64,000 nt of DNA from Candidatus Hydrogenedentota bacterium (GTDB lineage: Bacteria > Hydrogenedentota > Hydrogenedentia > Hydrogenedentales > SLHB01). A model generated the notes under the pieces. The model had not been told where the DNA came from. It searched no databases and was given only the letters and a program-made list of their open reading frames with translations. A program made the position numbers and the translations under genes. The DNA is taken from NCBI GenBank assembly GCA_045863295.1, contig BTWA01000005.1, forward strand, positions 96,001 to 160,000. The letters are read 5' to 3'. Positions within the stretch are counted from its first letter, which is position 1. Every line of letters starts with the position of its first letter. Shown one piece after another: positions 1 to 64,000 of the stretch.

Positions 1-2202
1 TCGGTGTTCGACGGTCAGCAGGTCTTTGTCCTTGGTGTCAGGCGGCAGGATCATGCCGTAATAGCGTGCCATCCAGTAGGCATCGAGGAATGCCGACGGG
101 TCGGCCACAGCTTTTCCACCCGCGCCGCCGTCGAGGCGGAGAAAGTCGCTGTCCCACCGGCAGACGCCGATGTCACGCGCGGTCATGCTTTTCCAATCGG
201 CGACGTAGTTGACGTATTCCTCGGGCACGCTCAAGTCAGTGCGGATGGAGTTTTTGTGGGTGTAGCTTCGGCAGTCGAGCGGCCATGCCTGCAGGTTTTT
301 CAGCGAGCGTTCGTTGTCCATGGCGTTTCCGGTGAGTGCTCCGTAGATGTAGTTGAACCACACCATATTTTCCACGCGCTTGAGTTCCCACGAGCGTTCG
401 AGGCTGCGCACGTAAATGGATCGCAATTCCGGGTCGGTTTCGTAGGTCAGCAACGGGTGATATGCAAGAAATGCGAGGCGGTCGTCGAAGTGGGTTATGA
501 ATGGGAAGGTGATTTTCTGCCGCAACACGGGTAAGTGATATTCCCATTCCAGCAGTTGTTGCTTTCCGTTGCTGAACTTCTCGTTGCCTGTGATGGCATG
601 TGCCATGGTAATCATGGAGAGGGCTTCGGTGCCGTTCAGGCCCAACTGCACGAGACCGTCGCGGCTATGGAGGTATTCGGGATCCCAGCGAGCCCAACGG
701 GTGGGTTTTCCGTCGAGATCGCGCAGGGTCCAGCCGTGGTCGACAATGTGGCCTACGACACGGTTTATGTGTTCAATGACAGCGACCTTCGATTTTCCGT
801 GCGAGGCCAGTTCGTAAAAGATCATGCAGGATTGAATGTGGGAATCCACTTCATCGCTGGAGGTATCGCCTTTCCACAGCCACAGTCCGTCGGGGGTGGG
901 GTTCCATTCCGAGGGCAGGCCCGCTGAGCCGGTGGCGGCGAGTTGTGACGGTTCGCTGACGGTGGCTATGGCGCGCGCGGGGAATCCGTCGATGGGCGTG
1001 ATTTCCTCGCACCATTTGATGGTGCGGAACACTTCGATGGCTTGTTCGCGCACTTTGGGGTCTTTGGTGACGGCGTATTTGAAGCAATAGGCGTTCATGA
1101 GGTGCGCGGCCCAGCCGCCGTCGTTGTCACTGATGAACCGAACCCATTCGCCGCGGTCCTCGTCCCATGTGAGGGTGCAGATGAATCCGACGCGGCGCAT
1201 GCCCCATTCCTCTATCCATCGCTCGTAGTACGCAGCCTTCTTCTGCAGCGTATACGGTTCATATCGAATGATTCCGAGTCCTCCGTCGGTGGCGATGTAG
1301 GCGACCTTGTCGCCGCATGCGATGGCATTCACCTTATCGTTGGGGATCCAGCGCTGATAGCCGAAGTACTGGTATTCTCCGTCGACATATCGAATGGCGC
1401 CGCGCGTTGTGCCGACCCAGTAGTCTTCCTTTTCAAAGCCGCGGGCGACGCAGGTGGTGTCTTCATAACAGAGGCCTTGTTTGCCTGTAATCGCGATCCA
1501 GCTCATGCCGCGCAGTTCGGCGAGACCTTTGTCAGTTGGGACCATTAAGGCACTGCCGAATGACATCAAGTCACGCGTGACGGAGCCGAGGGGCAGGTGT
1601 CCCCAGTCTTTGACGTCGTCATATTCCAAGGCGCCGTCAATGAGGAAACCGACCTGGGCCTGGTGACGGACATAGATAGTTTCTGCGTACGACGCGACTC
1701 CCAGGATGGGGAGACGGGAGGGGGCCTTGAGGAGGGGAGCGGGTTGGCCGTCGTTTAATCGGTACAGTTGCGTGGGGGAGGCCAATATCACGTTGCCGAG
1801 GTGCACACACGCATCGACGGCGGGTTCCAATTGGAGTTGGTTCCAGGTGCCGTCCGTGAACTGCCATGTTGCCTCGGGCGTGAAGGCGTACAGGGACCCA
1901 TTCAGGGCCTTCAGCCGGTTTACCGCGCTGGAGGGGCCGCCGGCCGCGACGAGGGATTCCCCCTCGAGCCGCAGTACGCCGTTACCCGCGCCCACGTACA
2001 GGACATTTTCCAATACGGCCGCAGCGGTTAACGGGTAGGTGGTTTCCAGGCGGCCTTCGACTTCCTGCAGATATACTTCGTCGCGGACAGGGGTCCATTG
2101 TGGATTTTCGGGTATGGGCAATTCCGCGGGTGCCTGCCCGGGCCACATGCAGAATATTCCGATGACAGCGACGAGTACGCGAACAGACCGATTCGGTTTC
2201 AT
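1..2202 (-). CDS. Large exported hypothetical protein, 3' end runs off the window; propeller-like N-terminal half, helical C-terminal half
   Basis: Absent from the ORF track because there is no stop inside the window. Manual translation from ATG at 2202, with GGGGAGGGG upstream, gives MKPNRSVRVLVAVIGIFCMWPGQAPAE (signal-peptide-like) and stays open to position 1. Motifs YWVGTTRGAIRY, YIATDGGL, SDNDGGW, WKGDTSSDE, LDAYWMARYYG. Confidence 0.85.
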   Translation of the reverse strand, partial: MKPNRSVRVLVAVIGIFCMWPGQAPAELPIPENPQWTPVRDEVYLQEVEGRLETTYPLTAAAVLENVLYVGAGNGVLRLEGESLVAAGGPSSAVNRLKALNGSLYAFTPEATWQFTDGTWNQLQLEPAVDACVHLGNVILASPTQLYRLNDGQPAPLLKAPSRLPILGVASYAETIYVRHQAQVGFLIDGALEYDDVKDWGHLPLGSVTRDLMSFGSALMVPTDKGLAELRGMSWIAITGKQGLCYEDTTCVARGFEKEDYWVGTTRGAIRYVDGEYQYFGYQRWIPNDKVNAIACGDKVAYIATDGGLGIIRYEPYTLQKKAAYYERWIEEWGMRRVGFICTLTWDEDRGEWVRFISDNDGGWAAHLMNAYCFKYAVTKDPKVREQAIEVFRTIKWCEEITPIDGFPARAIATVSEPSQLAATGSAGLPSEWNPTPDGLWLWKGDTSSDEVDSHIQSCMIFYELASHGKSKVAVIEHINRVVGHIVDHGWTLRDLDGKPTRWARWDPEYLHSRDGLVQLGLNGTEALSMITMAHAITGNEKFSNGKQQLLEWEYHLPVLRQKITFPFITHFDDRLAFLAYHPLLTYETDPELRSIYVRSLERSWELKRVENMVWFNYIYGALTGNAMDNERSLKNLQAWPLDCRSYTHKNSIRTDLSVPEEYVNYVADWKSMTARDIGVCRWDSDFLRLDGGAGGKAVADPSAFLDAYWMARYYGMILPPDTKDKDLLTVEHR

Positions 2203-2305
2203 GGTGTCCCCTCCCCAGAGTCAGAAAACGTGCGCTATTCAGCTTCCATCATAGGGGTCGTGACGGGCGAGGGCAAGTGGCGGGTTCGGTCCGCGTTCGC
2301 GGTGC

Positions 2306-2334
2306 TTTTCAACGAGGCGCCCGGTATCTATAAT
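2306..2334 (+). promoter_or_regulatory. Candidate sigma70 promoter for the oxidoreductase operon
   Basis: TTTTCA-N17-TATAAT, 40 nt upstream of ATG 2375. Confidence 0.5.
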
Positions 2335-2374
2335 GGCGGGGTATCCGTTTCAAGGCAGCGAAGGAGGGAGAATC

Positions 2375-3541
2375 ATGGCCAAGAAGAAACTCAATGTGGC
2401 ACTCATCGGCACCAAGTTCATGGGAAAGACGCACAGCAACGCGTTCCGGCAGGTGAACAAGTTTTTCGATTTGCCGTATGAGGTGGTGCCGAAAGTGATT
2501 TGCGGCCGCAATCCGAAAGAGACGCAGGATGCGGCGGACACGATGGGATGGGAAGAAGCGAGCACGAACTGGGAAGAGGTGGTGCAGCGGAAGGACATCG
2601 ACATTGTCGATGTATCCTCTCCCGGCAATTTACATGCGCCTATGGCGATTGCAGCGGCGAAGGCAGGCAAGCACATTCTTTGCGAGAAGCCATTAGCCAA
2701 CACGACCAAAGAATCCAAAGAGATGCTCAAGGCGGTTGAAAAGGCCGGCGTGAGCCACATGTGCGGATTTTCCTACCGGTTCGCGCCAGCGGTGGCGACG
2801 ATCAAGAATTTGATTCAGTCGGGCAAGCTGGGAGATATCTTTCATTTTCGTGCGGCGTATCAGCAGGACTGGATTGTCGATCCCGAGTTTCCGCTGGTGT
2901 GGCGGTTGCAGAAGGATTTGGCGGGTTCCGGCGCGCTTGGGGATATCGGCGCGCATATTATTGATATGTGCCACAACCTGATTGGTCCGATTGCGGAAGT
3001 CAGTTCCGCGATGCAGACGTTTGTTACGGAGCGCCCGATTGCGGAGGCGGACACCGGTATCACCAAGAGCCAAGGTAAGACGACGAAGAAGCGGGGCAAA
3101 GTGACCGTTGATGACGCTGCGATTTTTCTTGCGCGTTTTGCGGGTAAGCCGACGCTTGCGACGTTCGAGGCGACGCGCTTTGCTCCGGGTCGGCGAAATC
3201 ACCATGTATTTGAAGTGTACGGCAGCAAGGGATCGGTGGTGTGGAATTTGGAAAACATGAACGTGTTTCAGTACTACAATTCCGCGGACCCCGAGACGCT
3301 TCAAGGTTTCCGCACGATACACGCGACCGATCCGGGGCATCCGTACGCTGGCGCGTGGTGGCCTTCGGCGCACATCATCGGTTATGAGCACCTGTTTGTA
3401 CACGAGGTGTATGACTTCGTGAGTCAGTTGGGCAAAAAGAAAGTGACCTATCCCACGTTTGCGGATGGCGTGCAGTGTCAGCTGGTGCTGGATGCGGTTG
3501 AGAAGTCTGCTAAGACGCGAAAGTGGGAGGCGGTGAAATAA
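2375..3541 (+). CDS. Gfo/Idh/MocA family oxidoreductase
   Basis: VALIGTKFMG Rossmann start, HILCEKP, GALGDIGAHIID motifs; SD AAGGAGG before ATG 2375. Confidence 0.93.
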   Translation: MAKKKLNVALIGTKFMGKTHSNAFRQVNKFFDLPYEVVPKVICGRNPKETQDAADTMGWEEASTNWEEVVQRKDIDIVDVSSPGNLHAPMAIAAAKAGKHILCEKPLANTTKESKEMLKAVEKAGVSHMCGFSYRFAPAVATIKNLIQSGKLGDIFHFRAAYQQDWIVDPEFPLVWRLQKDLAGSGALGDIGAHIIDMCHNLIGPIAEVSSAMQTFVTERPIAEADTGITKSQGKTTKKRGKVTVDDAAIFLARFAGKPTLATFEATRFAPGRRNHHVFEVYGSKGSVVWNLENMNVFQYYNSADPETLQGFRTIHATDPGHPYAGAWWPSAHIIGYEHLFVHEVYDFVSQLGKKKVTYPTFADGVQCQLVLDAVEKSAKTRKWEAVK

Positions 3542-3550
3542 CGTAGCGCA

Positions 3551-3916
3551 ATGTGGTGGCCGTGGCAATCGCATCAGGCAAAGGTACTTTGCGGCGCGCT
3601 CAGCGTGGCCGAGCGCGCAGGGTTGGGAGTTGTGATGGCCGTGTATCCGGCATGGCTTGTGTATGCGGTAGGCATGCCTTTGGTCCGTCTGCTGTTGAAT
3701 CCCGGGCTGCCGGCCGCACTCAGTGCGTTGTATTTTCTGGCGCTTACGGTCTGTTTCACGTACGTGTACCTGTGTGTGGCGAAGTGTTATTTGCTGTTGA
3801 CGAGAGAAGGGCGGCGACTCGCGTACCGGGCCGACGCCTTGGCACTGTTTCGATTTGACGAACGAGAAGGGGAACCGCGCCACGACGGCGCAACTGGAGG
3901 GAGGACCGAAACATGA
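3551..3916 (+). CDS. Small hypothetical membrane protein (about 2 TM)
   Basis: Fills the gap between two operon genes, has two hydrophobic stretches and an ATGA overlap with the next gene. Confidence 0.55.
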   Translation: MWWPWQSHQAKVLCGALSVAERAGLGVVMAVYPAWLVYAVGMPLVRLLLNPGLPAALSALYFLALTVCFTYVYLCVAKCYLLLTREGRRLAYRADALALFRFDEREGEPRHDGATGGRTET

Positions 3917-4878
3917 AGTTAGGCGTGTTGACGGTTTTGTTCAGCGACAAAAGCCTCAAGGATGTACTGGAGATTTTGCGGCCGTTTGGACTTGATACCG
4001 TGGAGTTGGGCACCGGCAACTACCCTGGCAGCGCGCATTGCCCGGCGAAGGAGTTGCTTGCGTCCAAGCCGAAGCGCGACGAATTGAAGGCGCTGCTGAA
4101 GGGCGAGGGACTTGAGATCAGCGCGTTGAGCTGCCATGGCAATTGTCTGCACCCCGATGCTGCGTTCGCGAAGAAGAACATCGAAGTGCAGACCGACACG
4201 ATCAAGCTCGCCAAAGAGTTGGGCGTGAAGACCGTGATCGATTTTTCGGGCTGTCCCGGATCGGACGAAAAGTCGACCAAGCCGAATTGGGTGACGTGTC
4301 CGTGGCCGCCGGATTACCTCGAGATTTTGAATTGGCAGTGGGAAAAGAAGGTGATTCCGTATTGGAAGAAGCAGGCGCAGTTTGCGAAAGACAACGGTGT
4401 ACAGGTTGCGTTTGAAGCGCATCCTGGTTTTGTTGTTTACAACCCGGAGACGATATTGAAGATTCGCAAGGAGTGTGGGACGAATCTCGGGGCCAACTTC
4501 GATCCCAGCCACTTTTTCTGGCAGGGCATCGATCCGGTGGATGCGGTGCGCGCGCTGGGCGGCAAGGCCATTTTCCACGTGCACGCGAAGGATTCGAAAG
4601 TCTACGAGCAAAACGCGAAAGTCAACGGGGTGCTTGACACGAAGCACTACGGGGACGAGCTGAACCGGTCGTGGCTGTTCCGCACGTGCGGGTATGGGCA
4701 TGGCTTCGACTGGTGGAACGATTTCGTCTCGACACTGCGGATGGTGGGTTACGACGGCGTCCTGTCGATCGAGCATGAAGACAGCCTGATGTCGAGCTTC
4801 GAAGGGTTGTCCAAGGCCGTTGATTTCCTGAAGAAGGTGCTGATTTTCCAGAAGAAATCGGCGATGACCTGGGCGTAA
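3913..4878 (+). CDS. Sugar phosphate isomerase/epimerase (xylose-isomerase-like TIM barrel)
   Basis: FEAHPG, NFDPSH, HVHAKD, LSIEHED metal-binding motifs; SD GGAGG. Confidence 0.92.
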   Translation: MKLGVLTVLFSDKSLKDVLEILRPFGLDTVELGTGNYPGSAHCPAKELLASKPKRDELKALLKGEGLEISALSCHGNCLHPDAAFAKKNIEVQTDTIKLAKELGVKTVIDFSGCPGSDEKSTKPNWVTCPWPPDYLEILNWQWEKKVIPYWKKQAQFAKDNGVQVAFEAHPGFVVYNPETILKIRKECGTNLGANFDPSHFFWQGIDPVDAVRALGGKAIFHVHAKDSKVYEQNAKVNGVLDTKHYGDELNRSWLFRTCGYGHGFDWWNDFVSTLRMVGYDGVLSIEHEDSLMSSFEGLSKAVDFLKKVLIFQKKSAMTWA

Positions 4879-4896
4879 GTGCAATTGGATTGATTG

Positions 4897-4935
4897 AAGC
4901 GAGGGCCATCCCGGTGGGATGGCCCTCGCTTTTTT
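4897..4935 (+). terminator. Rho-independent terminator, possibly bidirectional
   Basis: 16-bp perfect stem AAGCGAGGGCCATCCC-ggt-GGGATGGCCCTCGCTT plus T tract, between convergent genes. Confidence 0.9.
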
Positions 4936-4937
4936 GG

Positions 4938-5921
4938 CTATTCCACGATCTTGCCGGTGACGACCACGAACATGGCGTCCTCTCCGCCGGAGAGGTTGCT
5001 CTTGCCAACGACCACGCTTTGTCCGACCTTCAAGTCCACGTTGGCGCGAATGCCGGTTTCCGACATGGAACCCGCAGGGACCCGCATGGGCGGACGCGCG
5101 GGCGATCCTTCCGGTAGCGGAGTTGGGGGCGAGATGTATTCCGTGCCAAAGACAAAGTCGTCGAGTTGAATGCGACTGTTCTCGCCGGAGCCGGCGATGC
5201 GTAGCTGATTCACCATCAGGTTGTAGTTTCGCTTAGCGCCTTCGACGTCGACCGGCAAGACGCCTGAAGTCGAAGTTTCGGAATCTTCCCGCCCCCGAAT
5301 CCACAGCGTGTCGATCAATTTGTATGATTTGTAGGGGAAAGTTTCCGTCAATTGATAGACGACTTCACCCAGTGCGTCGGGCAATGTTTGCGGTTCGCCT
5401 TCCATAGTCCCTTGCAGTAAGTACATGGTCAGCTCGACATTTCGATCGGTATTCTCCGAATCGGGATCTTTTCTCACCACGTCGAGGCTGTCAATCATCG
5501 CCTCCACAGCCGGCATGAGACGGGCCGGCCCGATGACGACGATACTGTTGGAACTGGCGGCCTCGACGGCTCTTACGTTGAGTAGGCTGACCATCTGGGC
5601 GATTTCCTGCGCTTCCGCATGGGAGAGTTGAAAAACGCGCGTTTCAGCCGTCAAGGATTCAGCCGCCTTTTTTGCGAAATTGAGGACCTCGTACACTTCA
5701 TCCGTTTCGCGTTTTGCCTCGGCATCGGGAGTGTCTGCCGATTTTTGCGCAAAGGCGTTCATATGGGTTTGCGCCAATGTGGCCAAGTGGGCTAATTCTT
5801 CATCCGTGTAGTCCAAGGCGGCAGGCACAGGTTTTCTCTGTTCCTGGGCTTCCGCGTTCAGTGCTTCCGAACACACAAAGCTACAAGCCAGCATAAAAAC
5901 CAGCAGCGGATATTGTTTCAT
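4938..5921 (-). CDS. Exported protein with one secretin N (NolW-like) domain and a short secretin-like C-terminus
   Basis: Signal peptide; TRVFQLSHAEAQEIA...NSIVVIG...VEAMIDSLDV matches the NolW repeat; ends VDLKVGQSVVVG...FVVVTGKIVE. Confidence 0.7.
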   Translation of the reverse strand: MKQYPLLVFMLACSFVCSEALNAEAQEQRKPVPAALDYTDEELAHLATLAQTHMNAFAQKSADTPDAEAKRETDEVYEVLNFAKKAAESLTAETRVFQLSHAEAQEIAQMVSLLNVRAVEAASSNSIVVIGPARLMPAVEAMIDSLDVVRKDPDSENTDRNVELTMYLLQGTMEGEPQTLPDALGEVVYQLTETFPYKSYKLIDTLWIRGREDSETSTSGVLPVDVEGAKRNYNLMVNQLRIAGSGENSRIQLDDFVFGTEYISPPTPLPEGSPARPPMRVPAGSMSETGIRANVDLKVGQSVVVGKSNLSGGEDAMFVVVTGKIVE

Positions 5922-6475
5922 GACGAACCTCCTTCGTTGTCGGTCACCAGAATAATGACCACATTGGGATCATCTGTTGCCAGACGGATCTGTGAAAGTT
6001 TCAAGGGTGTACGCGGGGATTTGGGCGCATCGACGGGGGCCAGATCCGAGTCAGGGACAATTCTCTCCTGGGGTACCGGATCGTACTTTGCGATGGACCT
6101 TTGCGAGGTGGATTCAATTCCCGCGTCGTTGACGTTGCTCTCCTGGGTGATCCAATAGAGCGCGGCGCCGCATGCAATAAACGCTGTGACTGCAACCCAG
6201 CCAATTTGCGCCGCGGGAGACCAACGAAACGACTTCTGCGGCGTCTCCTTGAGGATTGCGGCACGCACCTGTTCCCGCAGTTCTTTGCAGTCCGCCTCGT
6301 CTATGCGCGAGGTGTGCATTGCCTTATACATTTCCTGACTTTGCCTCAACTCATTTGCGAATTGTTTGCAATGCCCGCATTGCGCGAGATGACTCCTGAT
6401 TGCCAGTGAAACGAGTTTACCCGTATCGCCCGCCACCCAGAGGGCGATCTGCTTTTCGCAGGTCTTACACGTCAT
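5918..6475 (-). CDS. zf-HC2 (ZAS) anti-sigma factor with one TM
   Basis: MTC...HLAQCGHC motif, central TM, directly downstream of an ECF sigma gene. Confidence 0.85.
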   Translation of the reverse strand: MTCKTCEKQIALWVAGDTGKLVSLAIRSHLAQCGHCKQFANELRQSQEMYKAMHTSRIDEADCKELREQVRAAILKETPQKSFRWSPAAQIGWVAVTAFIACGAALYWITQESNVNDAGIESTSQRSIAKYDPVPQERIVPDSDLAPVDAPKSPRTPLKLSQIRLATDDPNVVIILVTDNEGGSS

Positions 6476-7076
6476 GAGATCGTTCCTTTTCGGCTTCATA
6501 GAACCGTTTCATCTTCAGGCGCGCTCTGCGCAGGTACGTCCGCACCGTTACTTCGAAACAGTTCATGGCTTTCGCCACTTCGCGGGCAGGCAGTTCTTCC
6601 AAATCGCGAAGTACAACGGCCGTGCGCTCACGTTCAGTCAGTGTGTGAAGGGCGCGTTGCAGAAATGACTCGCGCTCTTCGCGCCGCAATCCGGCGTCGG
6701 CGGCGCCTGGTGTTCCCCGCGTGGCCGACGCTTCCACGCGGGACAGCGTAACCGCCGTTCGCATTCTCCTGCGGGCGGCGTCGCGACAGGCATTGACCGT
6801 CAACCGGTAGAGCCAGGGTTCCAGCGGGCGCGACCCGTCGAACCGGTCAAAGTGGCGAAAGAGCCGCAGGAACACCTCTTGCGCGGCATCCTGAGCGTCT
6901 TCGCGGTTTCCGAGCAGGCGTAGCGCCGTTCGCAAGACCAGCGCCTCGTGGCGGACCAGCAGGGCGTCGAAGGCGGACAAATCCCCCGTTTTGGCGGCGC
7001 TCACCCAGGCCGATTCTTCCGAATCGCCTGAAGGCGCTGTCATGAGCCACGCGAGTTGTCCGTTTTTCGCTTCCAC
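6465..7076 (-). CDS. ECF sigma-70 factor
   Basis: DAQDAAQEVFLRLF and PWLYRLTVNACRD (region 2); EVAKAM...TVRTYLRRAR (region 4). Confidence 0.93.
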   Translation of the reverse strand: MEAKNGQLAWLMTAPSGDSEESAWVSAAKTGDLSAFDALLVRHEALVLRTALRLLGNREDAQDAAQEVFLRLFRHFDRFDGSRPLEPWLYRLTVNACRDAARRRMRTAVTLSRVEASATRGTPGAADAGLRREERESFLQRALHTLTERERTAVVLRDLEELPAREVAKAMNCFEVTVRTYLRRARLKMKRFYEAEKERSHDV

Positions 7077-7281
7077 TTAGGGGTCCCCGGTTGCCTCTCA
7101 CTTATACATACTCTGCCACATGGGGAAATGATGACAAGGCTGTAGTGGAACGCGATCTCGCGGCGGCGGCGGCACGACCGGTTGATTGTCCACGCTGCAC
7201 GTCCGGCGGGTATATGATTCCCCTGAAAATGCTGGCGTGCTACACTCACGCGCGATTAACTTGAGGAGGGTTTTCGACTTC

Positions 7282-8517
7282 GTGGACGGGATTCAATACC
7301 GCTTTATCAGTTTAATTGGCCTTGGCGCCATGGTGATGCTGGCGTGGGTGCTGTCCGAGAACCGCAAGGCGGCGCCATGGCGGCTGGTGGTCTGGGGTGT
7401 TGCACTGCAGTTTGCGATTGGTCTCGTCATCCTGAAGACACCCCTTAAAGGCGCTGTTTTTTCGGGTATGCAACAGACGGTTCATATATTGACGTCGTCC
7501 ACGCTGGAGGGGGCCACGATGGTGTTCGGATCCCTGTCCACTGATGCCAATCTCGGGGCCCTGTTTGCGTTTCAGGTGCTGCCTGTGATCATTTTTGTTT
7601 CCACGCTTGCCGCCATTTTACACCACCTGCGCGTAATCCAGTTCCTGGTAACGGGGATTGCGTGGGTGATGCGGCGCACCTTGAAGACCTCCGGCGCGGA
7701 GACGTTCGCGGCGGGGCTGCTCATCTTCATGGGCATCGAAGCGGTTTCGGCGGTCCGCGGTTATGTGAAAGGTATGACGCGATCGGAGCTGTTTACCGTG
7801 TTGTCCACGTTTATGGCGACGATTGCCGGGAGCGTGCTGGTGATTTACGCCAGTTTTGGCGCGGAGCCGGGACATCTGCTGTCGGCGTCGCTTATGAGTG
7901 CGCCCGCGGCGATTGTAATTGCAAAGATCATGGTGCCGGAGTTGGGCACACCTGCAACTTCCGGTGAAACGCGGGTTGCGGTAGAGGTCGAAAGCACGAA
8001 CCTGATTGATGCGGCCGCGCGAGGGGTGTCGCAGGGGTTGAATATGGCGCTGCAGGTGGGCGCCATGGTGTTGGCGTTTGTGGCCACGGTTTATCTTTTG
8101 GACCTCCTTTTGAAAGGGGCCACGGGTTGGTTTTTGGACGAGCCGCTTACATTTTCCCGGCTGATGGCATTTGTGTTCTATCCGTTTGCTGTATTGCTGG
8201 GCGTGCCGCTTGGCGATGCGGGCGCGGTTGCGCAGTTAATAGGCAAGAAGACGGTGCTGAACGAATTTCTGGCGTACCTGGATTTGAAGGCCATGATTGA
8301 ACAAAGCGCCATTTCCCCTCGGGCACGCATGATTGCCACGTATGCCCTGTGCGGTTTTGCCAATCCCGGGAGCATGGCGATTGGCATTGCCGGATTGGAC
8401 GTGCTTGCACCGGAGCGGCGGTCGGAGATTTGCGCGCTAAGCGTAAAGTCGCTGGTGGCGGGTACGCTTGCTTGTTTGATGACCGCGTGCGTGGCGGGGG
8501 TGATTTCCTATGAGTGA
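7282..8517 (+). CDS. Concentrative nucleoside transporter (NupC/CNT family)
   Basis: FAFQVLPVIIF, MTRSELF, MATIAGSV, MSAPAA, NEFLAY, YALCGFAN; start placed at GTG 7282 after GAGGAGG. Confidence 0.92.
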   Translation: MDGIQYRFISLIGLGAMVMLAWVLSENRKAAPWRLVVWGVALQFAIGLVILKTPLKGAVFSGMQQTVHILTSSTLEGATMVFGSLSTDANLGALFAFQVLPVIIFVSTLAAILHHLRVIQFLVTGIAWVMRRTLKTSGAETFAAGLLIFMGIEAVSAVRGYVKGMTRSELFTVLSTFMATIAGSVLVIYASFGAEPGHLLSASLMSAPAAIVIAKIMVPELGTPATSGETRVAVEVESTNLIDAAARGVSQGLNMALQVGAMVLAFVATVYLLDLLLKGATGWFLDEPLTFSRLMAFVFYPFAVLLGVPLGDAGAVAQLIGKKTVLNEFLAYLDLKAMIEQSAISPRARMIATYALCGFANPGSMAIGIAGLDVLAPERRSEICALSVKSLVAGTLACLMTACVAGVISYE

Positions 8518-9319
8518 GGCCCTCATTCCCAAGGCGTTGACCATTGCGGGGAGCGATTCCGGCGGTGGTGCGGGCATCCAAGCCGATTTGAAGACCTTTG
8601 CCGCGCTTGGCGTGTATGGCATGTCCGCGATTGCTGCGGTGACATCGCAGAACACGTACGGCGTCAGCGGTGTGGTGGAAATGCCGCCGGCGTTTGTTGC
8701 GCAACAAATTGACGACGTAGCGGCCGATATTGGTGTGGATGCTGCCAAGACAGGCATGTTGTCCAATGCGGAAATCGTGGAAGCTGTGGCGGATGCCGTA
8801 ACGCGCAACGGAATCACGAAATTGGTTGTGGATCCGGTGATGGTCGCGAAAAGCGGTGATTCCCTATTGCGGGAAAGCGCGCGCGAAGCGATTGTCCGTG
8901 TACTTCTACCGCGCGCATTGGTGATCACGCCGAATCTGCCGGAGGCGGCGGTATTAACCGGCATTGAACTCACCGGGGAGGACAGCTATAAGGAAGCCGC
9001 ACGACGCCTTCATGGCTTCGGGATACGGCATGTACTCATCAAGGGCGGTCATGCGGCCGGTCCGGATGCGGTCGATTGGCTATACGACGGCGAGAATTTC
9101 GTCACGTTTACGGCGCCGCGCATCGAGACGAAGAACACGCATGGCACCGGCTGCACGTATTCCGCTGCCATCGCCGCCAATCTGGCCAAGGGGATGGACG
9201 TTGTCGAGTCCGTCGAAAGCGCCAAGATCTACCTGACCGAGGCCATTCGGCGCAGTCTTTCCATTGGCCATGGCCATGGCCCGCTAAATCATATGTGGCA
9301 ACAGGAGACTTCGACATGA
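8510..9319 (+). CDS. thiD: Hydroxymethylpyrimidine/phosphomethylpyrimidine kinase
   Basis: ALTIAGSDSGGGAGIQADLKTF, VVDPVMVAKSG, TPNLPEA, NTHGTGCT. Confidence 0.97.
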   Translation: MSEALIPKALTIAGSDSGGGAGIQADLKTFAALGVYGMSAIAAVTSQNTYGVSGVVEMPPAFVAQQIDDVAADIGVDAAKTGMLSNAEIVEAVADAVTRNGITKLVVDPVMVAKSGDSLLRESAREAIVRVLLPRALVITPNLPEAAVLTGIELTGEDSYKEAARRLHGFGIRHVLIKGGHAAGPDAVDWLYDGENFVTFTAPRIETKNTHGTGCTYSAAIAANLAKGMDVVESVESAKIYLTEAIRRSLSIGHGHGPLNHMWQQETST

Positions 9320-10686
9320 AGCGGTTCGTGTTTTTTGGCCTGGCACTCTTTCTTGCATTGCCATTGACAGCCGACGCCCAGGAAGCCGCGCCGACGCTGG
9401 AGGCCGGTGCTGCCAAGCGCAGTATTGTGCCGCCGTTTCCGACGCGCATGGGTGGGTTTTTTGATCGAGTCACGGATTTCGAGGGCGTAAGTTCGCCTAT
9501 TCACGCACGCGCGTTGGTGTGCCGATCGGGCGGCGAGACCGTGGCTGTTGTGACCACTGATTTGGTTGCCGTGTCCAAAGATCTGGTGATTGCATCGCGC
9601 GAGGCGATTCACGGCGAATTGGGGATTCCCACGGAGAACATCCTCATCAGCGCCACCCATAGCCATTCGGGACCCTCGGGCATCGAGCGGCAATTGGAGT
9701 ACCGTGGCGAATTCAACGAGAAGCTGTTCACCTTTCTTCGCGACCAAATAGCGGAGGCCGTGAAGGAGGCGCATGCCGGTCTGACGCCCGCGCACGTGGG
9801 TTTTGCGTACGGCGAACTGGACGGCATCACGCGCAACCGGCAACAAAACAACGATCTGGTGGATCCGCAACTGGGTGTGTTGCGATTAACGGAGACCGAC
9901 GGATATACGACCATTGCAACGTTGATCAATTTCACGGGCCATCCCGTCATTCTGGGCGGCGGAAATCTTCTGCTGTCCAGCGAATATCCGGGTAAGGCGT
10001 CGGACACCGTCGAGGCGGTGTTGGGCGGAATTGCATTGTATACCCAGGGGGCATGCGGCGATGTGACGATGCATCGTCAGGGGGATCCGTTCAAAGAAGT
10101 GGAGCGGCTGGGGACCTTGGTGGCGGGTTGCGTAGTGGAGACTTCCATGCGTATTCGGCCCAAAGCAGATTCGCGCGTATTGTCCCAGTTCGAGGAAGTG
10201 ACTGTGGGCCTTCGCGAGGTTCCGCCGGTACCCGAAGCAGAGGCGCGCTTGGAAGCCGCCAAAGCGGCGGCCGAAAAGGCCAAAGCGGATGGCGCGGACG
10301 AGCGAACCGTTGCAAAATTATTGCGCGCGGCCGACGCGGCGGAAACCACGGCGATGGTGGCAGGTTGGATCGAAAAGAATCCCGATGGTATGCGCGACGC
10401 GGCGAATGCTTCGGCGCACGTGATACAGATTGGACCGATGGTGTCTGTAGGGATACCCGGCGAACTATTTGTAGAGTACGGATTAGAAATGAAGCGACGG
10501 ATACGAGAAACCCTTGATCGGCCGATGATTCTGGTTGGCTATGCAAATGGCTATATTGGTTACATTGTCACTCCGAGGGCCGTGTTTACCGGAGGATACG
10601 AACAGGCGGTCGCGCGCGTGGATCAACACGCGGGACGATTGTTGACGGAAGCAGCCATGGAAGCGGCGGCAAATCTTGTTCGATAA
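9316..10686 (+). CDS. Exported neutral/alkaline ceramidase-like metallo-amidohydrolase
   Basis: Signal peptide MKRFVFFGLALFLALPLTADA; ATHSHSGP, GACGDV, GIPGELF, GYANGYIGY; SD AGGAG and ATGA overlap with thiD. Confidence 0.8.
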   Translation: MKRFVFFGLALFLALPLTADAQEAAPTLEAGAAKRSIVPPFPTRMGGFFDRVTDFEGVSSPIHARALVCRSGGETVAVVTTDLVAVSKDLVIASREAIHGELGIPTENILISATHSHSGPSGIERQLEYRGEFNEKLFTFLRDQIAEAVKEAHAGLTPAHVGFAYGELDGITRNRQQNNDLVDPQLGVLRLTETDGYTTIATLINFTGHPVILGGGNLLLSSEYPGKASDTVEAVLGGIALYTQGACGDVTMHRQGDPFKEVERLGTLVAGCVVETSMRIRPKADSRVLSQFEEVTVGLREVPPVPEAEARLEAAKAAAEKAKADGADERTVAKLLRAADAAETTAMVAGWIEKNPDGMRDAANASAHVIQIGPMVSVGIPGELFVEYGLEMKRRIRETLDRPMILVGYANGYIGYIVTPRAVFTGGYEQAVARVDQHAGRLLTEAAMEAAANLVR

Positions 10687-10726
10687 CCGTTGCCATACGC
10701 GTTCGCGGGTTCATGGGTGACGCGGG

Positions 10727-11518
10727 ATGTCCATGGACGTATTAACCCCCTACCTTTTTTCCGGGGCGCTCATGATTGCCGTCGCCGCCTGCGTATTAAT
10801 TGGGTGGCGTTTCGGCACCGGCGCGGCATGGCGATGGTTTGCATTGGGCGCGCTGACGTGGTTTGTTGCGATGCTGGGCAAAGTGGTCAGCGCTTGGATT
10901 TTTCATCCGTTGTTGCTTCCCATACTATCCGAGAACCTCTCTTATGCCTTCTACATGGTGGCCGGGTCCATTTATATCGGTGCGCTTACGGGCGTGTTCG
11001 AAGTAGGATTTGTGTGGGTGTTGGGCAGGCTTATTCCCAACGCCTTTCGACATCGATCTGCCGCCATTGCCGTCGGAGTCGGCGCGGGCGCGGTCGAGGC
11101 ATTTCTGTTGGGTGCCGGCATGGTGCTGGGGTACGCGGCATCCCTGGGTTCTGAGCAGGTGCATTCTCAACTTTCGGCGATGCTTCACGGATCGTACGAA
11201 TTGAATCCCGTAGGTTGGGCCATTGCGCCGGTGGAGCGTGTATTGGCAATTGCCTGTCATGTTGGATCCCGGGCGCTGGTATTTTACGGTCTCGCTACGG
11301 GACGCGGCCGTTATTTCTGGTGGGGCTTTTTGCTGCTCACCGCCATTGATGTCGTTGCCGGTTACGTCCATCTCAGCGGATTCATGCAGTTGCATTCGAC
11401 TTGGTGGGTGGAGCTTGCCTTATTGCCGTTCGCGCTGGTTTCCATTGTCATCACTCGCGCGCTCTACGCCACCTGGCCCTCGCCGTCCGTCAGCGCCACC
11501 GAACGCACCGGAGCTTGA
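10727..11518 (+). CDS. YhfC-family intramembrane glutamic-type protease (PrsW/CPBP clan)
   Basis: Multi-TM; GALTGVFE, GVGAGAVEA, VERVLAIACH motifs. Confidence 0.75.
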   Translation: MSMDVLTPYLFSGALMIAVAACVLIGWRFGTGAAWRWFALGALTWFVAMLGKVVSAWIFHPLLLPILSENLSYAFYMVAGSIYIGALTGVFEVGFVWVLGRLIPNAFRHRSAAIAVGVGAGAVEAFLLGAGMVLGYAASLGSEQVHSQLSAMLHGSYELNPVGWAIAPVERVLAIACHVGSRALVFYGLATGRGRYFWWGFLLLTAIDVVAGYVHLSGFMQLHSTWWVELALLPFALVSIVITRALYATWPSPSVSATERTGA

Positions 11519-11519
11519 T

Positions 11520-13139
11520 TCACCGCGATACCGGCGCCACGATGGGTGTTCGACTCACGGTAAATTCGCGGTTGCGCTCACCGAGATACACAAACGGCGA
11601 ACTGGCTTTTCGAAATGCACTTGCCGCCAGGGGCGACGTTTCAACGACATCCGCCAGGAACGGCGCAGCTAAGTAATATGCGCTCACGATGCCTTGCCCC
11701 ATCGCAGTCGGCTGCAACGTCTGGTCGCGGAAACTACGCAGGGCCTCAATTGCGCCAGGGTAATCCTTGAATGCCTTTTCCGCGGGGCAGATGCCGGTGT
11801 CCGTTCCGGGTCCCGGACCCGGATTGGTACCCTTCACATAATTCTGAATGGTCGGGTAAAAATCGCGAAACGAGGTGTAGTAATCTTCGTTGAAACGGGT
11901 ATCGGTGCAACTGTGCGTAGGGCCGTTGCTGAGTGTGCCTGTGATGCGATAGGCGGACGCGACCAGCAGCAATGGACTTCCCGACGACCCTCCTTCCGTT
12001 ACGCCGTTGTTCCAGTCCACATACGTCTGTTTTACAAACCCGGAGGAAGCCTGGTTGATGGCTTTTACCTGGCCATACGAAATGCGCATGTATTCGCCGC
12101 GCGGGAAGTGAATGCCTACAAGGTTTTCATTGACGACCGGGGCGCGCGTTTCCCAACCCAAATAGGCACGCCCCAAGGGGCCGCCGGGGACTTGATCGAG
12201 CCGCATCAACGTGAGGTCCAAGGTGCTGCTTGTGCCCAGCACGGACACACCGTTGCTTCGAGGCAGCGAAGAAAAAGACGGAGGATCGTTTGCGTTGCAA
12301 CTTGACGTTCGAAAGTCCCAGAGGATGTCCACTTGATTTGCATTGGCGTAACTGGGCACGCAATGCCACGACGTGAGATAGTAGGGCTCGTTTTCCGCCG
12401 TATCCGGATTATTGATGAGCGCGCCTGAGCACAGCGCACTGTCGAAATTACCGCTCGGGATAACCATCACGCCCACGCCGGTGGACAGGTTCTGGACCGT
12501 GGAATTGGACTCGCAATTCACGTCGATGTTGCACGACAGGGCCGCTTTGAGTTCGGCCGCCGATCGGAAGAAATGCGATACGCCCTGGAGTTCAATGGCT
12601 GGAGGGGTGTTGCCGGGTGTGCGCGCGACCAGCAACGCTGTATCGCCCTCGGTTGTGGGGAGCCAGTTGCCTTCGGGGATGCTGTCCTCTTGCGTATACG
12701 GTCCGAATGCACGTCCTCCCACGGTGTCGACCACATAGATCTCCTCGCCCTCGGCAAGTTGAGACAAGTCGACGATGAGGCGGAGTGCCGTGGCATCTGC
12801 CGAAACGATGGCGGCCAAGAAGACCGTGTATTCCTGGTCTTGGAAACTCGAGCCGAAGAGCGGGATGCCGGACATGTCCGCGGCGAATCCGGCGCCGACG
12901 CGCAGGACTTTTCGGTCGGTTTCAAAGGATTTCAGGGCTTCGTTCTTTCCCAGGTATGGCGCGAACGCGTGCACTTGATCGACCTGGGTTAGATAATTCT
13001 GTACGGTTTCCAACGGTAATGCGCTTAATGTGTCAAGCGATTTGGCCGCGACGGGCGCCTGATACGCGTAATCTGCGAATTGGCCGGCTTGCGCGTAGGC
13101 CGTAGATGCGATAAGTATTGCTAAACCCAGTTGGCGCAA
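11520..13139 (-). CDS. Secreted trypsin-like (lysyl-endopeptidase-like) serine protease with CFI-box-CTERM-like tail
   Basis: CSGALINN, LTSWHC (His), LDLTLMRL (Asp), GSSGSP (Ser); TTG start after AAGGAG; tail CPA...LRSFRD...AYY. Confidence 0.88.
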   Translation of the reverse strand: MRQLGLAILIASTAYAQAGQFADYAYQAPVAAKSLDTLSALPLETVQNYLTQVDQVHAFAPYLGKNEALKSFETDRKVLRVGAGFAADMSGIPLFGSSFQDQEYTVFLAAIVSADATALRLIVDLSQLAEGEEIYVVDTVGGRAFGPYTQEDSIPEGNWLPTTEGDTALLVARTPGNTPPAIELQGVSHFFRSAAELKAALSCNIDVNCESNSTVQNLSTGVGVMVIPSGNFDSALCSGALINNPDTAENEPYYLTSWHCVPSYANANQVDILWDFRTSSCNANDPPSFSSLPRSNGVSVLGTSSTLDLTLMRLDQVPGGPLGRAYLGWETRAPVVNENLVGIHFPRGEYMRISYGQVKAINQASSGFVKQTYVDWNNGVTEGGSSGSPLLLVASAYRITGTLSNGPTHSCTDTRFNEDYYTSFRDFYPTIQNYVKGTNPGPGPGTDTGICPAEKAFKDYPGAIEALRSFRDQTLQPTAMGQGIVSAYYLAAPFLADVVETSPLAASAFRKASSPFVYLGERNREFTVSRTPIVAPVSR

Positions 13140-13143
13140 TGGA

Positions 13144-14853
13144 TTACTCCTTTGTGGGCGCTTCGAGTCCGCTTTGCGCGGGCAAAGTTGGGTTCATTGT
13201 ACCATGTATAGACCTTGTACCGGCCTGGCTTTGGCCTGTTACATCCATTCGATTTCCCCATTCCGCTACGGGAAGCGCGATCGCCGTGAACGCGTTTCGT
13301 GCCACACCCGGTGTCGCTACCCAGCGGGCCATCTCCGGTGCGACTTTGTAGTATCCGTTTACCACGACGCGACCCGCAGCGTATTTGTTCAAACCCAAAT
13401 CCCTGAACGAGCGCAGTCCTGCCAGGATACCCGGATTGTCTTTGAACAGGAGTGCCGCGGGACACAGGGGTTGTACCGGATTCCAGCTTGCACAATAGCC
13501 GTGGGGCACGGAGTCGGGCTGAGGCGGGGTGGTGCCGCTGAGGAATCCGGATGCCTGTAACGCGAAATCCGGCACTGAGCCCAGCCAGTCGTCATTGTAT
13601 GTGGTAACCGTACAGGACATGTCCGGTCCGTTGCTCGTTACGCCTACGATGCGGTAATCCTTGCCGGGCAGCAGCACAGGCGATCCGGACGAGCCTTGTT
13701 CGGTAGTGCCGTTTGTGTAGTTGACGTGGATTTGCTGGACGAAGCAATCGGAGAATTCGTTGGTGCCTCGAACGGTTCCATAGGTGATTCGCATGTGCGA
13801 CCCGTTGGGGTGATGAATTGCGAGAACCGCCTCGCCTATTGACGGTGTTTCGGCCACCCATCCGAGATAGGCCCGGCCCAGCGAACCCACAGGCACGGAC
13901 GACAACCGCATGAGGGTTACGTCGAGGCTTGCGTTGGAAGAGAGGACGACTTCACCGTCACTTCGAGGCAGGCTTGCCAAGCCGGGCGGATCGTCCAATC
14001 CGCATCCCGAGGCGCGATAGTCCCATATAATGTCCACCTGGCCGGGAAAGAGGTAGTCGGGCACGCAATGCCATGCAGTGAGGAAATACGGTTCAAATGC
14101 TTGCGTGTCCGGATTGTTGATCAACGCGCCCGAGCATACCGTGCTGTCCAGCGTGGTGCCGCCGGACGTGACCATCAATCCGATACCAGTGGAGACTTGT
14201 TGCGCCATCGAGTCGTTGTCGCATGCGATGTTGTTGTGACAGGGCAACAATTTCAACGTGTCCGAAAGCGGCCGAAAGAAGTGGGACAATCCCAGGATCT
14301 CGAACGACGGAAGCGATTGTGTCGATCCGGTTGCGATAATAATTGCGGTGTCGCCTTGGATTGTGGGGGTCCAGCGGCCTCCCTCGACGGCGTCGGATTT
14401 TGTAAACGGTCCGAAGGCGCGTGGGCCGGTAGGATCTACCACGTAGATTTCCTCGCCCTGGTTGAGGGTGGATAAATCCAGGAACAAGCGCATGCCTTCG
14501 GCGTCGGCGGATTGAAGCGCGGCCGAACGAAAATAGACCGGGCCATCCCATTTGCCTTCGCCGAACAAATCGGCGGACAGGATATGTAGAGGCAATCCGC
14601 GCCCCACTTGATGAACGCCGGACGGTTCTGTTTCGGTTTCCAGCAGGGCGTTTTTGCCTTGGAAAGAAGTTATCACGTGGACGGCATCCACGTAGTTCAG
14701 ATAGGTTTGCAGCGTCCCGTCGGCAATCGATTTGGGGCCAGGCTGGACGTTGAGCGGAGAGTCCGGGGGGATGAATGCATGGGGAGCGGACATTTGGGCA
14801 CAAAGGTTCGCACATACAAAGGCGGCCGACACGACAATTGACGAAACGCGCAT
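13144..14853 (-). CDS. Tandem paralogue: secreted trypsin-like serine protease with CFI-box-CTERM-like tail
   Basis: CSGALINNPDT, LTAWHC, LDVTLMRL, QGSSGSP; tail CPA...LRSFRD...GYY. Confidence 0.88.
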   Translation of the reverse strand: MRVSSIVVSAAFVCANLCAQMSAPHAFIPPDSPLNVQPGPKSIADGTLQTYLNYVDAVHVITSFQGKNALLETETEPSGVHQVGRGLPLHILSADLFGEGKWDGPVYFRSAALQSADAEGMRLFLDLSTLNQGEEIYVVDPTGPRAFGPFTKSDAVEGGRWTPTIQGDTAIIIATGSTQSLPSFEILGLSHFFRPLSDTLKLLPCHNNIACDNDSMAQQVSTGIGLMVTSGGTTLDSTVCSGALINNPDTQAFEPYFLTAWHCVPDYLFPGQVDIIWDYRASGCGLDDPPGLASLPRSDGEVVLSSNASLDVTLMRLSSVPVGSLGRAYLGWVAETPSIGEAVLAIHHPNGSHMRITYGTVRGTNEFSDCFVQQIHVNYTNGTTEQGSSGSPVLLPGKDYRIVGVTSNGPDMSCTVTTYNDDWLGSVPDFALQASGFLSGTTPPQPDSVPHGYCASWNPVQPLCPAALLFKDNPGILAGLRSFRDLGLNKYAAGRVVVNGYYKVAPEMARWVATPGVARNAFTAIALPVAEWGNRMDVTGQSQAGTRSIHGTMNPTLPAQSGLEAPTKE

Positions 14854-14913
14854 AGTCCCGCTACCTGTTTGAAAACAGCACACCCCAACCCCGCGTTGCG
14901 CGTGTACTATACT

Positions 14914-15477
14914 CTATGCAGTCAATTCTGTTACCTGCAAACGCGGGGCCGGACCTTTTACGTCGAGAGCACCTTTCCAGAGTTCGCCGTAGTGCAATTC
15001 AATCCTATTCGCGAGCGCATCGAGGTCCAGTCCCAGGCGTTGTTCTTCGGTTAAGATTCCCGAAGCTTTCACGGTCGCGATCCTGTCCATGGCTCGTTTG
15101 CTGTGAATGCGGGCACCGCGATCGCTACCCAAGTGAGCCTTAAGTTGGGCCGCACTGTTGAAGATTAGCGCTTGCAGCAGGTAACGGTCGGTGGAGCCCT
15201 CGCGAGTGCGTTGCCAGAGGTTCTCCCAGGCTTCATGCGCTTCCCAGAAATAGCCGTTGTGGTACAAGTCGATTCCCCAGAGGTAGTCTATGCAATCGCG
15301 CCAGGGATGCAGCGGCAGGGGTGTGAGATGTGCGCCGCGCGAATGCCCCCGCGGATGTCCCGTCGGGTGCGGATTCAGACCCGGCACAAACCGGTAGGGT
15401 GGAAACGCCCGGTCTGGCGCGAGACGCGGGGCGTTTGGCCAGACCGGTTCCGGCTCGCATTTTGGCGGCAAACTCAT
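14914..15477 (-). CDS. DUF309 domain protein
   Basis: GIDLYHNGYFWEAHEAWENLW motif; GGGAG upstream of ATG 15477. Confidence 0.85.
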   Translation of the reverse strand: MSLPPKCEPEPVWPNAPRLAPDRAFPPYRFVPGLNPHPTGHPRGHSRGAHLTPLPLHPWRDCIDYLWGIDLYHNGYFWEAHEAWENLWQRTREGSTDRYLLQALIFNSAAQLKAHLGSDRGARIHSKRAMDRIATVKASGILTEEQRLGLDLDALANRIELHYGELWKGALDVKGPAPRLQVTELTA

Positions 15478-15519
15478 CGTGAGTTCTCCCAGGCGGTTCA
15501 TCCTGCTACCATGCTGCCG

Positions 15520-16461
15520 ATGAGTGACCGCGAATACAATTTGATTGTGGTATTGGGACCCACGGCATCCGGCAAAACCCGGCTTGCAGTAGAGCTTGCG
15601 CGAACGTTTGGGGGGGAAATCATTTCCGCCGACTCGCGGCAGGTGTACCGTGGATTGGATATTGGAGCCGGGAAAGACCTGAGCCTATACGGCGCCGGGC
15701 CGAATGCCGTGCGATACCACCTGATCGACGTGGCCGGACTGGAAGAAGAGTACAGCGTATTCCGGTTCCAGCGGGACTGTTTTGGCACACTTGCTGATTT
15801 ATTCTCACGAGGAGTTGTTCCAATTGTCGCTGGCGGCACGGGACTTTACCTCGACGCGGTGCTGAGCCGGTACCGTATGGTTGACGTACCGGAGAACGCC
15901 GAATTGCGGCGGGAAATGGCCGCCTTGTCCGATGAGGCTTTGCGCGCGCGCTTGAGCCGGTTAAAGCCTGACATGCACAACAGCACCGACATTACCGAGC
16001 GATCGCGTCTTGTCCGGGCGGTCGAGATTGCGGAATACAGCCGGATTCACGAGCCCGAACCGGCGCCGCGTTTCAAGGCCATACTATTGGGCGCGCGTTG
16101 GCCGCGCGAGGATCTTCGACAACTGATAGGCGAGCGCTTGAAGCATCGGCTGGAGCATGGATTGATTGACGAGGTGAGCGGACTGATCCGGCAAGGGGTG
16201 CCTCGCGAAAAGCTGCAATTTCTCGGGCTGGAATACCGTTATGTCGAAGACTACCTCTCGGGCCGAATCGCCAGCAAACAAGCGTTGCATCAGCAGCTTC
16301 ACGTTGCAATCGGCCAATTCGCCAAGCGACAGGAGACCTGGTTTCGCCGCATGGAGCGCCAAGGGCATGTGATTCACTGGATAGCGCGGGGCGATGCCAA
16401 GACGGCGGTTGGGATCCTCGCCGCACACGGTTTCAGGCCGCGCGAAACGTCTTTCCAATGA
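15520..16461 (+). CDS. miaA: tRNA dimethylallyltransferase
   Basis: GPTASGKT, SADSRQVYRGLDIG, GGTGLY, FAKRQETWFR. Confidence 0.96.
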   Translation: MSDREYNLIVVLGPTASGKTRLAVELARTFGGEIISADSRQVYRGLDIGAGKDLSLYGAGPNAVRYHLIDVAGLEEEYSVFRFQRDCFGTLADLFSRGVVPIVAGGTGLYLDAVLSRYRMVDVPENAELRREMAALSDEALRARLSRLKPDMHNSTDITERSRLVRAVEIAEYSRIHEPEPAPRFKAILLGARWPREDLRQLIGERLKHRLEHGLIDEVSGLIRQGVPREKLQFLGLEYRYVEDYLSGRIASKQALHQQLHVAIGQFAKRQETWFRRMERQGHVIHWIARGDAKTAVGILAAHGFRPRETSFQ

Positions 16462-17774
16462 CGAAAGATGCCCGATCGCTTATTCACCGGTATTTGAAGA
16501 ATCACGGGAGCTGCGGCGAGTGGCCCATGAGCAACGTGAATACTTTGGATGCCGACACCGTTGTTGTGATTCCCGCGTACAACGAGCGCAACACGCTGCC
16601 GCGCACATTGAAAAGCCTGGCAGACAATCCGGCGCATTTTCTTTGCAAGACTCTTGTGTTGTGCGTGGTGAACAACCGTGCCCCGGACCGCACGCCGGCG
16701 TCGGTGCTTCATTCCAATCAAGATACCTTGGAATTTTTGCGCGACGTAGCCGGCAATCCAAATTCTCCAGTGCGGGTTAGCTTTGTCGACGCTTCCTCGC
16801 CGGGCCGTGAACTGCCTGCAAAGGGGGGCGTCGGGCTTGCCCGCAAGATTGGCATGGACTGGGCGCTGCACATTCTTGCGGAGGCGGAGCAAGACCGCGC
16901 CACGATTGTCTGCCTTGACGCCGACACGCAGGTAGACAGAGATTACCTGCCGGCCATCCACGCGTGGAGGCGCGGTAGAGACGCATGGGGCGCGGTGCTG
17001 CGTTATGCGCATCCAATGGAAGAGGACGAAAAACTAAACTGGGGCATCACGCAGTACGAATTGTTTCTGCGGTATCATGTACTTGGATTGCGCTATGCCC
17101 GATCACCGTATGCCTTTCACACGGTGGGGTCTTGCATGGCCTGTACCGCGCAGGCCTACGCCGTGGTTCGTGGAATGAGCAAGCTTCAAGCCGGCGAGGA
17201 TTTCTACTTTCTGGAGAAGCTGGCGAAGACGGGTCCGATTCACGGCATTGAAGACACCGTAGTGCAACCGTCGCCGCGCCCTTCCGACCGGGTTCCGTTT
17301 GGCACGGGGGCTCGCATGCAGCAGTTTCTGGAGCAGCCGGAGGAGACGTATACGGTCTATCGTCCGGAATGTTATCGCGTGGTGCGCGCATGGATAGCGG
17401 CCGTCCAGCCGGATGCTACGGATTTGGAATTGATCCATCTCGCGGAACGTATTCATCCTGCGTTGCGCGCGTTTCTGGAGCAGGTGCAATTCTCGCTGGT
17501 CTGGCAGCGGATACAGTCGAATGCCGCGGATGACCGGACGATTATGGGTCAATATCATCGTTGGTTCGGGGCGTTTATGACGCTAAAGCTGATTCACCAT
17601 TTGCGTGACACTGTTTTTGCGCCGGTCCCATTGGAAGAGGCGCTCCAGTATGCGGAATGGGTTCCTTCGGGATGGTTTGGCATGAGCGCGGCGCTGGCAC
17701 GCGTGCGGGAGGTTGACATTATGAAGGAGCCCTCAGGGCTGGGGCGTGGCGCGCGAAATGGATTCCCCGAATAG
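16458..17774 (+). CDS. Glycosyltransferase family 2 (GT-A fold)
   Basis: VVIPAYNE, GVGLARKIG, LDADT, GEDFYFL; ATGA overlap with miaA. Confidence 0.88.
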   Translation: MTKDARSLIHRYLKNHGSCGEWPMSNVNTLDADTVVVIPAYNERNTLPRTLKSLADNPAHFLCKTLVLCVVNNRAPDRTPASVLHSNQDTLEFLRDVAGNPNSPVRVSFVDASSPGRELPAKGGVGLARKIGMDWALHILAEAEQDRATIVCLDADTQVDRDYLPAIHAWRRGRDAWGAVLRYAHPMEEDEKLNWGITQYELFLRYHVLGLRYARSPYAFHTVGSCMACTAQAYAVVRGMSKLQAGEDFYFLEKLAKTGPIHGIEDTVVQPSPRPSDRVPFGTGARMQQFLEQPEETYTVYRPECYRVVRAWIAAVQPDATDLELIHLAERIHPALRAFLEQVQFSLVWQRIQSNAADDRTIMGQYHRWFGAFMTLKLIHHLRDTVFAPVPLEEALQYAEWVPSGWFGMSAALARVREVDIMKEPSGLGRGARNGFPE

Positions 17775-17782
17775 CCGCTATC

Positions 17783-18106
17783 TTACCTTCGCACCTTCTT
17801 TATCATTGCATAGGCTTCGTTGACTGCCCGCATCATGTCTTCATCGCCGCCAAGATCGGGGTGGAATTGTTTGGCTTTCCGGCGGTATGCCTTCTCTATT
17901 TCTTCCCAGGCCGACGTGGGGGAGACGCCCAGGATGCGGTAGCACAGCTCCAGATCGGATTTGCCGGTTGCGGGGGCTTGTTGCTGCGGCGCTTCGCCCC
18001 GGAACTCGCGTAGTGCGCGGATGAACGGGGTCCACAGGCCGGTGATCACGAGAAACAGGATCAGTCCGACGACCATCAGCAATTCCTGAAAACCAACGTT
18101 GAGCAC
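17783..18106 (-). CDS. Membrane-anchored J-domain protein
   Basis: N-terminal TM; YRILGV...KAYRRKAKQFHPD...VNEAY; GTG start after GAGGGG. Confidence 0.9.
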   Translation of the reverse strand: MLNVGFQELLMVVGLILFLVITGLWTPFIRALREFRGEAPQQQAPATGKSDLELCYRILGVSPTSAWEEIEKAYRRKAKQFHPDLGGDEDMMRAVNEAYAMIKKVRR

Positions 18107-18122
18107 GGATCCCCTCGCGCTG

Positions 18123-18896
18123 CTATTTGCGGCGGCCCTTTTGTTCGAATTTAAAGATATTGTCGACGGCCTCTCCGAGGCGCTCCAAGCCGTCTTTCGG
18201 CTTCACTTCATTTTGCAGGCGCTTTTCCTGCCAGTCGCGCAGTTTTGGCACGGCTTTCATATACAGAAAGCCTGCCGCCATGCCGCCGAGGTGTGCCGGC
18301 ACAGACACGCCTTTCGTATCGCCGCTCATGAAGACATTCATGAACAGGATAATGACCACCAGAAACCACGCCTTTATGGGCACTGGAAATGGGAAGATGA
18401 ACACTTCGCGATGTGGATAGGCCACCGCAAAGGCCACCATAATCCCCGAGACCGCGCCGCTGGCGCCGACGATAGAGACGGCGTTTGCGCGCAGCACGGC
18501 CCATGCAATGGCCGCGGCGGCGCCGCCGAGGCCGCAGAAGACATAGAAGCGGTAGAATTTGCGCGTGCTTAGAATTCGTTCCACATCGGGGCCGAAGAAA
18601 AACAACACCAGCATGTTGCCGAACAGATGCATCAGCCCGTCGTGCAAGAAGAGATACGTGATTGGCTGCCAGATCCACCCCTGCAACACGAGATGGGGCT
18701 GGAGTGCAAACCATTGGGTCACCAACGACGCCGAGGGAGCCAGCGAGTTGCCGAGTTTGAACCCGAAAGGGATCAAGATCAGCAGTTGCAGGCTGAACGT
18801 GAGCGTGGTCAGCAATATCAGCCTCTGAACCGCACGTGTAATGCGGTTCTGTTGCGAATACTGCCGCCATTCAAATTGGTAATACGCGTTGCTCAT
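18123..18896 (-). CDS. Rhomboid intramembrane serine protease
   Basis: WQPITYLFLH, HLFGNM, GASG (Ser), AHLGG (His). Confidence 0.95.
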   Translation of the reverse strand: MSNAYYQFEWRQYSQQNRITRAVQRLILLTTLTFSLQLLILIPFGFKLGNSLAPSASLVTQWFALQPHLVLQGWIWQPITYLFLHDGLMHLFGNMLVLFFFGPDVERILSTRKFYRFYVFCGLGGAAAAIAWAVLRANAVSIVGASGAVSGIMVAFAVAYPHREVFIFPFPVPIKAWFLVVIILFMNVFMSGDTKGVSVPAHLGGMAAGFLYMKAVPKLRDWQEKRLQNEVKPKDGLERLGEAVDNIFKFEQKGRRK

Positions 18897-19094
18897 ACAA
18901 TCCTGTTGGCGAGCCGCCCCGAATTCTCAGTAATGCAGCCCGCCCGCCTTGGCGAACCGTAATCATAGCATGAACAGGGAGATGCCGCATCCCTGCGCAC
19001 GATCCGTGGAAACGGCACCCCGGGATTCGTTACTTCCACATTCAGTGGAATGGGCGACTCTTGCGGGGGTGGCCAAGGTACGGCGAGCATTCGC

Positions 19095-20444
19095 CTACTT
19101 CAATGCTTCAGCGAGGGCCGTTTCCATTATCTCCGCCACATCGGGATTCACCCAGCACCAGTCGTGGGCCTGGATAAATCCTTCTTCGATGGCGCGTGGG
19201 GTGGGAATGTATCCCGGAGCGCATTCACCATACCCTGCCACGAAGACGAGCCGGTCCGGACGGATTGCCTGTGCGCGCAGTTGCCAGCCCACGAAAGATT
19301 CGGCCGGCATTAACAGATAGATGGCTTTGCCAAAATCGACGGCCGGAAAATCGACGGGTTGCCCGGAGGCGACCCGGCTTTGCCAACTGAGTCCCATTGC
19401 GGCGAGTATGCGGTCAAAGGTTTTGCGGGACGGATCGGCCAGTGTACTTTTCAATACTTCCGGCGCGTAATCGCCGGTATCCCGTGCGGGAATCATGATT
19501 TTCGCCACGTTCACTCGCACGGCGTCCAAGGGTTCCCTCGCCGTACTTTCCAATGCGGTGTTCATTCCCGCATACAGTTTATCCGCGAGGACTTGCCTAT
19601 TCTTGGGATTTCCGTCGTTCCACTTGCCGGCAATGGTGTCGCCGCTGCATCCAGAGAAATAGATCTGGAACGTTTCGGGATGTTCGGCGTGCATGCGCGT
19701 GCGTGCCATACCCACGAAGTCGGCGGATACATCGCCTCGGCCATAGTAACTCATTGGGTGGATTGAGAACGCATACATGGCGACGACGGGCGTATCGCCA
19801 TTCCAGAAACTTATGGATTTTACCATGGGGTCGTTATCCCCCGCCGGCCGATCCCGCATGGCCGCGTCGGCGGTGGCGCTTGTGCGGTTGTAGTTTACGC
19901 CATCCGGCATTTCGACACGGCGGTTCGAGGCCAGTTCGTGCGTTTCGCCTTCGCCGTAGCCATAGTGGGTGATTGGCACGGCGTTGGGTAACGCCTCCCG
20001 CACCGCGCTTGCCACACGCTGTACGCAGTCTTCGTGATAGTCCGTAAACACGAGCGCGCCCTTCAGACCGTGTTCATCTAGGAGGCGTTGCGCCTCCAGA
20101 TCGGCGATGGGGGTGTCATGCTGATGGATGCACGACATCAGTACGTGATCCGGCTGGGTGCCGGCGGCCGCGGAAATTTCGCTTCGCCACCGGTCGTAGG
20201 CGTCGTTGCGGACTTCGCACCAGTCGAGAGCAAGAAAGACAATCGGTTTCTCCGCACCGAGCAATACGCAGCCTTTGGCAAACAGCGAATCGATGACTTG
20301 ATCCGCCGGCGCGATGCCGCCTCCCATCAGCGCGTGGCCCATGGGGGCCGTGATATCCACGTTGAATGTGGCCACTGAGAATTCGGCATGCGCCCCAAGC
20401 GAAGAAACAGCGAGTACTATGATGGCCGCGATGTACTTCTTCAT
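19095..20444 (-). CDS. Exported ceramidase-like hypothetical metallo-hydrolase
   Basis: True start MKKYIAAIIV at 20444 (ATGA overlap); CIHQHDTP, HPMSYYG, GCSGD, MPAESF, GYGECAPGYIPT. Confidence 0.75.
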   Translation of the reverse strand: MKKYIAAIIVLAVSSLGAHAEFSVATFNVDITAPMGHALMGGGIAPADQVIDSLFAKGCVLLGAEKPIVFLALDWCEVRNDAYDRWRSEISAAAGTQPDHVLMSCIHQHDTPIADLEAQRLLDEHGLKGALVFTDYHEDCVQRVASAVREALPNAVPITHYGYGEGETHELASNRRVEMPDGVNYNRTSATADAAMRDRPAGDNDPMVKSISFWNGDTPVVAMYAFSIHPMSYYGRGDVSADFVGMARTRMHAEHPETFQIYFSGCSGDTIAGKWNDGNPKNRQVLADKLYAGMNTALESTAREPLDAVRVNVAKIMIPARDTGDYAPEVLKSTLADPSRKTFDRILAAMGLSWQSRVASGQPVDFPAVDFGKAIYLLMPAESFVGWQLRAQAIRPDRLVFVAGYGECAPGYIPTPRAIEEGFIQAHDWCWVNPDVAEIMETALAEALK

Positions 20445-20791
20445 GCCGTTTTGCTTTCTGGTTTTGCCGCACGCGATCGTTCGATCACCCAGGCTACGGT
20501 CAGGATTAACATCCAGATTCCGCTGAAGGCCAACCCACCGGATTCGCGGGCCTGTTCCGTTTCCAGAAAAGGCTTTTCCAACACGGGAAACCACCACCAT
20601 GCGACGCCTAGAAATGCGAGCGCGCCTGTAGCCGCGAACGCAATGTCGGTTCGCTTCAATCCCACGAGCGTCACGACAAACGGATAGAGATAAATGAGCA
20701 TCCAGATAACACCATCGGGATCGTTGTATTGCACGATGATGCTGGCGGCAAATGGGATGAGCATCAGTCCGCAGGAAATTTTTCTCAACAT
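20441..20791 (-). CDS. Transmembrane-220-like small membrane protein
   Basis: VQYNDPDGVIWMLIY and EQARESGGL motifs, about 4 TM. Confidence 0.75.
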   Translation of the reverse strand: MLRKISCGLMLIPFAASIIVQYNDPDGVIWMLIYLYPFVVTLVGLKRTDIAFAATGALAFLGVAWWWFPVLEKPFLETEQARESGGLAFSGIWMLILTVAWVIERSRAAKPESKTA

Positions 20792-20897
20792 AAAGTCGGC
20801 TCCATCTTGGCTTTCTCACAGAGGTGGTCGAAACCGACTGCGTGCGTTTGCGAGTCGGGTTTCCGGCACTTTCCACGTACATTATCGAGCCAAGGTA

Positions 20898-21542
20898 TCA
20901 TTCCACGTCGGTCACCGGCCATTCCAACGGCAATGACACGCCCAGAGGCTGCATAAAATCCACGATGATTCGATAGGTCAAGCCCCAGATAGTGTACCCT
21001 TGGTAGTGGAAGCTGGGAAAAAGTCTTCGCAGTGGATCGGGAGGAAATATATATTCGCGCACGTTGGCCGAATCGCTGAAATGGGATACCGGTACCCATA
21101 CCGCAGCGGCGACTTCGTGGTTCAAAACGAGGTCGTGTTTCACCGGGCAATGGTAAACATAGGGTGATACCGATAGTTGAAAGTCCGCCAGGCGGCCGCC
21201 GGTTACATCGCTTAACCTCGCCAGTAGCGAATCCGGAGCAATTCTTAAACCGACTTCCTCATAGGTCTCGCGGCGCGCCGCTGCCTCGGTGGAGTCGTCC
21301 TCCGGGTCCTGTCGGCCACCGGGAAACGCCATATGGCCCGACCATGGATCCTCGGGATGATGCGCGCGTTGGATGAACAGCATTTCCAGGCCATCCGTGC
21401 CGTCGTGCAATGCGACCGCGACCGCGGCCTTTCGTTGCGCATCCTGCGATGGGATGGCTTTGTGAGCACGGGAGTTGAACGCCCGTTGGATTTCCGCGAG
21501 CGTTAGCTTCGGAGGTGAAATGGGATCGGGCACAGCAGACAT
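20898..21542 (-). CDS. Nudix hydrolase, CoA pyrophosphatase subfamily
   Basis: WSGHMAFPGG, AARRETYEEVG Nudix box, IWGLTY. Confidence 0.92.
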   Translation of the reverse strand: MSAVPDPISPPKLTLAEIQRAFNSRAHKAIPSQDAQRKAAVAVALHDGTDGLEMLFIQRAHHPEDPWSGHMAFPGGRQDPEDDSTEAAARRETYEEVGLRIAPDSLLARLSDVTGGRLADFQLSVSPYVYHCPVKHDLVLNHEVAAAVWVPVSHFSDSANVREYIFPPDPLRRLFPSFHYQGYTIWGLTYRIIVDFMQPLGVSLPLEWPVTDVE

Positions 21543-21615
21543 CCGAGGGTTCTATTGCTACTGACCACACACACCGCATCAGTATACATTCGAAGCCCTC
21601 GAACTTTCGAACCGC

Positions 21616-23301
21616 CTATTCCGCCCGCGTGGGCGGAGGAGGAGCGTATACGCCACGGGGCACGAATGGCACCGGCTCTGTATTTCCGTCTCCATCGACG
21701 TCTCTCAGCCTGAATTCCGTGGGTGTACCGGAGTAGATGGGTATTTCGGTATGAGCCACTTCTTCGATCGTAAGCACAATGGCCAAAAGCGACTTTTCTC
21801 CCATGGGTGTGGTGAAGATGTATATATCGCCCTTGGAATACTCGTAATCTGCACGAAGCGAAGCGGTGTTGTATGCGGGGAGTGGTTTCAATACCACTTG
21901 CTGCCGGTGATATGCCAGCATTTCCACGCGAAACGTGTCCATGGAGTTGGTTGGATGGATTCGTAGTCCGAGCAGGATTCCAGTGGGGAAGAGTTTCTCG
22001 ACGCCGTCCGCCGTAGCGGAGGCCACATCAGCAATTAAGGCTCCTCGATTTCCCATGAATTCAACAATCTCCGGATCCATTTTGAGCAACGGTTTAAAAG
22101 AATCCGATTCGCGGATGCTGGATGAAGTCACTACTTTGGATGCGTACCCCCGCGCGTTGTCGGCAAGCAACGTAGTCACACGAGGAGCGGAAAGCGTTTC
22201 AGTATCTTTATGGCGCGAAAAAGAATCCAGGATAGACTGTTTATACTCGGCCGTCTTTTCTGGATCGACGGGTACCCGGTAGGCTTTGAATTGACCCTTG
22301 TGAGTGACAATAGAGTCTGCTTCAGGGAGCGATCTCAATGCGGTTTCCGCAGTAGCCACATTCACTTTGCAGAATGCAGCTTCTATCGAAACCTGCCGGG
22401 ATGGAGTACCGGTGGGGACATTGGATTGAACCCGCAGCAAGTGGATGGAGTAGACCGCATTGTTTTCCTCGGCGGAAATTGGCATACCGCCAAATCCTCC
22501 TTTGCTCATGCCACCGCCGAATGATCCTCCTCCGAAGCTGCCACCTCCGAACCCCCCACCCCCGATTCCGCCATGGGCCCCTGTGCCATTGGCAGACTTA
22601 CCCATAGAATCCGCGGGCACCGTGTTCTTCAGCACGATTTTGAAAAGCGTATCCACTTCAGTCGCCGTCCGCACCGTTTCGTTGCTTTCCAATTCAGGCA
22701 GTTCGCGCTTTAAAACAAAGATCCACCGGCCGAGCTTTGCTTCTGTGAGCGTGTCCCATTCCGACTTTGAGAATTTCGGCATCCCAACCTCGGGCATCAC
22801 GCCTTCCAGGGGAACGCGCCCCGCCAAAACCGAGTCGGTTCCTTTCATAGCAACCTTGACTGATTGGTCGTCTGAGCCCGGTTGAATCGTAAGTTCTATG
22901 CGGGATACCGGTGCGGACTCCGAATGTTTCAGCCGATAGAGGTTATCCTTTTCCAGTTCGAAATACTCGATTGGTTCGCCTTCGCTTACTATCTGGTATC
23001 GCTTCCCCGCGTCAGCCGCGATCTTTGCATCGGTCACCTGCTCCGCGAATTCATTACCCGGAGCCCAATCGGGATGCCACTTCAAGAAGCCATTTAATTC
23101 CGCGGACAGCTTTAATCCAGGCATCAACTCCACCGGGACATCTTCAATTACTCCCGTCACAACGGCACCATCCACTTTGGGGTGAAACGCCTCGCCCGCC
23201 GGCGCTTTCAAACGAAAACTCTGATACACCACGGTATATTGCGATTCTCCCCAAGCCAAGGCGCCTATCATGCCCAAGGCGGCCATCCATGCGGTTCGCA
23301 T
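21616..23301 (-). CDS. Exported protein with two degenerate secretin-core-like modules and a GGF-rich linker
   Basis: Signal peptide; first module resembles the upstream 232-aa protein; GGGGFGGGSFGGGSFGGG linker; QVSIEAAF...LSAPRVTTL...TGILL. Confidence 0.6.
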   Translation of the reverse strand: MRTAWMAALGMIGALAWGESQYTVVYQSFRLKAPAGEAFHPKVDGAVVTGVIEDVPVELMPGLKLSAELNGFLKWHPDWAPGNEFAEQVTDAKIAADAGKRYQIVSEGEPIEYFELEKDNLYRLKHSESAPVSRIELTIQPGSDDQSVKVAMKGTDSVLAGRVPLEGVMPEVGMPKFSKSEWDTLTEAKLGRWIFVLKRELPELESNETVRTATEVDTLFKIVLKNTVPADSMGKSANGTGAHGGIGGGGFGGGSFGGGSFGGGMSKGGFGGMPISAEENNAVYSIHLLRVQSNVPTGTPSRQVSIEAAFCKVNVATAETALRSLPEADSIVTHKGQFKAYRVPVDPEKTAEYKQSILDSFSRHKDTETLSAPRVTTLLADNARGYASKVVTSSSIRESDSFKPLLKMDPEIVEFMGNRGALIADVASATADGVEKLFPTGILLGLRIHPTNSMDTFRVEMLAYHRQQVVLKPLPAYNTASLRADYEYSKGDIYIFTTPMGEKSLLAIVLTIEEVAHTEIPIYSGTPTEFRLRDVDGDGNTEPVPFVPRGVYAPPPPTRAE

Positions 23302-23334
23302 TAGCGCATCTCCTTGACGTGTACGGCGTGAATT

Positions 23335-24033
23335 CTATTCCGCCTTGGAGTCCTGTGGTTTGTACTCGGTCACGCGGAAGTAGACTGCAATCTTTACCTG
23401 AGCCTCGGCCGGGGTGCTCGCCTCCGATTGTATTGCCTGATCGTCTTGCACCGTCAAAACCATCCACTTACCCAGTTCAATTGCTTCCGGCGTGTCCAGC
23501 GTACTCGCCAACGTGCGAATGTCGGGTTTACCCACTGGCAACTGTGTTCCTTCAACCGGCGCGCGTGCCGCGACGGCGGCAACGTTGCAGGTCATTCGCA
23601 ATGCGACCTTGGCTGGATTGTCCAGTGGAGTGAACGAGGCGGCCAATTCTATGCCGGGCGCCGTATCGGAGTTTTTCAATTCATAGCGGTTATCGCCGAC
23701 AAACTCGAAGTACTGCAAGGGTACGTCGCCGCCAATGCGGATGTTTGCTTCCGCCCCTTCGAGGGTCACGATTCTGGGCGCCGCAAGGACGGTGTAGGAC
23801 TGGTGTATCCAGGCGTGATCTATTTCGCCTCCGTTTACATCTACGGGCTCCAGAATTGATGGGTTCCGTTGTGAGTTTTCAGTTGCCTCATCCGAGACGT
23901 TTTTCTCACTGTGCTCGGGAATTTTCTGGGCTATCACAAATTCCGCTGAATATTGGATCTCCGCCGCGAGACAGAGGGTAGAAAACCCACTGAGTCCCAA
24001 CACGGCCAATTGTCTGTAAACAGTGCGTCTCAT
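23335..24033 (-). CDS. Exported mini-secretin-like protein (secretin core motifs only)
   Basis: Signal peptide; VLAAPRIVTLEGAEANIRIG...GIEL...GKPDI...LGKW matches type II/III secretin core strands. Confidence 0.65.
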   Translation of the reverse strand: MRRTVYRQLAVLGLSGFSTLCLAAEIQYSAEFVIAQKIPEHSEKNVSDEATENSQRNPSILEPVDVNGGEIDHAWIHQSYTVLAAPRIVTLEGAEANIRIGGDVPLQYFEFVGDNRYELKNSDTAPGIELAASFTPLDNPAKVALRMTCNVAAVAARAPVEGTQLPVGKPDIRTLASTLDTPEAIELGKWMVLTVQDDQAIQSEASTPAEAQVKIAVYFRVTEYKPQDSKAE

Positions 24034-24416
24034 GTGGACGGACTCCTTTCTTGATTGGGCTGCTCTGGTTCTTCCAGTTCGATTACATAGGCGCGGTTAC
24101 GCCTGGGCTTGTCCGTGGATTGGAAACGTGCGGGCAGGTCAAATACGTTTGCGCTGCCCTGGGTTTCCTGGACGATATATATAATTTCACGACTGGGTGT
24201 AGCCTGCTGTCCGCGATAGAGCCAGGTTGCCGCTCCAAACCCGAGGGCAAGACATACGGCACATGCGCCCAGCATCGCGCGAAGTGTCACTCTCGATCCG
24301 TGCATTCTCTGCCGGCCGATGGCCGATTTCAGCAATAAGGCTTCCACGCGGCGATCGAGTTGATCGGAAGGGCTGCACAGTGCCCGTTGCCGCAACCGGT
24401 CTTCCATGTCGTTCAT
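24030..24416 (-). CDS. Putative single-TM anti-sigma factor
   Basis: ATGA overlaps on both sides; short cytoplasmic N-terminus, one TM; follows an ECF sigma gene. Confidence 0.7.
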   Translation of the reverse strand: MNDMEDRLRQRALCSPSDQLDRRVEALLLKSAIGRQRMHGSRVTLRAMLGACAVCLALGFGAATWLYRGQQATPSREIIYIVQETQGSANVFDLPARFQSTDKPRRNRAYVIELEEPEQPNQERSPST

Positions 24417-24892
24417 GCTTCATTCTCCCGGGTCATTGCCTGGAGTTTTTCAAGGCCGCGCCGGTACCACGATGCCGCTGTGCTCACCGGCACACCGCGC
24501 ACGTCGGCGATTTCCTGAAACGTGAGGCCGTTGTACAGTTTCATCACGATGCATTCGCGCTCGTCGTCGCCGAGATGAGTCAACATAAATTCAATGTCAT
24601 GTCCGGCACCGGCCGCAGGGGGTTCCGTGTGCCGGCCGTTGAATATGAACTGATCGCGGTTTCTGACCGTGTTGCGGCGTAGATCGTCCATTGCCGCATT
24701 ACGGACCATGCGAAACACATAGGGGCGGAGGTCTTCCGGCGGTTGTCTAAGCTCCAGCAACCGGGCAATCGCACCATGCACAATATCTTCCGCCACTTCC
24801 CGGTTTTTTGCCAGCGCGAGCGCGTAGGTGAACAGGGCGTCCCGATGGGATTCGTAGAATCGGCGCACGATATCGGTTAATTCCGCGTTCAG
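24413..24892 (-). CDS. ECF sigma-70 factor (probable CTG start at 24892; alternative GTG at 24868)
   Basis: AEDIVH, YVFRMVRNAAMD, LTFQEIADVRGVPVSTAASWYRRG; GGGAGA lies 8 nt before the in-frame CTG. Confidence 0.9.
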   Translation of the reverse strand: MNAELTDIVRRFYESHRDALFTYALALAKNREVAEDIVHGAIARLLELRQPPEDLRPYVFRMVRNAAMDDLRRNTVRNRDQFIFNGRHTEPPAAGAGHDIEFMLTHLGDDERECIVMKLYNGLTFQEIADVRGVPVSTAASWYRRGLEKLQAMTRENEA

Positions 24893-25341
24893 CGTGTCGA
24901 TCTCCCGCGAGTTGCCAGTCTGCTTGTACCACGCACCAGCATGGTCGATTTGTGCGGCCCGGTAAAAACGTACTGCGACGACCTTGGAGAGTCGGATGTT
25001 TTTTGTGTCAATAAACTACCTTGAAAAACGTGCTCAATGTTTGAAGAGTGCATTGGAATTACCGCATAAAAGCAATAAAAAGTAGGCGAGAGTGTAATAA
25101 ATTGACTCAGTTTCAGGTCGCTGGAGAATTGACTCAGTAAGGTTGTGAGGTAATAGGCTTTCTGAGTTGTGGTCAAAACGGTGTTGGCTGCCCCGTGATG
25201 ACCTTGTCAAACCAAATTCACAAAGCATTGTAGTGCAAGAGCTTGTGCTTGCTATCGCAATTGTGTGGCACGGGGCATTTGTGCTTGGAGCCAAGCAAGT
25301 TTGGAATCGAGAATGTAGTTACTTGATATAATGACATAAAT

Positions 25342-27918
25342 ATGCTAAATTATCTAAAAGATGCAATACTAAACTGGTTGGCCGAGGCACACCGGGGGCT
25401 CCCCGCCAAAGCGTGGGAATGCGGATTTCAAGCTCCAACGGGTTTCTGGCACGACACCACTTCGAGAGCACTAGTGGATCCTCTACACGATCGGCTGTAC
25501 GCGCGAAACAATGCCGGTGCCACGTCGCGGATTAGTGTGATCGTTTTCGGGGTGCTGTTGTTTGCGTTGTGCTTTGAGGTGCTGGCCCATATCGTGAAGC
25601 AGGCGTATCCGGAGTTGTCCCTTTTGTCGGGCACGCTGACGCTTGTTGCCGTCATTACGTTACTGTTGCCCGCCGTTTACCTGATTGTCCGTTACGACGG
25701 TACTCCAGTGCTGAAATCGACGATAGTTTCGTCGTTCGTCTTACTGCTCTTGTCCCAACTGATCCAAGTCACGGCTTCGATCGACTATTTTGACGGTTGG
25801 CCTGTTATCAGCGAGTCGTCGCCGTTGCACGATATGTCACGGTGGGTGTGTCTTGTACTCGGCCTTGTCCTTATGATGGCCAGCCTTTACTTCGCGTTGC
25901 TGGAAACGGTCATGACCCGCAGCCGGCTGATGGAAGAACACGCACAACTTCGACAGGAAGCGGCGATACGAAGCCGTGCCGAGCAGGCTTTGGTGGAGCG
26001 GGAGGATCTGTACCGTCAGGCCATTACGCAAGCGGGTGCGATTCCCTACCGCGTGAATTGGACCCGCAAGGAGTATACATTCTACGACGACACTGTATCC
26101 CGGTTGACTGGTTTCACACGCGACGAATTGACCTTTGAAAAGCTGCAATCGCTTCCGATCGAGAGGCGGTTTATAGGTGTCTTGTCCGGTCTTTCCCAGC
26201 AGGAAGTCGATTCGGGATTCGCGAACGGAACGTTGAACCGCTGGCAGTGCGAGTACCGCTTTAAGACAAAATCCGGTGAGGAACGATGGATTCTTGACAG
26301 CTCGATTGAGATTCCCGGCCCTGATGGGTCGATTGCGGAAACGGTTGGCTTGTTTCAAGACATTACCGATCGAAAACGCGAGGAGGAGGCGATAAAGCGG
26401 AATGAGCGGTACTTCCGCGCACTTACCGAGAAGGCGCAAGATCTTATTACGGTATTAAATGCCGACGGTACCATCCGCTACGAAAGCCCTTCCATAGAGA
26501 GTGTTCTGGGCTATGGCCAGGACGAGTTGACTGGCCGCAATGTGTTTGACTTCATACATCCCGACGATCGGTCCCGGGCGCTTGACACGTTTGTCCATGC
26601 GGTTGCGGAACCCAATGCGTCGGCGACCGTTAATTTCCGGTGTCTCCACCAGGACGGTACGTACCGGATGCTGGAATCGATTGGCATCAACCGGCTTTCC
26701 GATCCCGACGTGATGGGCGTGGTTATCAATTCTCGCGACGTAACCGATCGTCTGGCGTTGGAGCAGCAACTGTTGCAGTCGCAGAAAATGGAAGGCATTG
26801 GACGTCTGGCGGGCGGTATCGCGCACGATTTCAACAATCTTCTCACGTGCATTATGGGGTATAGCGAGTATATTACGGCGAAATCACTGCCCGGCGATTG
26901 GTACGTGCCGCATGTCACCGAGATTACTCAGGCGTCCCGCCGGGCTTCGGAGCTGACGCGCCAACTGCTTGCATTCGCCCGCAAGCAGATATCCGAGCCG
27001 CGCAACACGAATTTAAATGCACTCTTGACGAACATCGACAAGATGCTGTGCCGATTGATTGGCGAAGACATCGAGTTGGTGACCATACCCAGTACGGAAC
27101 CGTCGGTGGCTTTAATCGATCCAGTACAATTCGAACAGGTGGTGTTGAATCTGATTGTGAACGCGCGTGATGCGATGCCTGAGGGTGGAAAGATCACGGT
27201 TGAGCTGGATCACGTCGAACTGGATGATGAGTATTCGAAGTCGCACCCGGAAGTATTGCCCGGACCTTACATCTTATTTGCGGTAAGCGATACCGGTGCA
27301 GGTATGACAGAGGAAGTCAAGAGCCACATTTTCGAACCCTTCTTTACCACCAAAGGTCCGGGCAAGGGTACCGGTCTGGGTCTTGCCATGTGCTACGGCA
27401 TCGTGAAGCAGTCCGGCGGTCACATCTGGGTTTACAGCGAACCCGGAAGAGGCACCACGTTCAAGATCTATCTACCCCGCGTGGCTGATGCCGTTCCCGC
27501 GGCGGAGCGCACCACTGGGCGTAACATCGCCAAGGGCGGCACCGAGACCATACTGGTCGTGGAAGATGAGCCGGGGGTCCGGTCTATTGCAGAGAGAACG
27601 TTAAGTGACCGGGGCTATACCGTCATCGTCGCGCCCGACGGGGCCGCGGCTCTGGAAATAGCCTTGCGGGAAGGTACGCGCATTGACCTGTTGCTGACGG
27701 ACGTGGTGTTGCCCCATCTCAACGGGCCGGAGTTGGTTGCCCGGTTGAATGGAGACCTTCCGGGGCTGAAGGTGTTGTACATGTCGGGATATACCGAAGA
27801 CGCCATCGTGCATCGCGGCGTGCTGCAGAATTCCATCGATTTTTTGCCCAAGCCGTTTACGTCCGAAACGCTTGCCCACAAAGTCCGGGATGTTCTGGAT
27901 CAGTCCGTGGTTTCCTGA
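25342..27918 (+). CDS. Hybrid sensor histidine kinase (TM region, two PAS, HisKA, HATPase, REC)
   Basis: [11 protein letters not shown]-box, [31 protein letters not shown]-terminal receiver; exact start uncertain. Confidence 0.95.
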
Positions 27919-27999
27919 GCCTGATTCGCCGGGGGATGCTGCCGCGATCATTCCCATGTGTTATGATTCCGCCTCAAAACAGGGGAGGGTCAGAGTGCC

Positions 28000-28803
28000 A
28001 TGAGCGAATCTTTGGTTTCTACTCGTACCGTCGGTGTCCTTCACTATATCTCGCTCAATAGGCCCTCCAAGCGGAATGCCGTTACGATGGAGATGTTGGC
28101 CCAACTGGAGTCGGCATTTCGCCATGCCGACCAACAGACCGGTGTACGGGCCATTCTGGTCACTGCCGAGGGTCCCATCTTTTCCGCCGGTGTGGATGTA
28201 TTGGGGCTGGCCCAGATGCGCGCGGAAGCCGGCGATCAAAATCCCTCGCGTTGGCTCCGCCGCGTGGCGGAACAGATGCAGCAGACGTTGAACGTTATTG
28301 AATCCACGGAAGTGCCCGTCATCGGTGTCCTTCACGGTCAGGTATTGGGTTTGGGGCTGGAATTAGCGCTGTCTTTCGATTTCCGCGTGGCGACATCGGA
28401 CTGCAAGTTGGGGCTGCCCGAAACGCGTCTGGGTCTCATTGCCGATGTAGGGGGTACCACCCGTCTCACCAAATTGGTCGGACCCAGCCGGACGAAAGAT
28501 CTGTTGATGACCGCCCGAACTGTGAGCGCGGAGGAAGCGCTTCAGTGGGGACTTGTCAATCGCGTTGCTTCGCCCGATCAAGCGTTGACTGAGGCGGAGA
28601 AGTTGGCGGGCCAGATTTCCGCGAACGCGCCCATTGCCGTGGGTCTGGCGAAACTGGTCGTTGACCAGGGCGACGGATTGCCCAAGCATACACAGATGGC
28701 GATTGAGCGGTGGGCCCAGAGTCAACTTATCGCGACGGACGACCTGGGCGAGGCGTTCGGCGCTTTTATGGAGAAGCGTCCGCCCGTGTTCAAAGGGAAA
28801 TGA
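28000..28803 (+). CDS. Enoyl-CoA hydratase/isomerase family protein
   Basis: LNRPSKRNA, FSAGVD, GLGLELAL, LPETRLGL, AFMEKRPPVFKG. Confidence 0.95.
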   Translation: MSESLVSTRTVGVLHYISLNRPSKRNAVTMEMLAQLESAFRHADQQTGVRAILVTAEGPIFSAGVDVLGLAQMRAEAGDQNPSRWLRRVAEQMQQTLNVIESTEVPVIGVLHGQVLGLGLELALSFDFRVATSDCKLGLPETRLGLIADVGGTTRLTKLVGPSRTKDLLMTARTVSAEEALQWGLVNRVASPDQALTEAEKLAGQISANAPIAVGLAKLVVDQGDGLPKHTQMAIERWAQSQLIATDDLGEAFGAFMEKRPPVFKGK

Positions 28804-28865
28804 GCAACGTCTCATTCCGTTGGGGGTACACTTTGTATCGGAAAGACTTTCCTTGGAGAGCGCAG

Positions 28866-30464
28866 ATGGTTTTGCGATGGGGCCTATTGTGCGCATTGGG
28901 ATCCTTGTGCCTGGGGTGTCCTCTGTTTGCGCCTCCTCAAGAATCAACTTTCAGCGAGGCAGGCGAGGACGCCCTGAACCCGCCTGTTATTCAGGGGGCG
29001 CATCTCTTTCGGTTTGCCCACATTACTGACACTCAGTTGGTCGACGACGAAAGCCCTGCGCGGACCGTGCTGGTGGATAGTCTTGTCAATTCGGCGTGGC
29101 GTCCGCAGGAAGCACACGGCACGCAAACGCTCGACGCCACATTGCGGGTTATCAATGATTACCACATGAATCAAGTAGGAGGATTTCCAATAGATTTTCT
29201 GGTTGCTACGGGCGACCTCGCCGACTGTGCGCAGAAGAATGAGATCCGATGGTTCATTGATGTCATGGATGGGAAGGCGGTTTTGCCCGACAGCGGAACT
29301 CCAGACGGACAGAACCGGCCGGTCGCTCCGGCGGACAATCCAAAACTTGCGTTTCAGGCGGAAGGTCTGCATCCCGATATCCCGTGGTATACGGTGTTCG
29401 GCAACCATGACGGGCTTGCGGTGGGTGTTTTTCCCATCTCCGACCAGGACGCCGATCCCGCGAATTGGTATGCGCCGTTGTTTGATCCAGTGGCCAACGT
29501 ACTCGGCTTTTTTGCGTTGTCCCCGCCCGTTTCCGCGATGATGCCGACCTTGCCGCAGAGTCCGGCGGCCATATTTGGCACGGAGCCGCCGATGAACCCA
29601 AGCACGCTACAGTTATTAACGGAACAGCTCTTTCCTGATCGCATCGTGCCTGACCCGGACCGTCATTTCTTGAACCAGAAACTATTTATCAAGGAGCATT
29701 TCGATACGTCGACATTTCCTGTTGGCCACGGGTATACCGATGAAAAGCGGGTGAACGGCCAGGCGTTTTATAGTGCAAGGCCAATCAACGGCGTACCGTT
29801 GCGGCTGGTTGTGTTGGATACCGTATCGCCTTTGCCCGTGTTTGGCTTTCCGGTTGAATATGGCGTGCTGACGCGCGATCAATTTGAGACCTTTGTGAAG
29901 CCTGAATTCGAGGCGGCAAAAACTGCCGGCGAGTGGGTGATAGTTTTGTCACATCATCCGAGCAGCGACTTTGGCCGTTTCTATCCTGGTGACAACGTCA
30001 GCGACGTGGAGTTCAGGGACTATCTGAGCACGCAATCCAATATCATTGCCCATGTTTGCGGCCACGTACACGTCAATAAGGTATATCGTATCGACGGTGC
30101 TTATCCGTATTTTGAAATTCTGACCAGTTCGATTATCGATTATCCGCAGGAGGCGCGGATACTCGATGCCTACTACGATCAATCCACGGAAACGCTTACT
30201 TTGGTAAGCGATCTTATCAGCCACATGGACAATCCCACGGTCCTTTCGCAGGAGTCGTTTCGGAGGTCGGTTGTCGACAAGGATAACCGCACCGGCTTTT
30301 TGAAGCAGGGTATGTCCTGGAATGAACTGGTGGAATCCACCGGAGCGCCGGTATTTCACACCACGACACACACGCATGCGCCTTCTTCGGTTGAGAAGTT
30401 TGGAATGGAAGAAGATCGGCATTTCGTGGCGAGATTTCACCGGCCCAATCCAACGAAACCATAG
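28866..30464 (+). CDS. Calcineurin-like metallophosphoesterase, probable lipoprotein
   Basis: Lipobox-like LCLGC after ATG 28866 (SD GGAGAG); HITDTQ, TGDLAD, GNHD, SHH, GHVH. Confidence 0.85.
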   Translation: MVLRWGLLCALGSLCLGCPLFAPPQESTFSEAGEDALNPPVIQGAHLFRFAHITDTQLVDDESPARTVLVDSLVNSAWRPQEAHGTQTLDATLRVINDYHMNQVGGFPIDFLVATGDLADCAQKNEIRWFIDVMDGKAVLPDSGTPDGQNRPVAPADNPKLAFQAEGLHPDIPWYTVFGNHDGLAVGVFPISDQDADPANWYAPLFDPVANVLGFFALSPPVSAMMPTLPQSPAAIFGTEPPMNPSTLQLLTEQLFPDRIVPDPDRHFLNQKLFIKEHFDTSTFPVGHGYTDEKRVNGQAFYSARPINGVPLRLVVLDTVSPLPVFGFPVEYGVLTRDQFETFVKPEFEAAKTAGEWVIVLSHHPSSDFGRFYPGDNVSDVEFRDYLSTQSNIIAHVCGHVHVNKVYRIDGAYPYFEILTSSIIDYPQEARILDAYYDQSTETLTLVSDLISHMDNPTVLSQESFRRSVVDKDNRTGFLKQGMSWNELVESTGAPVFHTTTHTHAPSSVEKFGMEEDRHFVARFHRPNPTKP

Positions 30465-30546
30465 CCGGATCTTGTAAGGCGAAGGCGGGAGCCATTAGAG
30501 TAGTGGTTCCTGTATCACGCATGACAGACCGGGGAGAGAACGTCCG

Positions 30547-31308
30547 ATGAAAAAGTTACTTTGTTATACCATGGGTGCTTTTGCCTTCGTTGCCTTGACC
30601 TTTGTGGCCCTAGCCGATCCTGTTGAGTGGGTCAAGGGCGGCCTAATCACCCAAGGGGAAGCCGACGAGGGTTTTGTCCCCATTTTTAATGGAAAGGATT
30701 TGAACGGTTGGTGGATTCGCGGCGAAAACAAGGACGCGTACTATGTCAAAGATGGCAATCTGGTGGTTACCGGCAAGGAAGGCGGAGACTGGATTTTCAC
30801 TAACGAGGAATACGGGGATTTTGTGCTGCGCTATGAGTACCGTTGTGTAAGCGGCGAAGGGAACTCCGGTGTCGGAATACGGGCGCCCAAAGAGGGCAAT
30901 CCCGCGTTTGACGGGTTTGAGATTCAAGTGATACGAGCCGGCTGGGAGACGCCGTATCAACGGGCCGGCGCGTTGTATTCCGTGGTGCCTCCAAAGGTTG
31001 AAGCGGACAAGCCCTTTGGCGAATGGAACAGCGTCGAGATTCTTTGTGCCGGCGCGCGCGTGCGCACCCTGTTGAATGGGCAGGAACTGTACGACATCAA
31101 AGTGACCGACTATACCAAAGACACCGAAACCGAAGAGTGGCAGAAGCCCGCGGATACACGTCCGCTTAAAGGGTTTATTGGATTGCAGGACCATTCTGAC
31201 GAAGTGTGGTTTCGTAATCTACGCGTCAAGGCGTTGCCGGATACGGCCGAAGTGGACCCGCCCGCTACAACGGATGCGCCGAAACGCCGAGATAAAGAAG
31301 AAGGATGA
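30547..31308 (+). CDS. DUF1080 (3-keto-glycoside hydrolase-like) exported protein
   Basis: FNGKDLNGW, GNSGV, EIQV, GEWN, GFIGLQDH, FRNLRVK. Confidence 0.92.
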   Translation: MKKLLCYTMGAFAFVALTFVALADPVEWVKGGLITQGEADEGFVPIFNGKDLNGWWIRGENKDAYYVKDGNLVVTGKEGGDWIFTNEEYGDFVLRYEYRCVSGEGNSGVGIRAPKEGNPAFDGFEIQVIRAGWETPYQRAGALYSVVPPKVEADKPFGEWNSVEILCAGARVRTLLNGQELYDIKVTDYTKDTETEEWQKPADTRPLKGFIGLQDHSDEVWFRNLRVKALPDTAEVDPPATTDAPKRRDKEEG

Positions 31309-31985
31309 GGAGTGTGGGGGCGTCCCACGAGCGATCGAAAGTCACGTTAGCCCGCCGGACATTTTTGGCCGCGACGGTTGCGGGCAGTTTGTTGCCCGTC
31401 GGGGCATCGGCGGCGGCGCTGCCGGTCAGCGGTTATTTTTCAGCTTCCATTTTGCTTGCGGCGCGCGAGTACGTGATGCGCGCGAATCTGGGCAGGATTA
31501 CCCATATAAGCGCCGGTCTGCCTAACTCGGTGGTGGGGGACTTGGCCCGTACGATTGCGTTCAAAAACGATCCTTCGGCCAGCCCGGCTTTTTATGCCAT
31601 GCGCTACTATTTGCGTGATATTTATACCGTCGTCGGGCCGGTGGAACCGCTCCATGTGTCCGTTGCGGGCGGTACTTCCGGGAAAGCCACTGCACCAGAC
31701 CGCCTCCTGATGGAGACTGTTTTGCCGGGTGGCAATCGCATGGTGTTGGCTACGGGCACTATGAACGCCGAGGATGCCTTTATTGGCGTGCGATATGACA
31801 AGGGAATGCTCTTGGTCACGTCTGATGAGCTTCTCTGGGACTCGTACGCCCAACAGTCGACGCGTATGTTGGCCGCCAGCCGCGATCGATCGCCATTGAC
31901 TCTAGGTCCGCAGTCGCCTGCCTGCCTGGCAGCGGATGCCACCTTGGCCATGGCGTGGAGGGCGTGGCAAAACCGGCACGCATGA
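31305..31985 (+). CDS. Tat-signal protein resembling a truncated Gfo/Idh/MocA C-terminal domain
   Basis: ARRTFL twin-arginine motif; AREYVMRANLGRITHI, PLHVSVAGG, PD; no Rossmann GxGxxG; ATGA overlap with DUF1080 gene. Confidence 0.55.
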   Translation: MRSVGASHERSKVTLARRTFLAATVAGSLLPVGASAAALPVSGYFSASILLAAREYVMRANLGRITHISAGLPNSVVGDLARTIAFKNDPSASPAFYAMRYYLRDIYTVVGPVEPLHVSVAGGTSGKATAPDRLLMETVLPGGNRMVLATGTMNAEDAFIGVRYDKGMLLVTSDELLWDSYAQQSTRMLAASRDRSPLTLGPQSPACLAADATLAMAWRAWQNRHA

Positions 31986-31995
31986 CCAACCGCAT

Positions 31996-32661
31996 TCAGT
32001 CGCGCCTTCCGCGGCTATAGCCGTTTAGCTGGGCCAGTGCCTCCGGCAGTTCCGCCAATGCAGCAATCCTTGCATGTGCGCCTTGCCATTCCCGCTCATT
32101 GCCGAAGCCGTACAGCGCCGCGACCGAATATATTCCGTGGGCGGATGCGGCACGTACATCATCCACCCGGTCCCCGATGACGACAGCCGGCCGGGTCTCG
32201 CATTGGGCAAGCAGATATCCCGTCATTTCAATCTTGTCTTTGAAGCGATCCGCCCTGCACATGGGGATATCCACCAGTTCGCGCAAGCCGTGATGATCGA
32301 GCACCTCGTCAAAATAGTCTTGGGGTGCGTTTGAGGATGTGGCGATAGTGCAGCCGCTTTCCTTCAATAGTCGCAGTGTGTCAATGGCACCCGGATACAA
32401 GGCGCCCGCTTCGGCGATTAATTCCAATTCACGCTTATCGGTTTGCTCCACGATGACGTCTAGCATGCCGAGTGGGCACTGCTGCACCAACCACGCATGG
32501 TAGTCTTCGACGTGCGCTCCAAAAAACGTCGCAATGATTTTCGCGTCGGGAACCGGGAGTCCGTGTGCGGCAAAAGTTTCCTGAACGGCGGGAATAGTGA
32601 CGCGATCGGCTTGGAACAACGTACCATCGACATCGAATATCAGAAAGAGTTGTGAACTCAT
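31996..32661 (-). CDS. HAD-family hydrolase (phosphoglycolate-phosphatase-like)
   Basis: IFDVDGTL, SSN, K, IGDRVDD; start at ATG 32661. Confidence 0.92.
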   Translation of the reverse strand: MSSQLFLIFDVDGTLFQADRVTIPAVQETFAAHGLPVPDAKIIATFFGAHVEDYHAWLVQQCPLGMLDVIVEQTDKRELELIAEAGALYPGAIDTLRLLKESGCTIATSSNAPQDYFDEVLDHHGLRELVDIPMCRADRFKDKIEMTGYLLAQCETRPAVVIGDRVDDVRAASAHGIYSVAALYGFGNEREWQGAHARIAALAELPEALAQLNGYSRGRRD

Positions 32662-32769
32662 GTTCTCGCTTCCGGTAGCGGTTTGCCGGAGATACTGGGC
32701 AGGTGTACACTCTCGACTCGACTCTGGAACTTGCCCATTATGCCAAATCCCTGACATGGAGCGCCAAGC

Positions 32770-33468
32770 ATGAGACTGGTCTATCTTCAACATGTTGATG
32801 CCGAGGACCTGGCAAACATCGAGCCCTGGGCGACAGCCAAAGGATTCGCCATCAGGGGCGTGCCGATGCATCGGGGCGGTGTGCTGCCAGATGTCCAGGA
32901 CCTCGATTGGCTTGTGGTCATGGGTGGGCCAATGAATATCCACGAGCATGACGCGCATCCGTGGCTGGTTTCGGAGAAGGCGTTTATTCGCGCATGTATC
33001 GAAGTAGGCAAAACGGTTGTAGGCGTTTGTCTTGGAGGTCAACTCATTGCCGACGTGCTGGGCGGTCCGGTCACGCGCAATGAGTACAAGGAAATCGGAT
33101 GGTGGCCGGTCAACCTTACGGACGAAGGCGCGGCCCTGCCGTTGTTCGAGGGGTTTCCCAAGGAATTTGTGGCCTTCCACTGGCACGGAGATACGTTTGC
33201 CACGCCGCCCGGGGCGGTGCGCGTCATCGAATCCGAGGGTTGCGCGAATCAGGCGTATCTATATGGCGACCGGGTGCTGGGACTTCAGTTTCACCTTGAA
33301 GAATCGACAGCCGCCGTTGATCAGTTGCTGAAACACTTCGAGCACGAGATGACGCCGGGAAGATACGTGCAATCGCCGGAACAAGTGCGCGAAGGACAAT
33401 TGTACATTCCCGCGATGAACAAGCTGCTCTATAAAATGTTAGATGGGCTGTTTGCGAGTAACCGGTGA
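32770..33468 (+). CDS. Class I glutamine amidotransferase
   Basis: MGGPM, GVCLGGQL, HWHGDTF, QFHLE. Confidence 0.93.
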   Translation: MRLVYLQHVDAEDLANIEPWATAKGFAIRGVPMHRGGVLPDVQDLDWLVVMGGPMNIHEHDAHPWLVSEKAFIRACIEVGKTVVGVCLGGQLIADVLGGPVTRNEYKEIGWWPVNLTDEGAALPLFEGFPKEFVAFHWHGDTFATPPGAVRVIESEGCANQAYLYGDRVLGLQFHLEESTAAVDQLLKHFEHEMTPGRYVQSPEQVREGQLYIPAMNKLLYKMLDGLFASNR

Positions 33469-33603
33469 ATGCGGAAAACGCCCACTCTCAACTGGCCGAG
33501 TGCGAACCGCACAGTATCCAATGAGTGAGCTTGTCTCTTCTTTCCAGCCCAACTTTGCACTGCATCCAACTCTACGTTGGGGTCGTGAAACGACACAATT
33601 CCT

Positions 33604-34281
33604 TTATTTCACAACCTTGGCGCGGATGACAATATCATCAAAACATCCGACATCGTCGAACGAGCCGATCCCGATGGCGCCAGTTGCGAACGTTTTGTCC
33701 TCGGCTACCATGATGGGCTTTTCCATGTCGTTGAAGTAGACTTCGATGCTGCCGGATTCGGTATTGCGAACGACACGCACAGTATTGTACGAGTCGGTTG
33801 ATCCCCAATCGGTGCCACTAGTGCGATCTTTCGCAATCGACACGCGTGGTTCGTTGTTCACGAGAAAGATTGAATTGGCGTGGTCATCGGCCTTCGTTGC
33901 GATGTGGACGTAATAAAAGTGAGCGGCATCCTGTTTGCCGAAAAAGATGCAGAGATCGCGATGTCCGTACTCCTTGCCGGTCTGCTTCAGCTTGCCTTCA
34001 AAGACAAAATCAGAAACGTTCAGGTCCTTAATCCACGCAATGTTCAACGGGGAACGCACCGGCGGAGCATAGTCGCTGCCTTGAAACAGATGAAAAACTT
34101 TGTTTCCGCCTTCGTCCTCGATCTTCCAGGCCTTTGTGTCGGTCGGTTCCCAACGATCGGCGCCGTTTTCGAAATCATCCTCGAACACAACTGGCAATTT
34201 GTCCTCGGCCTTCGTGTCCTCCGCCGTTGCACAGCAGCTTAGCACAAACACAGCGGCGGCGGTCCAAGTCAGATTTCGCAT
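33604..34281 (-). CDS. Exported ConA-like/DUF1080-like beta-sandwich protein
   Basis: Signal peptide; FEDDFE, GAIGIGSFDD...FDDIVI. Confidence 0.7.
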   Translation of the reverse strand: MRNLTWTAAAVFVLSCCATAEDTKAEDKLPVVFEDDFENGADRWEPTDTKAWKIEDEGGNKVFHLFQGSDYAPPVRSPLNIAWIKDLNVSDFVFEGKLKQTGKEYGHRDLCIFFGKQDAAHFYYVHIATKADDHANSIFLVNNEPRVSIAKDRTSGTDWGSTDSYNTVRVVRNTESGSIEVYFNDMEKPIMVAEDKTFATGAIGIGSFDDVGCFDDIVIRAKVVK

Positions 34282-34305
34282 GGCATTTCCTCCAGTAGTC
34301 GCCGA

Positions 34306-35028
34306 TTAATCTTCATCGCCCAGATAGGCCTCTTTTACTCTTGGATCGGTTAGAAGCGAGGCCGCTTTGTCCTGCAAGACGATTTCGCCCGTTTCCAGCA
34401 CGTAGCCGCGGTGCGCGAGCCTCAACGCGAGATGCGCGTTCTGCTCCACCAGCAAGATGGTCATGCCCTGCTGATTCAGTTCGCGAATGGTTTCGAAAAT
34501 TTTCGCGGTCAGGATCGGGGCGACGCCCATGGAGGGCTCGTCCATCAACAACAATTTGGGCCGGCTCATCATGGCGCGGCCGATTGCGAGCATCTGCTGT
34601 TCGCCGCCGGACAACGTGCCGCCCAACTGACGGCGGCGTTCACCCAGGATAGGAAACAGCGCGTAGACTTTATCGAGGTCCGACTTCACACCGTCCGCAT
34701 CCCGCCTCAAATAGGCACCGAGTTCCAAATTTTCCAGCACGGTCAATTTAGAGAAGATCCGGCGGCCTTCGGGCACCTGGGCCAGACCGCGCGCTACAAG
34801 CGTATGCGCTTTGCAGTTGGCAATGTTTCTGCCATCAAAATGAATAGCGCCTTTGCGGACTGGATGAATGCCGGAAACGCACATCAAGGTTGAGGACTTT
34901 CCCGCACCGTTCGCACCTATCAACGTCACGATTTCCCCGGGAAAAACATCCAGCGAGACGCCCTTCAGCGCCTCGATAGGTCCGTAGCCGGCCCGCACCT
35001 CTTTAATGGACAGAAGCGGCTCTGCCAT
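34306..35028 (-). CDS. livF: Branched-chain amino acid ABC transporter ATPase
   Basis: GANGAGKS, VPEGRRIF, LSGGEQQM, DEPSMG, VEQNA. Confidence 0.95.
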   Translation of the reverse strand: MAEPLLSIKEVRAGYGPIEALKGVSLDVFPGEIVTLIGANGAGKSSTLMCVSGIHPVRKGAIHFDGRNIANCKAHTLVARGLAQVPEGRRIFSKLTVLENLELGAYLRRDADGVKSDLDKVYALFPILGERRRQLGGTLSGGEQQMLAIGRAMMSRPKLLLMDEPSMGVAPILTAKIFETIRELNQQGMTILLVEQNAHLALRLAHRGYVLETGEIVLQDKAASLLTDPRVKEAYLGDED

Positions 35029-36059
35029 CAGACGTTTTCCGTGCCGAGATAGGCCTTGCGCACCTTGGGGTCGGCCTGCACTTCATCCGGCGTGCCTTCG
35101 GCAATCTTATTTCCGTAATCGAGCACCGCAATGCGATCGGAGACGCTCATGACGAGATCCATGTGATGTTCGATTAACACGACGGCAATACCGCGATCCC
35201 GTATTTTTCGAATGAGGCCCATCAACTCCACCGATTCCGTCGGATTCATACCCGCTGCGGGTTCGTCGAGGAGAATGATTTTCGGTTCGCTGGCCAGCGC
35301 GCGCGCGATCTCAAGCCGCCGTTGATGTCCGTAGGAAAGCGAAGCAGCGGGTGCGCTGGCGTCGTCGTCGAGTTCGACAAACTCGAGCAATTCCATGGCC
35401 TTCCTCTGTGCGTGCGCCTTTTCCTTAAAGTAATACGGCAATCTGAAGGCCGCGTGCCAGAATCTGGATCGGAGTTTGGTGTCCATACCTACCAATACAT
35501 TCTCCAACACGGTCATCTGGTGGAAGAGGCGCGGATTCTGAAATGTCCGCGCCACACCACAGTTGGCCACGGCATCGGGGGTGCGCCTCGCACGATTCCA
35601 CACCGCATACGCTCCCGCCAAACCAATCCCAAACCCAGCCGCCGCGGGCAGGGCGTTCAACGTCCACGGCTGTTGCCGGAAGAACGTTATGCTGTCCGCG
35701 AGCGCTTTTCGCCATGGAAACGCTTGCTGATAAACATAGTTCGCCGTGATTGAAGCATCCCAGAGGCCCTGTAAATTGAGCGCGGCTGCGCAACCCAGCG
35801 AGGTCAGGCACGTAACGAGGATCAGGCCTGTGGCGGTGGTGAGCGTAAATGGTCGCATACCACGGACACCGCCAATCAATACGGCGCCCTCCGTGGGTTC
35901 GTACACTCCGGTAATTGCGTTGAAGATGGTTGTCTTGCCTGCGCCATTGGGGCCGATAATCGAAAAGATCTGCCCGCTTTCCACTTTCACGTCGACGTTG
36001 TTTACTGCGGTCAGTCCGCCGAAACGCAACGTGACATTTTTAACATGCAGCAAGCTCAT
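35028..36059 (-). CDS. livG: Branched-chain amino acid ABC transporter ATPase with an internal hydrophobic insertion
   Basis: GPNGAGKTT, ARTFQN, LSYGHQRRLEIARAL, DEPAAG; ATG overlaps the livM TGA. Confidence 0.93.
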   Translation of the reverse strand: MSLLHVKNVTLRFGGLTAVNNVDVKVESGQIFSIIGPNGAGKTTIFNAITGVYEPTEGAVLIGGVRGMRPFTLTTATGLILVTCLTSLGCAAALNLQGLWDASITANYVYQQAFPWRKALADSITFFRQQPWTLNALPAAAGFGIGLAGAYAVWNRARRTPDAVANCGVARTFQNPRLFHQMTVLENVLVGMDTKLRSRFWHAAFRLPYYFKEKAHAQRKAMELLEFVELDDDASAPAASLSYGHQRRLEIARALASEPKIILLDEPAAGMNPTESVELMGLIRKIRDRGIAVVLIEHHMDLVMSVSDRIAVLDYGNKIAEGTPDEVQADPKVRKAYLGTENV

Positions 36060-37144
36060 CACGGACAGGCTTTCTTCTTTTTTGCGGCGCGCGCGTCTTC
36101 GTCGGCTTCGTGCAATTCCGCGCGCACTTGTCGCGAAGGCAGCAATCCCTCCGGTTTGAACCGCATGGTGAGGATGAGCGCCAGACCAAAGACCATGTAT
36201 TTCCAATTGCCGGGAACAGTCAATACATTTTGTGTATCGACGATGCCACGCTGTGTAAGGATATCCGTCAACTTAACCAGAATGATGGAATTAAATCCTA
36301 CCATGACCAAGGCGCCGAGCAACACGCCGCTAATATTGCCCATACCGCCGATGATGACCATGCAAAGCGCAATAATGGAGATATTGAAGTCGTAATTGCC
36401 GGGCTCGCCCGTCGAGCCCAGATAGGCCGCCCACAGTGCGCCGGACAGACTTGCCAGCGACGCGCCCATGGCAAAAGCCAACAACTTGGTCTTTACCGGA
36501 TTGATGCCCATGCATGTGGCTGCAATTTCGTCCTCGCGGATCGAAATCCACGAGCGGCCCACCCGCGAATGCTCCAGATTGCGGTTCAAGATCACAACCA
36601 CGGCCAACACTGCCAGTAACAAAAAGTACCATGGCCGCCAGTTTTCCGAAACGAGCACATAGCCAAACACAGAAGGTGGTGGAAGCGGATTTATGCCTTG
36701 CGTGCCTTGGGTGATTGAATCGAGATTCTTCAGCGAATCCTGCACCATCTCGCCGAAACCGAGCGTTACAATGGCCAAATAGTCGCCACGCAACCGAATG
36801 GTCGGCAATCCCAGCACGAACCCGGCCGTGGCCCCCACGAGAAGGGTAACGCCGAGGGCGGACCAGAACCCCAATTGAAACGGATAGATGTCGCACGTGA
36901 ATATCGCGTAGCTGTAGGCGCCTATTGCCATGAACGCAGCCACACCCAGATTCAACAATCCGGTGTAGCCCGTAACGATATTCAGGCCGAGCCCAAGAAT
37001 CGCGAAAATGAAGATTGGGCGCATGAGCGCGGCGTGTTGTATCAGGGGTGGCAGGAATGGGTCCACAAAGGGGAGCAGAAGCGCAATGGCCAATAAGATC
37101 CAAATGGAATGGAGAACGAGGAATCGGCGAAGGCTTCGCAGCAT
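36059..37144 (-). CDS. livM: Branched-chain amino acid ABC transporter permease
   Basis: GLNIVTGYTGLLNLG, RLRGDYLAIVTLGFGE, IREDEIAA. Confidence 0.95.
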   Translation of the reverse strand: MLRSLRRFLVLHSIWILLAIALLLPFVDPFLPPLIQHAALMRPIFIFAILGLGLNIVTGYTGLLNLGVAAFMAIGAYSYAIFTCDIYPFQLGFWSALGVTLLVGATAGFVLGLPTIRLRGDYLAIVTLGFGEMVQDSLKNLDSITQGTQGINPLPPPSVFGYVLVSENWRPWYFLLLAVLAVVVILNRNLEHSRVGRSWISIREDEIAATCMGINPVKTKLLAFAMGASLASLSGALWAAYLGSTGEPGNYDFNISIIALCMVIIGGMGNISGVLLGALVMVGFNSIILVKLTDILTQRGIVDTQNVLTVPGNWKYMVFGLALILTMRFKPEGLLPSRQVRAELHEADEDARAAKKKKACP

Positions 37145-37146
37145 GC

Positions 37147-38109
37147 CTACACCTTTTCACGGGCGGGCACGCCCAACAGGCCGGAAGGCCGAAACGTCAA
37201 TACCACCACCAGGATCGTGAATACGACTACATTGGTCCATTCGGTGGCGATGTATTGGTCACTCATGGCGCGAATGATACCGATCACGATTCCGCCCAGC
37301 ATGGCCCCTGGCAGGTTACCGATGCCGCCCAGCACCGCTGCGGTGAATGCATCCATGCCCACGCGAAAACCCATTTGAAAATAGATGGTTTGGTTGTACG
37401 ACGCGTAGACAACACTGGCCACGCCGGCGAGCGCGCCGCCAATCAAAAACGTGGAACCAATGACGCGATCCACGTCGACGCCCATGAGCCTTGCCGCGAC
37501 GGGATTCTGTGCCACCGCCCGCATGGCCTTTCCCAGCCGTGTGAACTTCACCAGCATGCTCAGCCCGATCATCATGGGCACTGTGATTCCAAAGACCAGC
37601 AACTCATTCCACGTCAAGATAATGTTGCTCTCGTCACCCAACAGGTTCGTACTGGATACGAGCGCGGGGAAATCCTTTGGCGCAGCGGCGGCCACGCCGT
37701 CGCTGAAGACGTCCATGGGGAGGCCGCCCCAAAACAGCCCCAGATTTAGAAACACGAACGAAACGCCGATGGCGGATACCAACGGCGCCAGGCGTGGCGC
37801 ATTGCGCAATGGACGGTATGCCAGACGATCCACGCTCCAATTCAACGTGGCGCAGAAGATGGGCACCGCAATAAAGAGCGGGATGACCCCCCAGGAGACC
37901 ATCGCCGGTTCGGCCATTTGATCCAGGCCGAGAGCGCCCAGAATGGTAAGGGCCAGAAACGTGCCAAGCATAAACAAGTCGCCATGGGCGAAATTGATCA
38001 ACTCGACAATGCCATACACCATGGTGTAGCCAAGCGCGATAAGGGCAATGATCGTGCCGTTCGAAAGGCCTATGATCAATTGCTGCAGAAAAACCTCGGT
38101 GTTGGTCAT
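37147..38109 (-). CDS. livH: Branched-chain amino acid ABC transporter permease
   Basis: ALIALGYTMVYGIVELINFAHG, AFTAAVLGGIG, RPSGLLG. Confidence 0.95.
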   Translation of the reverse strand: MTNTEVFLQQLIIGLSNGTIIALIALGYTMVYGIVELINFAHGDLFMLGTFLALTILGALGLDQMAEPAMVSWGVIPLFIAVPIFCATLNWSVDRLAYRPLRNAPRLAPLVSAIGVSFVFLNLGLFWGGLPMDVFSDGVAAAAPKDFPALVSSTNLLGDESNIILTWNELLVFGITVPMMIGLSMLVKFTRLGKAMRAVAQNPVAARLMGVDVDRVIGSTFLIGGALAGVASVVYASYNQTIYFQMGFRVGMDAFTAAVLGGIGNLPGAMLGGIVIGIIRAMSDQYIATEWTNVVVFTILVVVLTFRPSGLLGVPAREKV

Positions 38110-38142
38110 CGTTGCGCGGACACCCCCCAAGTGCCGTGGGCT

Positions 38143-39345
38143 TTACTGCCCGAGAATCTTCACGAATTCGAACTTGCCGTTTTTCACCGTGTTGCCGCTC
38201 AGCGTTTTCATGGTGATGTCACCGTTCTCGTCAAACGACCATTTTCCCAGCAAGCCGTCGAAATCCTTGATTTGGCCGCATGCGGCGGAAATGGCCGCGC
38301 GGTCTTTCTTTCCGGCGATTCGGATAGCTTCGAGCACCGCCCGCGCGGATTCGTATCCATAGGCCGAATAGGCCTGCGGTTCGCTGTTGTATTTTTCCTT
38401 GTACCGTTGGTAGTAGTCGGCGCCCTTGCCCGTCAGCTTGTCCGCCGGCAATCCGCCAAACGTGATAAATGTGTTGCCTTCCAGATTGTTGGCGCCCGCG
38501 GCTTGAATGAACGCATCTTCAAAACAGCCGTCGGGCACCATGTACTTCACCGTCAAATTGGCTGACCGCAAGTCCTTGGCGATTTGCCCCGCGTTTGTTT
38601 GCGTCGTGCCGCCGAAGTACACCAGGTCGGGCCGCTTCTGTTTGATCTTCGTCACCAGCGACCGGTAGTTCGCGGCTTTGGGGTCGATTCCTTCAAAGCC
38701 CACGATTTGCAAACCCAGCGGACCACTCGATTTTTCAAACATCGTCGCGATGCCTTTGCCGTAGAGTTCGCGATCGTGCAGGATGAACACCTTCGTGCAG
38801 CCCAACTCTTTGGCCCATTGCGCGGCCACCATGCCTTGAATATCGTCCGCGGGCACCACCCTATAATACGTGATCTTACCGGAAGGCCGGTAAATGCCCG
38901 GCTCGTTCGCTTCGCCAATCTTCGGCTTAGTCAATCCCGGCCACGTGTTCGCTGGGCTCACCATCAGCAATTGCGCCTGATTCAGCTTCGGCATCGCAAT
39001 TTTCGCGGCACCGCTGTTAAACGTCCCGATATAGGCCATGATGTCCGGGTCCGCCACTGCCTTGTCCGCGTTGGCCGCTTCCACGGCCGGATCCCACTGG
39101 CCTCGCTCCGGCGAGGCGTCGTCCCACGCTTCGTATTGGATCGTGAACTCGCCCACTTTTCCGCCCACCTCGTCAATGGCGAGTTTAATGCCATTCACAA
39201 TGGTCATAATCTGCGCGTTGGCACTGCCCGTCCGGGGCAGGCTGGACACGATCTTAATCACGTTCGGGGTTTGGGCAAGCGTAACCGGCGCGGCCGCAAA
39301 AAGCGCGATCGCCGCCAAGCATGCACACCATGTAAAGCGCCGCAT
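38143..39345 (-). CDS. Branched-chain amino acid ABC transporter substrate-binding protein (LivK/LivJ family)
   Basis: Signal peptide; IGTFNSG, RVVPADDIQG, YGKGIA; first gene of the liv operon. Confidence 0.92.
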   Translation of the reverse strand: MRRFTWCACLAAIALFAAAPVTLAQTPNVIKIVSSLPRTGSANAQIMTIVNGIKLAIDEVGGKVGEFTIQYEAWDDASPERGQWDPAVEAANADKAVADPDIMAYIGTFNSGAAKIAMPKLNQAQLLMVSPANTWPGLTKPKIGEANEPGIYRPSGKITYYRVVPADDIQGMVAAQWAKELGCTKVFILHDRELYGKGIATMFEKSSGPLGLQIVGFEGIDPKAANYRSLVTKIKQKRPDLVYFGGTTQTNAGQIAKDLRSANLTVKYMVPDGCFEDAFIQAAGANNLEGNTFITFGGLPADKLTGKGADYYQRYKEKYNSEPQAYSAYGYESARAVLEAIRIAGKKDRAAISAACGQIKDFDGLLGKWSFDENGDITMKTLSGNTVKNGKFEFVKILGQ

Positions 39346-39643
39346 GTGAATGCATCTCCTGGTGTTTGGGATTCAGGCCGCGCGCCGTCCGGCGGTAGTC
39401 CGCCTCCGCGGCAAGGGCCATTGGGTGCCTTCGGAATATCCAGACGCGGCAATACAATGTGTATTCACCGCTCTGGACTCTGATTGTCCATGAGAACGGC
39501 CCCGAATTCAAGGTTTTCAGGCTCACTCACCATTGCGCCGCACCCCAAGGGGTAGCCTCTCTATGAACCGGCGCACGGTCCTGTTGTACAATTCCCGGAT
39601 TGCGCCGCATGCCCTTCGCGACACACGAACAGGTGCCCAAGCC

Positions 39644-40495
39644 ATGGACCGCGTCACGCTACTGATCAAATGCCCCGACCGAAAAGGCATCGTTGCCCGG
39701 ATATCCCAATTCATTTTTGAGACGGGCGGCAACATCATTACCTCGGATCAGCACACCACCGATCCCGAAGGGGGCCGGTTTTTCATGCGCCTCGAATTCA
39801 GCCTGGACACATCCGGGTCGCATCGGGCGGAATTTGAAACGGCTTGTGCGGCGATGGCGGCGTCCATTGGCGCGGAGTGGGAGGCCCACTACGCCAGCCG
39901 CACCATGCGCGTAGGGATTCTCGTCTCCAAACAGGATCATTGTCTGCTCGACCTGCTCTATAGGCGCCGGCGCAGGGAATTAGAAATCGACATTCCTTTT
40001 GTCATTGGGAACCACGAAGAGTCGCGCGAAACGGCGGAACGATACGGCGTTCCATTTCATTACATACCGGTCACCCCTGCCACTAAACTTCAGGCCGAGC
40101 GCGCCATGCTCGATCTCGTGGCGGAGTCCACCGATTTTCTGGTTTTGGCGCGGTACATGCAAGTGTTGTCCGATGGGTTCCTGGGGGCCTATGGGAAAGA
40201 CATCATCAATATCCACCACAGTTTCCTGCCCAGCTTCAAAGGCGCCGATCCTTACCGGCAAGCCTACGAACGCGGCGTCAAAGTTATCGGCGCTACGGCC
40301 CATTATGTCACCGCCGCGCTTGACGAGGGTCCCATCATTGAGCAGGTGGTCGAGCGTGTGAACCCCCGCGATAATGTCGCCGATCTCCGCCGGAAAGGAA
40401 GGCTTCTAGAGCAGCAAGCGCTGGCCAATGCCATTCATGCGCATGTGGAGCACCGTATAATCCGGGACGGTCACAAGACCATCGTATTTCAATAA
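39644..40495 (+). CDS. purU: Formyltetrahydrofolate deformylase
   Basis: CPDRKGIVA ACT domain, LARYMQVLS, INIHHSFLPSFKGA, LDEGPIIEQ. Confidence 0.97.
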   Translation: MDRVTLLIKCPDRKGIVARISQFIFETGGNIITSDQHTTDPEGGRFFMRLEFSLDTSGSHRAEFETACAAMAASIGAEWEAHYASRTMRVGILVSKQDHCLLDLLYRRRRRELEIDIPFVIGNHEESRETAERYGVPFHYIPVTPATKLQAERAMLDLVAESTDFLVLARYMQVLSDGFLGAYGKDIINIHHSFLPSFKGADPYRQAYERGVKVIGATAHYVTAALDEGPIIEQVVERVNPRDNVADLRRKGRLLEQQALANAIHAHVEHRIIRDGHKTIVFQ

Positions 40496-40597
40496 TGCGC
40501 GCCGCCGCCCCGTTAGTGTAGAATCAAACTCTTTGGGTCGCACACAGTTTGTCGCCCGGATTGCACCCGCAACCGGCGATTGAAGGGAGAACCAGTC

Positions 40598-41884
40598 ATG
40601 TCCAAGTTGGCGCTGTTCGGGGGAACGCCGGTCCGGGCGAAGACGGCCAAATGGCCTCAATGGCCCATTCACGACGCGGCCGATGTGAAGTTGATGAGCA
40701 AAGTGGTCCAATCCAACCGTTGGTCCTACGACGGACCGGTAGAATGGCAGTTCGCCAAGGATTTTGCGGCGTACCACAAATCCAAATACGGCATCTGCTG
40801 CGCAAACGGCACCATCGGCATCCAGATCGCTCTTGAAGCCCTCGGCATCGGGCAAGGCGATGAAGTCATCGTCCCCGGATACACCTGGCAAGCCACCGCC
40901 GCCGCCGTGCTTGATGTCAACGCGCTTCCCGTCCTGGTCGATGTGGAACCCGACACCTGGTGCCTCGACGTGGCCAAGGCCGAAGCCGCCATCACCAAGA
41001 ACACGAAGGCCATTATCGTCGTTCATCTCTACGGATGCATGACTGACTTGACCAAACTCAAATCACTCTGCAAGAAAAAAGGCCTCTACCTTGTCGAAGA
41101 TTGTGCCCACCAACACGGCGCGTTCTGGAAAGGCAAAGGCGTCGGCGCCATCGGCGACATTTCCAGCTTCAGCTTCCAGGAGTCAAAAGTGCTCTCCTCG
41201 GGCGAGGGCGGCTTCAACATGACCCAAGACAAAGTCCTGTTCGAACGCCTGTACTCGCTTCGCAATTGCGGACGCGGCTACATGGACGATATGACCAACG
41301 CCATGCAATCCGGCAATTTCCGAATCACCGAGTTCCAATCCGTTATCCTGGCCGGTGGCTTGAAGCGCCTTGACAAGCAGGTGAAATTGCGCGATGCCAA
41401 CGCGCAATACCTGAACAAGATGCTCGCGCAGATTCCCGGCATTTTGCCCATGCGCCGCCGGAAAGAGATTGATCAAGCCAGCTACTTCAACTTCACCTTC
41501 CGGCTTGACTGGAACACGCTTGGCGGCGGGAAAGACTTGACGAATGCTCACTTTACCAAGGCGCTCTCCGCCGAACTTGGCTCCAACTGGGAACCGCCTT
41601 ACGAACCGCTGAACAAGTGCCACCTTTACAAGCCCCACACCAAGAAGCGGTACAACCTGAGCGCGGCCTACTGGAAAGCCATCGATCCCAAACGCGTCAG
41701 CCTGCCCGTCTGCGAAGACGCCTTCGGCAAGACCGGCGTCGCTGTGCATCACCACGTGTTGTTGGGAACGAAGAAAGACATGGACAACATCGCCACCGCC
41801 GTCGCCAAAGTCGCCGCCCATGTCGACGACCTCAAAGCCCTCGGCAACATCACCTTCAAAAAAGGCCGCCCGCTCCCCAAGTAA
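40598..41884 (+). CDS. DegT/DnrJ/EryC1/StrS PLP-dependent aminotransferase
   Basis: GDEVIVP, EDCAHQHG, SFSFQESK...GEGG; SD AAGGGAG. Confidence 0.94.
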   Translation: MSKLALFGGTPVRAKTAKWPQWPIHDAADVKLMSKVVQSNRWSYDGPVEWQFAKDFAAYHKSKYGICCANGTIGIQIALEALGIGQGDEVIVPGYTWQATAAAVLDVNALPVLVDVEPDTWCLDVAKAEAAITKNTKAIIVVHLYGCMTDLTKLKSLCKKKGLYLVEDCAHQHGAFWKGKGVGAIGDISSFSFQESKVLSSGEGGFNMTQDKVLFERLYSLRNCGRGYMDDMTNAMQSGNFRITEFQSVILAGGLKRLDKQVKLRDANAQYLNKMLAQIPGILPMRRRKEIDQASYFNFTFRLDWNTLGGGKDLTNAHFTKALSAELGSNWEPPYEPLNKCHLYKPHTKKRYNLSAAYWKAIDPKRVSLPVCEDAFGKTGVAVHHHVLLGTKKDMDNIATAVAKVAAHVDDLKALGNITFKKGRPLPK

Positions 41885-41898
41885 CCGCACGAACATAC

Positions 41899-41938
41899 AC
41901 GCCGCCGCCAGATGCAAATCCGGCGGCGGCGTTTTCTT
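41899..41938 (+). terminator. Rho-independent terminator
   Basis: ACGCCGCCGCC...GGCGGCGGCGT stem plus TTTCTTT. Confidence 0.8.
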
Positions 41939-42108
41939 TAGTGGGTGGGATTGGACTTGGGTCGGATTCTGTCGACTGACGGAGCGCGCTTTCGATTAAG
42001 CAATGCCAGCCAGATGTCGGTGCTCCAATGTGCCAGCACTGCCGGCGCACGACAAGCGTGAGATACAGACATTCCGGCGCAATCCAGATAGAAGTATGTG
42101 CTCCTCGG

Positions 42109-43797
42109 TCATCCTTGCACGCGGCTGGCGGGGACGACGCAGCGGAAGCCCACGGTGGGCAGTTGGCTTTCTTCGAAGAGGCCTTTGCGGAAGGAGCAGC
42201 GGAGTTCATTGGCGGGCGAGTGCCAGGATCCGCCTCGCACGACGCGCTGCGGGGCGGCGCCTTGTTGTTGCGCGGCTTCGCGCTTGGCGGGGTCGTAGGG
42301 AAGGAAGAGGCTGGTCGTCCATTCGTAGACGTTGCCGGCCATGTCGTAGAGTCCGTCTTTGGTGCGGCCTTCGTCGTGCATGGTGACGATGGAAGGCATA
42401 TTCAGGAAATCGCCGTAGTTGGCCTTGTGCGAGTCCGGTTCCTGGGTGCCCCAGGGGTACTTGCGGTTTTCCTTGCCGCGCGCGGCGAATTCCCATTGCA
42501 CTTCGGTGGGGAGTTGTTTGCCGGCCCAGCGCGCGTAGGCCATTGCGTCCGCGAAACTCACGGAGACCACCGGTTGATCGGGACCGTCAAACTCGCGCGC
42601 GCCCCAATACTTCGGGCGCGAATGCCCTGTCGCCTTCATGAACTCCGCGTACTGCGCGTTGGTTACCGGCGCCTGATCGATGTAGTAGGGCTGCACGTAT
42701 CCTTCGCCCGCGGGCGCTTCATCCGGAAATTGGTGATTACCCATGAGGAAACTGCCGCCTTCCATGAACACCATGTTTTCCAAGGACACGGCCGTTTCCT
42801 CGGCGTCGTCCGGCCGTTGAACCGTGACGGTGCGCTTGTACGATTCTTCATAGGCGGCAAGCAACGCGTCTCGGAACTCGGCCGCGGTTTGCCAGCGGTC
42901 CTCCTTGGCCTCGTTGAGCGCCTTGTTGCGCACACGCACGAGCGAGGGGGATACGTCCGTGCGGGCTTTTTCCACGTCAATCGGTGGATCGAGCGGGGTG
43001 CGCAGCGTCAGCAATTCATGAAAGAGGAGGCCGGTGGCGAAGATGTCGGCTCGGAGATCGACGTCTTCGTGAAACCGTTGTTCCGGCGCGGCATAGGCCT
43101 CTGTACCGACTACCCGGTTGTGCTTAATCTCGTCCAGGGGCGAGGGGCGCAGATTTTCTTCGTCAATGGCTTTGGCGAGACCAAAGTCGAGCACCTTGGC
43201 GCGCTCTCCCGTAAGCAGCATGACGTTTTCCGGTTTGATGTCGCGATGCACGACGTACCGATGGGCATAGTCCAACGCGGCCAGTACTTGCGAGGTGATA
43301 TCCACGACAAACCGGATGTCGAGCAGTTTGCGTTCCTCGCGCTTTTGCCGGAGAAACTTTCGCAGCGAATTCCCGCGCACGAATTCCATGGAGATGTACA
43401 GAATGCCTTCGGGGGTGGAGCCCACGTCGTGCACGCCAACGATGTTGTCGTGGCGCAGGCGCCGCGCCCTCTGGGCTTCCTGGATAAAGAGTTGCACGCC
43501 TTTCTGGGTCCGCAGCAGCTTCGGATTCAGGAATTTAAGCGCCACCCGCTCGTGCATCAGCGCGTCGTGCGCGCGGTACACCACGCCCATGCCTCCCGCG
43601 CCGATTACCTGCTCGATGACGTAGCGATCCGAGATGCGGCGGCCCGTGTCGAATGCGATATCCTCATCCGAGAGCGGTTTTTCGGTGGAAGGCACCGTCA
43701 ACGAGGAGCCGCACTGAAAGCAGACGCCCGTGCGGCCCTGTACCGTGCGGGGTACGCGAATGATTAACCCGCACCTGGGGCATGTTACTTGAATCAT
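42109..43797 (-). CDS. Zn-ribbon + Ser/Thr kinase + FGE-sulfatase (SUMF1-like) domain protein
   Basis: CPRC...CFQC; GAGGMGVVY, HRDIKPEN, DFGLA; PVTN, LPTEVQWEFAARG, DMAGNVYEW, RGGSW, GFRC. Confidence 0.93.
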   Translation of the reverse strand: MIQVTCPRCGLIIRVPRTVQGRTGVCFQCGSSLTVPSTEKPLSDEDIAFDTGRRISDRYVIEQVIGAGGMGVVYRAHDALMHERVALKFLNPKLLRTQKGVQLFIQEAQRARRLRHDNIVGVHDVGSTPEGILYISMEFVRGNSLRKFLRQKREERKLLDIRFVVDITSQVLAALDYAHRYVVHRDIKPENVMLLTGERAKVLDFGLAKAIDEENLRPSPLDEIKHNRVVGTEAYAAPEQRFHEDVDLRADIFATGLLFHELLTLRTPLDPPIDVEKARTDVSPSLVRVRNKALNEAKEDRWQTAAEFRDALLAAYEESYKRTVTVQRPDDAEETAVSLENMVFMEGGSFLMGNHQFPDEAPAGEGYVQPYYIDQAPVTNAQYAEFMKATGHSRPKYWGAREFDGPDQPVVSVSFADAMAYARWAGKQLPTEVQWEFAARGKENRKYPWGTQEPDSHKANYGDFLNMPSIVTMHDEGRTKDGLYDMAGNVYEWTTSLFLPYDPAKREAAQQQGAAPQRVVRGGSWHSPANELRCSFRKGLFEESQLPTVGFRCVVPASRVQG

Positions 43798-43822
43798 GGC
43801 TGCGTGCCGAACTCCCGTCCGG

Positions 43823-44914
43823 TCATTCTTCCACGGGTGCCGTATACTTGACGCCAACGGACTCCAGTTGTTTCATGAAGCCGTCCTTGTCCACGGCTTT
43901 TTTCCATGCTTCTTCCGGCTCCACGACATCCTCTTTGCACAGGCGCGCCAATTCGTCGTTGAGCAGCGTCATGCCTTCCTTCTTCGCGGTTTGCATGATG
44001 CTCATGATTTGCGAGGTCTTGGCTTCGCGAATTTGCGAGGATACCGCCTGATTCACGATTAGCACTTCGATGGCCGCCACGCGCCCTCCGCCTTTCTTCT
44101 TCAGCAAGTTCTGCGCGATCACGCCTTTCAAGGTGCCCGACAGCATGGTGCGGATTTGATCCTGTTGTTCCGCGGGGAACTGGTCAATCAAGCGATCGAC
44201 GGTGGATATGGCCGTGGTTGTATGCAGCGTGCCGAACACGAGGTGGCCGGTTTCCGCGGTTTCAATGGCGATGTGTGTCGTTTCCAGGTCGCGCATTTCG
44301 CCCACGAGCACGATATCCGGGTCTTCGCGCAGCGCCGCGCGCAAGGCCGCTTTGAAGCTCTTGGTGTGCGTGTGCACTTCGCGCTGGTTGATCAGGCACC
44401 GTTTGTTCTTGTGCACGAACTCGATGGGATCTTCAATGGTGATGATATGCTCACTGCGGGTTGCATTGATCCGGTCGATCAGCGCCGCCAGCGTGGTCGA
44501 TTTTCCGCTGCCGGTGGGTCCGGTCACAAGCACCAGCCCTTTGCCCAGCTGACAGAACTTCTTAACCGCCTCCGGCAGGTTTAATTGCTCGCACGTAAGA
44601 ATCGTGGAAGGTATCAGCCGGAAGACTCCGCCGATCCCCTTGTGATCCATGAACACATTGGAGCGGAACCGTCCTACGTCCGGTATCTCATGCGCGAAAT
44701 CGGTGTCATGCACCGCGGCGAACTCTTCCTGATTCTTGTGGGGCATAATTTCCCACAGCAGGTTTCTGACCGCGTCATCGGACAATTCTTCTTCACTGCG
44801 CAAGGCGACCATCGAGCCGTCTTTGCGGAAGATGGGTTTGTTGCCTGTGCACAAATGAAGGTCGGAAGCCCCATGGTCCACCATCATTTTCAAGTACTTG
44901 TCAATTACGGCCAT
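43823..44914 (-). CDS. pilT: Type IV pilus retraction ATPase (PilT/PilU family)
   Basis: GASDLHL, GPTGSGKSTT, TIEDPIE, LREDPDIVLVGEMRD, GHLVFGTLHT; SD GGGAGA before ATG 44914. Confidence 0.93.
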   Translation of the reverse strand: MAVIDKYLKMMVDHGASDLHLCTGNKPIFRKDGSMVALRSEEELSDDAVRNLLWEIMPHKNQEEFAAVHDTDFAHEIPDVGRFRSNVFMDHKGIGGVFRLIPSTILTCEQLNLPEAVKKFCQLGKGLVLVTGPTGSGKSTTLAALIDRINATRSEHIITIEDPIEFVHKNKRCLINQREVHTHTKSFKAALRAALREDPDIVLVGEMRDLETTHIAIETAETGHLVFGTLHTTTAISTVDRLIDQFPAEQQDQIRTMLSGTLKGVIAQNLLKKKGGGRVAAIEVLIVNQAVSSQIREAKTSQIMSIMQTAKKEGMTLLNDELARLCKEDVVEPEEAWKKAVDKDGFMKQLESVGVKYTAPVEE

Positions 44915-45132
44915 TTGTCCAGTCTCCCTTCCCGACCCCATTCGTACGGGCTCAAACGCTACCACCGTAACTTCAATGAAGCAAATCGTCGCACCGCGCG
45001 GCGGAAATTTGGGCAGTTTTCGCAATTTGGGCCGGAGCGGGGTAATGTCGCATCGCGTTGGCGGTACCATGACCGTGGGTGGTACTCTATTCATTGTGCG
45101 CAACAGAAAACGTTTGGCAAGTGGATAAACGA

Positions 45133-46686
45133 ATGGGTAATTACAGCATTCGACGGGCATTGGCCGCCTCGGCCTTAATCCTCCTTCTTGCCGTGTCCGC
45201 CTATGCTGACGTGACCGTCGGATTGGGCCAGGGTCAGGGTTGGGCGGGCGGCCTTGCCCAGACGCAAGTGAGTCTGCAGGGAAGTCCTGCTCCTGCGGTG
45301 TTGGAAATCCGTTTTTTGTTCGATTCCAACAAACTAGACCTGATCGGAGTGCAACCGGGTCCTGTCGTAACGTCTGCCAATAAGTCGCTCTCATGGGAGG
45401 AATCCCCTCCGGGCCGCGGCAAGATTGTGATTGTTGGTGTTAACACCCAGACCATGTCTAACGGGGTGTTGGCCAGTCTGCAATTTGCCATAAAGTCCGC
45501 GGCCCAAGCCGGCAACGTGATTACTCTCGATGGCGACTCCATGTCGGCCTCGGGCGCGGCGGGTGAAACCCAGGCGACGGTGTTGAACGACGGTCAGGTG
45601 ACCGTTGTGACCTGTTCGCAGCCGGCAACTCCAACCGGACTGACTGCAACCGATGGCGCACACCCCGACAGAGTGCATCTTGCTTGGGCTCCTGTAGCGA
45701 GCACATCGGAGTACGTGATTTACCGATCCACCTCGTCCAACGCACAGACGGCCACCGCAATTGCCACTGTGACGGCAACTGAGTATGACGACCGGTCGGC
45801 GGATGCGCCTGCCGCTGCCGCGGGATGTTCTCCGGGCGGAGTCAAGACCTATAGCTATTGGGTGGCGGCCAAAGCGCCGTGCGGGGAGAGCCCTTTCAGC
45901 GCCAGTGATACCGGTTTTCGCGGATTCGCGAAATTGGCGGTACAAGGCGCTGCAAAAGCGATGACCATGCCTCCGCCTGGGCTTGCCGTTGCCACAGGGT
46001 CGACGGCGGCCGTTCGCCTCACCGCACGGGATCCCATCGACCCGGCCACTTTATGGGGGCAGTTGGATGGGAGGGCGTATCCCGCTGAATGGGTCCCGGT
46101 TAACGAGCGCGACGGCTGGGCTTTGTGCCGCTTGGACGGATCGATAGCTGCGGGAGCTACTTTTATTTGGAGTGCCGGCGCGCGTTCGATTCGTGGTGAA
46201 CTGGTTGGACCGTTCAGTGCGGCCTTCCCGGTTTCGGACGGTGGGGACGCTTCCGATGCACTCCTATCCGATGTTCCTCCGCTGGCGACGGGCGTTGGGC
46301 CGATCCACGTTGTGGGCCCGATGCAAGTATATGACTTACCCTATGTTATCGACATATCCATTCCGGATGGCAGCGAGCCGTCGGAGGTTCAGTTATTTTA
46401 CTACCTTCAGAACGATACAGGCAGCGCCTGGTACCCGGCGGAGGACGTGGAAGGCTGGCTGGCTTCACCGATACAGCCGGTGACTGGCGAGGACGGCCGC
46501 GTTGTCTTGCGCGCCGCAGTCCACCATGGTGGTTTTGTTCAAGTGGGTGTTGGCCATGGTGAGGTACACGCCGCGGGTCTGTCAGGTGGTGTAGACGTAG
46601 CCGGGTTTTCGGGCTCAATCCTTGTCATTGTGCTCCTTTCACTTGCATGTTTGGCCTGCCGGTTTTTCCTTGCTGGCAAGGCCTGA
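45133..46686 (+). CDS. Surface protein: signal peptide, cohesin-like domain, fibronectin-III-like domain, C-terminal TM anchor
   Basis: FDSNKL...NGVLASLQFAI...GQVTV; PTGLTATDG...LAW...YVIYRS...YSYWV; hydrophobic C-terminus. Confidence 0.75.
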   Translation: MGNYSIRRALAASALILLLAVSAYADVTVGLGQGQGWAGGLAQTQVSLQGSPAPAVLEIRFLFDSNKLDLIGVQPGPVVTSANKSLSWEESPPGRGKIVIVGVNTQTMSNGVLASLQFAIKSAAQAGNVITLDGDSMSASGAAGETQATVLNDGQVTVVTCSQPATPTGLTATDGAHPDRVHLAWAPVASTSEYVIYRSTSSNAQTATAIATVTATEYDDRSADAPAAAAGCSPGGVKTYSYWVAAKAPCGESPFSASDTGFRGFAKLAVQGAAKAMTMPPPGLAVATGSTAAVRLTARDPIDPATLWGQLDGRAYPAEWVPVNERDGWALCRLDGSIAAGATFIWSAGARSIRGELVGPFSAAFPVSDGGDASDALLSDVPPLATGVGPIHVVGPMQVYDLPYVIDISIPDGSEPSEVQLFYYLQNDTGSAWYPAEDVEGWLASPIQPVTGEDGRVVLRAAVHHGGFVQVGVGHGEVHAAGLSGGVDVAGFSGSILVIVLLSLACLACRFFLAGKA

Positions 46687-46948
46687 GCGGGCCGCACAGC
46701 CTGTATTATGTACATATTTTAAACACTCCCTGATCGGATTCTTTACGGTCGGAATCCCGTTTCTGTTGTAAGTCCTTTTCTATCAATACCCACTCCATGG
46801 CATTCCAATTGCTGTCCTTTGTGGATATGTGGGTTTGCCGCAGTAAACTTGTGTATAACGCGGATAGTGTGTTTATTAGCAACTGGTGTTATCGTAGTGC
46901 AGCTTTTCTGCTGATCTTGGGTGCTACCGATACAGAGGGAATTCGCGC

Positions 46949-49900
46949 GTGTTGGATCGGGACCGAAACTTACTGTTCGGCGTTTTTGCTGTGCAGCTCA
47001 AGCTGGTGTCTCCTGCACAAATCATGGAGGTGGCTGCCGCTTGGGCGGTCGATCCGTCTCGCGATCTACCGGATCGGCTTCGCGATGCCCGTTTGCTGAC
47101 CGAGAGTGATTTCCAGCTTGTCCTTGATTTTGTAAACCGGGCGGTCGAGGCGCATCAAGGCAATCCATCCATGGCGTTGCAGCGATTCGGCGGCGAGGCG
47201 CTTGCCTACCAGTCGCTCCAACTTTCCGGGCCACAGACGGTCCCCGGAGAAACGGCGCGCGACACCAGCCCCGACGTGCTTGAGAATCTACTTTCTGAAG
47301 AACTCCCCAAGATACTGGAAACGACGGGTCGCTATTCGTTGAAGTCGGAACATGCGCGCGGCGGTCAAGGGCGCCTGTTGCTCGTGCACGACGAGCAGAT
47401 GGGCCGTGACATTATTTTGAAAGAGTTGTTGCCGTCCGGGAAGTCGGGCTTGGGAACGACGACGCCGATACGCCAGACGGCGAATCTGGTTTCGCGTTTC
47501 CTTCGCGAGGCCAAGATTACGGGGCAACTGGAGCATCCGTCCATCGTTCCCGTGTACGAATTGGGTTTGCGGCCCGAGGGCGTACCGTATTACACGATGA
47601 AGCTCGTGAAGGGCCGGACGTTATATTCTTCAATCCGCGGTCGCCACACGTTGGAAGAGCGGCTTGGCCTTTTGCGGAATTTTCTCGATCTTTGCGAGGG
47701 GGTGGCGTACGCGCACAGCCGTGGCGTGTTACATCGCGATCTCAAGCCGCAGAATGTCATGGTGGGGCAATTTGGCGAGACGGTCATTCTGGATTGGGGC
47801 CTGGCGAAGATAAAGGGTTCGCTGGACGACCGTGACGAGATTATCACGCAGATGATTTCCAAGCTGCGTATGGAGGAGACCGACCTCAAAGAGACCGCCC
47901 CGGATGCAATACTTGGCACGCCTGTGTACATGTCGCCTGAGCAGGCACGAGGCGATTTGAAGGCCGTGGACGAACGATCGGACATCTATTCGCTGGGGGT
48001 GACGCTGTATGAGGTCATTACCGGCAATATTCCTTACAAGAGCAGTTCCATGAAACAGGTCATGGAAGAAATCGTGACGAAGGATCCGCCGTCCTGCACG
48101 GCGGTGATTCCCGATGTGCCTCCGGAATTGGCGGCGATCTGCGATCGATGCCTTAAGCGGAAGAAGGAAGAACGATACCAGTCGGCGAAAGATCTGGCCG
48201 ACGACGTTGATCGATTTCTGTCGGGTGCTCTGGTCAAGGCCTATTCCTACAAAACCAGTGAGATACTTGCGCGGGTCTACAAGCGGCACCGGTCGATAAT
48301 CAATCTGGCGGCTGCCGCGTCGGCCGTCATCCTGATCACTATTGGCGTTTCCTACGTGCAGGTATTGCAGGCGCGCAACGAGGCGGTAATTGCTCGCGAC
48401 GATGCGCAATCCGAGAATTACGCGAACCAGATGTTGCTGACAGCGCAATACATGCAAGGTAACCACTACGATCTCGCGCGCCGGACGCTGTGGGAAACGG
48501 AAGAAGCCCTTCGGGACTGGGAATGGGGCTATCTGTTGAACCGGTGCAACGTCGAGTTGGCCGTGTTGGAGGATCGTGTTGGATTTGCGTTCCGTCCGGA
48601 CGGTTTGCAGATGGCGACGATATCCCGAAACCGTCCGATTGAAATCGTGAATGCGGCGACCGGGGAAGTGGTGCGCAACATCGCGGAGAGCGCGGTACGA
48701 CCGTTGGATATAGTCTATAGCCCGGACGGGTCGCTGCTTCTGGCTCCGACGATGAGCGGGGCGGTCATGATTTGGGACGCAGTTTCGGGCGATCGCAAAC
48801 GGGCAATTGCCGTGCCCGGAGCGGTGCCTGAACACGCCGCCTTTGATGCCGCCTCCAAGCGTATTGCCACAACGTGGGATGATGATTCCGTCCGGATCTT
48901 CGATGTGGAAACCGGGGCGAGTCTGGCCCAACTAGAGGGAAAAAAATCCGGTATTGGCAAACCGCAATTCAGCCCGGACGGAACGACCCTTGTGTGTGTA
49001 AGCAGTCAGGCCGGGGAGGCGTCGGCTTGGGCGGCCTATGTGCACGACAGTGCCACTGGGGCAATGTTGTTTTCTATTCCGGCGACTGTGGCACAGTTTT
49101 CGCCAGATGGAGCGTTTATCGTTGGAGCGAATCGAACGGGAATTCAGATTTATGAGGCCGGCGACGGAGAAGTCCGGGTAAAGCTGGCGGAGCATCCCGG
49201 ACTTATTGCGGATTTTTGCATATCGCGAGACTCCGGCTTCGTGGCGACCGGTTGCGCGGATGGGGTGGTGCGGGTATTTGATGTTCACACCGGCGAATTG
49301 CTTGGAGAATATAAAGGCGACAACCCGATACGGTTTGTTCGGATCAGTCCGGACAGTCAATATCTGCTGACGGCTACCCTGGACGGCAAACTGACCGTAT
49401 GGGACCGCAATACGGGTCAAGCAATCAACGAGATGCGCGGGCACACGGATCTCGTCCGGTTGGCCGATTTCAGTCCGGATGGATTGCGATTCGCGACCGC
49501 ATCGTTCGACCAGAGCGTGCGCGTGTGGGGCGTGGCGAGTTCGCCGGGGCAGCGTGTGCTGGCTAAGCCGGCGGCCAACGTGAATTTTGCGACGATCAGT
49601 AAGGACCGGTCGCAGTTGGCCGTGTTGTTAAACAACCGCACTTTGGAGATTCGGCGCATCGCGGACGGATCGACCGTAGCGAATTTCGCCGGGCATGGAC
49701 AAAAAGGCGGATTCGCCGCATCGTTCAGCCCCGACGGCGCGCAGTTGGTGGCCGCTCTCGACGACCATACGCCGACCGTTTGGGATATTGCCGCGGGAAC
49801 TGTGGTTACGCAACTCAATGGACATCGCGGAGCCGTACATGGTCTGGCGTACCGCCCCGACGGCGGGACCATTGCCACCGCATCGTGGGACGGAACGGCC

Positions 49901-51277
49901 CGAACGTGGTCTGCTTCGGACGGTAGTGCCCTGTTCACCATGGAAGGGCATGAAGGACCCGTGTTGTGCGTGGCGTTCAGTCCCGACGGAAAACAGATCG
50001 CCTCTGGGTCGAAAGACAAGACCGTACGCCTTTGGGACGCGGCCACCGGCGTTGCGATTCGCACGTTTACCGGCCATTCCGACGCCGTAAGAGGGATTCT
50101 TTTCTGCCGGCTTTCGAATCGCCTGATCAGTTGTTCGGAGGATGGCACGATTCGGTTTTGGGATTTGAGTACAGGAGGAACCGTACTTACGTTGGAAGGT
50201 CACGAGCAGTCGGTACACCGTGTTGCGATGAGTGGGGATGAGCAGCGGCTGGTATCCTCGGCAATCGACGGCACCTTCAAGGTTTGGAAAGTAGAGACCG
50301 GGGAGGCGCTGGCAACGGTAAAGGCAGCCGAGGGCTTTTTGTGGATCGCATCGTTCGATTCTACGGGCCGGGTCATTGTGTCCGCGTCAGCGACCGGGGC
50401 GATCCGGGCTTGGGAGGCCGTTCCGTGGCACGCATCGGATTTGCCCGGGGACACGAGCATGACCGTTCCGCAGCGGGTCGAGGCATTTAGGGCAGCGCAA
50501 TTGGAGGCCGGCGTTGCTCCCGCAAAGCCGGATAAAGTTCACATTATTGTCGCGATTACCCGAGACGACTTGATCGAGGGGATTGGCCGTCTCGCCGATG
50601 GAATAGAGGCTTCCGTGAAATCCATTGTTCCAGCGGCTGTGTTGACGCCCGAGCCCGTCGTGGTAGACGATCGATTGTACGGCGCGGTGGCCAAGCTGTG
50701 TATGAAGCGAGGCGATCAGATTCACGAGATTGGATCCGTGACAGTGCATCCGGACGATTCGTCGGTTGCGGGTCTGCGCCAACTGGCGCAATCCATCGGA
50801 ACGACGGATACGCTTCCCCTAGTGCGGATCACACGGGGCGTTGACACTATCGAATTGCAGCCGGTGGTGGTGACGCGACGAACTCGCGAGGAAGTAGTCT
50901 CCGTACCACGAGCCCGGCTGCAAGAGTATCTCGACAAACAGGTGGAGTATCTGAAATCGAATTCGGCAGGTGTCCTCAAGAAGAGCCGGGCCGATGCCGC
51001 TGAATTGGGAGAGTTGCCCGAGGGTCAGGAGATTCGCGGAATCGTATTCGATACTGACGCCGATCGGATGCCGCAAACGTTGTTGCAGTCAGTTGGACTT
51101 TCCCAAGGGGATCGCCTGATGGTGCTGGAAGGCAAACCGGTAATTTCCTATAGCCTAGCGGTGCAGACGCTGATCGAATTGCAGTCGCGCGCCCACGGTA
51201 GCGAGCCGGTGTCCATTTCCGCGGAAGTACATCGTGGCAATCTGGAAACGGTGCGGCTTAACATACAAATAGAGTGA
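46949..51277 (+). CDS. Receptor-type Ser/Thr kinase: kinase, TM, many WD40 repeats, two PDZ-like C-terminal modules
   Basis: RGGQG, HRDLKPQN, DWGLA, GTPVYMSPEQ; TM near residue 450-470; repeated GH...FSPDG...WD units; MKRGDQIHEIG and GLSQGDRLMVLEG PDZ-like motifs. Confidence 0.93.
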   Translation: MLDRDRNLLFGVFAVQLKLVSPAQIMEVAAAWAVDPSRDLPDRLRDARLLTESDFQLVLDFVNRAVEAHQGNPSMALQRFGGEALAYQSLQLSGPQTVPGETARDTSPDVLENLLSEELPKILETTGRYSLKSEHARGGQGRLLLVHDEQMGRDIILKELLPSGKSGLGTTTPIRQTANLVSRFLREAKITGQLEHPSIVPVYELGLRPEGVPYYTMKLVKGRTLYSSIRGRHTLEERLGLLRNFLDLCEGVAYAHSRGVLHRDLKPQNVMVGQFGETVILDWGLAKIKGSLDDRDEIITQMISKLRMEETDLKETAPDAILGTPVYMSPEQARGDLKAVDERSDIYSLGVTLYEVITGNIPYKSSSMKQVMEEIVTKDPPSCTAVIPDVPPELAAICDRCLKRKKEERYQSAKDLADDVDRFLSGALVKAYSYKTSEILARVYKRHRSIINLAAAASAVILITIGVSYVQVLQARNEAVIARDDAQSENYANQMLLTAQYMQGNHYDLARRTLWETEEALRDWEWGYLLNRCNVELAVLEDRVGFAFRPDGLQMATISRNRPIEIVNAATGEVVRNIAESAVRPLDIVYSPDGSLLLAPTMSGAVMIWDAVSGDRKRAIAVPGAVPEHAAFDAASKRIATTWDDDSVRIFDVETGASLAQLEGKKSGIGKPQFSPDGTTLVCVSSQAGEASAWAAYVHDSATGAMLFSIPATVAQFSPDGAFIVGANRTGIQIYEAGDGEVRVKLAEHPGLIADFCISRDSGFVATGCADGVVRVFDVHTGELLGEYKGDNPIRFVRISPDSQYLLTATLDGKLTVWDRNTGQAINEMRGHTDLVRLADFSPDGLRFATASFDQSVRVWGVASSPGQRVLAKPAANVNFATISKDRSQLAVLLNNRTLEIRRIADGSTVANFAGHGQKGGFAASFSPDGAQLVAALDDHTPTVWDIAAGTVVTQLNGHRGAVHGLAYRPDGGTIATASWDGTARTWSASDGSALFTMEGHEGPVLCVAFSPDGKQIASGSKDKTVRLWDAATGVAIRTFTGHSDAVRGILFCRLSNRLISCSEDGTIRFWDLSTGGTVLTLEGHEQSVHRVAMSGDEQRLVSSAIDGTFKVWKVETGEALATVKAAEGFLWIASFDSTGRVIVSASATGAIRAWEAVPWHASDLPGDTSMTVPQRVEAFRAAQLEAGVAPAKPDKVHIIVAITRDDLIEGIGRLADGIEASVKSIVPAAVLTPEPVVVDDRLYGAVAKLCMKRGDQIHEIGSVTVHPDDSSVAGLRQLAQSIGTTDTLPLVRITRGVDTIELQPVVVTRRTREEVVSVPRARLQEYLDKQVEYLKSNSAGVLKKSRADAAELGELPEGQEIRGIVFDTDADRMPQTLLQSVGLSQGDRLMVLEGKPVISYSLAVQTLIELQSRAHGSEPVSISAEVHRGNLETVRLNIQIE

Positions 51278-51303
51278 TTTCTGGGGCTGTCCATTGCACC
51301 ATC

Positions 51304-51399
51304 ATGATTTCCCAATGCCCAATGCTGGGAAAAAAGGTGGAGGATTCGCCAGGAAGCGGTCAGTACGTGTGCAATGCCTTGAGCGATCCATGCCTCTAG
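51304..51399 (+). pseudogene. 3' remnant (or micro-ORF) of a fourth member of the Cys-tail family
   Basis: Reads MISQCPMLGKKVEDSPGSGQYVCNALSDPCL-stop; CNALSDPC is identical to the end of the next gene. Confidence 0.75.
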
Positions 51400-51443
51400 A
51401 GCAGCGGAAGTGTTGATGACAACCAACTCCAAGGAGACCGACC

Positions 51444-52262
51444 ATGAGTTACCCGCCCACCGACTTGCCTCACAGTTGTCAGGCTTCGCTATGGATAGCA
51501 CAACAAGCGTTTCCTGCACGGTCGATGGAGTATATCTACGACCTGCCGCTTTACACCGACAACAATTCCGGGTTGCTCGATGTCATGTACGATTTTCTCG
51601 AGGGTACAGCGGACTATACGTATGTGTCCCAGAAGCGCAACAAAGAGATACGGGATTCGATTGATGTTTTCAGGGGCGAAAACACTGCGGGAGACAAGAT
51701 ACAGACGATCAAGCAGATGTTGCGAACGGGAAAGCGGCGCAGCAATGCCAATCCGGGGTCTAAAACACTAAGCGGCTTTTTGCGTGTGATGTTGGACTCT
51801 GGCATTTACTTCGCGAACAACCACACGAATTTGAACAAGGTCAACGAGGTAAAAGCGCTGCTGGATGGAACGGATCCCTATGACACTCCCCTTTGGGACA
51901 TGACGGGAAGTATCGAGGGTGGCCCGCAGAATATCCGATTTGGGAGCTTGACCTATGAGCAATTGTTCAACACGCAACTCCGGAAATTGGATAAAACGCT
52001 TTTCCGGGCTGTGCGGCGAGCGAAGCGGTTGAGCGTGCTCTGGTGCGATGTCACACAACGGTACACCGGCGATCCCGGCGGATCGATCTTCAAAGGGCTG
52101 CCGGACGACATAGTGAAGAAAGGCGGCGACGGAAACGATCAATGTTGTTACAACGGCGCATGCATCACATCTGAGTTTCCCGGCGACTACTGCGGCCAGA
52201 TAGACGATGGCACGGGGACCGGCACGTTTACGTGCAACGCGTTGAGCGATCCGTGCCACTAA
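51444..52262 (+). CDS. Unassigned protein with six-Cys C-terminal tail, paralogue 1
   Basis: SD AAGGAG; alignable end to end with the next two ORFs; ends CCYNGAC...DYC...CNALSDPCH. Confidence 0.9.
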   Translation: MSYPPTDLPHSCQASLWIAQQAFPARSMEYIYDLPLYTDNNSGLLDVMYDFLEGTADYTYVSQKRNKEIRDSIDVFRGENTAGDKIQTIKQMLRTGKRRSNANPGSKTLSGFLRVMLDSGIYFANNHTNLNKVNEVKALLDGTDPYDTPLWDMTGSIEGGPQNIRFGSLTYEQLFNTQLRKLDKTLFRAVRRAKRLSVLWCDVTQRYTGDPGGSIFKGLPDDIVKKGGDGNDQCCYNGACITSEFPGDYCGQIDDGTGTGTFTCNALSDPCH

Positions 52263-52303
52263 CCTGACCACAAGTTGACCGAAACCCAACAAGGAGACCA
52301 CGC

Positions 52304-53173
52304 ATGCCGTACCCGCCAGCACACTTGCCTGAAAGTTGTCAGCTTACGTTGTGGCTGGCAGAGTATTGCTTTGTCACGGTATCGCCTGGGCCCATTTTTA
52401 CACCGCATTCGCTTCAGACAATTTATCGGACTCCTTTGTACACCACGTCCGGCGCGCCTGGGATATTGAACATACTCAAGGAGGCGTTTAAGGCCAACCC
52501 GACCTTGCCGCCGCAAGGTTCACCCGCGCCGCCCATCGGCAACTACATTACGCCGGCAAGGCGAGCCCGCGTCGTGAAAGCGATCGATGTCTTTGCGCTT
52601 GGCGGCGCCAATGCACTGACCATAGAGCAAATGCTGATTCAGGGCATCCGGCGAAATCGCGATGCACGAACCCCGCGGACCCTGGAAGGGATTCTCAAAG
52701 TGTTGGCGAACAACGGCATCTACCTGGCCAACAATCACACGTCGCCGAGCGCCAGGACGGAAATCGAGACTCTTTTGGTGGGACGTGCCGGCCTTGAGAG
52801 CAGTCTGTGGGATTATATGGGGACGCTGGGGGCAGGGGGCAATGTTCAGTTTGGCAGCATTACGATGCGGCAACTCTTTGAGACTCCTGCTGCGAACCTG
52901 ACGGGCGAGTTTTTCCTTGCGGTTCGGCGAGCGAAGCGGATGGGTATTTTGTGGGCGCATCCGAGGTACAGCGCGATTGGCGACCCGACGGGTATCGCAC
53001 TTGCGTCGGCTTCTGGATTTGAGGGCGCCGCCATGTTCTACGGCCGGGAAGGCAACAAGAAGTGCTGTTATGAAGGCGCCTGCTGGGATTCCGAGGACGA
53101 CGACGACTATTGCGAACCGGTCGAGGGAGTCAATCCGCCGGTATGCAATGCGATGAGCGATCCGTGTCATTGA
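52304..53173 (+). CDS. Unassigned protein with six-Cys C-terminal tail, paralogue 2
   Basis: SD AAGGAG; ends CCYEGAC...DYC...CNAMSDPCH. Confidence 0.9.
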   Translation: MPYPPAHLPESCQLTLWLAEYCFVTVSPGPIFTPHSLQTIYRTPLYTTSGAPGILNILKEAFKANPTLPPQGSPAPPIGNYITPARRARVVKAIDVFALGGANALTIEQMLIQGIRRNRDARTPRTLEGILKVLANNGIYLANNHTSPSARTEIETLLVGRAGLESSLWDYMGTLGAGGNVQFGSITMRQLFETPAANLTGEFFLAVRRAKRMGILWAHPRYSAIGDPTGIALASASGFEGAAMFYGREGNKKCCYEGACWDSEDDDDYCEPVEGVNPPVCNAMSDPCH

Positions 53174-53229
53174 ACTAAGAGAAGCCGGTTGCGGAACTGG
53201 CGTATCGGGTACTTAGAAGGAGAGTTTGC

Positions 53230-54075
53230 ATGGCCTATCCCCCATCCAACCTGCCGAAGAGTTGCCGATTGACCTTGTGGCTGGCGGAGAGCGCCTATAA
53301 CGTGTCTGTGCCCACCCATGACAATCCCAACAACACCCGGGCACGAACCCTGCGAGAGATTTACGAGTTACCGCTTTATGGAGGCAATGCCGGGCTGCTG
53401 GACCTGATGTACAATCACATAAACAATGCGTCGAACTGGCGCGACTACATGACGGATACGGTGCGTTCCGATATTCTGAATGCCATTGTGAGATTCAAAG
53501 AGAAGGACCAAGACCGCAGTCACCGCTTTACGATTCGTAAAATGCTGCGAGACGGCGAACGGCGGAGCAACGCGAATCCTGGCGCCGGCACGTTGTCTGG
53601 CTTTCTGCGCGTCATGCTCAACAATGGGGTGTACTTCCCGAACAATCACACTGACGAAGACAAGTTGGGCGCAATCGGTGACATTTTGGATGATCCCAAG
53701 CCCGGCAAGACTCCGCTTTGGGACATGGAAGGCGAGATCAAGGATCTTGGCAAGTACAAGTTTGGCGATTTAACCATGAAGATGTTGTTTGAAACCCCGC
53801 TCAAGAAACTCGACCGGGAATTGTTTCGTGCAGTCCGTAAGGCGAAGCGCATGGGCATTATGTGGGCCGATTTGAAGTATAGGGAAATTGGCAATCCAAA
53901 ACCGGTAAGTGGCAAGCGAGATGACCAAATCGAGATGCTGTTTTACGGTGAGGAGAACCAGAATTGTTGTTTTCAAGGCACTTGTTGGCCCTCCGACGAT
54001 CATGACGATTATTGCGGCGCCATTGAGGGTAGCAATCCACCTGAATGCAGCGCCATGAGTGACCCTTGCCACTAA
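53230..54075 (+). CDS. Unassigned protein with six-Cys C-terminal tail, paralogue 3
   Basis: SD AAGGAG; ends CCFQGTC...DYC...CSAMSDPCH. Confidence 0.9.
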   Translation: MAYPPSNLPKSCRLTLWLAESAYNVSVPTHDNPNNTRARTLREIYELPLYGGNAGLLDLMYNHINNASNWRDYMTDTVRSDILNAIVRFKEKDQDRSHRFTIRKMLRDGERRSNANPGAGTLSGFLRVMLNNGVYFPNNHTDEDKLGAIGDILDDPKPGKTPLWDMEGEIKDLGKYKFGDLTMKMLFETPLKKLDRELFRAVRKAKRMGIMWADLKYREIGNPKPVSGKRDDQIEMLFYGEENQNCCFQGTCWPSDDHDDYCGAIEGSNPPECSAMSDPCH

Positions 54076-54097
54076 ATTGAAGTGCATTTGTGATTTG

Positions 54098-54134
54098 TTG
54101 CCCATCGGCGATCCGTCTCGGTGGGCAATTTTTT
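54098..54134 (+). terminator. Rho-independent terminator closing the paralogue array
   Basis: TTGCCCATCG...CGGTGGGCAA stem followed by TTTTTT. Confidence 0.8.
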
Positions 54135-54186
54135 CCTATCACCACTATTCGATTCCGCAAAACCCTACTTGTAGTAACACTTTCCG

Positions 54187-54215
54187 TTGACAACCTCTAT
54201 ATGTTGTGGTAGGCT
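54187..54215 (+). promoter_or_regulatory. Sigma70-type promoter of the fliQ operon
   Basis: TTGACA-N17-TAGGCT with an extended -10 TG at 54207-54208. Confidence 0.7.
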
Positions 54216-54321
54216 CATTCTTGCCGACCTTGCACACCCATGGATGGGGTAAACCCATGCAAGCGGCTGAAATTAAACAATTTATGGCAATAACTGCCAC
54301 CATTGGGGGCTTTGCACACCG

Positions 54322-54591
54322 ATGTCGCCGGATGTGGTTATTAACTTGGGCCGTGACGCGATGCTCGTCACGTTGCTGGTTTCAGCACCGATGCTGCTAT
54401 CCGGGATGATTGTCGGGCTCGTTATCAGCATCTTCCAGTCGGTCACCCAGATTCAGGAAATCACGCTCACCTTCGTGCCTAAAATTGTGGTGGTGATGGT
54501 GGCGTTTCTGATTTTTCTTCCTTGGATGATGTCGGTATTGCTGGGATTCGTACAACCCTTGTTTGGCGAGTTCGGGACTATCTTGTTCTGA
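54322..54591 (+). CDS. fliQ: Flagellar export protein FliQ
   Basis: GLVISIFQSVTQIQEITLTFVPK. Confidence 0.96.
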   Translation: MSPDVVINLGRDAMLVTLLVSAPMLLSGMIVGLVISIFQSVTQIQEITLTFVPKIVVVMVAFLIFLPWMMSVLLGFVQPLFGEFGTILF

Positions 54592-54645
54592 ATCTCGTGC
54601 AGGGCAGCCCCCGTAGCCTTTGGCTGCGGGAGTCGAAAGGCACTG

Positions 54646-55416
54646 ATGGTATTTGAGGTCGAAGTATTCAAGGTCTTTGCGCTGGTGATGATACGTTTCA
54701 GCGGGCTGATCGTGTCGGCGCCCATCCTTGGATCCAACAATTTTCCGGTGATGGCGAAGGCGGGTCTGGCGGCGTTTTGCGCGTTGCTGATCACGCCGGT
54801 GTTGCCATCTTTGCCCGAGCCTTTGCCGGACACGGTGCTGGGACTCGCCGCGATGGGCGTTGGTGAACTGCTCATCGGGTTGATGATGGGGTTTGTGATG
54901 ACGTTGCTGTTTGCCGCGATTCAGGTGGGCGGGCAAATCATCGACATGCTCAGCGGGTTCGCGTTGATGAACATCTTCAATCCGGCCCTGGAAACGCAGG
55001 TGCCCATTTTTGGTTTCTTTTTGTTCATCATGGCGACGCTGTACCTGTTGGTTTTGAATCTCCATCACGTAATGTTGCGCGCGTTGGCGGCGACGTTTGA
55101 CAAGATACCGCTGGGCGGTTTCGTGGCGAATCCCGCGTTGCTTCGTGAAGTGAGCACGTGGGGCAGCGCGATGTTCTATGACGGTCTGTTGATAGCTGCT
55201 CCAGTGACGGCGGCGCTGCTTTTGACGTATGTGACGATGGGGCTGTTGGGGCGGCTGGTGCCTCAATTGCATTTGTTCGTGGTTGGATTTCCGTTGACGA
55301 TTGGCATGGGGCTTCTGGTGGTGGCTTTCTCGATCGGCCTGTATCTGCAGGTGGTCGACGGCATGTATCACCGGATGATCCAGAACTTGACCGTGGTTGT
55401 ACGAGGGATGGCTTAA
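54646..55416 (+). CDS. fliR: Flagellar export protein FliR
   Basis: RFSGL..SAP, ELLIGL, GQIID, RLVPQL.LF.VGFP. Confidence 0.95.
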   Translation: MVFEVEVFKVFALVMIRFSGLIVSAPILGSNNFPVMAKAGLAAFCALLITPVLPSLPEPLPDTVLGLAAMGVGELLIGLMMGFVMTLLFAAIQVGGQIIDMLSGFALMNIFNPALETQVPIFGFFLFIMATLYLLVLNLHHVMLRALAATFDKIPLGGFVANPALLREVSTWGSAMFYDGLLIAAPVTAALLLTYVTMGLLGRLVPQLHLFVVGFPLTIGMGLLVVAFSIGLYLQVVDGMYHRMIQNLTVVVRGMA

Positions 55417-55419
55417 CGC

Positions 55420-56538
55420 ATGGCGGAAGACCTAGGCGGAGAGAAGACATTACCCGCGTCGCCACGGAAGATCAGTCAGGCGCGCGAGGAAGGAAACGTC
55501 GCCAAGAGCGCTGATTTGAACGCAGCGCTGGCGCTTCTTGTCGCCGCGTTCGGCCTGTGGTACATGGGCCGCGAATTGATGGAACGCATGGTGCATACCA
55601 CCGCGGTGTACTTCGAGAACATCGGCACATTTGAAGTGACGGTTGAGAACGCGGTGGACGTGGCCGTGGATGTGACCCAACGGTTGGGCGTGTTGGTGCT
55701 GCCGTTGGCCATACTGTTGACGGTGGCCGGCCTGGCCGTGAATTTTCTGCAGGTGGGGTTTTTGTACGCCCCGAAGGCGCTGCAGCCCAAATTCAGCCGT
55801 TTGAATCCGATTGCGGGATTCAGCCGGTTCTTTAAACTGCGCACGCTGGTGGATTTGATCAAGTCGTTGCTGAAAGTGGCGATTGTTACCTGGATCGTGT
55901 ATCTGACGCTGCGCAGCCGGATGGACGATTTGTTGTTGTACATGTTTTTGACGCCGCTTGGCATTACGCACCAAATGGCCGATTTGATTTACCTTGTGTG
56001 GCTGCGCGCCGCGGGGGCCATGTTGATTCTCGGACTGCTCGACTTTGGTTTTCAGAAGTGGCAGTACAACAAAGACCTGATGATGACCGTGCAGGAGATG
56101 AAAGAAGAGAACAAGCAGATGGAAGGCGATCCGCGCATCAAACAGCGCATTCGCCAGATCCAACGCCAGATGGCGATGCAGCGGATGATGAAAGAAGTGC
56201 CGAAGGCGGACGTCATCATCACCAACCCGATTCGATTTGCGGTGGCGATCCGGTATGACATGGGCAACATGGCGGCGCCGGTGGTTGTGGCCAAAGGCGC
56301 GCGTTTGCTGGCCAAGCGCATCCGCGAAATCGCGATGGAGAATCAGGTGCCCATTATCGAGAAACCGGAATTGGCCCGGGCTCTGTATAAGGAAATAGAA
56401 GTGGGCCATCCGATTCCGGAGAAGTTGTTCAAGGCGGTCGCGGAAGTACTTGCGTTCGTGTACCGGATCGATCGCCGGCAGGAAAAGATTCGCGAACGGC
56501 AGGCGAGCATGGTCCGTCCGACGTACGCGACGCAATAG
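55420..56538 (+). CDS. flhB: Flagellar export protein FlhB
   Basis: EKT...AREEGNV, EGDPRIK, ADVIITNP, APVVVAKG. Confidence 0.96.
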   Translation: MAEDLGGEKTLPASPRKISQAREEGNVAKSADLNAALALLVAAFGLWYMGRELMERMVHTTAVYFENIGTFEVTVENAVDVAVDVTQRLGVLVLPLAILLTVAGLAVNFLQVGFLYAPKALQPKFSRLNPIAGFSRFFKLRTLVDLIKSLLKVAIVTWIVYLTLRSRMDDLLLYMFLTPLGITHQMADLIYLVWLRAAGAMLILGLLDFGFQKWQYNKDLMMTVQEMKEENKQMEGDPRIKQRIRQIQRQMAMQRMMKEVPKADVIITNPIRFAVAIRYDMGNMAAPVVVAKGARLLAKRIREIAMENQVPIIEKPELARALYKEIEVGHPIPEKLFKAVAEVLAFVYRIDRRQEKIRERQASMVRPTYATQ

Positions 56539-56608
56539 ACGCGAGAGCAATAGGATTTGAGCGCTTCCCGCGAACGGGGAAGTACTCTTATTTGAGCGAG
56601 GGAATACT

Positions 56609-58702
56609 TTGGCGGTAGTGCCCCGGGAAATGACGATGCAGCCGGACACCGGCTGGTCGCGTATGCTGCGCAATCAGGATTTGGCGCTGGCGGTTGCCGT
56701 TGTGCTGATCCTGGCGGTGCTATTCATTCCCGTGCCCGCGATCGTGCTCGACGTGTTGCTGACACTCAATATTTCCCTTTCGGTGGTCATTCTCCTGGCG
56801 ACGTTGTATCTACGCGAACCCGTGGAATTTGCGGTATTTCCCTCGTTGTTGCTGATGTTGACCCTATTCCGGCTGAGCTTAAACGTAGCTTCGACCCGTC
56901 TTATACTCTCGGATGCAAGCGCCGGAAACGTAATTGACGCATTCGGAACTTTTGTGACGAGCGGAAGCTATGTTGTCGGCGTTGTTATTTTCTCCATTCT
57001 GGTTGTGATTCAATTCGTGGTCATTACGCGCGGCGCCACGCGCATCTCCGAAGTGGCTGCGCGGTTTACGTTGGACGCCATGCCCGGCAAGCAGATGGGC
57101 GTGGACGCGGATTTGAACGCGGGTCTTATCACGGAAGAACAGGCTCGGGCACGGCGGCACAAGATCGAGCGCGAAGCCGATTTCTATGGAGCGATGGACG
57201 GCGCGACGAAGTTCGTTCGCGGCGAGGCCATTGCTGGACTCATCATTACGCTTATCAACATCTCGGCGGGTTTCATTATCGGCATGCTGATGATGGGCAT
57301 GGACGTATCCGAATCCGCCGCCATCTATACCCGGCTTACGATTGGCGATGGCCTGGTTTCGCAGATTCCTTCGCTTCTGGTGTCCACGGCGGCAGGCATG
57401 ATTGTCACGCGGGCGGTTTCGGAAGACAACCTGGGTTCGGATCTGACGCGTCAGATGACGCGTTATCCCCGGGCCTTGGGGATAGCGGCGCTGATGCTGG
57501 CTGGCTTTGCCGTAGTGCCGGGAATGCCGACCGTACCGTTCCTGCTGGTGGCCGGATTTCTGGGCATGCTTGCGTTTCAAACGACGCAAGCGTTGAAAAG
57601 AGAAGAAGCGCAGGCCGTGGCCGAGAAGGCGATGGAAAAGGAAATCGCGCCGGAGCAGGCTGCTCCGCGCACGGAAGATTTGCTCACGGTGGATCCGCTG
57701 AAGATTGAGTTGGGATACGGATTGATTTCGCTTGCAGATCCCAAACAGGGCGGCGATTTGTTGACGCGTGTTCAGATCATCCGGCAACAGTTGGCGACCA
57801 AGCTGGGGATAATTGTGCCGGTTGTGCGCATTGTCGACAACATGCGCCTGAAGCCATCGGAATACCGCATCAAGATACGCGAAGCGGAAGTGGCCCGTTA
57901 CGAATTGATCACTGATCGCTACCTCGCCATGAATCCCGGTCTTGTAGACGAAGAAGTGCCGGGCGTGGCGACCAAAGAGCCAGCTTTTGGGTTGCCCGCG
58001 GTTTGGGTGTCCGACGAATACCGGCATCGCGCGGAGCTGATGGGATATACGATTGTGGAACCGACGGCGGTGTTGGCTACTCACCTGACCGAAATCCTGA
58101 CTGGTCACGCGGATGAACTATTGACACGTCAGGACGTGCGCAATCTGGTGGATCATGTAAAAGAGTCGGCGGCGTCCGTGGTTGAAGAACTGACACCGGG
58201 AATACTTTCACTCGGTGAGATACAGAAAGTGCTTCAGAACTTGTTGCGGGAGCGCGTTTCCATCCGGAATTTGGAGAGCATTCTGGAGGTGTTGGCGGAC
58301 TTTGGTCCGCGAACGCGCGATCCCGAGTTGCTGACGGAATATTCGCGTCATGCCTTGGCCCGTCAGATCAGCGCCGAGTATGCCGATGAAGACGGCGCAT
58401 TGCGTGTGGTTACGCTTGCACCCAATGTCGAGCGCGAGATATTGGATGCGATACAGCAGAGCCAAACCGGCGAATATATTCCGTTGCCCCCCTCGCGCGT
58501 GGACGAATTAGGGCGAAAGACGGTGGACGCCGTTCAGTCCCTGGTGATGGCGGGATACGAGCCTGTAGTGCTGACGTCCGCGCAGGTCCGGCGCTATTTC
58601 AAGCGGATTGCGGATCGGCACATGCCAAAGATAGTTGTGTTGTCCTACAATGAAATCGATCCGGCTGTGCGGCTGGAAAGCGAAGGACAGGTGAGCGCTT
58701 AA
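56609..58702 (+). CDS. flhA: Flagellar export protein FlhA
   Basis: EVAARFTLDAMPGKQM, FYGAMDGA, IGDGLVSQIP. Confidence 0.97.
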   Translation: MAVVPREMTMQPDTGWSRMLRNQDLALAVAVVLILAVLFIPVPAIVLDVLLTLNISLSVVILLATLYLREPVEFAVFPSLLLMLTLFRLSLNVASTRLILSDASAGNVIDAFGTFVTSGSYVVGVVIFSILVVIQFVVITRGATRISEVAARFTLDAMPGKQMGVDADLNAGLITEEQARARRHKIEREADFYGAMDGATKFVRGEAIAGLIITLINISAGFIIGMLMMGMDVSESAAIYTRLTIGDGLVSQIPSLLVSTAAGMIVTRAVSEDNLGSDLTRQMTRYPRALGIAALMLAGFAVVPGMPTVPFLLVAGFLGMLAFQTTQALKREEAQAVAEKAMEKEIAPEQAAPRTEDLLTVDPLKIELGYGLISLADPKQGGDLLTRVQIIRQQLATKLGIIVPVVRIVDNMRLKPSEYRIKIREAEVARYELITDRYLAMNPGLVDEEVPGVATKEPAFGLPAVWVSDEYRHRAELMGYTIVEPTAVLATHLTEILTGHADELLTRQDVRNLVDHVKESAASVVEELTPGILSLGEIQKVLQNLLRERVSIRNLESILEVLADFGPRTRDPELLTEYSRHALARQISAEYADEDGALRVVTLAPNVEREILDAIQQSQTGEYIPLPPSRVDELGRKTVDAVQSLVMAGYEPVVLTSAQVRRYFKRIADRHMPKIVVLSYNEIDPAVRLESEGQVSA

Positions 58703-58703
58703 C

Positions 58704-59996
58704 ATGGATCAGAAGCTGAGCCGTTATCGGGGTGACACGTTGGACGAAGCCTACGCGGAGATGCGCAGGGCCTTGGGGCCTGATGCGATTGTGCTGCGCA
58801 CGGCGTTTGTGCGTGAGGGCGGTCTCAGGGGATTTCTGGGCAAGAAGCGCGTTGAATTGACGGCCACCCACGCAGATGCGCCCGGAACATCCGATCGGCG
58901 GAAGAGCCCGATGGAGCGGAAGTACTCGGCTCAGATGAGCGGTCCGGACTCCAAGATTGGCTCGGACGAGCGCGTTGCGGATTCAGTGGCTCATTTCCAG
59001 CGCATGTTGACGGATGCGAGGCCTCGGGTGGGTAGTGGCCGCACATTTTCGCCGAGTATGCGGGGCAACGCGGCCATAGCCGTGGATGATAGTCCGATGG
59101 TCAGGGCGTTGCGCAGCGAGATACGCGAAATGCGATCGCTGATGGAAGTGCTGGTGGCCGAGAGTTCCTCAGAGACGGCGGCACCGGAGTATGCGCCCCA
59201 GTATCGGATGCTTGTGGAATCAGGCGTTTCGCGGGAGGCTGCGGCCTCACTGCTGGCACACGTGGCGCGCACGAGCGATGCGGACGTGATCCGGCGGCCT
59301 GAGGTGTTTCAACAACGCATCCACAACGAGATCCAGAAGCGGGTTTCGGTTACTGGTGGGGTTCGTGTCCGGCTTGGCACGTGCCGTAAAGTGGCGCTTG
59401 TAGGACCTACAGGCGTGGGAAAAACGACCAGCATTGCGAAGATGGCCGCCCGGCTTGCCGTGCATTCCAGGGCGCGCGTGGCCTTGATCACGGCCGACAC
59501 CTATCGCGTTGCGGCGCCGGATCAGTTGCGCGTGTATGCGAATATTATTGGCGTTCCCCTCCATGTGGTTCATGACAGCCGGGAGATGGCGGACGCTATT
59601 TTGGCGGTGAAGGACTATGATTTGGTCCTGATCGACACGGCTGGGGGCAGTCCGTTCAATACCACTCAAATTGGGGAGTTGGGTCAGGTGCTTCATGCCG
59701 CGTACCTCGACGAGGTCATGCTCGTGCTCGCGGCGAATACACGCGTGGAAGACATGCGGCACGCCGTGACGCATTTTGGCGCGCTTCGCCCCACGTCGAT
59801 ACTGTTTTCGAAACTGGATGAAACCACGTCGTATGGCGCCATATACACGATGGCGGAAGATACGGATTTACCATTGAGTTACTTCAGCACGGGTCAGAGC
59901 GTACCGGAGGACTTTGTAGCGGCAAAACCAGAGACAGTGGCGGGCCTGCTTTTTGACGGAACCAAAACCATGGCGGCGCTCACGCGCGAACCGTAG
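58704..59996 (+). CDS. flhF: SRP-like GTPase FlhF
   Basis: GPTGVGKTT, DTYR, DTAG, KLDE, GQSVPED; follows flhA. Confidence 0.93.
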   Translation: MDQKLSRYRGDTLDEAYAEMRRALGPDAIVLRTAFVREGGLRGFLGKKRVELTATHADAPGTSDRRKSPMERKYSAQMSGPDSKIGSDERVADSVAHFQRMLTDARPRVGSGRTFSPSMRGNAAIAVDDSPMVRALRSEIREMRSLMEVLVAESSSETAAPEYAPQYRMLVESGVSREAAASLLAHVARTSDADVIRRPEVFQQRIHNEIQKRVSVTGGVRVRLGTCRKVALVGPTGVGKTTSIAKMAARLAVHSRARVALITADTYRVAAPDQLRVYANIIGVPLHVVHDSREMADAILAVKDYDLVLIDTAGGSPFNTTQIGELGQVLHAAYLDEVMLVLAANTRVEDMRHAVTHFGALRPTSILFSKLDETTSYGAIYTMAEDTDLPLSYFSTGQSVPEDFVAAKPETVAGLLFDGTKTMAALTREP

Positions 59997-60007
59997 GAAT
60001 TCTTATC

Positions 60008-60880
60008 GTGTCGGACCAGGCGAGCAATCTTCGGGAATTCATACGCGACAACAAACGTGGGGCGCGAGTATTTGCCGTCACGAGTGGCAAAGGTGGCGTC
60101 GGCAAGACCAGCACGAGCATCAATCTTGCGATCGCGCTCGCGCAGCGGCAGTCACGCGTTGTGGTATTGGACGCGGATTTGGGTCTGGCCAATGTCGAAG
60201 TGATGCTTGGTTTGAATTCCGTTTACAACTTGCAGCACGTGATCACCAATGAACGCAGCATGATGGACATCCTTGTGCAGGGGCCGGGCGGTATCGAGAT
60301 CGTTCCCGGAAGCTCGGGGATAGCCCGGATGGTGGACTTGGGACCGCGCGCCCGGCAAAACGTGTTGAATGGGCTTCGCGATCTTCAGGCGAAGACGGAC
60401 TTCATTATCATCGACACCATGGCGGGGATTGGCCAGAATGCCGTGGCGTTTGCAGCGGCTGCCGACGAAGTGCTGCTGATATCAACACCGGAGCCGTCGT
60501 CTATTGTCGATGCGTATGCGACAGCCAAGACGATATTTCAATTGCGCGAAGATGCTTTTATACGCCTCATCGTGAACCAGGCGGGCAGTGCGCAACAGGC
60601 GCAAGCCGTGGCCGACAAGTTGGTGGCTGTAGCGCAGCAGTTTCTTGCGCGCAAGCTGCATTTCCTGGGTTGGATACCGCGGGATCCCCATGTGCAACAA
60701 GGTATCATGCAGTCGTACCCGTTTTACTTGCGGTTTCCGCACGCCCCGGCGTCCAAGGCGCTTGATGAGATTTCCGAACGCCTGCACCAGCAACGCCCGC
60801 AAACCGTGGATCGGCAACGGGCCGGCGGCGGCTTTTTCAGACGCATTGCGGAGAATCTGGGACTCGCGGGCAATGGCTGA
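60008..60880 (+). CDS. flhG: MinD-like ATPase FlhG/FleN
   Basis: SDQA N-terminus, SGKGGVGKT, DADLGLAN, PEPSSIVDAY. Confidence 0.93.
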   Translation: MSDQASNLREFIRDNKRGARVFAVTSGKGGVGKTSTSINLAIALAQRQSRVVVLDADLGLANVEVMLGLNSVYNLQHVITNERSMMDILVQGPGGIEIVPGSSGIARMVDLGPRARQNVLNGLRDLQAKTDFIIIDTMAGIGQNAVAFAAAADEVLLISTPEPSSIVDAYATAKTIFQLREDAFIRLIVNQAGSAQQAQAVADKLVAVAQQFLARKLHFLGWIPRDPHVQQGIMQSYPFYLRFPHAPASKALDEISERLHQQRPQTVDRQRAGGGFFRRIAENLGLAGNG

Positions 60881-60906
60881 GACGCCGAATATGCAGGCGG
60901 GTATGA

Positions 60907-61647
60907 TCAGCGGTTTTTACGTCGGTTTTTCTTTAAAGCGTTCTTGTTCTTTTCCGCTTTTCGATCCGCGACGCGTTTTCTGCGTTCCACCGCCTTTAAT
61001 ATGTACGAAGCCGCGTCGGGCGTGACACAATTCGTTTCTCCATGATCCACGTTCACCTTGCCAATAGTCATCGCTGCTCCCAAAGCCATGGCCTGCAAAT
61101 CGTCGTTGCGTAATCCTATGGCAATGAGCGCCTGATTCATGGCGTGGCGCACGCGATTTTTCCTTGTGTGGATCGACGCACGGATTTCATCCACATATTC
61201 CGCGAAATAGGAATTGGGTGGAACCGGGTTTTGAAGCGCATATACGGACAAGGCGGTCCAACCGGCGCTGGCGGTCCATTCCTCGTCTGATTGCGACCAC
61301 GCTTTGATCAGTCTTTGCGCGTAGGGAAGCGAACCGGCTAATTTCGCAAACTCGTCGGTCACAACGTAATTGTCGAGGTCGCGAATCCAGACATCGGCGA
61401 GCGCCCGCGGAAAAGTGGCGGGATCGGCAATCATGCACGCGAGAATGCGCGCGTCATGGACGGCTGAATTCCACAAGGCTTGGGCGAGCGCACTGTCTTT
61501 GCTCAGACGTTTGGCCATCGGTCGCAGGTGTGCGTAACTCACGCCAAAGATCTCGCCTGCGATTCCGTGCCGCCGGTATATGGCCGCATTGTGCAGGGAG
61601 CCAAGCTCCTTGAGCTGTTGCAGGACGTCTTTCGCCTGGTGCGTCAT
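60907..61647 (-). CDS. DNA alkylation repair protein (AlkD-like HEAT repeat)
   Basis: FGV...L, LW...HDARILA, NRVRHAMNQALIAIG, VDHGETNCVTPDA. Confidence 0.85.
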   Translation of the reverse strand: MTHQAKDVLQQLKELGSLHNAAIYRRHGIAGEIFGVSYAHLRPMAKRLSKDSALAQALWNSAVHDARILACMIADPATFPRALADVWIRDLDNYVVTDEFAKLAGSLPYAQRLIKAWSQSDEEWTASAGWTALSVYALQNPVPPNSYFAEYVDEIRASIHTRKNRVRHAMNQALIAIGLRNDDLQAMALGAAMTIGKVNVDHGETNCVTPDAASYILKAVERRKRVADRKAEKNKNALKKNRRKNR

Positions 61648-61821
61648 GACTTGTCTCGCCGGAGTATACGTTGGCTTGTGCGCCGTTGAGCTGTCCGGCT
61701 ATCAGGGTATCATAGGTTTTTCGTTCCAAATAGTCTTCGCAACAGATCTCTTGTGAGCGTAATGCCGCTGGGGTATGCTGGTATTGCGGGAGACAAGATC
61801 CGTATTCGGGGGTATTCAGGC

Positions 61822-64000
61822 ATGGGCGAACGAGACGAATTGCAGGAGTTACGCGCGTCGCTGAGCCGGCTGCTTGCCGAAGCCGATCAGATATCCCGGC
61901 GGTTGCGGCAGTTGGAATTGCAGGAATTGGAGGGCCGGGCCCGGGAACGTCTCGAAGGCACGTCTTCCATAGAACCGATTCGCGCGCCGGGACCGCCGCC
62001 ACTTCCGCCTACGGCGGCCAAGGCCGTTGCAATGAACAGGCAGGAGCCCGCCGAATTGCCTCCGCTGACGGAAGCACCGGCACCAACTTCTGTCAGTCCC
62101 ATTCGTCAACCGTTGCCTCCTCCTCCTCCTCCTCGCCCTCCCAGGGATCGCGGACCTGGGTGGGAAATCCGGTTGGGGACCTATTGGATTCCTCGCATTG
62201 GCATTGGCTTGGTTACGTTGGCGGTCGTTTTCGCGCTCACATTGGCCATGAACAAGTGGGGCCCTCCCATGCGTGTTGGGCTTGGGTATGGTGTGTGTGC
62301 GGTGTTGCTCGCGCTGGGCTGGCGTCTGGACAAGCGTTATCCGAATTATGCGCGCATCCTCTTTAGCGGCGGGTTCGCGCTCAGTTACTTTGTCACGTTT
62401 GCAGCTCATTATGTGCCGTTTGCAAAGGTCATAGAGAGCACGCCGGTCGCGTTAACGTTACTTGCCTTCGTGGTGGGTATATGGGCTGCCGCGGCGCAGG
62501 TGCGGAAGTCGCGATTGCTCGGCGCGCTTGTCACTATTCTCGGCCACCTCACGGTGCTTCTGGCCATTCAAGGTCCCGGTGGAATCGGGAAGTATGGATC
62601 GTTGGGCGTTGTCGTGCTTAGCGCCGGCAGCGCTTTTTTTCTGCTGCGCAATGGCTGGTATTACATCGCTGCGCTAGGCCTTGCGGGCGCTTACGGCAAT
62701 CATGCGCTTTGGATGTACACGACGACCGGAGCCGACAGTGCGTTCAACTTTTGGGCGAATATCGGCCTGTTGGCAGCGCACTACCTTTTGTACAGCCTGG
62801 CGGAGTATTTCTCGCCTCCAGCCATACGCGAGCGGATACCTCTGGCATTTCGCACGGCGTTTGTTACCGCGAATACGGCGGCCTTATTCGGGTTTGGCAC
62901 ACTCGTTGTCGAGCATTACACCTACAGTCACGGCCACCAGGATCTGTTCCGCTTCGCTGTTTCCGGCGTATTGTTTCTGCTCGCCCTCGGGTACTGGGCC
63001 CGGCGTGACCTCCTGCACAATGCCTATTTTACAAAGGCGGTCACCGCATTGACGCTTGGCCTGGCCGTCCGATATACGGGAGACACGTTGACGGCGTGGC
63101 TTGCGGTAGAGACGGTCGTGCTACTCATCTCAGCGCGACAGTCGGGCCTCACCGTGACTCGCGTGCTCGCATTACTTGTTGGCGCGGCCGGATTTCTATA
63201 CGGACTTACTCAGGGAATGTCCGGTTCCCCCATAGCGTACGAGGATCCCGGTTACGCGCAGGCGTCTGTGAAGGCGTTAATCACCGTGGCTTCATTTTAT
63301 GCGGCCTCGGTAATCTACGAGTTGACGGATTGGACGAACCGATCTCCGAAGTGGTCTCGCATTCCCAATGATTTAGTCGATTTGTTTTGGCAGTTCGATT
63401 TTGCGGAAGCGCCGGCATCGTCAAAGCTTCAGAAGATGGGCGACGGATTGCTGTATCCCGTCTTGTATACTCTGTTCGGCAGCGTACTCCTTTTCATCCA
63501 CGGCCAATTGCTCACTCATGAAGGACACTGGTGTGTCCTGCTTGCCGGGAACGCTGTTGCACTCTTTGTACTTGCCGCGGCTGCCGGAAGCCGTACCTTC
63601 GATCTTGCCTCGCTTGTGTGGCTAGGCGTTGGCGCAGTAGTGGGTACCTACGAGATCGGTACGGTGTCTTCGATGCCGGTCTGGGCTGATATCAGCGTTG
63701 CGGTATTACTTGGGGCCGTCGCCCTGGGTGTGGAGCGCGCCGTCAATGGCCGCTTTCACGCCCTTGAATTTCACCGTCAGCCTTGGACCGCTTACTTCGC
63801 GTATCCAGTTGTATCGTGGATTGTAGCCGCCATATGCATTGATCGACTTGTGCTCACGGTTGAGTTTGCGTCCTTGACATCGGTGGCGGTGTTGCTGGCG
63901 GTGCTTTTTCTTTGGCTTCATCCGCGCGCGATGGCGTACAGTTCGACGATCGTCTTTCTCATTGCCGTTGCACATTGGTACTTCATGCGTGAGTCCGCGC
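61822..64000 (+). CDS. DUF2339-like polytopic membrane protein, 3' end runs off the window
   Basis: Absent from the ORF track (no stop). From ATG 61822: coiled coil, Pro-rich linker, then WEIRLGTYWIPRIG, RVGLG, GGFALSYFVTFAAHY and many TM segments. Confidence 0.85.
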   Translation, partial: MGERDELQELRASLSRLLAEADQISRRLRQLELQELEGRARERLEGTSSIEPIRAPGPPPLPPTAAKAVAMNRQEPAELPPLTEAPAPTSVSPIRQPLPPPPPPRPPRDRGPGWEIRLGTYWIPRIGIGLVTLAVVFALTLAMNKWGPPMRVGLGYGVCAVLLALGWRLDKRYPNYARILFSGGFALSYFVTFAAHYVPFAKVIESTPVALTLLAFVVGIWAAAAQVRKSRLLGALVTILGHLTVLLAIQGPGGIGKYGSLGVVVLSAGSAFFLLRNGWYYIAALGLAGAYGNHALWMYTTTGADSAFNFWANIGLLAAHYLLYSLAEYFSPPAIRERIPLAFRTAFVTANTAALFGFGTLVVEHYTYSHGHQDLFRFAVSGVLFLLALGYWARRDLLHNAYFTKAVTALTLGLAVRYTGDTLTAWLAVETVVLLISARQSGLTVTRVLALLVGAAGFLYGLTQGMSGSPIAYEDPGYAQASVKALITVASFYAASVIYELTDWTNRSPKWSRIPNDLVDLFWQFDFAEAPASSKLQKMGDGLLYPVLYTLFGSVLLFIHGQLLTHEGHWCVLLAGNAVALFVLAAAAGSRTFDLASLVWLGVGAVVGTYEIGTVSSMPVWADISVAVLLGAVALGVERAVNGRFHALEFHRQPWTAYFAYPVVSWIVAAICIDRLVLTVEFASLTSVAVLLAVLFLWLHPRAMAYSSTIVFLIAVAHWYFMRESA

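Follow-up and report, generated by a model that had tools for sequence, protein, structure and literature searches.

A tandem array of three six-cysteine-tailed proteins and its conserved gene partner, a predicted receptor Ser/Thr kinase, in a Candidatus Hydrogenedentota bacterium

The sequence analyzed here is a 64,000-nt stretch of genomic DNA from a Candidatus Hydrogenedentota bacterium (GenBank assembly GCA_045863295.1, contig BTWA01000005.1, positions 96,001 to 160,000 of the forward strand), referred to below as the window. Its forward strand carries a tandem array of three paralogous genes that encode proteins of 272 aa (51444-52262), 289 aa (52304-53173) and 281 aa (53230-54075). Each gene is preceded by the Shine-Dalgarno (SD) sequence AAGGAG (51431-51436, 52291-52296 and 53217-53222, respectively) at a distance of 7–8 nt from the ATG, and each ends in a cysteine module (52143-52259, 53063-53170 and 53965-54072). 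In a MAFFT alignment, the other two copies are 40% and 46% identical to copy 1 (paralogue range 40–46%), 81 columns are invariant across all three, and the shared tail reads CC-x4-C-x9-C-x10/13-C-x6-C-H, with acidic loops between the cysteines. An earlier note on this DNA, made from the sequence alone, had described three tandem open reading frames (ORFs) of 272–289 aa, each with an AAGGAG, that align end to end and are closed by one terminator. The ORF list and the SD coordinates agree with this description, all motifs given in the note fall within the 81 invariant columns, and the tandem array with its shared six-cysteine tails is confirmed. The SDPCH ending that the note regarded as characteristic is invariant in the three window copies, but its final His varies across homologues.

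The terminator predicted by the note is present as well. An intrinsic-terminator-like hairpin followed by U6 (54097-54134, forward strand; 12-bp stem, 9-nt loop) lies between copy 3 and fliQ and ends a probable unit that consists of the three paralogues and the kinase gene upstream of them. The stem (54097-54129) followed by U6 has a folding energy of -18.8 kcal/mol (z -2.5), and 3 of 200 shuffled sequences fold equally well. A simple scanner overlooked the hairpin because of its 9-nt loop. A flagellar link was considered and judged a coincidence; the terminator stands before fliQ and the related loci that were inspected have no flagellar genes.

Between the kinase gene and copy 1 there is a 31-codon ORF (51304-51399, forward strand), absent from the list in the earlier note and without a visible SD sequence, that ends in ...VCNALSDPCL and whose 3'-terminal ~35 nt can be aligned to all three tails. 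We read it as the remnant of a fourth tail, the other possibility being a very small independent peptide. When the last eight tail codons were written as a degenerate DNA pattern and the 6.3-Mb genome was scanned, four matches were found, all at the array locus and the fourth of them being this ORF, compared to none for the reversed control, which places the tail pattern beyond chance. The junctions between the relic and copy 1, copies 1 and 2, and copies 2 and 3 are bridged by at least 99% identical sludge-metagenome contigs from three other studies, and the order of the array is therefore no assembly artefact.

The note had recognized no family for these proteins, and our searches of Pfam, NCBIfam and PDB structures likewise gave no match to a characterized family. 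None of the three proteins has a match above cutoff in Pfam-A, NCBIfam or PADLOC; the best sub-cutoff matches are PF17236 (E 0.078, 12.9 bits with a cutoff of 24.1) and NF033409 (E 0.12). Relatives are few, about 22 among 1.84 billion representative proteins. A word-index protein search with alignment A1 returned only the three window proteins themselves, and with alignment A2 it returned 5 proteins, none of them named. A match of copy 3 to a Lachnospiraceae metagenome-assembled genome (28% identity over 68 residues, E 9e-5) is weak and the sole one of its kind, and was taken as spurious. Relatives from metagenomes include five close ones that bear a twin-arginine (Tat) motif. P0004 and P0009 appear to be encoded on one contig, and so do P0011 and P0013. 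As queries, sequences P0027 and P0022 found no related loci in genome contigs, and P0010 and P0011 found none in metagenome contigs. More distant members become visible by profile-profile comparison: with hhalign, the downstream proteins of distant kinase loci are homologous to the family over nearly their full length, with probabilities of 97.3–98.8% over 222–236 columns for A2 against three more distant groups and 92.9–98.2% for six single proteins. The three window copies form one clade (support 100/99), so that the triplication is, as far as the tree can tell, specific to the lineage of the window; tandem pairs occur also at loci L020, L021, L023/L031 and L026.

The AlphaFold model of copy 3, the copy taken for structure modeling, is confident overall (pLDDT 87.2, pTM 0.85), and the structure searches found no match to it. 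The best Foldseek match in the PDB has an E-value of 0.57, with the aligned rows covering residues 1–241 and barely reaching the cysteine module, and VIA-align against 48,161 chains gave a best Z of 2.7 and none of 5 or more, again with rows within residues 1–241. The best BFVD match for the family model has E 0.8, and in the ESM Atlas the feature matches, all to unnamed clusters, do not exceed 0.90 and the structure matches do not exceed a TM-score of 0.35. The linker before the module is of low confidence (pLDDT 48 at residues 231–240). The ~230-aa body is thus predicted to be a compact, confidently folded domain. The note had proposed a carrier or leader domain bearing a tail, and the division into a ~230-aa body and a ~36–39-aa cysteine module holds, but the model argues against a body that is a mere leader. 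These results are best read as a protein superfamily that is new to description and confined to this lineage, and for whose ~230-aa domain our searches detected no known fold.

Judged by the alignments, conservation within the family is strongest in the cysteine module. In the 25-sequence family alignment, 8 of the 10 invariant columns fall within the last 39 residues, and body identity between subfamilies is 19–30%. The note had named homologues lacking a conserved cysteine tail as an observation that would speak against its proposal; the homologues keep the tail. Among 53 sequences the module contains 4 (n=19), 6 (n=28), 8 (n=5) or 5 (n=1) cysteines, an even number in 52 of them. All six-cysteine forms have, besides the four-cysteine core, one further Cys in front of it and another located six residues past core Cys 4, and these two are always either both present or both absent. 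In each of the two eight-cysteine forms P0004 and P0022, the additional residues are a Cys close to the beginning of the module and another on an extension of the C-terminus. The cysteine scaffold is conserved while the loops between the cysteines vary. Core spacings are C-x4-C, C-x7-10-C and C-x6-11-C. Zinc-ribbon and Fe-S Cys4 sites typically have CxxC-type knuckles or a known cluster-binding spacing, and no such CxxC feature was found in the core in any of the 53 sequences. The even cysteine counts and the paired gain and loss favor disulfides over the metal sink that the note had listed among its options, and the sequences favor a disulfide-rich mini-domain as the identity of the module.

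The gene upstream of the array (46949-51277, forward strand) encodes a protein of 1442 aa that is, on the strength of its sequence, a Hanks-type Ser/Thr kinase of receptor architecture. An N-terminal domain is followed by the kinase domain (aa 179–412; PF00069, E 1.1e-30, 107 bits with a cutoff of 31.7), one transmembrane (TM) helix (aa ~450–468), WD40 propellers (aa ~588–1161; E 3.2e-71) and a C-terminal tandem of PDZ-like domains. The translation contains HRDLKPQN, and DWG replaces DFG. The single predicted TM helix (IINLAAAASAVILITIGVS; 48296-48352, forward strand) has a mean Kyte-Doolittle value of 2.17 and occupies an equal position in orthologues from L037, L039 and L040, and the kinase domain is likely to be cytoplasmic, with the WD40 and PDZ parts (residues ~470–1442) outside the membrane. 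A reading of the locus as a defense system was rejected; PADLOC matches only the generic kinase domain (PD-T4-6 models, residues ~125–440) and none of the three array proteins.

The C-terminal 290 aa of the kinase (residues 1153–1442; 50405-51274, forward strand) have no Pfam hit, PDZ included. Foldseek against PDB structures pairs their predicted structure (AlphaFold2, 23 sequences, pLDDT 90.5) with the PDZ tandem found in the periplasmic part of an RseP homologue (3wkm/3wkl, E 4e-5, probability 1.00), and also with the DegQ/DegP PDZ pair and the PDZ domains of EpsC and DegS; for EpsC, MucP and DegS, individual PDZ domains can be superposed at 3.2–3.7 Å over 77–85 columns. The fold of the kinase C-terminus is consequently predicted to be a PDZ tandem. 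Classical PDZ domains bind free C-termini that end in a hydrophobic residue. The C-termini of the family (…DPCH, …DPC, …MSD, …NCPP; last residue H, C, P, V, G, D, S or T) are unlike such ligands. Complex predictions that paired the family with the PDZ tandem alone, made without controls, gave scores of 0.01 and 0.00 (mark 0.32) and speak neither for nor against binding.

The pairing of kinase and array, which the note had overlooked, is not confined to the window, where the array begins 166 nt downstream of the kinase gene on the same strand. Among 135 genomes of the phylum-level group, 51 contain this kinase type according to a profile of its last 290 aa. From these searches 30 kinase loci were retrieved, 27 of which could be evaluated, i.e., the 3' end of the kinase gene and the DNA downstream of it were visible. 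At 20 of the 27 the next same-strand gene encodes a 202–430-aa protein ending in a cysteine module, and at 7 the partner is missing downstream. The gap between kinase and partner is 22–193 nt in 18 loci, counted without L052 and without L046, where an S8 protease gene lies between the two, and with the L042 gap re-estimated using a later start codon. Searching from the family side, profile A2 found 20 family loci (23 places; the counts combine two coordinate sets), of which 14 lie on the same strand downstream of a kinase gene, one has the kinase as a divergent neighbor, two have no kinase nearby and three could not be classified. The two without a kinase, on contigs C158 and C267 of genome G034, stand among unrelated genes. 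The compared genomes are kin, and the locus counts thus overstate the independent support. The pairing is nevertheless kept where the cassette is duplicated within one contig (G110 C72), where a protease gene has been inserted (L037) and where the partner proteins match only by profile-profile comparison, and the flanking genes vary between loci. These sequence comparisons show the kinase to be a conserved gene partner of the cysteine-module family, and kinase and array are probably co-transcribed as one unit. The note had left a choice among peptide precursor, metal sink and signaling ligand; the conserved pairing with a receptor kinase favors the signaling reading.

A partner acting on the outer part of the kinase would have to be exported. 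The note had found no Sec or Tat signal and no TM segment, which stands for the three window copies but not for all relatives. The 19-residue Kyte-Doolittle maxima of the window copies are 0.65–1.25, compared to 2.17 for the TM helix of the kinase. In all three, no alternative start codon lies between the preceding in-frame stop and the listed start, the proteins begin at the mature 'YP' motif, and an N-terminal extension is impossible. Of the 53 sequences, eight have a twin-arginine motif of the RRxF[LIM] type and 44 have no recognizable signal peptide; L066 has a Sec-like N-terminus. The Tat model TIGR01409 matches L019 at 18.5 bits (cutoff 16.7) and P0009, P0010 and P0011 at a sub-cutoff 13.6–14.6 bits. 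Both the Tat-bearing L051 and the Sec-bearing L066, which are among the six single proteins compared by hhalign, are encoded directly behind a kinase of this type. The signal-less window copies may also reach the extracytoplasmic space.

Combining these observations, we propose that the three proteins work outside the cytoplasm as the kinase's cognate partners or ligands, a reading to which we give an even chance. Each protein would consist of a mainly helical globular domain of ~230 aa, a short flexible linker and a C-terminal beta module with three disulfides, one of which is predicted to join a member of the CC pair to the last Cys. The cysteine-module proteins would act on the kinase ectodomain, probably by physical binding, as ligand or co-sensor, and the output of the kinase would depend on them; processing of the partner protein would, in some lineages, fall to its own S8 or chymotrypsin-like protease, and the lineage-specific triplication would provide three diverged partner versions for one kinase. 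Several observations speak against the partner reading: the window copies and most relatives have no recognizable signal that would take them to the ectodomain, the C-termini of the family lack the hydrophobic residue of classical PDZ ligands, and there are kinase loci without a partner (7 of 27) as well as two family loci without a kinase. A more specific version is possible, although we would sooner bet against it than for it: a receptor-kinase module with its own encoded ligand, in which a disulfide-stapled module, displayed on or cleaved from a pro-protein of new fold, is read by the WD40 and PDZ parts, and in which tandem paralogues serve as several inputs, e.g., for self/kin recognition or a quorum-like function.

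Proteolysis is central to an alternative that we regard as unlikely, namely that the proteins are precursors in which the ~230-aa part serves as pro-domain or chaperone and a serine protease frees a ~36–39-aa peptide (pheromone, bacteriocin or toxin), which the kinase senses or whose production it regulates. Four of the eight close loci include an added S8 or chymotrypsin-like protease gene: S8 proteases in two (E 6.5e-58 and 1.6e-34) and, in two others, a 313/325-aa GDSG protein in which H, D and S are conserved in that order. Proteolytic processing of the partner proteins is plausible at such loci, and a precursor would also account for the conserved scaffold with variable loops, the low-confidence linker and the recurrent tandem diversification. 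Against it, no protease gene adjoins the window array, and the GDSG protease of the G034 loci has no counterpart in the genome of the window as searched with one single query. No cleavage motif is conserved either: RRAKR, considered as a furin-like site, is placed by the model within a helix and is not kept by the homologues. The body is modeled to be as well folded as an autonomous domain, and the inspected loci show no evident gene for transport or immunity. For a ribosomally synthesized peptide (RiPP) in particular, the usual precursor logic of a conserved leader and a variable core is reversed here, the body being 19–30% identical between subfamilies and the tail conserved. As the note had stated for the window, no RiPP maturase is present, and this extends to the 7–8 related loci: radical SAM, YcaO, LanM/LanB and similar enzymes gave no Pfam match among 13 window neighbors, and no RiPP enzyme was found among 24 selected flanking ORFs out of 94 ORFs in 7 related loci. 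The S8 and GDSG proteases are the only candidate processing enzymes among the flanking ORFs scanned.

We find it quite improbable that the proteins are instead cytoplasmic and bind metal, the module holding Zn or Fe-S and the protein acting as substrate, adaptor or redox/metal-sensing regulator of the cytoplasmic part of the kinase, with the Tat-bearing homologues exported cofactor-loaded. Such a role would agree with the lack of a signal peptide in the window copies and most relatives, with a minimal four-cysteine core that suits one tetrahedral site and with the acidic loops. Proteins exported by Tat typically fold, or take up their cofactors, while still in the cytoplasm, and the signals, being mostly of the Tat type where present, would fit a metal site too. 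Sec signals, by comparison, export unfolded chains, and the Sec-like signal of one homologue points away from a metal site, as do the non-conserved terminal His, the core spacings without CxxC knuckles and, above all, the paired gain and loss of cysteines, where the added pair ties the start of the module to the C-terminal extension in the manner of disulfide staples. Lastly, it is very unlikely that the pairing is mere inherited gene order without direct functional coupling and that the family serves some purpose of its own after export, e.g., in structure, adhesion or antagonism; all compared genomes belong to one order-level group and the two G034 loci lack a kinase, but the pairing has outlasted deep divergence, cassette duplication, protease insertion and the turnover of flanking genes.

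The proposed partner system shares features with several known ones. For single-pass Hanks-type kinases of Planctomycetota, PMC11032199 predicts a kinase domain in the cytoplasm and WD40 arrays in the periplasm. The present kinase follows this plan, with its probably cytoplasmic kinase domain, its single TM helix and its long WD40 arrays that are expected outside the membrane. The present kinase differs in ending in a predicted PDZ tandem and in having a conserved downstream cysteine-module partner; the words 'cysteine' and 'neighbor' occur 0 times in PMC11032199, which indicates that no such partner is described there. With respect to the tandem, the best structural matches are the RseP PDZ tandem, DegP/DegQ PDZ1-PDZ2 and DegS PDZ (E 4e-5 to 5e-4, probability 0.89–1.00), with low TM-scores (0.16–0.21 by query) because the two PDZ domains are arranged differently. 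The PDZ modules of these proteins are periplasmic and read out protein C-termini. Unlike in the RseP/Deg proteases, the output here would be a kinase, Pfam detects no PDZ domain and the C-termini of the partners are not hydrophobic.

Looser analogies can be drawn with eukaryotic receptor kinases. TGF-beta pro-proteins act with receptor Ser/Thr kinases. In plants, receptor-like kinases are served by the genetically encoded, cysteine-rich RALF, EPF or SCR peptides (PMC6749341, PMC13082318 and PMC12807370). Ligands of this kind are cut from pro-proteins by subtilases. By analogy, the present locus would combine a single-pass receptor Ser/Thr kinase with a C-terminal cysteine-rich module on a larger precursor, S8 proteases near some loci and tandem-multiplied candidate ligand genes. 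In contrast to the plant and TGF-beta systems, there is no relationship in sequence or fold, and the predicted ectodomain consists of WD40 and PDZ parts. Among bacterial peptides, SCIFF/ranthipeptides have six cysteines in ~45 residues of a ~45-aa peptide and an adjacent radical-SAM maturase; the six cysteines in the last ~36–39 residues of a precursor-like protein are similar, but the proteins here have 272–289 aa, no NCBIfam or Pfam hit and no radical-SAM gene or other maturase nearby, their 'leader' is predicted to be a folded 230-aa domain, and the core scaffold is conserved rather than the leader. In the literature as far as it was accessible, we found no report of a PDZ tandem in a bacterial Ser/Thr kinase, nor of a cysteine-rich partner encoded together with one.

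To our knowledge, few ligands or partners have been identified for bacterial Hanks-type receptor kinases, and we know of nothing that has been established on the inputs of long WD40-bearing kinases, which are expanded in some environmental phyla. A conserved, co-oriented partner gene, usually less than 200 nt away, offers a testable candidate input for one class of these kinases. The family itself contributes a domain, predicted with confidence, for which our searches detected no known fold, as well as a new format of cysteine module, in which the steps from 4 to 6 to 8 cysteines, taken in pairs, are readable from the sequences. If the protease-linked members are processed, they would represent a new bacterial route to disulfide-rich secreted peptides that is free of RiPP enzymes, and if the encoded-ligand reading is true, the system would be a convergent prokaryotic counterpart of the cysteine-rich-peptide/receptor-kinase systems of plants and of pro-ligand systems of the TGF-beta type.

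Three consecutive genes of the + strand make up this head-to-tail array: 51444-52262 (copy 1, 272 aa), 52304-53173 (copy 2, 289 aa) and 53230-54075 (copy 3, 281 aa), each with AAGGAG located 7-8 nt 5' of its ATG. The three proteins can be aligned over their whole length, copy 1 sharing 40% identity with copy 2 and 46% with copy 3, and have 81 invariant columns, including the tail CC-x4-C-x9-C-x10/13-C-x6-C-H-stop. The earlier note had described three tandem paralogues with Shine-Dalgarno sites, shared motifs and a common six-cysteine tail, closed by one terminator. The ORFs, sites and alignment bear this out, all of the listed motifs and the tail fall within the 81 columns, and the array is closed by a terminator-like hairpin at 54097-54134 (12-bp stem then U6; dG -18.8 kcal/mol, z -2.5, with equally stable folds in 3 of 200 shuffles), which is absent from the list of a simple consensus scanner because its loop exceeds 8 nt. 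The copies form one clade (support 100/99) in which copies 1 and 3 are sisters (97/86), with terminal branches of 0.64-0.73 changes per site, and tandem pairs of family genes recur at other loci.

Written as a degenerate pattern, the final eight codons of the tail have four matches in the 6.3-Mb genome and none in the reversed control, namely the three copies and a 31-codon ORF at 51304-51399 (+), between copy 1 and the receptor kinase gene upstream. This ORF, which ends in VCNALSDPCL, has no Shine-Dalgarno site and only 3 Cys, resembles the tails over its final ~35 nt only and is probably what remains of a fourth copy that was deleted. Short contigs at least 99% identical, assembled from sludge metagenomes by three other studies, run across the relic/copy 1, copy 1/copy 2 and copy 2/copy 3 junctions, and because these contigs span its junctions the array is not an assembly artefact.

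The three copies are the only family members in their genome. When 1.84 billion representative proteins were searched exhaustively with HMMER, the three-copy profile had 27 matches at E ≤ 1e-3: three are the proteins of the window itself, two were dropped and 22 were kept as relatives (139-345 aa). The dropped matches, P0021 and P0025, are long repeat proteins that match profile positions 34-70 only, in 8-9 stretches. The Cys module, whose conservation in homologues had been predicted, is present in all 22 relatives. Pfam, NCBIfam and PADLOC gave nothing above noise, and the ten clusters that were looked up are named by no source. The family alignment (25 sequences: the three copies, 20 of the 22 relatives, leaving out the fragments P0006 and P0023, and two ORFs from related genomes) has the invariant columns C12, P223, N243, C246, C247, Y261, C262, C273, S277 and C280, eight of which lie in the last 39 residues. 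Of the invariant tail ending in SDPCH that had been proposed, the Cys module stands, but conservation of its last residue, His, is confined to the window copies.

The AlphaFold2 model of copy 3 based on this alignment (mean pLDDT 87.2, pTM 0.85) has a body made up mostly of helices, followed by a low-confidence linker (residues 231-240, mean pLDDT 48) and by a small beta module of three strands, which carries the cysteines (pLDDT 84-92). The model has no match in the PDB (Foldseek, best E 0.57) or BFVD (best E 0.8), none at Z 5 or above among 48,161 representative chains (VIA-align, best Z 2.7), and the family profile matches no PDB sequence; the fold searches bear chiefly on the whole model and hardly on the Cys module by itself. 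We conclude that this is a genuine family, rare and without annotation, which in these searches matched no known family or fold.

The receptor Ser/Thr kinase (1442 aa; 46949-51277, +) ends 166 nt upstream of copy 1. It comprises a Pkinase domain (aa 179-412), a single strongly hydrophobic helix (aa ~450-468), WD40 propellers (aa ~588-1161) and 290 C-terminal residues with no Pfam match. At aa ~275 the translation reads DWG where the canonical motif is DFG, and HRDLKPQN is intact. Foldseek matches of an AlphaFold2 model of the C-terminus (23 orthologous C-termini, pLDDT 90.5) include the tandem of periplasmic PDZ domains in an RseP homologue (E 4e-5, prob 1.00), the paired PDZ domains of DegQ/DegP, and individual PDZ domains from EpsC, MucP and DegS. 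From the single transmembrane helix following the kinase domain, we infer that the WD40 and PDZ parts would lie outside the cytoplasm; predictions for similar Planctomycetota kinases agree with an external WD40 part (PMC11032199). Further upstream are a 579-aa ORF with no Pfam match (42028-43767, +), a T2SS-E type ATPase (43823-45394, opposite strand) and, just before the kinase, a 535-aa protein with a cohesin domain (45079-46686, +). Directly after the array terminator lies a flagellar export cluster (54322-60880, +) with FliQ-like (Bac_export_3), FliR-like (Bac_export_1), FlhB, FlhA (FHIPEP), FlhF-like SRP54-type GTPase and ParA/MinD-type ATPase genes; just before it stands the kinase cassette, with no FliP-like gene seen there.

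This type of kinase is found immediately upstream of the family gene in 6 of 8 close-relative loci (four other genomes). Within the phylum-level group, 51 of 135 genomes, all in one order, have such kinases according to a PDZ-tandem profile. Thirty kinase loci were returned, and 27 are evaluable (L053, L056 and L069 end at the kinase). The next same-strand gene encodes a 202-430-aa protein ending in the Cys module in 20 of these 27, with gaps of 22-193 nt at 18 loci (for L042 after re-estimation from a start codon further on); these 18 do not include L052 or L046, where an S8 protease gene stands between kinase and partner. The partner is not downstream at L054, L055, L060-L063 and L070, the last from a genome with a two-gene family array divergently upstream of the kinase. 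Conversely, the family profile finds 23 places representing 20 family loci: on the combined coordinates of the two profile searches, 14 are downstream of the kinase, one is a divergent neighbour, two (G034 C158 and G034 C267) have no kinase nearby and three are unplaced. The C267 copy sits between bacterial microcompartment genes (L035 5536-7586 and 10127-11443: BMC shell protein, EutN/CcmL, class II aldolase, aldehyde dehydrogenase).

In hhalign comparisons the family alignment matches three distant partner groups at 97.3%, 98.8% and 98.5% probability over 222-236 columns, the 430-aa partner group joins via its C-terminal half (95-96%), and six single partner proteins score 92.9-98.2% against the profile. 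On these profile comparisons the downstream partners are one superfamily. The body domain is seemingly present twice in the 430-aa partners (L057, L058, L059 and L064), where the family alignment matches residues 40-205 (68.8%) and the g4 and f5 group profiles match ~215-430 (95-96%). In genus g4 a third conserved ORF with acidic DxDxD-like stretches (DEDGDL, DEPDYDSDLY) follows the Cys-module gene on the kinase-sense strand (L049 3295-3849, L050 3307-3852), and may be a further cassette component in that lineage.

We propose, as the best-supported reading and with about an even chance of being right, that the family proteins are cognate partners of the kinase that act on its WD40 and PDZ ectodomain through a disulfide-stapled module, which would engage the ectodomain as ligand or co-sensor, and that in some lineages a dedicated protease would process the partner. 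A serine protease gene adjoins the family gene in 4 of 8 close loci. Two encode S8 subtilases, one with a Sec-like signal (L034) and one with an RRxFL motif, its gene lying between kinase and family gene (L037); the other two encode proteins of 313 and 325 aa that conserve H, D and GDSG in the order seen in chymotrypsin and whose PDB sequence matches are weak only (E 0.6-0.9; Glu-specific protease, alphavirus capsid proteases). A single query found no GDSG protein in the window's genome. That cleavage releases a diffusible Cys-rich peptide, a reading that overlaps with the partner proposal, seems to us rather unlikely, and a cytoplasmic metal-binding regulator or substrate less likely again.

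The absence of Sec/Tat signals and transmembrane segments claimed in the earlier note holds for the window copies, where the highest 19-residue Kyte-Doolittle mean is 0.65-1.25 (2.17 for the adjacent transmembrane helix), no hydrophobic segment was found and the frames cannot be extended upstream, but not for some homologues. Most relatives likewise have no export signal; RRxF[LIM] occurs in 8 of 53 sequences (TIGR01409 passes its cutoff for L019 only, at 18.5 bits, with three others just short at 13.6-14.6 bits), and the L066 N-terminus is Sec-like. In Tat-bearing close relatives the mature protein starts 2-10 residues before the 'YP' motif that opens the window copies. The pairs P0004/P0009 and P0011/P0013 each share the size of their longest contig (20,285 and 23,312), which suggests that Tat-bearing relatives are also multi-copy on one contig. 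The 53 modules have 4 (19 sequences), 6 (28), 8 (5) or 5 (1) Cys. All six-Cys forms add to the core C-x4-6-C-x7-10-C-x6-11-C one Cys directly before core Cys 1 together with one six residues after core Cys 4, and P0004 and P0022 have one further Cys near the module start paired with one on a C-terminal extension. Such start-to-end paired gain and loss is what disulfide staples would produce, and would argue for an oxidising, extracytoplasmic location.

The loci are not independent events since the genomes compared are relatives, and yet synteny merely inherited, with no functional coupling, is improbable: the pairing has survived sequence divergence so deep that homology is only just detectable, duplication of the cassette on a single contig (G110 C72) and the replacement of every other flanking gene.

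The kinase belongs to the known kind of Hanks-type single-pass kinases with periplasmic WD40 arrays. In literature seen mostly as abstracts, we found no description of a PDZ tandem in such a kinase or of a conserved Cys-module partner. The nearest functional analogues of the partner proposal are eukaryotic receptor kinases with Cys-rich ligands released by a subtilase, an analogy only that implies no shared ancestry. The mechanism is a proposal; the family and its pairing with the kinase are, in our view, new in kind.
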